DNA of 43,796 bases, from positions 1-43,796 of the IMG/VR virus record IMGVR_UViG_3300020727_000033. The stretch is one strand, 5' to 3'. This stretch comes from a virus (taxonomy: Duplodnaviria > Caudoviricetes). The notes beneath the pieces are model-generated. The model worked only from the letters and a program-made list of their open reading frames with translations. It was not told the origin of the DNA and did not search any database. Of this stretch, positions 1 to 43,796 are shown in pieces. Each line of letters begins with the position of its first letter. The stretch's first letter is position 1. A program made the position numbers and the translations under genes.

Positions 1-53
1 TTGGCTACTGCCCATTTTGCCCACGCAACAATTGTGTCTCTTGAATCTGACAT
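1..53 (-). CDS. 5' end of a gene running off the window (MSDSRDTIVAWAKWAVA...), possibly a lysis/peptidoglycan hydrolase gene
   Basis: ATG at 53 preceded by AAAGGA RBS; frame open to the edge; follows the tail-fibre modules. Product is only a guess from position. Confidence 0.45.
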   Translation of the reverse strand, partial: MSDSRDTIVAWAKWAVA

Positions 54-73
54 GTATGTCCTTTATTAGGTTC

Positions 74-108
74 AGCAAAAAACCCCCCGCGATGCGAGGG
101 GCCCTGCT
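74..108 (-). terminator. GC hairpin with T-run after the 125-322 gene
   Basis: Minus strand AGCAGGGCCCCTCGCATCGCGGGGGGTTTTTTGCT. Confidence 0.6.
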
Positions 109-124
109 TAGATTGTTGTAAAAC

Positions 125-322
125 TTAGTTAGATGCTGGTTCTACTGGAATAGGTGCTGTAAATGCGCCTGTAGTGCCGTCGTATGTCCAGCCAATACCA
201 GCAGGGTTAGCGTCGGTGTATTCCACGCACGTTGCGTTTGTAACCAACTCTGCGTCAGCCTGTGTGTCTGCGACTATCACGTTTGTTACTGTGTTGTTTT
301 GAATTACTGCGAATGTTGCCAT
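125..322 (-). CDS. small tail-fibre-associated protein (65 aa)
   Basis: AAAAGGA RBS; FAVI..N.V.NVIVAD...IGWTYDG pattern typical of small proteins following Gly-rich fibre genes; ends PASN. Confidence 0.75.
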   Translation of the reverse strand: MATFAVIQNNTVTNVIVADTQADAELVTNATCVEYTDANPAGIGWTYDGTTGAFTAPIPVEPASN

Positions 323-333
323 TATTGTCCTTT

Positions 334-672
334 TTAGTAGTAAAGAAGAAGTGCGCCAGCACCACTTGTTCCAGCACCAGTAAATCCAGTAAACGCAGTC
401 ATTGAGTTATAAGCAAGTTCTGGGCCAGTAAATAAAGTTCCGTATGATGAAGTACCAGATGATGTTCCGATTACGCACGTTGTCGCTGGAATTGTCCAGC
501 CTTGATTTACCGCTCCGGTCAAAGCACCTGACGAAGCAGCACCACCGATAATAATTGCGTACACCATTGTTATTCCTGAAGGAATGGACACGGCTCTAGT
601 TGATGTAATGGTTTGTCTAAGCGTTAATCCTGCTGGAGAAGAAAACGGTTGTATTGGATATTGTGATTGCAT
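334..672 (-). CDS. short paralogue of the Gly-rich fibre/adhesin protein
   Basis: QYP..L.QT.TST.AV.IP..I..VYA..GG N-terminus and LLYY C-terminus shared with 682-1461; AAGGA RBS. Confidence 0.75.
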   Translation of the reverse strand: MQSQYPIQPFSSPAGLTLRQTITSTRAVSIPSGITMVYAIIIGGAASSGALTGAVNQGWTIPATTCVIGTSSGTSSYGTLFTGPELAYNSMTAFTGFTGAGTSGAGALLLYY

Positions 673-681
673 AATTATTCC

Positions 682-1461
682 TTAGTAGTAGAGAAGAACA
701 CAGCCATTACCGCCAATACCGCCGCCGCCAAAGGCGCCAACACCGCCCCCGCCTCCGCCGCCACTACCGCCATTACCAGAAGCGCCGTTATAGGTAGCAC
801 TACCTCCGGGGCCAAGATAACCTCCACCGCCCCCACTACCGCCACTGCCAAGTGTATCGCCAGTACCACCAAATCCACCAAATCCGCTACCACCAGTACT
901 ACCGTAACTGTAACCACCACCGCCGGTTAAACCACTACCACCATTAGAACTGCTAAAACCACCACCGCCACCAACGGTACCATTAGAACCACCATTACCA
1001 GCACCGCCGCCACCGCCAGCGCCTTGCTGACCGCCAGTAATATTGCCAGTACCGCCTCCGCCTCCGCCAGCCCCAATAGTTCCTTGCGAGTTTTGCGTTC
1101 CATTAGTACCGTTACCTCCTGGTGTGACAGCAGTGCTACCACCACCACCACCACCACCGGCAAAAATAGTTCCGTATATTGTGTTGCCACCTTTAGTACC
1201 AGTAGCAGAGGTACCACCAGGAAAAACGCCACCAGCGCCAACAACAACTGATGAAGATACTGGTGTCCATCCTGCGGCGTAACCACCGCCTCCGCCACCA
1301 GCACCATTACTACCACCGGCGCCGCCACCGCCGCCAACACACATTGCATACACCCATTGAATGTTTGCAGGTATTGTGACAGCGCCAGTTGATGTCAATG
1401 TTTGTTGAAGTTTAGGGCCGTTAATACCTAATTGTTCTGGTGGATATTGGTTAGTACCCAT
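682..1461 (-). CDS. glycine-rich tail fibre/adhesin-like protein
   Basis: 259 aa, long Gly runs, GNGCVLLYY terminus, in fibre cluster. Confidence 0.8.
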   Translation of the reverse strand: MGTNQYPPEQLGINGPKLQQTLTSTGAVTIPANIQWVYAMCVGGGGGAGGSNGAGGGGGGYAAGWTPVSSSVVVGAGGVFPGGTSATGTKGGNTIYGTIFAGGGGGGGSTAVTPGGNGTNGTQNSQGTIGAGGGGGGTGNITGGQQGAGGGGGAGNGGSNGTVGGGGGFSSSNGGSGLTGGGGYSYGSTGGSGFGGFGGTGDTLGSGGSGGGGGYLGPGGSATYNGASGNGGSGGGGGGGVGAFGGGGIGGNGCVLLYY

Positions 1462-1463
1462 AA

Positions 1464-1793
1464 TTAGACGATTACTACTCCGCTAATGTGTGCTTCAATT
1501 GCCGATGACGTACCAGCACCGCCAGTAATGGCGTTAGTAGTTCCGTTGAGAACCTGTTTAACGTCAAAGAAGGCCGTAGTGTTAGCAGGAACGGTTACCG
1601 CAGAAAGAAGCGGGAATGAAGCAGAACCCGATGTGCTGTAAAGGTTAATTGTTACGGTTGCGGCTGATGAAGTAATGTTGGTCAAAGCAATGTTCGTAAC
1701 GATCGCTGTTCCCGAAGATACACCCGCATATAGCTGTGTTGTGGTGGTCGTGGTCAATAAACCGCGATACATCAGTGTTGGTGTTGTTGCCAT
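1464..1793 (-). CDS. small beta-rich virion protein, paralogue of 4038-4340
   Basis: MATTPT..YRG start and .ISGV... end shared with 4038-4340; CAGGAG RBS. Confidence 0.8.
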   Translation of the reverse strand: MATTPTLMYRGLLTTTTTTQLYAGVSSGTAIVTNIALTNITSSAATVTINLYSTSGSASFPLLSAVTVPANTTAFFDVKQVLNGTTNAITGGAGTSSAIEAHISGVVIV

Positions 1794-1820
1794 TTAGAGG
1801 GCTCCTGTTGTAATAATAGT

Positions 1821-1848
1821 ATTATACTATAGATTTCTTTATAGTCAA
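1821..1848 (-). promoter_or_regulatory. sigma70-like promoter TTGACT-N16-TATAAT
   Basis: Near-consensus hexamers in an AT-rich gap; -35 overlaps palindrome AGTCAA-gtat-TTGACT (1843-1858). Confidence 0.65.
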
Positions 1849-1861
1849 GTATTTGACTTTG

Positions 1862-2137
1862 TTAAATTGATGCGCCCATGATTGTCATGGTTAATGAGTC
1901 TGATGTGCTGACCGAACCAGTAGAGGCCGCACCACCACCAACCGCAATCCAAGTTCCGGGGGAACCAGCAACGGTGCAAATCCAAACTGAACCGGTTTGA
2001 TCAACAATAAAGTCGCCCACCGCAAATGTACCTGATGCTGGTGCACCAGATGCTGTTGCCCCTGCGTAACGTGAAGCGGCTGTTGCGCCAGGAAGTCCAG
2101 TAGATACAATTGCTTCTTGTGATATTGATTGTGCCAT
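1862..2137 (-). CDS. short tail-fibre-like protein (91 aa)
   Basis: GAP.SGT...GD.......WIC..AG.PGTW fibre motif; C-terminus TMTIMGASI resembles fibre end TLRIMGAY; AAGGA RBS. Confidence 0.75.
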   Translation of the reverse strand: MAQSISQEAIVSTGLPGATAASRYAGATASGAPASGTFAVGDFIVDQTGSVWICTVAGSPGTWIAVGGGAASTGSVSTSDSLTMTIMGASI

Positions 2138-2160
2138 AAATTATCCTTATGTTTTTGTAT

Positions 2161-2197
2161 AGCACAAAATCCCCCAGTGTGTGTGGGGGACTGCGCT
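2161..2197 (-). terminator. GC hairpin after the 2220-2480 gene
   Basis: TCCCCCA-7 nt-TGGGGGA stem followed by TTTT on the minus strand; same context as 74-108. Confidence 0.55.
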
Positions 2198-2219
2198 AAT
2201 ATTCCTTGCGGGAAAAGTT

Positions 2220-2480
2220 TTAGTTAGATGCTGGTGGTGTGACAAAGTTGTCAACTACCCACTTGTCAGCAAAAGCTTGAGCTGTCTTTTGATCTGCCCA
2301 GTCATTACCGTCAAGGTCGTGAGGTTGGTGCCAGAAAGGCTCGTTAGTTGGGTATGGTGAAGTTACGTTCCATGCGTTTATAGCAAAAGGTGCAGTTGCA
2401 TCCACGGCGTATGAAAGAGTCCATCCTTCGTGTGTTGTTACTGTCTTTGCCCCTGCTGGGATTTCTGTTGGGTACATCAT
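2220..2480 (-). CDS. small fibre-associated protein (86 aa)
   Basis: Start re-called at ATG 2480 behind an AAGGAG RBS; ends PASN like 125-322. Confidence 0.7.
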   Translation of the reverse strand: MMYPTEIPAGAKTVTTHEGWTLSYAVDATAPFAINAWNVTSPYPTNEPFWHQPHDLDGNDWADQKTAQAFADKWVVDNFVTPPASN

Positions 2481-2487
2481 TTTCTCC

Positions 2488-3702
2488 TTAGTGAATTGTT
2501 GTTGGGCCTGCGTAGATTCCAAAGTTTACTGGAAGCGCTTTTGAAAAAGTGTAATAAGCCGCAGCCGTTTTAGCAGTACCAGCACCGGAGATTGCAGCAA
2601 AAGTTCCGTTGCCATAAGCAATGGCAAACCAAGTAGAACTACTTGGCAGCGTGCTGGCAGTCCATGTTGTTCCGTTAGATGAGTACGCACTAACGTTTGA
2701 ACCGCCACCAGCAACAGCAACAAAGTACCCATTTCCGTAAGTAACCCCATACCAGTAAGAACTACTTGGCATTGTAGATGAATTCCAGGTAGTGCCGTTG
2801 GTTGAATATGCTGCGCTGGCGGTTGGGTCGGCGGCGACTGCAACAAAGGTTGGAGTTGAACCCACAAGTCCGTAAGCCACGCCATGCCATTGAAGAGCGC
2901 TTGGCATACTTCCACCGCCCCAAGTTAAGCCGTTAGCGGAATATTGCATAGTGGTTGACCCACTATTAACAGTAACAAAATATCCGTTACCGTAAGTGAT
3001 GGCATACCAATTACCACTACTTAGCGTAGAATAAAGAGTCCAAGTTGTGCCGTTGTTAGAATATTCATAACCCGTACCCGCAGCAACTGTAATGAACACG
3101 CCGTTACCGTAGGCAACGGCAAACCAAGAATAAGCAGTTGACATAGTTCCAACAGTCCATGTTGTGCCGTTGGTTGAATACGCACCACCAGCATCACCGA
3201 TTGCAACGTAATAACCAGTTCCACCAATCAACCCATAGGCGACACCTGTATAATATTGACCACTCGGCATTGTAGATGAATTCCAGGTAATACCGTCGTT
3301 TGAATATGCACCGGCTGTTGTGTTAAAATTTTGAACAGCAACAAAGTAGCCGTTACCGTAGGTGACGGCATACCAGTTTTGACTACTTGGAAGCGTAGAT
3401 GAAATAAGCGTAGATGGTGCGGTTGTGGAAAAATTAGCAGCAACCGTAACGCTTGCCCCTGAACCCACAGCCGCAGTTGTGCCAACAACAGTGTTGGGCG
3501 GAACATTGTACGCAGTTCCACCGACTGTAATTGTGGCTCCAGCGCTGTCCGTAGCCGTAAGGTACGCAATACCACCGTTGCCGTTAACTGTCGTAGAGTA
3601 AGTAGTAGCACTTGTTAAACTTCCGTCAAGCAAAACGCTTGATGCGTTGACTGGCAAAACCGTACTAGTTGATGAATTTGCTGGATAATTTGATAGTGGC
3701 AT
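2488..3702 (-). CDS. repeat-containing (beta-propeller-like) receptor-binding/adhesin protein
   Basis: About seven ~40-aa repeats W..V.YGNG.FVAV....AYS.NGTTW...T(M/L)PSS. Confidence 0.8.
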   Translation of the reverse strand: MPLSNYPANSSTSTVLPVNASSVLLDGSLTSATTYSTTVNGNGGIAYLTATDSAGATITVGGTAYNVPPNTVVGTTAAVGSGASVTVAANFSTTAPSTLISSTLPSSQNWYAVTYGNGYFVAVQNFNTTAGAYSNDGITWNSSTMPSGQYYTGVAYGLIGGTGYYVAIGDAGGAYSTNGTTWTVGTMSTAYSWFAVAYGNGVFITVAAGTGYEYSNNGTTWTLYSTLSSGNWYAITYGNGYFVTVNSGSTTMQYSANGLTWGGGSMPSALQWHGVAYGLVGSTPTFVAVAADPTASAAYSTNGTTWNSSTMPSSSYWYGVTYGNGYFVAVAGGGSNVSAYSSNGTTWTASTLPSSSTWFAIAYGNGTFAAISGAGTAKTAAAYYTFSKALPVNFGIYAGPTTIH

Positions 3703-3708
3703 AATTTC

Positions 3709-4035
3709 CTAGTGTGTAGTTGTTGGGCCGTTAAAAATACCAAAGGCAACTGGGCGTGTTGAAGCAGAAATGCTTACGCTTGTTGAACCCGTTATTGCTG
3801 GGGTGTAAACCGTAGAACCAGCCGTAACTGTAAATGGAGAACCAGTAACACCTGTAATGGTGAATACTACTGAACCTGCTCCGTTGGCGTACAAAGCCCA
3901 GGGTGCGCCAGTACCAATAACAGTTGTTGCGTATGGACTTGAGTTAATCAACTGTCCATCTAGCAAAACACTTGAAGCATTTGCTGGTGGTTGCGAACTG
4001 TACGCCGCAACAGCGGGGATTTGTGTTATACCCAT
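3709..4035 (-). CDS. short paralogue of 2488-3702 lacking the repeat domain
   Basis: NASSVLLDG.L N-terminal and PV.FGI..GPTT.H C-terminal motifs shared. Confidence 0.8.
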   Translation of the reverse strand: MGITQIPAVAAYSSQPPANASSVLLDGQLINSSPYATTVIGTGAPWALYANGAGSVVFTITGVTGSPFTVTAGSTVYTPAITGSTSVSISASTRPVAFGIFNGPTTTH

Positions 4036-4037
4036 GA

Positions 4038-4340
4038 TTAAACTAGTTGAACGCCACTAATGCTAAAGTTTACCGTTGTCGCTGAAGCAAATCCAGCAAG
4101 AATCTGTGTAGTCGGCAAGACTTCATTGATGTTAAGAACGGTAACCGCGTTCGCCGCAATAGTTGAAGCAGGAACAATCACGGTACCATTAAGAGAAATG
4201 GTGAATGTAGCCGCTGTTGCTGCTGTATTGGCGGCAATTATTTCAGTTACAATTGTGGTTGTTGACGCTGGAACCGTGTAAAGGGTTGCCGAAGAAGTGG
4301 CTGCTGCCCCTCGGTATAATACTGTTGGTGTTGTTGCCAT
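4038..4340 (-). CDS. small beta-rich virion protein, paralogue of 1464-1793
   Basis: MATTPTVLYRG..LYTVPA..TTIV; CAGGAG RBS. Confidence 0.8.
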   Translation of the reverse strand: MATTPTVLYRGAAATSSATLYTVPASTTTIVTEIIAANTAATAATFTISLNGTVIVPASTIAANAVTVLNINEVLPTTQILAGFASATTVNFSISGVQLV

Positions 4341-4372
4341 TTTATTGTGCTCCTGTTGTGAGAGTTATTGTT

Positions 4373-4400
4373 ATTCTACTATAAAAGTAATTAAAGTCTA
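4373..4400 (-). promoter_or_regulatory. sigma70-like promoter TAGACT-N16-TAGAAT
   Basis: Same position and spacing as 1821-1848; same ACAACAGGAGC leader follows. Confidence 0.5.
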
Positions 4401-4412
4401 ATGTTTAAGGTA

Positions 4413-5741
4413 CTAATAAGCACCCATAATGCGTAGGGTTAGTATGTCTGAACCGTAAAGGTTTCCCGAGCCGTCTGTGTAAGTAAGTTGCGCGGAGTTG
4501 TAATCACCAGATGAGGGTGTAACGGTTCCAGTACGGCCATTAAAGCTGTTTACGCTACCCGTATTAGCTGGGGCAGTAGTATTTGATACAACAACGTGCA
4601 AATTGTAGGCCATTGGGGTGGCGCCAGAAGATGAATAACCAAGTGAGTATTGAACGTTAGTTGTTGCTCCGGCGTAAACCAGAATAGTTCCACTAATAAA
4701 CCCATTGGTTGTTGAGTTTTGTGAAGTTATGTTACCAACGGTAGTAATTGTATTTCCATCAGGATCGGTGGAAATTATATTAAACGGCCCCAGAGTTGAT
4801 CTTGTTGTCGCTGCTGTGGTCATTTTTGCGTAATACGTAATTTGCACAAGACCGTCAGAAGGGGGTGTGTAAACAGTTGTTGCTGTTTTTGCACTAGTTT
4901 GTCCTGTGAGATTTACCGTGGCAAGCGCTGTGCTTCCAGGAGATTGCCACGTTGGGGTTCCAGAAGCATTGGTAAGAATATATCCATTGGTAATTCCAGA
5001 TGTTGTAGGAACGGCGCTTACGTTTGACCACGTTGGTATAGATCCATTTGACGTAAGAACCGTTCCTGAAGAACCAATACCAAGACGTGTAACGGTGCTT
5101 GAACCCGTTCCGTAGATTGTGTCACCGGCGGTCGTAACGGTTGAAAGAGGAATTTTTGTTGCGTCAAGAGGAGCTGCGGTAGATACGCCTGTAACTCGAC
5201 CCTTTGAGTCTGTTGTAATAACTGGCGTTGCCGTTGCTGAACCATAAGTTCCAGCGGTTCCCGTAGCGGCTAGTGTTGGATTTGGGTATGTTCCAGTTAA
5301 GTCACCACCGGCAGAACCCGTGGGTGTTGCCGATCCTGATGGGGTTACCCATACTGGACCAGAGGCGCTTGAAGCAAGATATTGACCATTGACTGTAATC
5401 GCTGGAATAAGCGTTACGTACGAAGTACCGTTGTAGTATTGAAAAAGACTTGTGTTTGGATTGTACCAAAACTGTCCAGCCGAAATGGTTGTTGGCGTTG
5501 TTGTTGAGGCAATTATTTGATCAGAAACCGCATACCAAGATGTACCGTCTGAGTAGTAAAGAAGTAACGATGCGGTATTCCACCAAAGGGCACCCTGCTC
5601 TGGTGTTGGTTGAGTAGATGTCTGGTAAAAAGCTGTTACAATCGTGTCAAGCTGACCTGCAATTGTTTGAAGGTCAACAGGTATATTTGCCGTATCGGTA
5701 GCTGCGGGATAGTGCAGACCTAAACGAGATGTATTTGGCAT
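4413..5741 (-). CDS. tail fibre protein
   Basis: T.RLGL.YP N-terminus, G.LWWNT repeats, AGGDLTGTYPNPTL and VNSFNGRTG.V fibre motifs; follows baseplate genes. Confidence 0.85.
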   Translation of the reverse strand: MPNTSRLGLHYPAATDTANIPVDLQTIAGQLDTIVTAFYQTSTQPTPEQGALWWNTASLLLYYSDGTSWYAVSDQIIASTTTPTTISAGQFWYNPNTSLFQYYNGTSYVTLIPAITVNGQYLASSASGPVWVTPSGSATPTGSAGGDLTGTYPNPTLAATGTAGTYGSATATPVITTDSKGRVTGVSTAAPLDATKIPLSTVTTAGDTIYGTGSSTVTRLGIGSSGTVLTSNGSIPTWSNVSAVPTTSGITNGYILTNASGTPTWQSPGSTALATVNLTGQTSAKTATTVYTPPSDGLVQITYYAKMTTAATTRSTLGPFNIISTDPDGNTITTVGNITSQNSTTNGFISGTILVYAGATTNVQYSLGYSSSGATPMAYNLHVVVSNTTAPANTGSVNSFNGRTGTVTPSSGDYNSAQLTYTDGSGNLYGSDILTLRIMGAY

Positions 5742-6937
5742 TAATAGCCCCCAACGTAAGCCTGCACTCCGGCAGGACGATATTTGTAAATAAATGGTGC
5801 AAAAGCGGAATTGGACTTAGGAACAGAGTCTAGAAACAAGTTTTGATAACCACTGGTTCCAAGAGCATTAATTTCTGAGTCAATTGTTGCGTACGTAACC
5901 GAAGACAAACCACCTGATAGTGATGCTGACAAAGTTGCGTACGTATAGTTATTAAAATATACAGTTGGCATAAGAATAACCAATGAATATTCGTCAGGCG
6001 TATACGTTTTGCCTGTTGTTGCAAAAAATTGTGCACCGTTTAGCGTTGATGCCGAACTGTGATTTAAGGTAATTGATGTAGAGGTAAGGCTTGAAATAGT
6101 TGTATTTCCAGGGATGTTTGGTCCATAAACATACATTCCACTAGCAAGCCCAGCAGTACTGGCAATTCCTGTAATTGTATTTCCTGAAGCTGTGTTGCCT
6201 AAGAAATAGTTTTTTGAAAGTGCTGTTTGCTCCATAACAACAATTTGACCTTCTGTAACTGGTGCTACGGTTGTCACGCCAGCAAGCTTGTAGTTAATCT
6301 CTGTTACTAAAGCGCTAATAAGAACGTTAAGTGTTCCACGTTGAAAGCCAGAACGATTAAGAATTTTGTCTTTTTTCTGAGCAAGAGTAAGTTCTGTGAA
6401 CGATTCTGAGGTAACGCCTACAAATTGAGCCAACCATGGGAGGGCAAATTCGGGGCAACGATCAATGTCAACTGCTTGTGACCATCCTGGTGCACCGGCA
6501 TATGTTGGGTCGTAAAACCCAAACTTACCAACGGAGTCTTGCGCCAAAGAGTTAATTTGGTTTTCTACAATTGAACCCATTCCCCAAAGATATTTGTAAA
6601 GGGGATAAGAAACCGGAGAGGCCTTTGCGTCATTATCTTGCACAAACTGAGGAATTGTATTGTAAATTGAATCAACAAAATACAATGAATCGCCTACGGT
6701 TAAGGAAACGTTTGAAGCCGTTATTGTTGGTGTTTCGCTTAACGTAATTGATTTTTGTCCAACCGAAGTAACGGTTGTTCCGGGGCTAATGCCATTACCG
6801 GAAACCAACATTCCTATACCAATTAAAGAAACATTAGATATGTTTGTAACTACTTGACTACCTGCTGTGGTTTTGGCAGTAAATGTATAAACGTTATTTA
6901 GAACACTTGATGGAAGGGAAGCAAGTTCCGAGGCCAT
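5741..6937 (-). CDS. baseplate wedge/tail protein (P2 gpI-like) with added beta domains
   Basis: DIDRCP..ALPWLAQFVGV...GFQRGT motif; directly after the J-like gene. Confidence 0.75.
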   Translation of the reverse strand: MASELASLPSSVLNNVYTFTAKTTAGSQVVTNISNVSLIGIGMLVSGNGISPGTTVTSVGQKSITLSETPTITASNVSLTVGDSLYFVDSIYNTIPQFVQDNDAKASPVSYPLYKYLWGMGSIVENQINSLAQDSVGKFGFYDPTYAGAPGWSQAVDIDRCPEFALPWLAQFVGVTSESFTELTLAQKKDKILNRSGFQRGTLNVLISALVTEINYKLAGVTTVAPVTEGQIVVMEQTALSKNYFLGNTASGNTITGIASTAGLASGMYVYGPNIPGNTTISSLTSTSITLNHSSASTLNGAQFFATTGKTYTPDEYSLVILMPTVYFNNYTYATLSASLSGGLSSVTYATIDSEINALGTSGYQNLFLDSVPKSNSAFAPFIYKYRPAGVQAYVGGY

Positions 6938-9741
6938 TAGACGCCACCGATTGTTGAGTTAAGAGCATTGGATACAACCGCACCTGTAACTGAGTTAGCA
7001 ACCGGAAGTGGCGCTTGTCCTGTGAGCAATATGTCTGAAGCACTTAATGATACGGTTGTTCCAATAACAATTGACGTTACTGTTGCAATTCCAGGAACTT
7101 GTGAAAGAACACCAGCAATGTCAAGAATGCGAACAGTGTTTTGTGTGCTGTCCCAGAAAGCTGGTGAGTTTCCTCCACCACCCCATACGCCGGGGCTAAT
7201 AAAGTTATAAATTGCTGAATTGCCAGCAGCTTGAACAATTGCTGGGTCGTATCCTTGAAGAGCAACGCCAGACCATTGAACATTAATTGGAATGTAGTTA
7301 GGATTAATTGTTGAAACGTTAAAATTAGCTTCACGACGTGATTCCAAGTAATCCGTAAGGCTGTCCGCAATATTTGCGTTAACCGCAAGACCGTTCCCGT
7401 CAATTGGCGCAACAGCAACTATTCGTGCATTGTTAAATACGTTAGTAACAAATTGTCCACCCGGAGTCCAAATATATCCAGGCTCAATAATGGCCTCGGA
7501 TATTGTTGAAGGTGATTTTGTTCCGTAACTTACACTTAGTCCAGAAACAATAACGCTTGAAATAATTGGAACGTTTAATCCAGTTCCAAATACAACCTGT
7601 ACATAAATGTCAGCTGATGTACCAGATGAAATGGTAAATGGCACAGCAACCGTTTGAAAAGTTGCAGATGTTGGTGAGGCGGAGGCAATGGTTGCGCCGG
7701 TGGCTGCATTGATTACCTTAACGCTAATATTTGCGTATGTTGTTCCCGTGTACGTTGCGTCAATATTTGCAATTGCCGTAAAGTTTGTAACCGTTGTATT
7801 TGGTATATTAAAGATTTGCGATTTAGCATTAATTGCTGATCCAAGAGCAGAACCCGTTCCTTGAAACTGAAGTCCGTACCCTGGAAGTGTGTAAATACCA
7901 GAATCAAGTGTCCATGAGGCGGAAGCAGCATTTGTATATGAATAGTCTTGTAATCCTGCGTCAGGCAACCAGTTGTAGTCATCAACCGAAAGAAGTGGTG
8001 ACTCTGAACCAGTTGCAGAAAAATCAAAACTTGTTTGATTAAGGGACGAGTAAAGAATCTTGTGTGTCTTTGCTGACACTGCATTAGCAAAAACAATGTA
8101 TGACTGAACTGATGTGCAGTACGATTGAATTGTGTTGTAGTAACTATTTGGGTTTGTTGGGGCAATAAAGCCACCAGCATAGGAATTAATGTTTGCTACA
8201 ACGGTTTTAGGAAGCGTTGTGTAATCGTATAAAGAGTCGCTTGTAGGAGCTGCTGAAGAATAAACCTTAATTGTTCCATCAATATATGTGGCAACAGAAA
8301 CAACGTACGGTGTTACGGTTCCGGTTGTGTCTGTTCCACACTTTACAACGGCACCTGCTTGCATGTACGTAGAGTTGGGATTAAGCGAAGCAGCGTTTGG
8401 TGTGGCAACACCCTGAAGAGGGGTTACGGTTACACCAGAACCGTGAGCATACTTAAAGTATGTTCCAGGAAGAAGTGTCCAAGTAAGGTTGCTTGTTCCG
8501 CCAACTGCGGTAACAACAACAATTTCACTACCGTTTGTAGCATCTGAGATGTAAACAATTGCTGGGTGTGTTGAACTAACTGTTGTAGCAAGAGTTGCAG
8601 CAGTAACAGCCATAGATGTTGATGAGGTTGTAACTGGAGCCGTTGTTGTGGTTCCGGTCATTGACGCTGCGGTAACAACCAAAGCCCCGCCAGTAAGGGA
8701 AACGGTTGGTACTGTTGTTGTGCCATTTCCAACTGCGGTGTAGTTATTTGCAATTGCTGTAGTTAAGTTTGCGTCATTAGCAGAAAAAATGTTTGTGTAT
8801 GGATTAAATCCATCAATTGCTAATGCACGGTAAATACCAACTACGTTTTGTGCAAGTGCGGCGTAATCGTTTGTTGTAATTGGTCGAGGGGCAATAAGAC
8901 CAAGTTCAGTTACCAAACGGTTTAGATATGAAGTATCTGTCTCGGCGTCAACACCAACAACCAATTGAGAGCTTGTAGCGGCTGTTGCTGTTACTAAAAC
9001 GTTGGCCAAGTATGGCGACGTAACGCTTGGTGATAGGTATGTTGTTAATGGGTTAAGACCACTAAGCGTATAAATGTTATAGGCAGATCCAACGGCGGTT
9101 GCCTGCATTGTTATAAATGCTGATTGAACCGAGGCGTTTGTCCCTGTAATTGTGGCCGTTCCAGAAACGGTGCTGGCCACGGTAAATGTGGTTGGCGTTG
9201 GGGTGGTAAGAATCGTGTATGAGCCGTTGTAAGTGTTTGTAACGTCTTCCGAAACGGTAACAATTGTGCCTGCTTGAAAGCCATGAGCCGCGGTTGCCGT
9301 AAGGGTAAGAGTGGTACCATCACCAGAAGCCGTTGAGAGGGCCTGTGAGGGGGGTATTAGGGTGTCTACGGTCGTGGCGAAGTTATATGATGTCCCTTGG
9401 TAACTGAAGCCCGCAATCGTGTTTGCGGGGATAAGGTATCCGCCAATAGGAGGCGTAGCAACAAGGGTCCAAAGTGTCTGGATTGTCGCCTGAACCCCCG
9501 ATTGTTGACTAAGACCTAAAAGTCCACCAAAGTATTTAAAAATAGATGCTGGAACGCCCGAAGCGGCCGTAGCAACTTCTGACGCCATATTGGCAAATTC
9601 TTCAAGAAGAAGAACCTCAAGATTACCTTCTCTTGGAATCCATCCTGGAAGCTTTGAGGCAATGTTAGCAAGGGCGGTTTGAACCAACGTGTTGCTGTCG
9701 GTTGTAATTGGAATGTCAATGTAGCCGTTTAGGGTCGTCAT
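6937..9741 (-). CDS. baseplate wedge protein (P2 gpJ-like) with large insertion
   Basis: PGWIPREGN, GVDAETD..YLNRL and PRPIT..DYAALA motifs; synteny. Confidence 0.85.
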   Translation of the reverse strand: MTTLNGYIDIPITTDSNTLVQTALANIASKLPGWIPREGNLEVLLLEEFANMASEVATAASGVPASIFKYFGGLLGLSQQSGVQATIQTLWTLVATPPIGGYLIPANTIAGFSYQGTSYNFATTVDTLIPPSQALSTASGDGTTLTLTATAAHGFQAGTIVTVSEDVTNTYNGSYTILTTPTPTTFTVASTVSGTATITGTNASVQSAFITMQATAVGSAYNIYTLSGLNPLTTYLSPSVTSPYLANVLVTATAATSSQLVVGVDAETDTSYLNRLVTELGLIAPRPITTNDYAALAQNVVGIYRALAIDGFNPYTNIFSANDANLTTAIANNYTAVGNGTTTVPTVSLTGGALVVTAASMTGTTTTAPVTTSSTSMAVTAATLATTVSSTHPAIVYISDATNGSEIVVVTAVGGTSNLTWTLLPGTYFKYAHGSGVTVTPLQGVATPNAASLNPNSTYMQAGAVVKCGTDTTGTVTPYVVSVATYIDGTIKVYSSAAPTSDSLYDYTTLPKTVVANINSYAGGFIAPTNPNSYYNTIQSYCTSVQSYIVFANAVSAKTHKILYSSLNQTSFDFSATGSESPLLSVDDYNWLPDAGLQDYSYTNAASASWTLDSGIYTLPGYGLQFQGTGSALGSAINAKSQIFNIPNTTVTNFTAIANIDATYTGTTYANISVKVINAATGATIASASPTSATFQTVAVPFTISSGTSADIYVQVVFGTGLNVPIISSVIVSGLSVSYGTKSPSTISEAIIEPGYIWTPGGQFVTNVFNNARIVAVAPIDGNGLAVNANIADSLTDYLESRREANFNVSTINPNYIPINVQWSGVALQGYDPAIVQAAGNSAIYNFISPGVWGGGGNSPAFWDSTQNTVRILDIAGVLSQVPGIATVTSIVIGTTVSLSASDILLTGQAPLPVANSVTGAVVSNALNSTIGGV

Positions 9742-10442
9742 TGTTGCCCTCCGTTATTTTGAATTTTTACATTCAAAGTGGCGTTGTTGTAATTATCGTA
9801 TTGAACGCTTACTGTTGTTTTTGCTCTTGGTTCCCAAGTAGATATAGCTTTTTGAATATCTACAGCGTTAATTTGTGACAATGGAAGATCCTCAATACCG
9901 TATTTTGGTGAAGCAGGTCGTTGCCCAACAACTGTTCCAAGAAGGAATCCAACACTTGAAGATATTTCAATATCGGAGTCTTGAGCGTTTACAATAACGT
10001 TTCCATAGTTTGGATCAAATGACATTTGATTTTGAAAATGTGGAACTTTTACTGTGTTAATTGATTGTGGCGGATAAGCAGTAACCGTTGTTGGTTGGCT
10101 TTCTGCGCCGGTAGAATCAACGTGAACTATTTGAATGGTTACAGCTAAGGGTTCTTGATTTGAATAACCAAGAGACATAACGGATGACCACGGAAAGATG
10201 GTGGTTGTTACCGGTGTTTGAAGAGTGTATTGACCACTTCCACTTGGCAGGGTGGGATTAGGTTTAACCGAGGAAAACGGCACATATGTGTAGTTAATTG
10301 GAAAGTCCGTTATAGGAGAATTTTTCAAAGCGTAAATTTCATACACCGATCCACTGGTAACGTCTGATGCGGCGGTCCAAGAGAGTTGGATTCCTGAATT
10401 CTGCACCCATAGTGCAGTTAGGTTAGTTACAGGCTCTGCCAT
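9738..10442 (-). CDS. baseplate protein: C-terminal gp25/gpW-like domain, N-terminal Fn3-like domain
   Basis: T.VGQRP..P.YGI.D...I..WEPRA motif; VTNL.A....I.LSW N-terminus. Confidence 0.75.
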   Translation of the reverse strand: MAEPVTNLTALWVQNSGIQLSWTAASDVTSGSVYEIYALKNSPITDFPINYTYVPFSSVKPNPTLPSGSGQYTLQTPVTTTIFPWSSVMSLGYSNQEPLAVTIQIVHVDSTGAESQPTTVTAYPPQSINTVKVPHFQNQMSFDPNYGNVIVNAQDSDIEISSSVGFLLGTVVGQRPASPKYGIEDLPLSQINAVDIQKAISTWEPRAKTTVSVQYDNYNNATLNVKIQNNGGQQ

Positions 10443-10522
10443 AAGGATTCCTATTTTTGGGCGTTGACCCCCAAATTAAACGGTCCAATAAGTATTGTAC
10501 CACACCAATGCAAGGGTTTAAA

Positions 10523-11002
10523 TCAAACATGAACATATGGATCGGGGTCTGGGAACACAATTTGCGTTCCGCCTCCCCACCCAGATTTTGTTTTGGGTCC
10601 ATATATTTTTGCGTTGGCAACATTTATATATGTATCGCCAATGTGGCCCAGTGAACTGCTAGGCGCACCAGAACCATAACGAAGTTGACCGGGGTGAAAA
10701 CCAACAAAACCATGATGAATTGGCTTTTGGCTTTCTTGATCAAATGCAACAATTGCCGTTGTGCCCTTAGGAGGGGCAAATTCACCAACGTAAGGTATTT
10801 CTTCCCAGACCGTTGTTTGGCTAAGAGATGGAATAATTACCCTCATGTTGCCCTTGCTCAACGCTTTATTTGTTGCATCGGTGTCAAAAACCGTTGCGTA
10901 ATACGAACCATGAAATTGAGGAATATTTACAAGCGTATGACCAAATTGATGTTTAGCAATTCTTTGAATAATAACATTTGGATCTTGTGTTACATAGCTC
11001 AT
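10523..11002 (-). CDS. baseplate spike (gpV-like) protein
   Basis: VIIPSL...PPKG...VAFD OB-fold pattern; lies between hub and wedge genes. Confidence 0.6.
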   Translation of the reverse strand: MSYVTQDPNVIIQRIAKHQFGHTLVNIPQFHGSYYATVFDTDATNKALSKGNMRVIIPSLSQTTVWEEIPYVGEFAPPKGTTAIVAFDQESQKPIHHGFVGFHPGQLRYGSGAPSSSLGHIGDTYINVANAKIYGPKTKSGWGGGTQIVFPDPDPYVHV

Positions 11003-11994
11003 TTTATAATAGCCTTTGTTATTGGTGTAAGCGGGGCTCCGTTAACGGGAAGAGATGTTGGAACAATGTATGAATCAATTGGCATGGGAACCTGAAGAGT
11101 AACCGTTGCCTGTGGCATAAACAGGTTTCTTTGAGTTCCCGCAACCATCCAATATCCATTAGCGGGTCCCATGTTTTGCAATTGAACAATTTCTCCAATA
11201 TTAAAATTAAAGTTGTCCAACATACAAGTAACTGTTGCTTGACCATATGGCTTACCAATGTCCCAGTCAAAGTCAATAAGTTGTACTTGTTGAGTAAATT
11301 CTTTTAAGATGGGAAGATTTTTACCAGTTGTTCCAAGTGCGGCATTGATGGGTGGTGAGCCAGCTTTTCCAGAAGGAAGCGTTACGTTTCCTAACCAATA
11401 TTCATCTGGTCCAAAATAAATAACGCCAGCGCTTTCCCAAAGTCGCCAACCAACACTTGAAGCAAGACGACTCATACAAGTCCAAGAATTTTCGTTCTTA
11501 TCCGCTGTTGTTCCACGAGCTAAAGCAAGTTTGTAAATAGGTTGTTTTGTAATAAAAGGCCAGATTTTTTCATAATCAGGACCCTTTAGAACGCCACCGG
11601 CTTCTTGAACAAGACCGCTAATAAATTGCGTAATGTTGTAGCCAACCGTTGATTTGGTTTGACCGCTTAAAAGTCTTAATTTGTGTACAAGCGATGACTC
11701 AAAAACTAATTGAAGTTGGTCAGAAGCTTTCATTGTTTGGACAAGCGTGTACTCAAGACCATCAATAACAATTTTTTCATTGGCCTTTACAATTGTTTGT
11801 AAAAGTTTTCTATATGGATCTGCCAATTGCATAGTTACAATAGAAATCCCAGTAAGGGTTCTTTGTATAAACATGTCAATAATTGCTTCTTGATATGAAG
11901 TATCAAGGACTTTACCGCCTAAAAGAATTGAACCAAGGTCAACTGGTCCGAATCCCGCAATTTGTGAAGCGGATGATGATGATGTAGTAGCCAT
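10999..11994 (-). CDS. baseplate hub (gpD/late control D-like) protein
   Basis: E.SWTC..RLA..VGW..W...G.IYFGP and GP.NG.W.V motifs; synteny. Confidence 0.7.
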   Translation of the reverse strand: MATTSSSSASQIAGFGPVDLGSILLGGKVLDTSYQEAIIDMFIQRTLTGISIVTMQLADPYRKLLQTIVKANEKIVIDGLEYTLVQTMKASDQLQLVFESSLVHKLRLLSGQTKSTVGYNITQFISGLVQEAGGVLKGPDYEKIWPFITKQPIYKLALARGTTADKNENSWTCMSRLASSVGWRLWESAGVIYFGPDEYWLGNVTLPSGKAGSPPINAALGTTGKNLPILKEFTQQVQLIDFDWDIGKPYGQATVTCMLDNFNFNIGEIVQLQNMGPANGYWMVAGTQRNLFMPQATVTLQVPMPIDSYIVPTSLPVNGAPLTPITKAIIK

Positions 11995-12006
11995 ATATAT
12001 ACTCTA

Positions 12007-12789
12007 CTAGGGAATTAGTATTATTTGATTAAGATAAACTTTACTAAAATTTGCCCCAACGCTTAAATTAAAATTGTTCAAAGAGGCTATTTTTGCCGAT
12101 GTTGTTTTAAATTTAGTAGCAACCGATGAAAGAGTATCTCCAGCTTTTACGGTATATGTTTTAGTAGTAACAGGAATCGCTATTGTTGTTGAAGCTCCAG
12201 TAACGCTTGAAGCAAATATGGCGGCTGGGCTAATACCATAAGCCTCGTATCCACTTTGAAGTGGTGGAAGGTATTCGTAAAGAGTAATGGCTATTTTTTG
12301 TTGAATACGGTTTCCTGTTGCAAAATCTCTAACGGCTTCCGTAAATTCAAGACCATAAAGAATCCAATATTTAATTGAATTTCCAGGAATGGAACTACCG
12401 CTTAATGTAATAATAGGTGGTTGATAGGTTCCCGTAACGGGGCTTAACCATGTTTCCAAGTTGGTGCAATCATCTTCTACAGATGTAGCAATTGTTGTAG
12501 AACTACCTTGAGAACCTTGAGCCCCTTGTGCGCCTTTTGCAGCGCTATTTAATGCAGATGGCGTTGTAGCCTGTTTGTCCAAATAGCAATCAAATTTAAG
12601 TTGCCACGGAGAACGGTCAAACCATTGAGTTGCTGCAGCCGATTTTGGTCGGTCAACAACTTGCCATCCACCACTGCTACTACTTGGTGCAAAATTAGCG
12701 TTGTCAATAAGACTGACCGTAACTGGTTTGCCGGGTGTTCCGCCATTAAGAATTGGTGTCATGGTTATGAGTGTTGTTACATCAGCCAT
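12007..12789 (-). CDS. tail tube initiator/LysM-domain tail protein
   Basis: C-terminal LysM YTVKAGDTLSSVA..F......IASLNN...LIP; follows the tape measure gene. Confidence 0.8.
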   Translation of the reverse strand: MADVTTLITMTPILNGGTPGKPVTVSLIDNANFAPSSSSGGWQVVDRPKSAAATQWFDRSPWQLKFDCYLDKQATTPSALNSAAKGAQGAQGSQGSSTTIATSVEDDCTNLETWLSPVTGTYQPPIITLSGSSIPGNSIKYWILYGLEFTEAVRDFATGNRIQQKIAITLYEYLPPLQSGYEAYGISPAAIFASSVTGASTTIAIPVTTKTYTVKAGDTLSSVATKFKTTSAKIASLNNFNLSVGANFSKVYLNQIILIP

Positions 12790-12791
12790 AA

Positions 12792-15700
12792 TTAACCAAC
12801 CTTCCAGTGTCCGGTACCTGCAAGCGCAGCAGTAACCGCTTGGGCAAATTGAGTAGAACTAAATCCCAATTCGGTGTAAATTTGTTTGTTTTCAGCGGCA
12901 ATTTGTTTTGCAAGATCAGAAATAACTTTTGGTGTTATTTGACCCTTGTTATCTTTAGACAATTGAATAAGGTCTTTGTGAAGTGTTTCATAATTGCTTT
13001 TTGTATTCTGGTATGCATCTAAGTATTCTTTACGAACCGCTGCTGTTCCAGCAGTTTTAGAAAGTTTAAGCTCGGTTTGCATTGTTTGTTGAATGCCAAG
13101 ATTTGCTTGCATTCCTTCTTGCAACCTTGCCTTAAGTGGCTTTGATTTATCCGTAACGTATCCAAGAGCTGTTGAATCTCTTTGGTTTCTATTTGATACA
13201 AAATTTTCAAAACCAGCTTGCGCAAGTGCTGCGTTTTTTGTTGCAAGTTCATTTACGGCAAACCCCATAAGCTGTCCATAGACAAGAGGGCGAATTTGTT
13301 TTACATAGCTAGCAAATGCAGGATTTGCTTTCATTTGAGCAGTTAATTTATCTAGTTCTGCTTGATTTCCACCAGTGGTTACAAGTCCAAATTTAGTTCT
13401 AATGGCCTTAGGCAATGCAGATTGAACCAAGTAGGCAAAATTATTTGCTAATTGTTTGCCTTTAAGATTGCCGGTGTTTCTATCAACAATTGCTTGTTGT
13501 GAGTATAGGTCGGTAAGCGCATTTAGATTGTTTGGGTTTTTCTTTAAAAGAGCTTGATCTTTTGCTATTTGTTTTTGTGCCGCGGCTGTTGCTTTTTGAA
13601 GTGAGGTTTGCGTTGCTGCATTTACTGGTTTTGGAGCACCGCCACCAAATAATCCGCCCAAAAAACTAAATGCGCTTCCAGCAAAAGGAAGAAGCAATGG
13701 TAAGGCAATACTTGCTGCCGTTCCTATACCAGGCAACATTGAAAGAGCGCTTGAACCCAGGTTAAATAATTTAGAATTAGCAATTTTTGCAAGAAATCCT
13801 GTATGTTTTTCTAATTCGTTTTTAGCAGTATTTTCAACCGTATTTTTAACACCCTGACCCATATATCCGGGCATCATTGCACCAGCATGAACGCGAGATT
13901 GTTGTTCTGCGTAAGGAAGTCCTATTGGCTTGCGACCAGTGCCAAATCCTTCTTCTCTAAGAAAAAGACCACCACCACCTTCTGCACCAGAAAATCTTCC
14001 CATAGAGAGCATTTCTGCGGCTTTAAATTGAACACCTGCTGCTTCTGCTTGAATTTTAGCAGCAGCTTGCATTTCTGCGCCCGCTGCAACAATCGGTTCT
14101 GTTGTTTTAACGTTTGAAAAAAGTTTTTTTAAATTCAAAGTATTTTTGAAAAAATCAAATATTTTTAAACCAGTTCTGAATGCTTTAAGTGCTGCACCCA
14201 AAAGAAGAACTTCTCCAAGGTATCCACCAACAACTTCAATAACATATTTGAATTTTGTAAAACCGCCAAAAAATGAAGCAAGAGCGTTGGCAACTTTAAG
14301 AAAAATTGGCGTAATGGTTTGACCAATTTTAATAAAATCAGCAGCAATTTTTGCTTCAATTATTTTAAATTGTTGACCTGGTGTTGTTAAAGCAATTTTA
14401 GTAAGTTCATTTACTTTTTTAGGGTCTGTATTTTTTGCAATGTTTCCAGCAGCAGCCAAAATACTAGGCAAGTTGTCAAGAAGTGCAGCAACTTGTACCG
14501 AACCACGCTGACCACCAAACATACGGGTAATCATCATGTTGCGAACAACGTCCATTTCTTGTGGCGTTATTCCCTTTCCGGATTTAAGATCTGCTGCAAG
14601 TTGTGCTTTAAATTGTGCGCCTGTTACTTTTTCACCCAATTGATTTTGAAAAGTTTGAGAAAGCGCACCGTTAAACCACGTATTTAATTGTTTATAGGCA
14701 GCAGCGGCACCAGTTGATCCTTTGTACTTTGCGTATGTTGGCAAAGGAGAAAGTGGTCCTTGAAGTTGTTTGTTTAGATATTGAAGAACGGCTGGGAAAC
14801 CCTGCTTGTCTTGAATTTCTTTAATCTTAAAAGGATTAATGCCAAGCATTTGAAGTCCTTTTTCACCCTGAACCGTTGGGCTAAACAACTGCGTAATGGA
14901 ACGAGTGGCATAAACACCGGCAGAGGCTGGCTTCATACCAAGTTTGGTGTAGGCAGCAAAGATGGCACCGGCATCAGCCATGCTCAAACCCTGTTGTTGC
15001 GCCGCAGCTAGAAGTCCATTACCAAAAGCTGAAGAAACGTCTTTAATGTATGCGTCAGCAGAACCAGCAATTGCAGAAGAGGTTCCAATAATTTTTGTAA
15101 GGTTGCGCCCTGTTCCTTTTAAGTTAGCGTTGTAAATTGACATAACAACACGAGCAGTGTTTTCAGATTGTGCACCCGCTGGAACATTACCCAAAACATT
15201 TAATTTAGCAATTGCAGTAGAAATTTCAAGCATTCTTTTAAGCGGTGTGTGTGTTCCCGCTAGTGAAGATGCAACACGATAGAACGTAGCAGCCATATCA
15301 TTAGCTTTTTCACCAGTTTTTGTACTGATGTCAAGCAAACCTGACATAATTGCTTTTTGATCAGCAAGAGGAACACCGGCTTGAGTAATACTTTGAGTAA
15401 CCGATTGTTGGAAACTCATGTACTTTTTAATACTTTCGTATCCAGTTAAAAGTGCACCACCCGCAATCCACTTACTGGCTTTAATAAGTCCGGTTGCGGC
15501 AGAACCACCAACAAGATTGCGCATTCCGCTAGATGCTGAGGCAGCGGCAGTAGCGTTTCTTTCATAGGCGGCTGTAGAGGAATTAATGCTGGCAACTGAT
15601 TGATCCGCAGATAAGGAAACAAATTTGTATGAGTCGCTTAATCCAGCGTTGGATTTTGCAGCTCTATCAGAGGCTATAATGTCTTTATCAAGAGCACCTG

Positions 15701-15866
15701 CAAGAACTCGAAGGGTTTGATCAAACCTGTCAACCGATACGGCGGCTCCGTCGGCAGATGCTGATGTTCCGTCAATTCCCTTAATAACGCGGTCAAGCCC
15801 GGCAGCGACCTCTGCGCTACCGAACAACTTCATCATAAATTCTAGGTAATTAGTTTCTGATGCCAT
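12792..15866 (-). CDS. tail tape measure protein
   Basis: 1024 aa, Ala/Lys/Gly-rich and helical; directly after the chaperone genes. Confidence 0.9.
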   Translation of the reverse strand: MASETNYLEFMMKLFGSAEVAAGLDRVIKGIDGTSASADGAAVSVDRFDQTLRVLAGALDKDIIASDRAAKSNAGLSDSYKFVSLSADQSVASINSSTAAYERNATAAASASSGMRNLVGGSAATGLIKASKWIAGGALLTGYESIKKYMSFQQSVTQSITQAGVPLADQKAIMSGLLDISTKTGEKANDMAATFYRVASSLAGTHTPLKRMLEISTAIAKLNVLGNVPAGAQSENTARVVMSIYNANLKGTGRNLTKIIGTSSAIAGSADAYIKDVSSAFGNGLLAAAQQQGLSMADAGAIFAAYTKLGMKPASAGVYATRSITQLFSPTVQGEKGLQMLGINPFKIKEIQDKQGFPAVLQYLNKQLQGPLSPLPTYAKYKGSTGAAAAYKQLNTWFNGALSQTFQNQLGEKVTGAQFKAQLAADLKSGKGITPQEMDVVRNMMITRMFGGQRGSVQVAALLDNLPSILAAAGNIAKNTDPKKVNELTKIALTTPGQQFKIIEAKIAADFIKIGQTITPIFLKVANALASFFGGFTKFKYVIEVVGGYLGEVLLLGAALKAFRTGLKIFDFFKNTLNLKKLFSNVKTTEPIVAAGAEMQAAAKIQAEAAGVQFKAAEMLSMGRFSGAEGGGGLFLREEGFGTGRKPIGLPYAEQQSRVHAGAMMPGYMGQGVKNTVENTAKNELEKHTGFLAKIANSKLFNLGSSALSMLPGIGTAASIALPLLLPFAGSAFSFLGGLFGGGAPKPVNAATQTSLQKATAAAQKQIAKDQALLKKNPNNLNALTDLYSQQAIVDRNTGNLKGKQLANNFAYLVQSALPKAIRTKFGLVTTGGNQAELDKLTAQMKANPAFASYVKQIRPLVYGQLMGFAVNELATKNAALAQAGFENFVSNRNQRDSTALGYVTDKSKPLKARLQEGMQANLGIQQTMQTELKLSKTAGTAAVRKEYLDAYQNTKSNYETLHKDLIQLSKDNKGQITPKVISDLAKQIAAENKQIYTELGFSSTQFAQAVTAALAGTGHWKVG

Positions 15867-15875
15867 GTATTTAAA

Positions 15876-15911
15876 ACAAAAAAACCGCTACCCCCAAAGG
15901 GATAGCGGTTT
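15876..15911 (-). terminator. intrinsic terminator upstream of the tape measure gene
   Basis: AACCGCTATCCC-TTTG-GGGGTAGCGGTT followed by a T-run on the minus strand. Confidence 0.7.
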
Positions 15912-15945
15912 GTTGTTTGCCGCCTTCTATATTGGCGGAAGGCTG

Positions 15946-16173
15946 TTAGAAGATTTTCGCAAGAACCTTTGCGACTTCTAGACCAGTCAATTCCGCAAGA
16001 ACTTTTATTTCCTCTGATTTTTGTTCACTGCTTAATTTCATAGCCTTTTTCATCAAGGCAATTGATATCAAGTAATCTTCGTGGCCCTGAGTGATGACCT
16101 TGTAAGGGTCCATACCCAATATTGTTGCATACGCGCCCGCCTCTATGTACGGGTCGTCATCCAGGGCTTTTAA
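15946..16173 (-). CDS. -1 frameshift extension of the tail assembly chaperone (G-T type), 75 aa
   Basis: Open -1 frame LKALDDDPYIEAG...VLAKIF* starting at AGT-TTT-TAA; no clear RBS of its own. Confidence 0.75.
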   Translation of the reverse strand, partial: LKALDDDPYIEAGAYATILGMDPYKVITQGHEDYLISIALMKKAMKLSSEQKSEEIKVLAELTGLEVAKVLAKIF

Positions 16174-16694
16174 AAACTTTCGTCAGCTTCGTCACCGGCA
16201 ATACCACTCCACTTAAAGAGTTTGTTTGCGGTGTCAATTAGATCGCCTTCGGTAAGGTAAACACCGAGAACAACATCTGAAGCACGCTGAGCGTCAAGCC
16301 CAATTGCATCAGAAAGTTCTGTGTCAAACTTTGTCCAGGCACCCTTAGAGTCATTAACCCTAAGAGAGAGTTTATTTTCGGTGTTTCCATCAACAACTGC
16401 ATAAACACCAATGCATGCTTCAATGAGCATGTCTGCATTAGCGAGCAATGACCAGTCTTCTCCGCCGACCTTGCGACGACGTTCAATAGCCTTATTTAGC
16501 TTTACTGCTGATACTGGCTTAAATCGAACGTAAAGTTCTGGTTCGTCCCAACGAGGGACTTTAATGTCTGTATGCAGATCGTTTACAATCTGTGCACGAC
16601 GGTCACGCAAAGCGGCAAGTGGACTGTCTTCAGCCAACCCGCCGCTTTGCAATGAGTCATTTTCCAATTCGGTTTCTACTTTAAAGTCAACCAT
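16170..16694 (-). CDS. tail assembly chaperone
   Basis: Between tube and tape measure genes; start re-called at ATG 16694 behind GGAGG. Confidence 0.8.
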   Translation of the reverse strand: MVDFKVETELENDSLQSGGLAEDSPLAALRDRRAQIVNDLHTDIKVPRWDEPELYVRFKPVSAVKLNKAIERRRKVGGEDWSLLANADMLIEACIGVYAVVDGNTENKLSLRVNDSKGAWTKFDTELSDAIGLDAQRASDVVLGVYLTEGDLIDTANKLFKWSGIAGDEADESF

Positions 16695-16729
16695 GTGTTC
16701 CTCCAATGGTCTAGTCGTTTATTTAAAAA

Positions 16730-17206
16730 TTAGTTACTTACTGTTTCTACAGCAATGTCCACTTCGTACATTCTAGCAGCATTTGACGTTGAGTCAGTAC
16801 CGCCGTCCTTTACGTTAACAAGGCGACCTGAGTAGGTACGTGCAGCACCTGTCCAGTTGTTTCCTTCGTCGTCAAGTGGTTGAAGTGTAACAGTAACCAT
16901 AACACGTCCTGCCATGTTGTGCAAGTCAGCAAGAATAGCGTGGTCAACTTGGGTTTCGTAAACTTTGGTCAAAACAACGTCTGAGTAACTTGGGAGTGAA
17001 AGGTATGTAATTTCAGGTCCCATTCCACCTGGACGGTGTTTGTTCACAGCAGCGGTAACGTCTCCACCAGAAAACTTGTCAAATACAATTGATGAACCAG
17101 TATTCAGTGTAGTCAGCGTCATCCCTGTTGGAATGTTTCCACTGATCTGCAAGGTGGCAAGCCACTGTTGTTCAGAACCGTAATTGTGTTGAGTATAAAA
17201 AGCCAT
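16730..17206 (-). CDS. tail tube protein
   Basis: 158 aa after the sheath; FDKFSGG...RPGGMGPE and D..SN motifs; AAGGAG RBS. Confidence 0.8.
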   Translation of the reverse strand: MAFYTQHNYGSEQQWLATLQISGNIPTGMTLTTLNTGSSIVFDKFSGGDVTAAVNKHRPGGMGPEITYLSLPSYSDVVLTKVYETQVDHAILADLHNMAGRVMVTVTLQPLDDEGNNWTGAARTYSGRLVNVKDGGTDSTSNAARMYEVDIAVETVSN

Positions 17207-17231
17207 TTGATTTCTCCTTAGATTTATTTAA

Positions 17232-18767
17232 TTAAGCTGGAAGGGTAGCGTTGGAGAGGAATTTTGTTACGTTGATAGTAACGAACTCACCAAACGGCGA
17301 CATCTTTAGGTTTACTGCTGCATTGATTTGACCAGCCGCAATTGTTGCAGGTGTGTTTACCTGTGGTCCAACATTTACGTTGAACGATGCGTCTGCGGAT
17401 GATCCATAAAGGCTTCCGCGAACCCAGTATTGTTGGCAAACACCTGAAAGCGCTCCACCAAACTGACTGAAAAGGTGTCCCTTGCCATCAATTTCTTGGA
17501 ACAAGAATGCTTCACCGATACGGTCAAAGTCGTTAATGATTTGCATACGGAAACGACCGTTGTTGAGGTAAGTCCAGTTACCTGATGTGTCAAGTGAACG
17601 GTATCCGTAAACAGCAATAATTCCAGTGTTTGGAACAACGCGAATTACGTTGATACCTGCATTGTTAAGCAAAGTGCGGTCGCTTGCAGAGTATGTCTTT
17701 TGTACGCCGGTTGCGTAACCAAGTGAACCGTTTACGGTACCAGCAGCAGGAACGTTAGCGTCATACTTTGCATCATTTTGAGCCATGGTTGCACAAACAG
17801 CAGCAGATGGGGCAACGGTACGGTAGAAACCAGCGGTTGCGCCAGGAACCTGGAGCCAAGGTGTAAAGATTGCACAATATGATGTGTCGTTTCCAGATGA
17901 CTGGAGAACTGCAACGTCTGTAATTAAAGCAGAAGCAGCGTGTGATGGGTTTGCGTCAAGAATAGCCATGCGGTTATTCGCTGAAGCGTGTGCTGTAAGA
18001 GCTGCGTAAACAGCTTCTGTGTATGCACCTGGGTATGAAACTTGTCCAGGGCCGTAGGTTGCATCAAAAACAGCAAGGGCTGTTGCCACGTTGGTGTCAG
18101 AAGTAGCCGCGTCAGCTCCACTTGTAAGGTAGATTGAAGTTGTTGAGTTTGTTGTTGGAAGGGCTGACGATCCAGAAACAGTTGCAACTGTGCAAAGTGA
18201 TTGAAGAACTGGAAGTGAGTTAATCCACTGATTAAGTGATAATTCTGCTCCAGCAGCAGCAAACTTTGGTGATGCAGCAAGAACTACACCGTTGTAAACA
18301 ATGCTTGCAGCATATGTAGTTACTGTGTTAACAGTTGTGTTTGTAAAGTTAATTACAAGACCAGCCGCAGAAGCATTAGAACTATTTGCCCATGTACCAC
18401 CGCTGATTGCGGTGAAGGTGTTAGTACCAAGTGTTGCTGTTGCTACTGTTGTGCCTGTCGCTGCAACAAGAGTAGAAACGTAAGCTACGAGTCCGCCCTC
18501 TTTGAAGTAAACGTCAAGCGCGTCATAAAGTAGGGTGCTGTCAAGTGTGACAGAACCTGGTGTAACGGTGTAGCGTCCAGTTAGTGCTCCGCCAACGTAC
18601 TGACCAAAATAGGTAGTAAAGTCTGACATTGAGCTGATTGGAACGGCGACTCCGGCTGGCCCTGCGGCGTTACCGGTGACGAACCATTGACTGGTTGGTG
18701 CTGCACCCTGGGTGTTTGAAGCAGAGGCGGTTACGTTAACGTATACGCCGGGAGCTGAACTAGCCAT
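17232..18767 (-). CDS. contractile tail sheath protein
   Basis: APGVYV start; LNNAGINVIR, YGYRSL, W.YLN..R and F.EID..G sheath motifs. Confidence 0.9.
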   Translation of the reverse strand: MASSAPGVYVNVTASASNTQGAAPTSQWFVTGNAAGPAGVAVPISSMSDFTTYFGQYVGGALTGRYTVTPGSVTLDSTLLYDALDVYFKEGGLVAYVSTLVAATGTTVATATLGTNTFTAISGGTWANSSNASAAGLVINFTNTTVNTVTTYAASIVYNGVVLAASPKFAAAGAELSLNQWINSLPVLQSLCTVATVSGSSALPTTNSTTSIYLTSGADAATSDTNVATALAVFDATYGPGQVSYPGAYTEAVYAALTAHASANNRMAILDANPSHAASALITDVAVLQSSGNDTSYCAIFTPWLQVPGATAGFYRTVAPSAAVCATMAQNDAKYDANVPAAGTVNGSLGYATGVQKTYSASDRTLLNNAGINVIRVVPNTGIIAVYGYRSLDTSGNWTYLNNGRFRMQIINDFDRIGEAFLFQEIDGKGHLFSQFGGALSGVCQQYWVRGSLYGSSADASFNVNVGPQVNTPATIAAGQINAAVNLKMSPFGEFVTINVTKFLSNATLPA

Positions 18768-19029
18768 TTGCGTTCTCCTGTAGGATTAGCGTCTCAGTTT
18801 CCTGAGGACGTGGGTTTTTGTTTGGGTTGGGCTTTTTTTGCTCTTCCTTAATTTCAACATTTTTTAATTCTTGTTGAGTTTCTGGAACAACAGTCAAAAG
18901 ACCGTTTAAAATGTGTGCTTCTACGATTGAACCGTCTTCAACGGTGTACTCGTGTGCAGGCGACATGGATTGACCCTTGTCGTCAAAAATAACGTATCGT
19001 GATTGAACTATTACTTTCTTTTTGCTCAT
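18760..19029 (-). CDS. hypothetical virion-associated protein
   Basis: AAGGA RBS, overlaps both neighbours, usual small gene before the sheath. Confidence 0.7.
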   Translation of the reverse strand: MSKKKVIVQSRYVIFDDKGQSMSPAHEYTVEDGSIVEAHILNGLLTVVPETQQELKNVEIKEEQKKPNPNKNPRPQETETLILQENANG

Positions 19030-19694
19030 ATATTTTCCTTAGTAACATCAATGTTTGCTTCTTCAACCTCTTGTACTGGTTCTGGAGGCAAAACAGATGG
19101 TCCGGTTCTTGCACCTGTTGGGGCAAATTGTGGTGACGGAGGTCCTCCGTACATATTCATTGCATTTCCAACTGTAACGGCAAAACGAAGGTGAGCAATA
19201 CCCGTTGTGCGTCCACTTGAGTGTTCGCCTTCAGCATATTCTTCGCCTTCCCAAATGGTAGTTTGAGCAAAACCATTTAGGCCACGGTGTTGAATTATTG
19301 CAGCACGAACCGCTGCCGCATAGGCAGAAGTTAGTGCTTGTGTTTCTTGCCAATCTTTTGTACCGTACACGTAAACTAAAACTTCTACGCGCCAGTTTGT
19401 ACGAATGGCGTCTTGATAAATTCTCGGAACACCGATGGTATTAGGAACTTCAACAAGAATTGCGGCCGATGCATTTCTTGGTAAGGTTCTAAATTCCGGA
19501 CGGTGGCGATATTCATATGGCTCAAGAAGAACTTGACTACCTAGTTTACGGTTAATTTCCGCAATGTAAGTAGGAAGCCATTCTTGAAGCGTATTATAAA
19601 AAGCCTCTTGAACAGAGTGTCCGCTATAAAGGGGACCAAATATATTGTCGGTGTATGAAAGATTCCAATCAGTCCACCATTCTCGTTTTGACAT
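19026..19694 (-). CDS. tail terminator/neck protein
   Basis: 222 aa; position between neck and sheath genes. Confidence 0.6.
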   Translation of the reverse strand: MSKREWWTDWNLSYTDNIFGPLYSGHSVQEAFYNTLQEWLPTYIAEINRKLGSQVLLEPYEYRHRPEFRTLPRNASAAILVEVPNTIGVPRIYQDAIRTNWRVEVLVYVYGTKDWQETQALTSAYAAAVRAAIIQHRGLNGFAQTTIWEGEEYAEGEHSSGRTTGIAHLRFAVTVGNAMNMYGGPPSPQFAPTGARTGPSVLPPEPVQEVEEANIDVTKENI

Positions 19695-20641
19695 TATGGT
19701 TTACCAAATCCGTCTGCAATTCTTTGAGCACCAGTTACTTGATTTTCTCTTAAAGCAGAATTATAAAATGACATTTTTTCTCTGTTTAACTTTCCACCAG
19801 AAACTCTATTTATCAGTGAATCTGTTTGAGATGAATTTAATTTATTTGCTTTATTAAATTCTGATTGTACTCGTCTGGAAAGTTGTATATTCTCATAATG
19901 AGAAAGAGTTGAAAGACTTGAGTCTTTCATGTGAGCTAGTTCTGCTGCATTTCTGTCAACTGTTTTTTTGCCAGAAGCAGAAAGTTCTTTATTTCCGGTT
20001 CTGCTAATCCTTGATCTTACTGAAACTGCTTGCGAATCTCTTCTTAAAGCTTGTTCAACATAAGTAGATTTTTTTGCTTCAATTTCAGCAGAATTTGTTC
20101 TAGCAATTTTAGCAATCTTACTACTACCAATACCAATGTAACTTTGCATTATTTTCAAAGCTGCTAATTTAAATTCTGGTGTAATGGTAATAATTTCTCT
20201 AATAATTCCTGATTCATTATCTCCAGTTTGATGAAAATAACCATAGTCTTTATTACGAGAATAATTCTCTGGTGCACCATGTTTTCTTGGATCAATAGTA
20301 ATTGTTGCACCTTTTAAGGTGTTTACTATTGTTGGGGCAACAGCCGCTGCGTGAAGATAGCCAAAGTTAACAAGTGGGCGATCTCCGCCATAACCTTGTT
20401 TTGAATAAATTGTACTATCAGCTAATGGCTCCCATTGTTCAGGGATTCCAAATGATGGAGCAGCACCGTAGTTAAGAAAACGTTCTTCCTCCATAACTAT
20501 AAATAGTTCTTCAATTTGAGAAAGAGCGGGCAATGTGTTTTTTAAAGCAGCAGAATACATCTGAAGTTTTACCGCTACATTTTGTAAATTTTTAGCGTAG
20601 AAACCTTGAGGCGATCCACCACGCAAGTTCATCTGGCCCAT
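19694..20641 (-). CDS. virion morphogenesis/neck protein with basic C-terminal extension
   Basis: ERF......WEPLA.ST...K....PLV..G.L and YG.FHQTG motifs. Confidence 0.7.
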   Translation of the reverse strand: MGQMNLRGGSPQGFYAKNLQNVAVKLQMYSAALKNTLPALSQIEELFIVMEEERFLNYGAAPSFGIPEQWEPLADSTIYSKQGYGGDRPLVNFGYLHAAAVAPTIVNTLKGATITIDPRKHGAPENYSRNKDYGYFHQTGDNESGIIREIITITPEFKLAALKIMQSYIGIGSSKIAKIARTNSAEIEAKKSTYVEQALRRDSQAVSVRSRISRTGNKELSASGKKTVDRNAAELAHMKDSSLSTLSHYENIQLSRRVQSEFNKANKLNSSQTDSLINRVSGGKLNREKMSFYNSALRENQVTGAQRIADGFGKP

Positions 20642-20642
20642 G

Positions 20643-21329
20643 TTAGCCTCTTACCCAGGGGCCAATCAATTTATTAACTGTGTTTTCCATTTCGTCAAGA
20701 TTCATTTCGCGACGAATTTGAGGTTCAAATTCAAGCATAACAAATTTTGCTGCTTGAAACAAGCAGGCACGACGAAGTGAAGCAGGAATTCCCTTTGTGT
20801 ATCCACCATCGTAAACGACGGTTACACGGGTTCCCTCAGGGGCAAATGTACCGAGACGAAGCCATACGTGACCGTCGGTCACATCTGGTCCACGAACTCC
20901 ACCATTTTTAAAATTGATGGGTTGCGTGTCGCCATAGGTGCGATAGATGTCCATAGACTTAATGTCGTATGTCCATAGTTCCGGATATACCGGAGCGAAT
21001 TGATCAAGCCAGAAGTGACGTACAAGTGTTGACGCACCAAGAGCAATAGCTTGAGAGAGACCCAGAGATCCGTAGATGTCCAATGGCATATCGGCGTTAT
21101 TACCGTATTCCATTGGGTCAATGCCGAATAGGCGCTCTTGAAAAATGTGACCCTTAAAAGGTGCCAAACGGCGACCCGTCAAGTCCTCTAAGTGAGTTGT
21201 TGCCTCAACCAAAATGTCTGCAATGAGACTTGGTTCAAGGTCAACAACCAACTCGGGATAGCGACGTTGAAAGTCAGCAACACTGGCAAGTGAAACGGGA
21301 TCGTTGTATTGTGACCCGTTATTTGCCAT
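20643..21329 (-). CDS. head-tail adaptor protein
   Basis: V.V.Y.GGY..IP..L..AC motif; position after the capsid genes. Confidence 0.75.
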   Translation of the reverse strand: MANNGSQYNDPVSLASVADFQRRYPELVVDLEPSLIADILVEATTHLEDLTGRRLAPFKGHIFQERLFGIDPMEYGNNADMPLDIYGSLGLSQAIALGASTLVRHFWLDQFAPVYPELWTYDIKSMDIYRTYGDTQPINFKNGGVRGPDVTDGHVWLRLGTFAPEGTRVTVVYDGGYTKGIPASLRRACLFQAAKFVMLEFEPQIRREMNLDEMENTVNKLIGPWVRG

Positions 21330-21331
21330 GA

Positions 21332-21634
21332 TTACTCTTTCTTTGCGCGACGCTTAGTAGTTGACGCTGCATCTAGTGCAGACGTAATGTCGGGTGATGT
21401 TGGATCTTCTTCAGCAGACTTAGGAGTTTGCTTTGGAATAACTTTTTCAACTTCTTTTTCGACAATTTTTTCAATCTTTTTTACTTCTTTTTGTACCTGG
21501 TAAAATAATTCACCGGGGATACTCAAAAGGGAATGGGCCAAACGTGCAGGTACTTCAATAGCACCTTCGTCTCCAGCTTTTTCCCAAGAGTAACCCTCGG
21601 TCCCACCTGGTTCGTTTGCTGCAATTAATGGCAT
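21332..21634 (-). CDS. hypothetical head-associated protein (100 aa)
   Basis: Start re-called at ATG 21634 behind GAAAGG; the longer ORF crosses a hairpin. Confidence 0.7.
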   Translation of the reverse strand: MPLIAANEPGGTEGYSWEKAGDEGAIEVPARLAHSLLSIPGELFYQVQKEVKKIEKIVEKEVEKVIPKQTPKSAEEDPTSPDITSALDAASTTKRRAKKE

Positions 21635-21657
21635 ATAAAACCTTTCTGAGATAAATC

Positions 21658-21704
21658 CAGTGCGGTGGGTAGGGGAGGAACGAGGGAACCTACCCACCAC
21701 ACTG
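21658..21704 (-). terminator. long hairpin after the major capsid gene
   Basis: CAGTG.GGTGGGTAGG / CCTACCCACC.CACTG inverted repeat. Confidence 0.6.
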
Positions 21705-21720
21705 AAATCTGACTACCTAA

Positions 21721-23253
21721 TTAGTCAACAATGAAGTTAGGAGTGTAAGACGTGTTGGTCGGTGTTACACCGTTTCCAGCCTTACTGTCCAAAGCACTCG
21801 CAACGTTTGCAAGGCGACCTAAGTACTTAGGTCCACGAACAGCAAGCGTGGTGTCCGCAACGAATGCGAATGGCAAGCTGTCTGGCGATGCAGTTGTTGG
21901 GTACACGTTAACTGGCTGCATTTCACGTACGTAAGGACGTGTGATGTAGTTTGCGTCGCGTGACATTAGGTAGATGCTCTGCTCACCGTTTGAGGTAAGA
22001 GGGTTCATTCCTGTGTTGCTGTAAGCGTAAGCTGCTGTAGGCGCTGCCTGTGCGTTGCTTCCGTTGTAGCAGATAAGAGTTGTTCCGTTGTCAACAATCT
22101 TCGTTGTAGCCCAAATGTTTCCAGTTGAGTCAAGGAAGTTAGCGTCTACGATACCAAGCAGTGTGAATGCTGTGTTGGCAGGAGATGATGTTGATGCGCG
22201 GTAAACCTTGTAGTGTGTTGGTTGTGATCCTTCTGGACCTGTTGGGGTCGAGAATGAAATTGTGCAAGCAGTACTTGAAGGTGACAGTGTTGCTGTCTTT
22301 GCAGCTTGGATTTCTCCAAAACGAGCAATAACAGGTGCAACTGCGTAAGTGTATGATCCGCTCAATGTACCAGTTCCAGTTGCAGCGCCAGTTACGGTGC
22401 CCATTTGGTTAGTACGAGGTGAAAGGAACGATGACTTAATGATTGGAACACCACGGTATGTAGGAACAATCAAACCAGCAGCAATTTCAACCTGGTCAAC
22501 AAAACGTTGCTGGTTGATAAGAAGCTGTGAAAGACGGCTGTTAGCGTTTGGTGACATGAGGAACATCCACTCAGCGTTTTCGATTGGCTCTGCAACATTG
22601 CTCTCAACGAGGTCAATGAGGAGGTCAAGTCCACCTAGTGAAAGTGCGTTTCCACCAAAGTTAATTGCATTCTGGTCAACGCCATCAACCCATGGGTTGT
22701 AGGCTGGTCCAGCCCAAGTAGAAGCACCACCGTAGTTGTCAATGGCTCCGCCACCGATACCTTGGTTAGGTCCACCTGTGTTAGATGATGAGAATGAAGA
22801 AACAATAACGTCTAGTCCGTCAAATTGTGGGTATGGACCCGCAACTGTAGGTGCTTCTGCACCCCAAACTAGAGCGTTTTCAATGTCCCAGTAAAGACCG
22901 CGTGCAGCGCCTTCAATTTCGCGAGCACGAAGGTCGCCAATGAGGTCAGCTGTTACAGCCTGTGAGTAACCAGTTACAGCACCGACACTTTGCAGCAAGC
23001 GAATTTGAAAGTTCTCTTGTGCGTAGTTTGATGTGCTGACAGGGCGTGCGCCACCGTCGGTTACGAATCCACCCGAAGGTAGGGTTGTACGCTTGTTGAA
23101 GTAGTAAACTGTTGAGCCCCACTTGGTTGACGGTAGTGCACGAACTAGCGGCGCGTAGCGGCGCTGGTATTCGAGCAATACTGGGTCAATCTGCTTTTGT
23201 ACTAGTGCGGCAGCACCAGCAGCAGTGAGGGCTTCTTGCAAGTCGTTTGACAT
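21721..23253 (-). CDS. major capsid protein
   Basis: 510 aa, AAGGAG RBS, follows protease-scaffold; FDGL and TYRGVPI motifs; hairpin after. Confidence 0.9.
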   Translation of the reverse strand: MSNDLQEALTAAGAAALVQKQIDPVLLEYQRRYAPLVRALPSTKWGSTVYYFNKRTTLPSGGFVTDGGARPVSTSNYAQENFQIRLLQSVGAVTGYSQAVTADLIGDLRAREIEGAARGLYWDIENALVWGAEAPTVAGPYPQFDGLDVIVSSFSSSNTGGPNQGIGGGAIDNYGGASTWAGPAYNPWVDGVDQNAINFGGNALSLGGLDLLIDLVESNVAEPIENAEWMFLMSPNANSRLSQLLINQQRFVDQVEIAAGLIVPTYRGVPIIKSSFLSPRTNQMGTVTGAATGTGTLSGSYTYAVAPVIARFGEIQAAKTATLSPSSTACTISFSTPTGPEGSQPTHYKVYRASTSSPANTAFTLLGIVDANFLDSTGNIWATTKIVDNGTTLICYNGSNAQAAPTAAYAYSNTGMNPLTSNGEQSIYLMSRDANYITRPYVREMQPVNVYPTTASPDSLPFAFVADTTLAVRGPKYLGRLANVASALDSKAGNGVTPTNTSYTPNFIVD

Positions 23254-23282
23254 TTGCTTATCTCCTTAAAGATTGTAGTTGG

Positions 23283-25565
23283 TTAGAAGCCGCGCTCGGC
23301 CTGAGCGAACTTGTTTGCAAAGAATGGAGTAGATCCCCAAACTTCATTTTGTACCTTACGGAACGAAGTCGAGTTCATCTCGGCCAGTGCCTCAGGGGTT
23401 AGTTCAGCCTCTGACAAGTCAGAAGCGTCGTTTCCTACCGATGAGCCAACGAGTCCCTTGCGGAACACCTTGCCTGTACGGTAAGACTCAATAGCACCAG
23501 CAGTTGCTTCTGCTACGGCTTGCTTAGCGGCAGCTTGCGCAGCCTCGGCAACCATTGCAGCAACTTCTTCAGCGCTGAACATCTTATTTTCAGTCACAAT
23601 TGTCTCCTGTGATGTAGTTGATTCCTCAGCAGTTACTTCTTCAGCAGCAGCTTCTTCTTCAGCAGCAGGTGCTTCATCAGCAACTACCTCTTCTTCTTCA
23701 GCTACAACTTCAGCAGCAGGTGCTTCAGGTGTTGATTCGTTAGCCTTTGTTCCAGCAATGATCATTGCGGCCAAAGCGCTTAGGTCTGCGTCACTCAGCG
23801 TGCGGGCAGCAGCGGTTTCAAGCGTTGCCTCTTCAGCTGGAGTTTCTTCAGTTGTGTTTTCGTCAGACACTTCTGTCTCCTGTTCTTGAGTTGGGGCATT
23901 GTCGCTTGACTCTGCCTGTGGTACGGGGTCCCCACAAGTGGGGCAATACATAGCATCTTGTGGAGTTGTTTCTCCGCAATTGCTACAGCCGAGTGCGTTT
24001 GCCGTCATTGACGTTGGCAAAGGCGCTCCACACATGTGACAATGAATTGCATTTTCCATGGCGGTAGCACCGCATTCATGGCATTCCATGTTGTTGTCGT
24101 TTGTCATAATTTCTTCCTCTGGTCCCATGCCGCCAGCGTCACCGGTAGCGTCAACAGCGGACCAATCTGGCTTAGATAAGTAAATATCTCCATCGTCATC
24201 TGGATCAATTGCGTGCATAGCAGCAATAGCACCAAATGCTATTCGGTTAGCAACTACCTTCAATTGGTGAGGGTCGGTTGCGTAACCAGTAATGCTGATA
24301 CTGTCATCGTCATTTACAAGAGCAATTGAAGCATAGGCTTCAAGTATTTCTTGAATGTCAGAAGCCATTGTTTCGTGCTCGCTTACGATGTTAATACCAA
24401 ACTTTTTTGCTGCTGACTTAATACGAGATTTAATGCGTGCTAATTGAGCGGCTGTGTACAGGCTAGCGTTGTCACCTTGGTTAATGTATGACCAGGCGGC
24501 GCGAACGTGTGCAGCAGTATCAATTGGGTAACGCTTTTTCTTGTCTTTCTGGTAACCAGGGTCAGCGTAAGATACATTTCCATATGGTTTTGATGCATCT
24601 TTTTCAAAAATTTTGTTTACCGCTTCTTCAACTGCTTCTTCTACCGCATCGCGGATAACTTCAGCAGCTTCACTTGCAACCATTTCTTCATCACGAGAAA
24701 CAATTTCAACTGTTTCTACTGATTCAAGAATTGTAAGTTTGTTGTGTGATTCTGCAAGAGAAGCGTATTGAATTTCTGCACCTTCAACCCCAGGGCTGTT
24801 GGTGAAATCAATTCCGTGAATAGCAAGGTCATCGGCGGTTGTTGCTTCTCCGCCGTCTGAGTGAGTAACCGTTTGAGGTTCCCCACGCCATTCTCCACGA
24901 ATAGAAACGCCTTTAATAAATTTTCCAGCGGCAAGATTTGCAACATCACGGCCATGAGCAGTGTTTGCAATTTCCGCTTCAAATTGAGCAGATCCATCTG
25001 GAAGAAGTTTTACGTCTGTAATACGACCAACAGTTGATGTTGCGTCATCTTGAAAAGCCGCAGCGTGGCTAGTAGCCATGTTAAGAGGCATGCCTTCACC
25101 AGAAGCGATAGTTTGCTTCATGCGCTCTACGGCTTTTGCAATATTGCCGCGTGTGTAAAGACGACGGTTTTTTGAAAGGCCGGGTTTTAGAAATACACCA
25201 CGAATAGTGGCTGCTTTTGTTGAAGCCATGTTTGGATTCTCCTGAGATTCTTTAGCGTCTAGTTTTTTTATAATCCCATTAACCCAAGAACGCCCAGCGT
25301 CTCCGCCCCAACCAAGCCAAGCTATGTAACCAGCAGATGGATTTGATTGGTTTGCCCAATCTTTGCCCTTCTTGTCAACTTCGTGACGAGCAAAATATGA
25401 GTGCATTCTTTTAATGGTGTCGGCAGATATGTTTTTACCGTTAGAAAGATCTCTGGCGCGAGCAACACCAACAGCGGTCATGCCGCGATTGTGCTTTCTG
25501 CGCAGTTCTAGTGAACGTGCAGCGTTTGATCTAACTTGTTGTGGTGGTGAAAAACTGTCTGTCAT
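23283..25565 (-). CDS. multidomain capsid maturation protease/scaffold
   Basis: SKNRRLYT, H, GVSIRG, IDFT..PG protease motifs; YADPG..KRYPID (DUF6582-like) domain; four CxxCG; acidic tail. Confidence 0.85.
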   Translation of the reverse strand: MTDSFSPPQQVRSNAARSLELRRKHNRGMTAVGVARARDLSNGKNISADTIKRMHSYFARHEVDKKGKDWANQSNPSAGYIAWLGWGGDAGRSWVNGIIKKLDAKESQENPNMASTKAATIRGVFLKPGLSKNRRLYTRGNIAKAVERMKQTIASGEGMPLNMATSHAAAFQDDATSTVGRITDVKLLPDGSAQFEAEIANTAHGRDVANLAAGKFIKGVSIRGEWRGEPQTVTHSDGGEATTADDLAIHGIDFTNSPGVEGAEIQYASLAESHNKLTILESVETVEIVSRDEEMVASEAAEVIRDAVEEAVEEAVNKIFEKDASKPYGNVSYADPGYQKDKKKRYPIDTAAHVRAAWSYINQGDNASLYTAAQLARIKSRIKSAAKKFGINIVSEHETMASDIQEILEAYASIALVNDDDSISITGYATDPHQLKVVANRIAFGAIAAMHAIDPDDDGDIYLSKPDWSAVDATGDAGGMGPEEEIMTNDNNMECHECGATAMENAIHCHMCGAPLPTSMTANALGCSNCGETTPQDAMYCPTCGDPVPQAESSDNAPTQEQETEVSDENTTEETPAEEATLETAAARTLSDADLSALAAMIIAGTKANESTPEAPAAEVVAEEEEVVADEAPAAEEEAAAEEVTAEESTTSQETIVTENKMFSAEEVAAMVAEAAQAAAKQAVAEATAGAIESYRTGKVFRKGLVGSSVGNDASDLSEAELTPEALAEMNSTSFRKVQNEVWGSTPFFANKFAQAERGF

Positions 25566-25576
25566 AGTTTAATTTC

Positions 25577-26071
25577 TCATCTCGGTGTAAACCTTTTTCC
25601 GCGACCCCTCCATCGGCTTTGCGATCGGAAACGACGGTGGCGTATACCAAGGTGTTTTTTGAAAGACGGCCTACGGTTTGCACCCCAGGCGGTTCTTCCA
25701 AGATATCTTGAAGGTCCAATACGACTACGGAACCTTCTGTCAATACCAGAAATGCTTAATTTTTTTAAACGAGCTTTTTTGTAATACTTAATGTATTTAA
25801 CTCCAAGCGTTCTGTTTTTTCCTTTTTCAAAGAAAATGTCAAGATGCTTGTATGCTCTTCCTGCTGCCGCGTTACCACGACTTTTAGCAGTTGATTTTCT
25901 CATGCCTTTATAACTGGCAGATTTTGTGTGGCGATATTCACCGCGAGCCTGACGAGCCTTAATAAGGTTTGCTCGTTCAGAGGCTAACTGTGCAGCGGTT
26001 TGAGAACCAGATGGGTATTTTTTGTGCATCGCATACGCGCCTGCACGACCCAGATAGTTTGAACCAGACAT
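25577..26071 (-). CDS. highly basic (Arg/Lys-rich) protein
   Basis: 164 aa with few acidic residues; TAATG coupling to the upstream ORF. Confidence 0.75.
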   Translation of the reverse strand: MSGSNYLGRAGAYAMHKKYPSGSQTAAQLASERANLIKARQARGEYRHTKSASYKGMRKSTAKSRGNAAAGRAYKHLDIFFEKGKNRTLGVKYIKYYKKARLKKLSISGIDRRFRSRIGPSRYLGRTAWGANRRPSFKKHLGIRHRRFRSQSRWRGRGKRFTPR

Positions 26072-26205
26072 TAGCCGACTTCTTTGCTAACGAGAGCAGC
26101 CGCCTTTGCCGCGGTCATTCCTTTAAAAGGAAATACCGGTTCATTTTCGTTTTTAAGTTCTTCGCCGTTAATTTTAATCGGTTGTGGATTTTCAGGAGTT
26201 GTCAT
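26071..26205 (-). CDS. hypothetical protein (44 aa, MTTPENPQ...SKEVG)
   Basis: Hand-translated; GGAG RBS; fills the gap between portal and basic protein. Confidence 0.55.
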   Translation of the reverse strand: MTTPENPQPIKINGEELKNENEPVFPFKGMTAAKAAALVSKEVG

Positions 26206-27778
26206 TTAACTTCTCCACTAATTGGGAAATAACTTGAGACATTTGACGAATTTCTTCGCGAAGTTCTTCTACAGATTCAGTAGATTTCAAAGATCCAAGC
26301 GTGTCAATCTTTGCGGGTGCTTGTTTTGTTTTAGGCTTGCCCTTAGGAGCATCAGCACCATCACCAACTGAGACATCTTTGCCACCAGGATTGGTTTTAC
26401 CCATAACAGGCATATTTGCGGTCTTAACTTGAGCTTGAACAAGTCCAAGATTGGCTTTAGACAAATCGTGAATGTCTTGCCATAGAACCATGTTTTGACG
26501 GTCAACAAGAACTGCTTCATCTCCACCATCAATTGGTGGTTCGCCAATGTCACCACGAGCGCGGTTAATTGTCCATGAACCGTTACGAATACGTTGGTCA
26601 CGAATCATTTCAATAACTTCGTCATCTCGCCAGTCAACTACTCCGAACTTAAGTGTCCAGTCAGTTATTCCGTAGACTTCGTAAATTAATTTGAAAGCAA
26701 ATTTTTCAAGAACAATTTCTTGAATTGGACCAACCGTGTTAACACGGAAAGTTTTGTCTTGCTGGGTGCCTGTTCCTCCACCAATGTTCCCGGCTTCAAT
26801 GACACCAACCTTTGAAGGTGGTACACCATACCCAGACAAGATTTCGTCGCGGCGTTGTTGAAGGGTATTGAGCCAGTTATTAATCTGGTTAGTTCCCATT
26901 TCACGAACAACGGCTCCACCCTTTGTTTCAAAAAGGTTACCGATGTTACGTGCGCCTAGATTTCGTACAGCATACTGCTGTTGTAGTCGCTTCATTTCTG
27001 ATTCAGGAAGCGCCATTGGCCAGTCAACGTGAGCACGAAGAGGGTCACCCTTTTTCATTGTCTCTTTGATTAGCGCGGCTGTAAAAAGCCAAGAAGTGAT
27101 AGGCAGAATGTTTTTCTGCGTTGGTGATACACCATAAAGGGTGTCACCTGGTGAGTCAAACTTAACGTGAATAACTTCGTTACGCTTAAACTTTGCCTTG
27201 CGGTTGGTTTTGGTAACTTGAGTGTATCCACTTACAGAACCGTGTTCGTCAGAAAGAACGGTCATGGTTGTTGGGTCAAGGGGATAGAGCGCAACTGGCT
27301 TACCCATTACCCACACAACTTCTGTGAATGAGTCACCAAAAATGAGAAGGTCGGTAATAACCTTGCGCATAAGTTGGCGAATGTCGTCGTATGGATTTAC
27401 ATACTTAAGAAGTTCTTGAACTTCTTTAATTTCTGGCGGTGCGGGTGGTGTTTCATTGTTACCGTAAGCATGACTTGCGTAAGTAACTTCAAGTCCACCG
27501 GCAGTTGCGGTGCGAGCAATTGTATCAATTGCAGCAGAAGACCAAGGACAAGCAAGATATGCTTGGAGCAATTGCTCCATAAACGTATTGCGGTCCATTG
27601 TTCCGGCAGTTACGTTTACGCCTGGGTTCGTTTCAGTTGATCCACCAATTGGAATTCCAGTTCCAAAACCGGCACGCTTGGGGCTTGACTTTGGGCGACC
27701 TTCTTCAACATCAAACATGTTGTCAAGCATGGTGCTTGCGGCTTCTTCTATTCCCCTTCTAAAAGATGTAATACCCAT
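26192..27778 (-). CDS. portal protein
   Basis: LL..VNP, DLLIFGDSF, LYPLDP, EVIH, YGVSP, YGVPP motifs; follows TerL. Confidence 0.93.
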   Translation of the reverse strand: MGITSFRRGIEEAASTMLDNMFDVEEGRPKSSPKRAGFGTGIPIGGSTETNPGVNVTAGTMDRNTFMEQLLQAYLACPWSSAAIDTIARTATAGGLEVTYASHAYGNNETPPAPPEIKEVQELLKYVNPYDDIRQLMRKVITDLLIFGDSFTEVVWVMGKPVALYPLDPTTMTVLSDEHGSVSGYTQVTKTNRKAKFKRNEVIHVKFDSPGDTLYGVSPTQKNILPITSWLFTAALIKETMKKGDPLRAHVDWPMALPESEMKRLQQQYAVRNLGARNIGNLFETKGGAVVREMGTNQINNWLNTLQQRRDEILSGYGVPPSKVGVIEAGNIGGGTGTQQDKTFRVNTVGPIQEIVLEKFAFKLIYEVYGITDWTLKFGVVDWRDDEVIEMIRDQRIRNGSWTINRARGDIGEPPIDGGDEAVLVDRQNMVLWQDIHDLSKANLGLVQAQVKTANMPVMGKTNPGGKDVSVGDGADAPKGKPKTKQAPAKIDTLGSLKSTESVEELREEIRQMSQVISQLVEKLNDNS

Positions 27779-27791
27779 TGGTTATCTTTCG

Positions 27792-29321
27792 TTAAAAGGG
27801 ACTGTTAGAAGTAAAGTCCCCGACAAATTTTCCACCGTACATGGGTAAAGCCATGCCTTCGTTTTCGTGATCAGGTCCTTGAGCCATTGTATTAGGAAAA
27901 CCGATTTGTTTAAACCGTGGTTCTTCATCATACAGGATTGGTCGTGCATATGTGCCAACGGCCATAATTACATAACGCAATGCGTCGGCAATGTGGTCTT
28001 CAACATTTTTTGTTTCCGCATCATCGGGTTTAGCCGTACTGCGCGGAAGTGCAGGAATTGTTTCGATGAACATTGGACATTTGTCTTCAAAGACGTGAAT
28101 CATTGGACATTTATCTAATCCGGCTTCGCGGTGAATTTCACAAGCCGGTCCATCGTTAAGGTAATGGTGCACTCGCGACCAACCGTTAATACGGTCGTTG
28201 TCAGCGGGCATAATTCCACAACCTTCTTGCCCATAAATATCGGCAATGGAGAGTGGTGTTCCGCGGCTACCCCACATTGAGGGGTCGGCTACTCGAATTA
28301 CTTCAAATTCGCCTGCGGCTTTTTCTGTTTCCAGAATAATCTTTGCTTGATAGTCTGCATTAACTTTTGTAGAGTACGCTTCGCGATACACCCAAATGCG
28401 ACCATCATTGTCTACTGCCAACCAAACAACGGCCCACGGTGCTGCATAACCATAGTCAATGCCAGCATAACGTGGCCATTCTTTTGGAATGGGAAATGAA
28501 CGAACAACATGTTTTGTATATTGCCATTGTTCAAAGAACTGCCCGACCATTGCATCCCAGTCGCCGTCTCGCATTGCGGCTCGACGCTGAGGGTCGGGAA
28601 TTGAATTAAGAACAACATCGTAACTCTCGTTAATGTACGGGTTATCTGATGCTTTTGCCGGAATAAAGGCAACTGTTCTTGAAAGGTTGGTTCCTTCAAC
28701 CATTTCTGTAAATCGTATTTTACCGCGTTTGGTCGGGTTTACAAAACGATCTTTTAAGTACTTGTGTCCAACACCACCAGGGTTTGTAGCAAGTCTAAGT
28801 CCGACAACGGGAACTAATCTGTTACCAGAACGAAGACGCTCTTCAATCTGTTGAATAACAGCTGGAAGCATGAGCGAGGCTTCGTCAATATAAAACGCTT
28901 GGTATTCACCACCCAAAATGCGAGAAGCATCTTGAAGGTTTTCAGCGTATGAGAAATTAATAACGGAACCATTTGGAAACTTCAAAACTTTTTGAGTTGA
29001 GTTCCATTTTGCTCCAACAGCACGAGCGTATCCACGTTTTGCAAGTTCCGCCAAGAATGATTCTTCGAGTTCATTGTATGTTCGTCGGAAACAACCAATT
29101 TTCATACCAGGAAAATTTGCAGCGTTCCAAATTGCATCCATAACAAATGCACAAGATTTACCACCACCGGCAGCACCACCATAAAGAATCGCATCAAGGC
29201 GTTCTTTGGATGCTTCGTGAAAAGCTTGTTGTCGTGGTGTTGGTTCGTAATCAAGCAAATCAAAAACATCTACCGTAGGTGGAACTACCGAGTTTGATAT
29301 AAACTCACCAAAATTAGGCAT
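27792..29321 (-). CDS. terL: terminase large subunit
   Basis: Walker A GGAAGGGKS, Walker B FYIDEA, ATNPGG, nuclease GIDYG and DH.ADALRY. Confidence 0.95.
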   Translation of the reverse strand: MPNFGEFISNSVVPPTVDVFDLLDYEPTPRQQAFHEASKERLDAILYGGAAGGGKSCAFVMDAIWNAANFPGMKIGCFRRTYNELEESFLAELAKRGYARAVGAKWNSTQKVLKFPNGSVINFSYAENLQDASRILGGEYQAFYIDEASLMLPAVIQQIEERLRSGNRLVPVVGLRLATNPGGVGHKYLKDRFVNPTKRGKIRFTEMVEGTNLSRTVAFIPAKASDNPYINESYDVVLNSIPDPQRRAAMRDGDWDAMVGQFFEQWQYTKHVVRSFPIPKEWPRYAGIDYGYAAPWAVVWLAVDNDGRIWVYREAYSTKVNADYQAKIILETEKAAGEFEVIRVADPSMWGSRGTPLSIADIYGQEGCGIMPADNDRINGWSRVHHYLNDGPACEIHREAGLDKCPMIHVFEDKCPMFIETIPALPRSTAKPDDAETKNVEDHIADALRYVIMAVGTYARPILYDEEPRFKQIGFPNTMAQGPDHENEGMALPMYGGKFVGDFTSNSPF

Positions 29322-29608
29322 TATTTAAACCAAAAATAGAAAGACCATGCAATACTTAAAATAGAAAAAGTTAAAATTCCAAGAATGAATGAAGAGTGAA
29401 GCGCAGAAACAACTTGAAGATATTTAATTTGATTCTCTTCTTTGTCAAGCATGAGCTTATTGCTACGTTCAATAAAAGCAATTGCTTTTTCGTAGTTTGC
29501 GTTACCTAACATTTCCCTTGCTTGGATTTCGTTTTCTCCAACAAGACCGGTTAGTTCTGCTGCGATGTATGAAAATTCATCGTCAAATTCGTGTTGTTCG
29601 TGTGACAT
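29321..29608 (-). CDS. hypothetical protein with C-terminal transmembrane segment
   Basis: GAGGA RBS; hydrophobic C-terminus; coupled to terL. Confidence 0.7.
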   Translation of the reverse strand: MSHEQHEFDDEFSYIAAELTGLVGENEIQAREMLGNANYEKAIAFIERSNKLMLDKEENQIKYLQVVSALHSSFILGILTFSILSIAWSFYFWFK

Positions 29609-29616
29609 AGTTTCCT

Positions 29617-29793
29617 CTAAAAATAGAAATTGTCTATGTCTTCATCAGACATTAAACGACGAATAAATTCATCATGGGCAACCCACTGAAGGTCTACCGG
29701 CAATTTTCGCATCATAGCGATTTGCCATTGCTCAAAACCAAGAAGAATAAGTTCCTCAGTTGTGGGGGCACTATTCTCCCGATCGTATGTCAT
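29617..29793 (-). CDS. hypothetical protein (58 aa, MTYDRENS...DNFYF)
   Basis: Hand-translated ORF filling the gap; start uncertain. Confidence 0.5.
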   Translation of the reverse strand: MTYDRENSAPTTEELILLGFEQWQIAMMRKLPVDLQWVAHDEFIRRLMSDEDIDNFYF

Positions 29794-29794
29794 A

Positions 29795-29822
29795 AGAATA
29801 CATCAACATTTCTAAAAGTCAA
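29795..29822 (-). promoter_or_regulatory. promoter-like TTGACT-N16-TATTCT upstream of the terminase region
   Basis: Hexamer match with 16-bp spacer. Confidence 0.45.
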
Positions 29823-29830
29823 TTGTTTGG

Positions 29831-30400
29831 TCATTGACGCCGCGGTGGAGGTGGTGAATCAACAAGTGGAATACCCTCTGCTGATGTTAAAACGCGTTTG
29901 TATGCTTTCCAACGAAAGCGGTCTGGTGCGCCGTTTTCAATCCACTCTCCATAACATCCAATACACATTGCAGTTTTAACTGCTGGCAAAATCATGCAGA
30001 TTTCGCATGGTTCAGATGTTTGTCGCGAACGCTTTTTTTCAACGCCTTCTTTCATGGCGTTAATACTTTCGTGAATTTGACGAAGATTTTCTTCTGCGTC
30101 AATGATACGACGTTCAATCTTTTTTACTTGTTCACGGACGGGATCGTAGACCTTGCGGCCTTCCATTTTTGCTATAACAGCACGTTCTACCGAAGAACCA
30201 CTTGGCTTTCCACCGTTTCGGGCAACGGCAAAGCTTCCGCCACTACCGCCACCGGGGCCAGTTACGGGAATTTCGTCCCTACGGACAAGTTCCTCTATAT
30301 CCGCTAAATTAAGCCTATTCACCAATTTATTGATAGAATCAATACTGTCTGACATTCGTTTTAAACGTTGTTGTGACCGACGACTTAATTTTTTTGCCAT
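29831..30400 (-). CDS. hypothetical protein with coiled coil and CxxC..CxxC zinc finger
   Basis: AGGAG RBS; CEIC...CIGC. Confidence 0.75.
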   Translation of the reverse strand: MAKKLSRRSQQRLKRMSDSIDSINKLVNRLNLADIEELVRRDEIPVTGPGGGSGGSFAVARNGGKPSGSSVERAVIAKMEGRKVYDPVREQVKKIERRIIDAEENLRQIHESINAMKEGVEKKRSRQTSEPCEICMILPAVKTAMCIGCYGEWIENGAPDRFRWKAYKRVLTSAEGIPLVDSPPPPRRQ

Positions 30401-30471
30401 TATTGTGTTTTGCTCCTAAGTAAAATGCAGTGGGCCCATATCTTACTCACCAGTAAATCACATAAATGTAA

Positions 30472-30804
30472 TTAAGTCAAAGGTTTAGATTCAAAAGCCT
30501 TAAGAAGTTCTACAAAATGGTCAAGACTAAGCGTCACATAGGCTTTTGAAACATTTTTGCCTCGGCGCTTGTGAACAATAGCAGATAGCTTTCCAGCTTT
30601 TTTGCCAGAGGTTTCAGCTTGTTCCATCCAATCAGAAAGCGTCATAGTTTTCTGATTTTTACACTCCAAAACCATAGGAACATTTTTTATGTCTCCAAGG
30701 GGGGAATTGAGTATGTTTCGCTCAGCTTCATTAAAACCCTGGGACTTAAGAAAGTTTACAACCTCAGACTCAAATGCTGTGCCTTTAGCTCTTGTTTTAC
30801 TCAT
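30472..30804 (-). CDS. Holliday junction resolvase-like PD-(D/E)xK nuclease
   Basis: KGTAFE..V..FL..GF..AER, GDI and ECK motifs; start re-called at 30804. Confidence 0.8.
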   Translation of the reverse strand: MSKTRAKGTAFESEVVNFLKSQGFNEAERNILNSPLGDIKNVPMVLECKNQKTMTLSDWMEQAETSGKKAGKLSAIVHKRRGKNVSKAYVTLSLDHFVELLKAFESKPLT

Positions 30805-31348
30805 AAAAATCCTTTTCAAACGCACGGAATTTATTCAGCATATCCTGCGGAGTACCGTCGTTGTAGATAATAAAATCCTGCCCTTTAAAGGCAGTTTCTG
30901 AAATGTGCCCATTTATTGGACCAAATCCCTCACGTACAATCCTCACAATGGCTCCGCCACGGCGGCGAATTTCTTCAGCCTCGTTAGGAAACCTTACATC
31001 TGATATGACAAGTTTTTCTCCTGAAAAATTATCAAATACCGCATTAACCCACACGTTTTCCCCAAGAACATCACGACCAGCTTCAGTTCCAAGCCTTTGA
31101 AGCAATTCACGAACATTTGAGTATTTCTTGGCATCTTCCCAACCAAGAGTTTTTACCAAATCCCTAACCGGCAAGAATTGTGTTGCGCCGTAATCGTTTG
31201 CGTAACGAACATAAGGATTTATAATAAAAAGCATTTCTTTCATAAGATCGGCAAAAGCACGACGCTCATAGCCTTCTTTTTCAACCAAGAGTTTTGCTAA
31301 AGAATCTTTACCAGATTGAGCAAAACCGCACGCTCCGATTATCCTCAT
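30797..31348 (-). CDS. deoxynucleoside monophosphate kinase
   Basis: G.AQSGKD P-loop, FAD..K, RELLQRLGTE.GR, ISDVRFPNE, HISE. Confidence 0.92.
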   Translation of the reverse strand: MRIIGACGFAQSGKDSLAKLLVEKEGYERRAFADLMKEMLFIINPYVRYANDYGATQFLPVRDLVKTLGWEDAKKYSNVRELLQRLGTEAGRDVLGENVWVNAVFDNFSGEKLVISDVRFPNEAEEIRRRGGAIVRIVREGFGPINGHISETAFKGQDFIIYNDGTPQDMLNKFRAFEKDFYE

Positions 31349-31560
31349 TTAAGGTCGTCAAGAAACGACTTCAAACCAAACCATAAAACAAAGTAAAGCC
31401 AACGAAGTGAATCTGAGGTCATAGAAGGAATGTGGTCACCCATCTTGATGGGAACACCGACTTGCCTGGCAATTCGACGGCCAATAAAGAACATTCGCAA
31501 AAAGACAACCAAAGCAACGGCTAGGTAAATCCCTATAATTTGCTCAATAATTGTCGTCAT
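31345..31560 (-). CDS. small membrane protein
   Basis: Hydrophobic segments; overlaps both neighbours. Confidence 0.65.
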   Translation of the reverse strand: MTTIIEQIIGIYLAVALVVFLRMFFIGRRIARQVGVPIKMGDHIPSMTSDSLRWLYFVLWFGLKSFLDDLK

Positions 31561-31756
31561 ACAATTCTCTCAGTTCTTGTTGATATGCCTCTACTGTAGC
31601 CCAAGCAGACCAGAGTCTATCACATAAAAACTGTACGTCAAGAGTTATCTGGTCAAGTATGTCAGAAATAATGGGATTGACGTTATCCAAGGCGTAGATT
31701 AACTGTGCGCGGTCCATTATTGCCCGAGCTCTTTCAATTTCAGTTTCACTAGCCAT
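31544..31756 (-). CDS. hypothetical protein, probably leaderless
   Basis: ATG lies 6 nt after TATTCT of TTGATT-N16-TATTCT (31763-31790); no RBS. Confidence 0.7.
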   Translation of the reverse strand: MASETEIERARAIMDRAQLIYALDNVNPIISDILDQITLDVQFLCDRLWSAWATVEAYQQELRELYDDNY

Positions 31757-31794
31757 ACACTAAGAATACACCACAACTTTTTAAAATCAATGGT

Positions 31795-31932
31795 TAGGGT
31801 GTCCACACATGAACAGGGTACTCAAATATGGACACCCTATTAATCAGGTATTATAAACAATTTCCTTGAAACTTTGGGGTGTCCACATATGCTCAGCCGT
31901 ATATATATATATAATATTAGTATTTATATATA
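31795..31932. repeat. three GGGTGTCCA repeats (one inverted) plus an AT-only tract
   Basis: TAGGGTGTCCA 31795-31805, TGGACACCCTA 31829-31839, GGGTGTCCACATATG 31877-31891, (TA)n tract from 31900. Confidence 0.7.
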
Positions 31933-32040
31933 AGGAACATCGTTTTACGATGTCCCCTGGGAAAGGTTTGACTTTTATAAAATAAAATGGTACCGTGTAG
32001 ACCTGTACGTGCACACTACAGTTATTTTGGAGGAAACAAA

Positions 32041-32355
32041 ATGTCATCATCATCAACCGTTATTGCAATTTTAACTGGATTCCTAGGAACCGGCGGAACA
32101 ACAATTGCAGCCTTTCTTAAGAAAGCACAAAAGGACGCGGCGAACATTCAAGCCTTAGTCGTTCGTTATGAAGCAATGGCCAATTCAGTTCTTAAGGAAA
32201 TTACCAAGCTTGAGGGCCAAGTTACGGCGCTAACACCAAAGCCAGCGGCGCAAACAAGCGTTGCCGATTACGTCAACAAGCGATCAGAAGCCAAGAAGCA
32301 AATGGCCAAGAAGCAACAAGCTAAGAAAACAGAGCCTAAGAAAAAGCTTCGCTAG
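32041..32355 (+). CDS. membrane-anchored coiled-coil protein (104 aa)
   Basis: GGAGG RBS before ATG 32041; hydrophobic N-terminus, basic tail; TTGACT-N17-TACCGT upstream. Confidence 0.75.
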   Translation: MSSSSTVIAILTGFLGTGGTTIAAFLKKAQKDAANIQALVVRYEAMANSVLKEITKLEGQVTALTPKPAAQTSVADYVNKRSEAKKQMAKKQQAKKTEPKKKLR

Positions 32356-32361
32356 AAGTTT

Positions 32362-32433
32362 TGGTCAGTAGCTCAATGGCGGAGCAAGCGACTGTTAATC
32401 GCTAGGTTGCAGGTTCGAGTCCTGCCTGACCAG
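32362..32433 (+). tRNA. trnN: tRNA-Asn(GTT)
   Basis: TGGTCAG/CTGACCA acceptor stem, CTGTTAA anticodon loop, GGTTCGAGTCC T-arm; no encoded CCA. Confidence 0.93.
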
Positions 32434-32437
32434 CAAT

Positions 32438-32511
32438 TGGCGGATCGTCCAATGGCAGGACAACAGACTTTGAATCTGTGAATCTAGGTTCGACCCCTAG
32501 TCCGCCAGCCA
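32438..32511 (+). tRNA. trnQ: tRNA-Gln(TTG)
   Basis: TGGCGGA/TCCGCCA acceptor stem, CTTTGAA anticodon loop, GGTTCGACCCC T-arm, encoded CCA. Confidence 0.93.
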
Positions 32512-32550
32512 CGCAATATAAATGTTTGAATCATAAATGAGAGGAATGTA

Positions 32551-32835
32551 ATGTCAGAAAAAATTGAAGAAGCACCAGAGGCCCCAACAACAATTAGCGA
32601 AAAGCTTGATGCCGATATTCTTTACGAAAAAGAACTACCAATGGAAGATGGAACGTTTAGTTACATCCGTGTCTTTAGCAGCCCAGATGGTTTTATTCTT
32701 GCCGTAGAGACTGAGGGTGGCGCGGGAGCAATCCTTGACCTAATCCCTGAGTTTGATGAAGCGGTTGATCGCGCTAACGGATTAGTTACTGCGTTTGAAG
32801 AGGCTTACGAGAATTCTGAATTAGAAGAAGATTGA
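32551..32835 (+). CDS. acidic hypothetical protein
   Basis: GAGGA RBS; 94 aa, Glu/Asp-rich. Confidence 0.75.
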   Translation: MSEKIEEAPEAPTTISEKLDADILYEKELPMEDGTFSYIRVFSSPDGFILAVETEGGAGAILDLIPEFDEAVDRANGLVTAFEEAYENSELEED

Positions 32836-32983
32836 TCAATATAAATTTACCGACGGCCCTTTTTAAAATAAATTAACGAAGCGGCAGCGTCAAAAAAATT
32901 TTTCCGCGGGGGTACCCCCCAACCTATGTATTGATGTACCTTCATAACAAGCAAACTACGCGTCTACAACTGGGCTAACAATA

Positions 32984-33466
32984 ATGACTAATTACTATGC
33001 TCGAGAAACAACATTTAGCTCTAACAAAGATACATGGACAACGCCTAAGAAAACATTTAACGAATTAAATGATGAATTTAACTTTACGTTAGATGCCGCA
33101 GCACTTAAAGTATCTGCATTGTGTGACATGTGGTATGGACCAGATCATGATGACCCACTTATGCAAGACGCTTTTAGTCGTCTATGGTACGACGACGTAT
33201 CTAGCGTAGGTGGTACTACTGCATTTCTTAATCCACCATACGGTAAGACTATTAAACACTGGATGGCTAAAGCTGATAATGAATCTAGGGCCGGACTAAA
33301 AATAGTTTGTTTAGTTCCGTCGCGTACTGACACCTCTTGGTGGCATGATTCAATTATTCATCACGAAGTACGTTTTATACGAGGTCGTTTACACTTTGGA
33401 GGAGCAGATCGTGCACCGTTTCCTAGTGCAATTGTAATTATGAGACCTACAACCAGTCTTCAATAG
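32984..33466 (+). CDS. dam: phage DNA N6-adenine methyltransferase (Dam family)
   Basis: W.TP, FTLDAAA, NPPY, LVPSRTDT.WW, FIRGRL.F, APFPS motifs. Confidence 0.9.
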   Translation: MTNYYARETTFSSNKDTWTTPKKTFNELNDEFNFTLDAAALKVSALCDMWYGPDHDDPLMQDAFSRLWYDDVSSVGGTTAFLNPPYGKTIKHWMAKADNESRAGLKIVCLVPSRTDTSWWHDSIIHHEVRFIRGRLHFGGADRAPFPSAIVIMRPTTSLQ

Positions 33467-33620
33467 AACCAAGACGTACCATGTGTGCGCATGGGTCTCC
33501 GCCTTCTTCCCATTCAAGTTCTTCAGCTTCACTCATTGGAAAGCCATCGTGTGTATTACAGAATTGATCTGTACAGAACTTGTTATCAATACCGTATTTA
33601 AGCCATTGATCAAAATCCAT
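33447..33620 (-). CDS. small Cys/His protein (57 aa, MDFDQWLKYG...EDWL)
   Basis: Hand-translated; AGAGGGA RBS; C....C.THDG.P...GGDPC.H.VRL pattern. Confidence 0.7.
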   Translation of the reverse strand: MDFDQWLKYGIDNKFCTDQFCNTHDGFPMSEAEELEWEEGGDPCAHMVRLGSIEDWL

Positions 33621-33720
33621 TATTCCCTCTTTTCACAAATACTATTTGCACCACATAGAAGCTGAGGTCGTCCTTAATCGGCACGTCTTCTATGTAGTGC
33701 AAGTAGCACTTATGTCTTAA

Positions 33721-34122
33721 CTATAGCACATCGTAGCTAGTAGGTGTGATGCGTACTATAACGTTGCCTACTTTAGCACGTAGAGGCTTTGAATGGGTTT
33801 GAATCATCTCAAAAGCGTAGAATTCCTCGGTTGTTGGCGTAATTATTTTTTGTACGTACAAAATAGCGTTGTGTCCTAACCAGTTGAAGAAATCTTTTGT
33901 GTCAAAATCATCTTTAATTAGATATCCTTCAAAGTTGATTGTGTTGCCCTCGGATTCAATTAAATGCAGTGGTGTATCTGTTGAGTCGGTTTCAAAATAG
34001 CGATTGATCGCTCCGCGTAGGTTAGTACCTTTAAAATGCTCTGAGAGGGTGCTAGAAGGCGTTTTTCGCCCCTCCAATTGCTCTGCTAGGTCTTCCATAG
34101 CTTTATTAAGTTCTTCGCTCAT
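33721..34122 (-). CDS. hypothetical protein, probably leaderless (133 aa)
   Basis: ATG 34122 lies 7 nt after TTGACA-N17-TACTCT (34130-34158); no RBS. Confidence 0.7.
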   Translation of the reverse strand: MSEELNKAMEDLAEQLEGRKTPSSTLSEHFKGTNLRGAINRYFETDSTDTPLHLIESEGNTINFEGYLIKDDFDTKDFFNWLGHNAILYVQKIITPTTEEFYAFEMIQTHSKPLRAKVGNVIVRITPTSYDVL

Positions 34123-34394
34123 ACCGTCAAGAGTACCAGATATGGTACCTACTGTCAAGTTTTAACGTTTTTAAGAATACAAAATGTTGACACGTGTGTC
34201 CAAATTGCGTATTTCTACTGTTTGCCCATCTTTGTGTTGAACATATGTTCGGATATAAGAAGATAAAGTTTACGTGTGTGTGCACCCAAAATGATCCCCT
34301 GCAAGTCGGCTTCGTGTGGCTGATGGGGGTGGTCATGTGTTAAAGTGGATTTATCGAGGTGAACGAACGTTTCGCCCGATAGGGTAGGTACAGA

Positions 34395-34571
34395 ATGAAC
34401 GAGTCAGAGTTTTTTAGTCAGATTGCTAAGGCGTTCGCTCCAGTCGGTACACTGACCGTAGGTCACGACAAGGGCACAATGGCTACGGGTGGCGATGAGT
34501 TGGGCGATTGCATCAGTCTTGGGGGCGAGTCTCGCTTGTGCCCTGACTGTATGACCTGGCTACACGAGTAG
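34395..34571 (+). CDS. hypothetical protein (58 aa, MNESEFF...CPDCMTWLHE)
   Basis: Hand-translated; CxxC near the C-terminus; followed by a long palindrome. Confidence 0.5.
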   Translation: MNESEFFSQIAKAFAPVGTLTVGHDKGTMATGGDELGDCISLGGESRLCPDCMTWLHE

Positions 34572-34585
34572 CCAGGCAGGGCAGG

Positions 34586-34614
34586 CGAACACTTGTCAGA
34601 CTGACAAGTGTTCG
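34586..34614. repeat. 29-bp palindrome (14-bp arms)
   Basis: CGAACACTTGTCAG-A-CTGACAAGTGTTCG. Confidence 0.8.
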
Positions 34615-34734
34615 TCACTCGCCCAGGAAGCCTAACCCATGCCCAAGTAACGGCCGGTTAGACTTTCTGAGGGAGTAAAAATCCCGGCGCAAAAATTTTG
34701 CGACAAAAAATTGTAATCCAGTAAAGGGGATAAC

Positions 34735-34968
34735 ATGCAGAAATACATTAGCGAAGTAACTGGTAACGAGATTACCAGTATCAATGAAGTAAGGGTAGGC
34801 AGTAACCGCCAGCGCGTATTGGTAGTAGGCAAGCCATTCACTACGCAGGGTTCAGGTAAGACCGGCCTAGTGTCTCAGATTGACCGCCGTAACGGCATAA
34901 AGGGCCTTTACAGCGTCCGCCTAGTGGTTGATGGTGTAGAGCGCTGGACAACGGCAGACTTTCGCTAG
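34735..34968 (+). CDS. small beta-barrel (SH3-like) protein
   Basis: AAGGGG RBS; VG..FTTQ.SG..G.V....VRL.V.GVERWTT shared with 36967-37299. Confidence 0.75.
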   Translation: MQKYISEVTGNEITSINEVRVGSNRQRVLVVGKPFTTQGSGKTGLVSQIDRRNGIKGLYSVRLVVDGVERWTTADFR

Positions 34969-34983
34969 AGATAGCGACCGGGA

Positions 34984-35007
34984 GCGCCGGGCAGTAATGC
35001 CCGGCGC
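34984..35007. terminator. CCGGG-family hairpin H1
   Basis: GCGCCGGGCA-GTAA-TGCCCGGCGC after a stop codon; no T-run. Confidence 0.55.
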
Positions 35008-35079
35008 GCCTACCCTCCGAGGGTAGAAAATCCTGGAACAAAAAAACTTAGACAAAAAAACTTAAAAGGAGAAACTAAA

Positions 35080-35163
35080 ATGATTCAAATTTCATGGATG
35101 TTGGGCGGGATGGTAGCCGGAGCGTGGATTATGTTTTTTATCGATAGAGGGGGGAAGTTCTAA
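35080..35163 (+). CDS. 27-aa hydrophobic peptide
   Basis: AAAGGAGA RBS; TAATG coupling to the next gene. Confidence 0.55.
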   Translation: MIQISWMLGGMVAGAWIMFFIDRGGKF

Positions 35164-35312
35164 TGACTTACGAATACGAAGTTAAAATTGAGGGTTACAT
35201 CGTCTTCGATGATGACGACCTACCAGAGGGCATGAGTCCGGCGCAGTACGCGGAAGCTTGCTACGTTGCGGGAAACATGCAGTACCAAGGACACGAAATA
35301 GAGGAGTTATAA
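35163..35312 (+). CDS. acidic 49-aa protein (MTYEYEVKIEG...)
   Basis: Hand-translated; coupled to neighbours. Confidence 0.6.
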   Translation: MTYEYEVKIEGYIVFDDDDLPEGMSPAQYAEACYVAGNMQYQGHEIEEL

Positions 35313-35314
35313 AA

Positions 35315-35479
35315 ATGGAAAACGATTTTACAGTTACGATTACTACCGGCAATGATGCCATGAAGACAAACCTAGACATCGCGGAGGCACTGGAGCGCGT
35401 AGCAGAGCGCCTACGTGGCGGAGCGTGGCAAGGTAAAATTAGAGACGTGAACGGAAACACGGTAGGCCAGTTTAGTTAA
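35315..35479 (+). CDS. small phage protein (54 aa)
   Basis: GAGGAG RBS; F...I.T.N.A...IA..L..VA......G.IRD.NGNTVG pattern. Confidence 0.7.
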   Translation: MENDFTVTITTGNDAMKTNLDIAEALERVAERLRGGAWQGKIRDVNGNTVGQFS

Positions 35480-35489
35480 GGCGTACCAG

Positions 35490-35527
35490 AGCAAAAGGCC
35501 CGGGGCATTAGTCCCGGGCCTTTTGCT
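35490..35527. terminator. CCCGGG-family bidirectional terminator H2
   Basis: AGCAAAAGGCCCGGGGC-ATTA-GTCCCGGGCCTTTTGCT. Confidence 0.8.
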
Positions 35528-35608
35528 TTCCCGGATCGTAGCCGGATCGCGAGCTCGCGCCTAAAAGATCTGGAACAAAAACTTTTGACAAAAAAAAGTA
35601 AAATGAGC

Positions 35609-35638
35609 TTGACATAGTTAGATCGCTTAGTGTACACT
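35609..35638 (+). promoter_or_regulatory. early-type promoter TTGACA-N18-TACACT
   Basis: Near-consensus hexamers, A-tracts upstream, GGAAGGA RBS downstream. Confidence 0.65.
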
Positions 35639-35678
35639 TTTAACAGCTGAGCAAGTAGCAAGGCTGGAAGGATTTATC

Positions 35679-35948
35679 ATGGCTTACACAACTAACCTAC
35701 AAGCAGTAGAAAAGATAGCGCAGCTACGACCTTTTGAGGGTAACAGCATGAGCGCTAAGTACGAGGGCAACGAATACAGAATTTACAGCTATTCCACGCT
35801 AATGGCAGTAATTGAGGGCAGAGAGATTACTTACCTAGATAACCAGTTCTACTCTAGAACTACAAGCAAGCAACAAGCGCTTATTGCTCGAGGCCTTACA
35901 GCTGGCGCCTACCCTGAAGCAGTTCACGCTATTGTAAAGGAGCGTTAA
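35679..35948 (+). CDS. hypothetical early protein (89 aa)
   Basis: GGAAGGA RBS; YSYST...YSRTTSKQQ pattern. Confidence 0.8.
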   Translation: MAYTTNLQAVEKIAQLRPFEGNSMSAKYEGNEYRIYSYSTLMAVIEGREITYLDNQFYSRTTSKQQALIARGLTAGAYPEAVHAIVKER

Positions 35949-35950
35949 GA

Positions 35951-36091
35951 ATGAGCGACCAAGAGCAGACGGAGCGCATCCAAGAGAATTACGAATACAT
36001 GATGAGCGAATGGGAGAAGACCGGATTAACGCCGCTACTCTCAGAATGGGAGGATGTGTTCGAGGATCGCGATCCTTTTGAATTCATTTAG
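35951..36091 (+). CDS. acidic 46-aa protein (MSDQEQTE...DPFEFI)
   Basis: AAAGGAG RBS; hand-translated. Confidence 0.65.
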   Translation: MSDQEQTERIQENYEYMMSEWEKTGLTPLLSEWEDVFEDRDPFEFI

Positions 36092-36113
36092 CTTTTAACT
36101 TAATTTTTAAGCG

Positions 36114-36136
36114 TCCCGGGACATTGCGTCCCGGGA
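36114..36136. terminator. CCCGGG-family hairpin H3
   Basis: TCCCGGGAC-ATTGC-GTCCCGGGA then TTTTGCTTTT. Confidence 0.75.
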
Positions 36137-36265
36137 TTTTGCTTTTATTGGTGTCTATTTTGCGATTTTGAGCTTGCCAGATCTGGCCTAGGTGTTGGTA
36201 TTGCTTTTAAAAAAAAGTGGCGAGAATGCAAACGACAAAAAACAAAATAAAAACACAAAATGAAC

Positions 36266-36294
36266 TTGACAAGCTTGCGTTAAGTGTGTATTGT
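36266..36294 (+). promoter_or_regulatory. promoter TTGACA-N17-TATTGT
   Basis: Near-consensus hexamers with TG extension; no ORF directly after. Confidence 0.55.
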
Positions 36295-36404
36295 AGGTAT
36301 TGGTGGAATAGGCGCCCAATTTTTTTAAGCTTTACGCTAGCTTGTAGCTAAGGATCGAGCTCGCAGCTCGCAGCTCGCAGCTCTAAAAGTTTTTAAAAAT
36401 TGAC

Positions 36405-36433
36405 TTGACAAGCTGCGCTTAGTGTGTTAGCTT
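36405..36433 (+). promoter_or_regulatory. promoter TTGACA-N17-TAGCTT
   Basis: Resembles 36266-36294; precedes an AAAGGAG RBS. Confidence 0.6.
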
Positions 36434-36459
36434 GTTGTCATCTAGTAAAGGAGATAAAA

Positions 36460-36603
36460 ATGATTACATGTTCAAGCTGCAAGGCAAGCGTAGACAAGCT
36501 AGAGGTATTCCCTGGCGAGCTATGCCTTAAGTGTTACGAGCTCGAGCAGCTAGGCAAGCCATTGCCAACAGCTAGCGAGCTTAGAGCTATGTGGGGAATG
36601 TAG
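36460..36603 (+). CDS. 47-aa zinc-finger-like protein (MITCSSC...LEVFPGELCLKC...LRAMWGM)
   Basis: AAAGGAG RBS; CxxC...CxxC; contains 8 AGCT sites. Confidence 0.75.
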   Translation: MITCSSCKASVDKLEVFPGELCLKCYELEQLGKPLPTASELRAMWGM

Positions 36604-36811
36604 CTCGCAGCTTATCAGATCTGAGCTAGCTCGCAGCTGCGGATCGCAGCTCGGGCAGAGCTCGGGCGCGAGCTCGCGGGCGCGGGCGGGCGGCCGGGGC
36701 GCCGTCCCAGGATCGAAGCGCTGAAGCGCTAGTAACAAAAATTTCTGACAAAAAAACGTATTCTAACTAGTAACAAAAATTTCTGACAAAAAAACGTATT
36801 CCGATTTTAAG

Positions 36812-36827
36812 GTTACTGGTCAGTAAC
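36812..36827. promoter_or_regulatory. GTTAC-N6-GTAAC operator-like palindrome
   Basis: GTTACTGGTCAGTAAC; related copies at 42894-42915 and 42969-42986. Confidence 0.6.
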
Positions 36828-36893
36828 TAATTCATTGAAAGTTTAAACGGATCGCAGCTTGATCCGCAGCTATAAAAGTTTTTGATTTGTGAC

Positions 36894-36923
36894 TTGACTT
36901 AGTTCAGTTGCATGTGTTAAGTT
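36894..36923 (+). promoter_or_regulatory. promoter TTGACT-N18-TAAGTT
   Basis: Upstream flank CGCAGCT.TAAAAGTTTTT duplicates that of the 36405 promoter. Confidence 0.55.
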
Positions 36924-36966
36924 TGAATTGTTGAAGGCAAGGTGCTGGAGGCGGAAGGATAAAATC

Positions 36967-37299
36967 ATGCTTACAATTACAAAAAAACAAAAAGAAGAAA
37001 TTGCAAAGTTGCAAGAAGTGTTGGAAGTTGCGAAGACGTTACCTGAAGAAGCACGACTAAACATTGAAAAGCAAGTGATGGACTTAGTCGAAAAGATGGC
37101 ACGGTTGCAAGTTATAAAGCACCAACTGGCATTGCTTAATTCAGGTCTAACAGTAGGTCAGACATTCACAACACAGAGTTCAGGTGTTGTCGGTATTGTT
37201 GAAGAAGTAGTTGAAAACGCTACGGGCTCATTCAGGGTTCGCCTTAACGTGAACGGCGTAGAGCGTTGGACTACATTCAACAAGGAGTTGGCACTATGA
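36967..37299 (+). CDS. coiled-coil plus SH3-like domain protein (110 aa)
   Basis: GGAAGGA RBS before ATG 36967; C-terminal domain paralogous to 34735-34968. Confidence 0.8.
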   Translation: MLTITKKQKEEIAKLQEVLEVAKTLPEEARLNIEKQVMDLVEKMARLQVIKHQLALLNSGLTVGQTFTTQSSGVVGIVEEVVENATGSFRVRLNVNGVERWTTFNKELAL

Positions 37300-37541
37300 G
37301 AAAGGGAAAACTTATTGAAAGAAGTTTTGTGTGGTCAGTAGGTGCGCTTGCTTTTATGAGCGTATTCATTTACACGCAAAGCCTTATACCATTCAACAAC
37401 TGTGACGTGATGACACAATGGATAGATAGCATTATCCCTAGCCTTTTTGCTTTTGTCGCAGGTATCATAGTAGGCTATTACATAGTTTTAGTAGCCAACA
37501 GTAATCGCAACTATCGTAGACGCATTAGGCGTTATCGGTAG
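37296..37541 (+). CDS. two-TM membrane protein with Arg-rich tail
   Basis: AAGGAG RBS, ATGA overlap, two hydrophobic segments. Confidence 0.7.
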   Translation: MRKGKLIERSFVWSVGALAFMSVFIYTQSLIPFNNCDVMTQWIDSIIPSLFAFVAGIIVGYYIVLVANSNRNYRRRIRRYR

Positions 37542-37644
37542 TTCATAATTGGTTTGCGTTGGGAAACGCCACCATGATAGGCACGGTAGCCTTTACTCTA
37601 CCGTGCCTATCCTTCCTCTCAATAAATGAGAGACCCCCGGACTT

Positions 37645-37678
37645 AACCCCTGCCAGATCGGCGGGGGTTTTGTCTTTA
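37645..37678 (+). terminator. intrinsic terminator
   Basis: AACCCCTGCC-AGATC-GGCGGGGGTT followed by TTGTCTTT. Confidence 0.6.
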
Positions 37679-37709
37679 TTAGTGCAGCTTAAAAAAAGAT
37701 CCTTGATGT

Positions 37710-37738
37710 TTGCATGATGTACTTAATTGTGTTATTGT
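37710..37738 (+). promoter_or_regulatory. promoter TTGCAT-N17-TATTGT
   Basis: TG extension; leader hairpin and GGAAGGA RBS follow. Confidence 0.55.
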
Positions 37739-37780
37739 ATTGATGTAGTCGCATGGTGCGACTCGGAAGGATAAAAAATC

Positions 37781-38161
37781 ATGAAAGCATTAACACTTAA
37801 CACAGATGGACACAAAGCCATCGTTGAGTTTGACAACTCTAACGCTTATGACACTTTGCGTGAAGCAGTTGGTGGACTTATTGAAGCAGTTGACTTACAC
37901 ACGCTAGGCGTGACCATGTGGGTTAACGAAGAAGGAAAGATTGAACAGTTAGAGCAGAACGCCATCGGCACATCGCTATACGTTGATGAGTTTGGCATGT
38001 ATGACTTTATCAGTGGCAACATTATCTTCACACACGTTGACACAGACGAAGAAGGCAACACGCTCGGACTTACTGACGAGCAGATTGCAACGCTCATGGA
38101 TTACACACGCACGATGTACGTTGTTGCAACGGCCTCTCACTCATCGCTAGGCGGTGAGTGA
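37781..38161 (+). CDS. DUF3846-like phage protein
   Basis: L.EAVGG.IEAV, MWVNEEGK, N..GT, I.GN..F motifs. Confidence 0.8.
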   Translation: MKALTLNTDGHKAIVEFDNSNAYDTLREAVGGLIEAVDLHTLGVTMWVNEEGKIEQLEQNAIGTSLYVDEFGMYDFISGNIIFTHVDTDEEGNTLGLTDEQIATLMDYTRTMYVVATASHSSLGGE

Positions 38162-38550
38162 TGGGGCTCGACCAATACGCATACGCAGTAATGCCACACA
38201 AAGAGAACACAGATCTTTCTTACTATTGGAACGATGAAACAGATCCTGAAGGAGTTCGAGCTGTCATGTTTCACTCATGGCGCAAGCACGCAAACTTGCA
38301 AGGATACATGGAAGAACTTTATGTGAGCAAAGGTGGAGACAAAGATTTCAACTGTGTACCAGTACGCTTAACGTTTCACGACTTGCAGGAGTTAAAAGAA
38401 GCAGTTGTGAACTCTCGACTACCTCAGACCACTGGTTTCTTCTTTGGTCAGAGTGATGAGGAGCACGACACAGAGACGTTAGAGTTCATTGAGAAGGCTA
38501 TTAAGGCAATTACTCAAGACATGGAAATCTACTATTCGAGTTGGTGGTAA
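38161..38550 (+). CDS. conserved phage protein (MGLDQY...WRKH family)
   Basis: MGLDQY, WRKH..LQG.M, LP.T.GFFFG, YYSSWW. Confidence 0.8.
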   Translation: MGLDQYAYAVMPHKENTDLSYYWNDETDPEGVRAVMFHSWRKHANLQGYMEELYVSKGGDKDFNCVPVRLTFHDLQELKEAVVNSRLPQTTGFFFGQSDEEHDTETLEFIEKAIKAITQDMEIYYSSWW

Positions 38551-38552
38551 TC

Positions 38553-38828
38553 ATGGAAGCAATAGAAATTGTTTGGTCAACGCCCGCACCTTCTTCAACT
38601 GGGAAGAAGGGAGAAGGGGGGCCATGGAAACCTAAGCGCGAAGAAATAATTGAAGGTGAACTACGAAAGAACAAAGGTGAGTGGGTTCTGCTTAAAGAAG
38701 GCGTTGATAGCAGAAGCGTACCTAAAAGATTTCAAGGTGCAGAGTTTCAACGTGCTTATCGCAATTACTACGAAGATGGAAAACTATTAAGACGTATCTA
38801 TGTTCGTTACGTTGGGAAGGAAGAATAA
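38553..38828 (+). CDS. hypothetical protein (91 aa)
   Basis: IVW..P.P, L..N.GEW, IYVRYVG pattern; operonic. Confidence 0.75.
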   Translation: MEAIEIVWSTPAPSSTGKKGEGGPWKPKREEIIEGELRKNKGEWVLLKEGVDSRSVPKRFQGAEFQRAYRNYYEDGKLLRRIYVRYVGKEE

Positions 38829-38977
38829 TGAAACGCAACTTTAAAGCACAACAAGGAACAACAAACATTAAGGGTTCAATGTGTTCAAACTGTAATCACA
38901 TTACGCCGTTAGGTGATGCTCGCACAGTGCGACGCGATAAAGAAAGACACAATTTAAAATGTAAGGGAATGAAGTAG
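38828..38977 (+). CDS. 49-aa basic protein with CxxC...H...C
   Basis: GGAAGGA RBS; TAATG coupling; hand-translated. Confidence 0.6.
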   Translation: MKRNFKAQQGTTNIKGSMCSNCNHITPLGDARTVRRDKERHNLKCKGMK

Positions 38978-38997
38978 CCAAGTAACAACGACAAGCA

Positions 38998-39027
38998 AAA
39001 GCCCCGGGCAATTACGCCCGGGGCTTT
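38998..39027. terminator. CCCGGG-family bidirectional terminator H4
   Basis: AAAGCCCCGGGC-AATTAC-GCCCGGGGCTTT between convergent genes. Confidence 0.8.
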
Positions 39028-39044
39028 CTTGTTTCTACAGTAAT

Positions 39045-39236
39045 CTAATAAGCTTCAAAGTATTTAGCAGTTGTGGCTAGCAAGTGGTCGTAATCACCTG
39101 ACGTTGCTTCTGCATAATATTCATCTTCTAGTTTTGATCGATCATTATCTTTTAATGCGTTCATGGCGCGTCCAAGAATGCTGAATGCGTTGCCATCAAG
39201 ACCAACCAACTGTAATTTGATTCCTGTAATGCTCAT
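39045..39236 (-). CDS. conserved small phage protein (63 aa)
   Basis: LVG.DGNAF.ILGR...AL....EATSGDYDHLL; GGAAGGA RBS; TTGCGT-N17-TATTAT upstream (39278-39306). Confidence 0.8.
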   Translation of the reverse strand: MSITGIKLQLVGLDGNAFSILGRAMNALKDNDRSKLEDEYYAEATSGDYDHLLATTAKYFEAY

Positions 39237-39374
39237 TATGGATCCTTCCGTTATCTGGCAGTGTTGCCATTAATTAAATAATACACTAACCAAGCTTGAC
39301 ACGCAAGTACCCTAACTAGGTGCTATAATAAATGCGTGGGGGCAAATCGCCCACTACAGAAGGGAATGAAAATT

Positions 39375-39719
39375 ATGGGAGACCGTGGACAAGTTAGATT
39401 AGTGAGTGAAGGTTCACCAGACATTTACCTTTACACGCATTGGGGAGCAACTGAACTACCTGAAGTGGTTGCCAATGCGCTTGCTCGTGGCAAGGGTCGT
39501 TGGGGTGATGACGAATACCTAAACCGCATTATCTTTACCGAGATGATTAAAGATGACGTGATGTCTGAAACTGGTTTTGGTATCGGCACTGCTGAACACG
39601 GAGACGTGTGGCGTGTTGTTACTGTTAATCACGACAGCAAGACGGTCGAAGTGACACAGTTTGAAAAAACTTGGTCGTTTGATGACTATGTAACAGCGTT
39701 TGCGAGCGCAACTGTTTAA
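39375..39719 (+). CDS. hypothetical early protein (114 aa)
   Basis: MGDR...IYLYTHWGA...RW.D..YL.RI pattern; TGcTATAAT extended -10 at 39321-39329. Confidence 0.8.
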   Translation: MGDRGQVRLVSEGSPDIYLYTHWGATELPEVVANALARGKGRWGDDEYLNRIIFTEMIKDDVMSETGFGIGTAEHGDVWRVVTVNHDSKTVEVTQFEKTWSFDDYVTAFASATV

Positions 39720-39730
39720 GAAGTAACAAG

Positions 39731-39760
39731 GAAGCCCCGGGCGTAATTGCCCGGGGCTTC
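39731..39760. terminator. CCCGGG-family hairpin H5 (inverted copy of H4)
   Basis: GAAGCCCCGGGC-GTAATT-GCCCGGGGCTTC. Confidence 0.75.
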
Positions 39761-39881
39761 TGCATTTCTTAATACCTTCATGCTTGGTAGCCACCGCTAC
39801 CGCTGTTGCAACAGCTGCACCTACAATTATTGTATCACATAGTTAGGTCATTTTGTGATCCTAATTTAAGAAGTTTGTTTA

Positions 39882-40076
39882 TTAAGCTGCACGCTTGTTG
39901 ATCTTGTTAAAGCGGTTATCTATACGCTCAAGGTAAAGAGGGAAGTCAATGCCAGGAGTCAGCCTTGCTCGCCTATTGGCGGTAGTTTCTTTGCTAGCTG
40001 CAACGGTGCATGGACGACAGCGACAACCGTGATTAGTGTACTTGCTTCGAGTGCCGTGCTTGATTTTTGAAACCAT
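39882..40076 (-). CDS. small zinc-binding/DNA-binding protein
   Basis: HGT...Y...GCRC..C motif common in actinobacteriophage proteins; GAAAGGA RBS. Confidence 0.75.
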   Translation of the reverse strand: MVSKIKHGTRSKYTNHGCRCRPCTVAASKETTANRRARLTPGIDFPLYLERIDNRFNKINKRAA

Positions 40077-40186
40077 GGTGATCCTTTCAAAGCTCGGCGG
40101 TGATGCCGATGTATTTAGTATAGCACTTAATGAGTTTTAATGTTGCATTTAGTTGTGCCAGTGTAAGCTGATTGATTTAACAAGCT

Positions 40187-40221
40187 AAAGAGTCCCGGGG
40201 CATTGCGCTCCGGGGCTCTTT
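40187..40221. terminator. CCCGGG-family hairpin H6
   Basis: AAAGAGTCCCGGGGC-ATTGC-GCTCCGGGGCTCTTT. Confidence 0.7.
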
Positions 40222-40531
40222 CGTTGATCCGTTTGAGCTCCGGGGATATCGTAGAGCTAGTGGCCTAGTGATCTTAAAAAAAAGATCGTAGAGCCGGCCG
40301 GTCGTGCCGAGTGGTAACAAAATTTTCGTCAAAAAAATGTATTTTGATCTATCTATGAACTAGTAACAAAATTCTACGACAAAAAAACGTATTTAAGTTT
40401 TACGATCCTGTAATTGCCTATTAACAAAAATTTCTGTCAAAAAAATGTATTCAAGAAACGACAAACTCCGGAGCTTGTGGCTCCGGAGCAGTGAGAAGGA
40501 ATTCACTTTTAATTGTCTGACCTTGTGGGGG

Positions 40532-41947
40532 CTATGCCTTGCCACCCTTTGAACGTGGCACATAATTGCCAACGTTGCCACGAACATCTGAACGTGCTGA
40601 CTTGCCAAGTGCCAACGCCTTGATACCGGCGTTAACATTCGGTGCAACAATGATGTTGTGCTTGATGACCATCTTGGCGCACGCAACATCTAATTCTTTG
40701 TGCCAATCGTCAGTTGAACTTGTTACTTGACCATCGCAAATCCAAATCAAAGGTTCGCTACCACGTCGCTTGCTGATAGCAAACTCTAATGCCGGGCCAT
40801 CTACACCGTTGCCACCATTCTTGGTGCAACGTGTAATGTCCTTCGCACGCTTGCCACGATTAGCAATAATCCAAGCGTTAGGTCGGTTAGCGTGCTTTCT
40901 ACTGTGCGAGTACGCAATAACCAACGCACCCGGAGCAAGTTCCAAGAACTTGTCAACGTCATCGCTAGTCAAACTCATTGAACCTGAACAGTCAATTACT
41001 ACGACACCACCATTGTTGCGTGGCTTCTGACTAAAGATTCGCTTGTGTGGGTCAGTCAACAAACGTGATGGATACAGAACACGCTTGCCAGTTGACGCTG
41101 AACGCTTGCGACGTGCTAGGTGACCCTTGACTTGTTGGTCGCATAACAAAGTGTGGTCAAGCTTCAACGGTGCAAAACCATTGTTGCCACCAACGTTGTA
41201 GTCAATACCCGATGAACCCTTGACTGATTCAAAATCATTGTCATCGCCTTCGTACTTCTGATACGAACTAACAACTTCTGCTATCTCTCTCGTGTAACGC
41301 AAGAAACCACGACCAAGTTCGATACCTTCACCGTCAGTTGCGATGTCGGTGTTGCCAAGATTCTGAACGTGCGTGCGCTTCGTAATCTTTAGTAGCGCAA
41401 GTTCTTGTTGACGTAATTGAACAGCAAGTTCTTTGTCAACTGAACGAACACCAACGATGTAGTCACGAAACGCCTTAGTGCCAACAAGTCCTGCACCAAA
41501 CGCCATTAGTTCGTTGTAGGCGTTGACCGACTTCTGCGCTTCCTTCGCACTACGCTTGCCTGATTCCTTTTCGCTACCATCTTTGAGTAGATTCAAGTCG
41601 TAACCAAGACGACCAACAATAGTGTTAACTCGGTGCTCCTCTGCGACCTTCGCTACTCGGTCACTGAACCCATAAGCTTCGCACCACTTGGCAAACATCT
41701 CCATGTTGTTAGGTGAGACACGAACGTGAACCGCTTCGTGCGCACGTACTACTCGTGCAACGTCATCGTTGATAAGTGGAATACGCAACACGTTGTCTTG
41801 GAAGTTCGTGTATGCGTCGCCACGTGAAGTTGAACCTTCGTCAACTGTCCAACGTGTAACTTCTGTGCCATCGTCACGTAGTGCAGTGATGACTTCGGGA
41901 AACGCAACGACTTGCTCCCGACGCTTCTGTGTGTGTTGGGTCGTCAT
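40532..41947 (-). CDS. HExxH metallopeptidase-like plus von Willebrand A domain protein
   Basis: HEAVH...EEHRVN; MIDAS VVVIDCSGSM; GGN and ICDG motifs; coupled to the AAA gene. Confidence 0.8.
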   Translation of the reverse strand: MTTQHTQKRREQVVAFPEVITALRDDGTEVTRWTVDEGSTSRGDAYTNFQDNVLRIPLINDDVARVVRAHEAVHVRVSPNNMEMFAKWCEAYGFSDRVAKVAEEHRVNTIVGRLGYDLNLLKDGSEKESGKRSAKEAQKSVNAYNELMAFGAGLVGTKAFRDYIVGVRSVDKELAVQLRQQELALLKITKRTHVQNLGNTDIATDGEGIELGRGFLRYTREIAEVVSSYQKYEGDDNDFESVKGSSGIDYNVGGNNGFAPLKLDHTLLCDQQVKGHLARRKRSASTGKRVLYPSRLLTDPHKRIFSQKPRNNGGVVVIDCSGSMSLTSDDVDKFLELAPGALVIAYSHSRKHANRPNAWIIANRGKRAKDITRCTKNGGNGVDGPALEFAISKRRGSEPLIWICDGQVTSSTDDWHKELDVACAKMVIKHNIIVAPNVNAGIKALALGKSARSDVRGNVGNYVPRSKGGKA

Positions 41948-42705
41948 TATGACAACGACCCGACACGTACAGCGTCAATAATTGCTTCTGCCTTCTGCGC
42001 ACCAAACGCAAGAACGCTTGCACGCTCCATTGGCATTGACTTAAGCAACGTGTTGTACGCATAGAACGCACGCAACGAAACACGACGCTCCGGTTCGCTA
42101 CTGATAACAGCGTTAGCAACAAGTCGCAATTCACTTGGTAGTGACAACAACGCACTTGGGTGCGGAGCGTTAATCTCAATCGCAACTGGGAAACGGTCAC
42201 GCAACGCCATTGGCAAGTCGTCAGGGTGCTCAATGTTGCTAGTCATAACTGCACTGAAACCTTGAAGTGGTGTGAACACTTCGTTAGTTTCAGGGTGTGC
42301 AAACGATGAACTGTCAGTACTGTCCAAGAAGTTAAGCAACTCACCAAACACGTCACCACTTGCCTTGTCAACTTCGTCAACGACCAAACGACCACCGACC
42401 TGTCCGTTACCCTTCCATGCACGCAACGCTGAACCTTCCATGAACTTGAAACCGTCAGCGTCGGGCATGAACGCACCCGATACTTGTGCAGTTGTCATGT
42501 CCTCGGTGCAGATAAGGCGAAACGAACCACCGTCACCAACACCAAGTGTTAGTCCACCGTAAGTCTTGCCAGTACCGGGAGCACCAAACAAGATAACTCG
42601 GTCAACGCCTGCATTGATAACATCTTTAAAATCCTGCCAACACTTAGGTAGAACTACTGATTCCTGTACTGCAACTACTGGTACTACTGGGTTAATGCCT
42701 TCCAT
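41947..42705 (-). CDS. MoxR/CbbQ-type AAA+ ATPase
   Basis: Walker A GAPGTGKT, Walker B LVVDEVD, TSN, LPMALRDRF; GGAAGGA RBS before ATG 42705. Confidence 0.9.
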   Translation of the reverse strand: MEGINPVVPVVAVQESVVLPKCWQDFKDVINAGVDRVILFGAPGTGKTYGGLTLGVGDGGSFRLICTEDMTTAQVSGAFMPDADGFKFMEGSALRAWKGNGQVGGRLVVDEVDKASGDVFGELLNFLDSTDSSSFAHPETNEVFTPLQGFSAVMTSNIEHPDDLPMALRDRFPVAIEINAPHPSALLSLPSELRLVANAVISSEPERRVSLRAFYAYNTLLKSMPMERASVLAFGAQKAEAIIDAVRVGSLS

Positions 42706-42754
42706 GATTAGTCCTTCCAACTAATACCGGTTACTTGTGCAACTCGGTACACTA

Positions 42755-42784
42755 ATTATACACACAATGTTGAACACAATGCAA
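42755..42784 (-). promoter_or_regulatory. promoter TTGCAT-N18-TATAAT for the AAA/vWA operon
   Basis: Consensus -10 with TGTG extension. Confidence 0.6.
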
Positions 42785-42847
42785 GTACCTTTTCAAAAAA
42801 TTATTGCAAACTTGGAGCAAGCTTGTATGGTGTTGGATAGCTATGCG

Positions 42848-42881
42848 TTCGATCCGTTCGATCCTTTTCGATCCGTTCGAT
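42848..42881. repeat. TTCGATCC short tandem repeat
   Basis: TTCGATCCG TTCGATCCTT TTCGATCCG TTCGAT. Confidence 0.75.
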
Positions 42882-43061
42882 AGATCAATAGAGTTAGTTA
42901 CCGGTGAGTAACTAAAACTGATGCGGCGTGAAGCGGATCGGTGATCCGGCCGCAACTGCGGCGGAGCAAGTTACTGGCCAGTAACTAACATTACCCAGAT
43001 CAAGCTTGGCCGCGGGCCGCGGCTGGTAGCAAAAATTTCGTCAAAAAAACGTATTTGGTTA

Positions 43062-43090
43062 TTGACACGGTTAGTGTTATCTGTTAGTGT
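43062..43090 (+). promoter_or_regulatory. promoter TTGACA-N17-TAGTGT
   Basis: Directly after an A-tract repeat copy; AAGGAG RBS downstream. Confidence 0.6.
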
Positions 43091-43129
43091 TCTGGGAGAA
43101 GGTAGTAACCAACTAATAAAAGGAGCATT

Positions 43130-43297
43130 ATGAGTGAAGGAAAATTATTTGGTGCTGATGGCACAGAGGTTGTTTGGTTTGCCGAACTGACTGAGGGCAT
43201 GGTTGGTCACCTGAGTCCCTACGAACTAAGCGCACTATGTGAAGAACTTAGTGATGCAATTGCTCGGGCTTGTGACGACTACGAGGTGGTGGGCTAA
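43130..43297 (+). CDS. acidic 55-aa protein
   Basis: AAAAGGAG RBS; TAATG coupling; hand-translated. Confidence 0.65.
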   Translation: MSEGKLFGADGTEVVWFAELTEGMVGHLSPYELSALCEELSDAIARACDDYEVVG

Positions 43298-43796
43298 TGC
43301 CAAATTGGGTATTTAATGCAGTCAGTATTACTGGCAATGAGAATACAGTCACAGCCTTGCGTGAGCAGTTGCGCAAGCCAATCCAAGTTCCAGTTATGGA
43401 TGGCTACAAACAAGTAGAGCCACGTACATACACGGAACACACGCCTGAATGGATTTCTTTTCAGAATGTGATTCCAATCCCAGAAGACATACTTGATGAG
43501 TATCACGGTGTATGTGATTCAGAAGGCATGAAGAATGAGAACAACTGGTACACATGGAACGTCAATAACTGGGGTTGTAAATGGGATGCCAACGAGGATA
43601 GTGGCACATTCGAGGCTAATAATGGAATTGCCACTCTTTGGTTTTCCTTTGACACGCCATGGTCACCAGCACAGCCAATCATGGACAAACTGGTTGAGAT
43701 TTGCAGAACTAAAGACCTGCACATGTACTGGACGTATCGTGAGGAACAGGGTTGGGGCGGTTCAGTAACAGTAGACACCAATGGAGAAGTAACCAC
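43297..43796 (+). CDS. DUF1281/YubB-like ferredoxin-fold phage protein (3' truncated)
   Basis: MPNWV.N, WY.WN..NWGCKWD, F.FDTPWSP, Y.EEQGWGG; open to the window end. Confidence 0.85.
   Translation, partial: MPNWVFNAVSITGNENTVTALREQLRKPIQVPVMDGYKQVEPRTYTEHTPEWISFQNVIPIPEDILDEYHGVCDSEGMKNENNWYTWNVNNWGCKWDANEDSGTFEANNGIATLWFSFDTPWSPAQPIMDKLVEICRTKDLHMYWTYREEQGWGGSVTVDTNGEVT

Follow-up and report, generated by a model that had tools for sequence, protein, structure and literature searches.

The intergenic spacers of the early gene block in the window analyzed here, a 43,796-nucleotide stretch of freshwater phage DNA (IMG/VR record IMGVR_UViG_3300020727_000033), are enriched in two four-base palindromes, AGCT and GATC, and the sites are piled on a fixed side of an A-tract repeat that is polar with respect to the genome axis. 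We propose, with a probability of roughly 0.4, that the piles are targets of two host restriction-modification systems, avoided by most early genes but set out as bait in expendable spacers. Behind this proposal stand the piles themselves, the scarcity of sites within most early genes, the total disappearance of both words from the majority of relatives examined, their replacement by CGCG in sister lineages, and the fixed side of the piles.

Enrichment of two words in the early spacers

Hand counts made in the original prediction, namely 25 AGCT in 36328-36674, 7 GATC in 42851-43001 and 5 GATC in 40226-40407, proved exact, its count for the AAA/vWA genes agreed with our recount, and the smaller runs of CCGG, GAGCTC, AGATCT, CTAG, GGCC and CGCG were found in place. 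The general mixture of many palindromes that it envisaged did not hold up: the signal is limited to AGCT and GATC. In the ten early spacers (delimited by hand, 2758 nt in total), GATC ranks first and AGCT third among the 136 4-mers, with 28 GATC against 5.3, and 35 AGCT against 14.0, in dinucleotide shuffles. These 63 sites correspond to approximately 20-23 per kb, compared with 4 per kb in the early genes. Among the 136 canonical 4-mers, none clusters as strongly anywhere in the window as AGCT, with 26 copies in 400 nt where 1.6 are expected (Poisson p ~1e-22). CTAG, GGCC, CGCG and TCGA are not enriched in these spacers (z of 0.9, 0.5, -0.6 and -0.2, respectively); CCGG is found 26 times against 7.4, with 14 of the 26 copies inside terminator-like stems. 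The late non-coding DNA of the window has no excess of either word (AGCT 9 vs 16, GATC 8 vs 11).

The enrichment persists when duplicates are collapsed, given that the 10-mer contexts are distinct for 31 of the 35 AGCT and 27 of the 28 GATC sites. The flanks are varied and the spacing of sites throughout the AGCT/GATC clade is irregular; tandem duplication was rejected as the cause because nearly all contexts differ. The enrichment is a real feature of these two words. In the early genes of the window, the observed and expected counts are 1 and 13 for ATAT, 7 and 24 for CGCG, 9 and 16 for GATC, and 19 and 23 for AGCT. The weakness of this AGCT deficit, with 8 of the 19 sites in a single ORF, counts against the bait reading, as does the AGCT poverty of the late genes of the window (70 vs 153).

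Organization of the early block

The features to which we refer are the following.

32984..33466, + strand: predicted adenine methyltransferase (PF05869, Pfam Dam family, E 1e-20)
33721..34122, - strand: boundary gene, present by blastp clustering in 4/4 AGCT/GATC-type and 0/6 CGCG-type records
34239..34250, no strand: GAAC-N4-GTTC box, left boundary of the early block
34692..34717, + strand: polar A-tract repeat, copy 1, without preceding sites
35480..35678, + strand: spacer with 3 AGCT and 4 GATC; terminator-like hairpin 35497-35520, pile 35531-35571, polar repeat 35577-35602, promoter-like sequence 35609-35638
36092..36459, + strand: spacer with 11 AGCT and 2 GATC; hairpin 36113-36137, promoter-like sequence 36266-36294, AGCT pile 36328-36382
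36460..36603, + strand: 47-aa ORF with CxxC...CxxC; 8 AGCT, mostly via synonymous codon choice
36604..36966, + strand: spacer with 9 AGCT and 5 GATC; densest pile 36601-36732, polar repeats 36737-36762 and 36775-36800, dyad GTTAC-N6-GTAAC 36812-36827
37542..37780, + strand: spacer with 1 AGCT and 2 GATC; hairpin 37645-37669
39375..39719, + strand: early gene (phrog_31860), in 4/4 AGCT/GATC-type and 0/6 CGCG-type records
40077..40531, + strand: spacer with 6 AGCT and 6 GATC; hairpin 40190-40217, pile 40226-40302, polar repeats 40318-40343, 40368-40393 and 40426-40451
40532..42705, - strand: AAA ATPase (PF07728) and partner gene; 2 AGCT, 0 GATC
42706..43129, + strand: spacer with 3 AGCT and 7 GATC; GATC pile 42851-42886, dyads 42897-42912 and 42970-42985, polar repeat 43030-43055

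The box at the left boundary, which we take to be SOS/LexA-like, is found at the same junction in G001, G002, G003, G005, G006, G012, G013, L011 and L149. Inward of it, repeated terminators (hairpin family D3) and early promoters (family D9) flank variable genes, and the order of cassettes and genes differs among relatives. The AGCT pile at 36328-36382 is built of a 7-nt unit that varies in copy number, with one unit fewer in runs X10 and X19. The adjoining 47-aa ORF, for which the homologues found were all near-identical, contains 8 AGCT against 1.46 expected, a number reached in 0 of 20000 simulations. Searches with the two clade-specific proteins yielded no function: the structure model of the boundary gene product is unusable (pLDDT 45), and the product of gene 39375..39719, although confidently modeled (pLDDT 95.8), gave no match in the PDB at E<=0.001 and viral matches that are all uncharacterised or unnamed. 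The partner of the AAA ATPase, labeled vWA in the original prediction, has no Pfam match. Rfam detects two tRNAs only.

A genome-polar repeat next to the piles

The 26-nt A-tract repeat is oriented inward along the genome axis in 40 of 40 copies, whatever the direction of the genes, and its polarity is retained in leave-one-out scans (7/0 and 6/0). The repeat has no match in late DNA. Across 25 clusters in four genomes, 128 sites fall in the 150 nt before the repeat vs 22 in the 150 nt after it, where a promoter or gene often lies and lowers the count anyway. The idea that the arrays are methylation switches next to promoters appears weak, considering that the side of the pile is fixed relative to the genome-polar repeat, even at 40226-40451, where the adjoining gene ends rather than starts and the three polar repeats (40318-40451) face the terminator of the vWA-like gene (40465-40489, - strand). 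A KOPS-like bias of GGGNAGGG was considered and rejected, the copies being too few and mixed. The polar repeat needs an explanation of its own even if the piles are a methylation platform or the product of a mutational ratchet, as discussed below.

Relatives with the same words

As the original prediction required, the enrichment recurs in relatives, namely in three further genomes of the early-module clade, the AGCT/GATC-type records examined being incomplete genomes; pattern scans for additional members of the family found none. The pattern is sharpest in G006, where the early genes contain 3 AGCT and 1 GATC against 46 and 31 expected (together 4 vs 77) and are purged of GGCC, CATG and CGCG as well, whereas the late genes keep their sites (57 vs 77 and 47 vs 50). 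The early spacers of this genome hold 106 sites (AGCT 47 vs 24, GATC 59 vs 19), and its late non-coding DNA has no excess (15 vs 14 and 9 vs 10). Early genes are poorer than late genes in restriction-type palindromes strongly in G006 and G013, and more weakly in the window. Distinct contexts account for 29/29 AGCT and 15/18 GATC sites in G001, 17/17 and 23/24 in G002, and 36/47 and 52/59 in G006. The spacers of G002 show an excess of GATC only (AGCT 17 vs 14), which counts against bait.

Comparison of strains indicates that spacer sites of the window are preferentially kept in L149 (52/61 vs 0.66 for other 4-mers, p 0.002) and in L154 (32/35 vs 0.77, p 0.04), and early-gene sites are lost in G001 (0/8 kept vs 0.67, p 0.0002), which favors bait. 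Close strains nevertheless retain sites in early genes no less often than those in spacers (19/22 and 14/14), an argument against bait.

Purged relatives and the swap to CGCG

Both words are missing from 41 of 59 family loci (at least 6 kb each, 581 kb in total), and the complete genomes G005 (78.9 kb) and G013, each of approximately 78 kb, have AGCT/GATC counts of 0/3 and 0/0, respectively. Avoidance of restriction sites by phages has been ascribed mainly to type II systems (PMC6286503). In those purged genomes with scored early blocks, the spacers are filled by CGCG instead; hence the suspicion that relatives exchange one motif type for another was borne out, with AGCT/GATC on one side and CGCG on the other. 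Much of the signal in the CGCG clade comes from a dyad, ATCGCG-N2/4-CGCGAT, located about where a -35 element would be, and the first gene of G005 is itself loaded with CGCG (36 vs 8). In G008, late sites are near normal and the early spacers have no AGCT or GATC excess (2 vs 7 and 19 vs 19), suggesting that piles are not required for tolerance, a further point against bait.

The piles as possible restriction bait

It is possible, and we advance this fuller version more tentatively, that the early block counters restriction in cis, through its DNA sequence and nothing else: the leading DNA would be perforated by piles of host targets between self-contained cassettes, each pile being followed by a capping repeat, while sister lineages erase the words genome-wide and stack CGCG at the same positions. 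In the bait reading itself, host enzymes would recognize AGCT and GATC, and the early block would be the first part of the genome to enter. Cutting or enzyme binding within a spacer would spare the flanking units of promoter, gene and terminator, and the polar repeat on the inner side of each pile would be the binding site of a protein shielding the cassette beyond it. In this way the early genes could be expressed and then protect the late genes, which carry sites.

The conserved unit is a bare 4-mer with free flanks, matching the recognition sequence of four-base type II enzymes, and this supports the bait reading; as expected of such targets, the short palindromes are independent of their flanks and are avoided within the same phage family. 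Four-base type II enzymes for these words are AluI (AGCT) and MboI/Sau3AI (GATC). The opposition between site-poor genes and site-rich spacers also fits the original suggestion of decoys or programmed break points. The contrast between the early and late genes of G006 is in line with T5 and T7, in which the leading DNA is free of sites and later DNA tolerates them (PMC10644984; PMC12455610). Against bait, a site in the first-injected DNA makes T5-like phages sensitive (PMC10644984), so that bait would need tolerance of cuts, for example, through a long terminal repeat. Loaded coding stretches, namely ORF 36460, the L149 copy of gene 39375 with its five AGCT, and the CGCG-rich first gene of G005, fit cutting badly. 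Among open-access papers, we found none on decoy or clustered restriction sites.

The T5-/T7-like rule holds that first-entering DNA must be free of host restriction sites; this phage family appears to obey it inside the early genes and to do the opposite in the gaps, with the very two words that are gone from most relatives. Inhibitors acting directly on simple type II systems have reportedly not been found (PMC12707154), and bait built into the genome would accordingly be, if true, a new kind of counter-defence. Even if the piles are a platform or a ratchet, the split between AGCT/GATC and CGCG provides a sequence-only marker of host modification systems in an abundant uncultured phage family.

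Methyltransferases and the putative host

A somewhat unlikely alternative is that the sites are methyl marks set in the previous host. In concert with the polar repeat and the dyad GTTAC-N6-GTAAC, these marks would attract or halt either a protein that reads methylation or a nuclease moving along the DNA; the sites would be absent from most genes because the bound protein would block transcription. ORF 36460, like the first gene in each of G005, G013 and G008, is loaded through synonymous codons, which is easier to reconcile with a mark than with a site of cutting, and a methyltransferase island adjoins the early block. P1 requires Dam-methylated GATC at pac (PMC12707154), and CGCG, the swap partner, is methylated across marine Acidimicrobiia metagenome-assembled genomes (PMC8919816); WhiB genes point toward an actinobacterial host. 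For freshwater Acidimicrobiia and hgcI bins, the published table gives no methylated motif (PMC6329791), the host class itself being putative. Moreover, no methyltransferase family tracks the AGCT/GATC trait in the part of the ORFs scanned, mostly from fragment records: the Dam-family gene has a 52% identical copy in G005, a genome with only three GATC, and the G002 fragment has a C5 methyltransferase only. Nor would a methyl platform alone account for why most relatives lack both words throughout their genomes.

Host assignment was approached through several proteins. RecA identity is at most 61% in 401 Actinomycetota genomes, and 20 stretches from high-scoring genomes show no purge (observed/expected 0.48-1.53 for AGCT and 0.67-1.02 for GATC). 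Neither a protective gene in this phage nor a host restriction enzyme was identified in the phage and the Actinomycetota comparison, which counts against bait. The capsid relatives in named genomes are elements of Streptomyces, Kitasatospora and Streptosporangiaceae (47-54%), and the nearest cultured relatives of the terminase are Arthrobacter phages (34-38%). Some of these phages are circularly permuted; such permutation would blur a fixed leading end and counts against bait.

By-product, operator and hairpin explanations

The piles are less likely still to be a by-product, in which methylation- or repair-biased mutation, or scars of cutting and repair, would raise site numbers stepwise in spacers that recombine. 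Slippage and gene conversion would then spread the sites, and selection would act only to clear the genes. A methylation-biased ratchet has been proposed for HIP1 (PMC4390886), and the variable copy number of the 7-nt unit, the variable cassette order, and the location of G001 sites at non-homologous places (0/4 alignable spacer sites) are compatible with one. The late non-coding DNA of the window and of G006 should then show an excess, which it does not, and the neighbors expected from T:G repair, AGTT/AACT and GATT/AATC, are not consistently depleted, so that a Vsr-type signature was rejected. Such a process would still require 63-106 early-spacer sites to be harmless while gene sites are purged.

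It would be surprising if the words merely belonged to longer sequences, operators or promoters, that serve a phage regulator, as the CGCG-clade dyad near the -35 position, the AGCT next to TTGAC in several promoters of the window and the partial strings shared by G006 spacers might suggest. This explanation is already weakened for the AGCT/GATC clade by the nearly always distinct flanks, the irregular spacing, and piles that are not followed by an inward promoter (40226-40451). That the piles fold into hairpins or cruciforms, or arose in assembly, is largely refuted, inasmuch as the short palindromes do adjoin GC-rich hairpins but 6/7 stretches fold like shuffles (z -0.03 to -1.2; the exception, z -2.3, contains the dyad), a contig of another run spans 35300-36758 with one mismatch, and the piles recur in two diverged strains, L149 and L154.

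Comparison with known systems

The early block resembles that of T5-like FST phages and Autographiviridae in being purged of many palindromic 4-mers that the late genes keep, and in its small uncharacterised early genes, each with its own predicted promoter. Unlike in those phages, which a site in the leading DNA sensitises (PMC10644984; PMC12455610), the putative leading region is not site-free, 63 (window) to 106 (G006) sites being amassed in the spacers. Terminator-promoter spacers that flank small variable genes in differing order are also typical of the PeSL cassettes of T4-like phages (PMC4122927), for which restriction-site piles are not named in the available part of that source. The repeat described here, in contrast, is an A-tract word whose orientation follows the genome axis, and this putatively actinobacterial myophage is unrelated to T4.

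Dam-site clusters of a similar kind are present in oriC and oriR. The early block shares with P1 pac local GATC clusters in non-coding DNA and a nearby adenine methyltransferase gene (PMC12707154). Unlike these single loci with a known reader, it combines two words, many spacers, free flanks and a methyltransferase that does not track the trait. Cyanobacterial HIP1 and alternate HIPs are likewise over-represented palindromes tied to methyltransferase targets and switched between lineages, but they measure 5-8 bases and occur throughout the genome, about once per kb (PMC4390886), compared with 4-mers confined to early spacers here. Genome-wide over-representation is not seen: late genes and spacers are at or below expectation. 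Finally, the repeats of actinobacteriophages, such as the SAS/ESAS of cluster K and stoperators, are long fixed words; repeated words upstream of small genes are common to both, and the CGCG-clade dyad resembles them, but the flanks of the AGCT/GATC sites are not fixed, and the polar repeat keeps its orientation whichever way the genes run.

Early spacers of the window

The left part of the window, a 43.8-kb tailed-phage fragment, carries sheath, tube, capsid, portal and terminase genes, whereas small early genes fill the block starting at ~34.3 kb; most early cassettes combine a small ORF with a TTGAC-type promoter and a hairpin whose stem is CCCGGG. The hand counts of palindromic restriction-type sites in the original prediction are exact (25 AGCT at 36328-36674, 7 GATC at 42851-43001 and 5 GATC at 40226-40407), and no other local 4-mer cluster of the window is as strong as that of AGCT at 36272-36671 (26 vs 1.6 expected). 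In ten spacers delimited by hand (2758 nt in total), GATC (28 vs 5.3 expected) and AGCT (35 vs 14.0) rank first and third among 136 4-mers. The broader mix of palindromes originally described stands only for these two words: CTAG, GGCC and CGCG are at expectation, as is TCGA, and CCGG, although ranked second, has 14 of its 26 copies inside hairpin stems.

The spacers hold 63 AGCT and GATC sites per 2758 nt vs 23 per 6305 nt of early genes, and eight of these 23 lie in one 47-codon ORF (36460-36603; 1.46 expected by codon resampling). The enrichment survives a check for tandem duplication, which fails to explain the piles because the flanks of the sites nearly all differ; the copy number of one 7-nt unit is variable. 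An assembly artefact, also raised at the outset, is highly improbable given that 35300-36758 is also covered, with a single difference, by a contig from a run outside those marked as possible sources. Hairpin formation was rejected for six of the seven pile stretches, whose folding is like that of shuffled DNA. The pile architecture is real, clade-wide and unusual; a mechanism can only be proposed.

Purged relatives and the AGCT/GATC clade

Among 80 capsid loci, 65 are of at least 6 kb, and dropping six distant ones (~53% capsid identity) left 59, some of them near-copies; neither AGCT nor GATC occurs in 41 of the 59. The AGCT/GATC totals in the complete genomes G005 and G013 are 0/3 and 0/0, and a quick capsid tree needs at least six changes to account for site retention. 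Relatives do swap motif type, a point proposed for checking at the outset: purged genomes with scored early blocks stack CGCG in early spacers instead (G004, 69 vs 16.5 expected; G005, 154 vs 73; G013, 85 vs 37; contig L011, 101 vs 32; G003, 56 vs 20), a large share of this signal being a dyad close to the -35 position. The first early gene is also CGCG-loaded in G005 (36 vs 8), G013 (26 vs 7) and G008 (16 vs 6); such loading was not seen in G003, L011 and G012. Right after this gene, G005, which is devoid of AGCT, has ~20 head-to-tail 8-nt CGCG-containing units (L108:10640-10830). G008 is a counter-case: it has CGCG promoters, its early genes are poor in AGCT and GATC, its late genes hold them at nearly normal levels, and its early spacers show no excess of either word; one of its genes is weakly ArdA-like, scoring under the Pfam cut-off. 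An ArdC/PolyVal gene of G003 (L112:14080-14952) has homologues in G004, G005 and G013, making four CGCG-type records, and was not seen in the AGCT/GATC-type records examined.

The window, G001, G002 and G006 (the latter on a long branch) fall on one side of a branch (96/97) in the tree of the AAA+vWA gene pair. In early spacers derived from our own ORF calls, GATC counts are 18 vs 5.1 expected in G001, 24 vs 7.6 in G002 and 59 vs 18.7 in G006; those of AGCT are 29 vs 12.3, 17 vs 13.9 (not enriched) and 47 vs 24.3, respectively. CGCG is lacking from the early block of this clade. The anatomy is clearest in G006, where a hairpin is followed by an AGCT-rich and then GATC-rich string, a GTTAC-N6-GTAAC dyad, an A-tract repeat and a promoter. 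The early genes of G006 contain 3 AGCT (46 expected) and 1 GATC (31 expected), and its late genes 57 (77) and 47 (50). Depletion is weaker in the early genes of the window (AGCT 19 vs 23, GATC 9 vs 16, CGCG 7 vs 24), the late genes of which are likewise AGCT-poor (70 vs 153). Other palindromes are also missing from early genes, namely ATAT, TATA and GGCC family-wide and CATG, TGCA and ACGT by lineage. The genes at 33721-34122 and 39375-39719, for which no function was obtained, are present in 4/4 AGCT/GATC-type and 0/6 CGCG-type records, the second gene additionally in contigs L020 and L021. The dyad, a candidate operator, occurs in every AGCT/GATC-type record scanned and is absent from G004, G005 and G013; its copies in the window are:

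36812-36827, GTTAC-N6-GTAAC dyad
42897-42912, GTTAC-N6-GTAAC dyad
42970-42985, GTTAC-N6-GTAAC dyad

Polarity of the spacer module

The 26-nt A-tract repeat has eight copies in the window, and a profile scan of five records found 40, every one directed away from the boundary box at 34239, with no copy on the opposite strand (leave-one-out scans, 7/0 and 6/0); scanning late DNA yielded no copy. At 40318-40451, three copies point at the end of an oppositely directed gene. In G003 and G004 (orientation of the latter inferred from gene order), early genes run toward the boundary, yet a related repeat still points inward (15 and 13 copies, 0 reversed); it is inward too in L011, where genes run inward (three weaker matches). 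AGCT and GATC precede the repeat in 128 cases and follow it in 22, and CGCG likewise sits before it in G003 and G004. The spacer module follows the genome axis rather than transcription. Early cassettes of G003 (9238-20435) and G004 (1-10500) are transcribed toward the boundary, those of G005 and L011 in the outward sense from it, and gene order is partly similar.

A GAAC-N4-GTTC box (34239-34250 in the window), which we take to be SOS/LexA-like, is the landmark of the early-block boundary in ten records; further copies lie in early spacers of G006, G013, G012 and G003, suggesting damage-inducible control. Other elements were observed here: a near-perfect 29-nt palindrome (34586-34614) upstream of the first polar repeat, preserved in the diverged strain L149; two inverted 47-nt hairpin elements (38990-39036 and 39722-39768) bracketing two divergent genes, a possible inversion substrate; and G-rich tandem runs just after the boundary that differ by strain (L004:15870-16000 and L003:8020-8090, both minus strand), possibly quadruplex-forming or terminus-related DNA.

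Site turnover

In the strains L149 and L154 (~92% identical, not independent of one another), 52/61 and 32/35 window spacer sites are retained, the fractions for other 4-mers being 0.66 and 0.77; over this short distance, early-gene sites persist about equally well (19/22 and 14/14). Against G001, early-gene sites are retained in 0/8 cases, where the background is 0.67; of the spacer sites, four can be aligned, and these are also lost (0/4). At depth, the conserved property is site density rather than position, and turnover points, within these limits, to selection. Late non-coding DNA has no site excess, and no consistent depletion is seen among T:G-repair neighbours; therefore, a mutational push across the whole genome is unlikely.

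Possible function of the piles

A flank-free 4-bp palindrome purged to zero in sister phages is a signature of type II restriction (excerpt of PMC6286503), and a site-poor early block combined with late genes that tolerate sites is the pattern of T5 and T7 (excerpts of PMC10644984 and PMC12455610). What is new is that one clade piles up the two most avoided words at the sole early positions where cuts would spare every promoter-gene-terminator unit. We tentatively propose (probability about 0.4) that the piles are bait for host enzymes, with all functional steps conjectural: spacer sites would occupy or spend the enzymes, early products would meanwhile protect the remaining phage DNA, and the polar repeat would cap the next cassette. 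The array resembles restriction-proofed early cassettes with PeSL-like spacers, as far as the available part of PMC4122927 describes PeSL. The bait reading needs cut tolerance in leading DNA, which T5 does not have; T5 requires a site-free leading region, whereas the early block of the window is not site-free. The loaded ORFs and G008 fit it poorly. Searches within an open-access library turned up no paper on phage DNA whose sites serve as decoys or lie in clusters.

That the piles are a platform for methyl marks is rather doubtful: the loaded ORFs fit, and CGCG is reported as methylated across marine Acidimicrobiia (excerpt of PMC8919816), but the accessible part of PMC6329791 gives no motifs in freshwater actinobacterial bins and reports the AGCT and GATC pair for Thaumarchaeota, not actinobacteria. 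The piles are not one Dam-regulated locus of the P1 pac kind (excerpt of PMC12707154). A neutral ratchet, as proposed for HIP1 (excerpt of PMC4390886), appears slightly less likely still, and it is improbable that the sites are sub-words of operators; membership of the sites in a single repeated spacer word was tested and rejected for this clade.

Host and accessory genes

Relatives encode WhiB, RecA, ERF and YqaJ, and distant capsid relatives are located in Streptomyces and Kitasatospora; by inference from these, the host is probably an actinobacterium. The majority of runs containing the window stretch are freshwater metagenomes. A complete Kitasatospora plasmid (L139) carries a capsid relative at 50%. 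The window includes two tRNAs and a Dam-family methyltransferase gene. A methyltransferase island adjoins the early block in G001 (L106:6306-11484; two N6/N4, one C5 and one Dam-family enzyme and a 2OG-Fe(II) oxygenase), its gene content varying between close relatives. Glycine-rich and tail-fibre-like genes at the left end of the window (682-1461 and 2488-3702) contain 0 AGCT and 0 GATC and are possibly recent imports from purged lineages.
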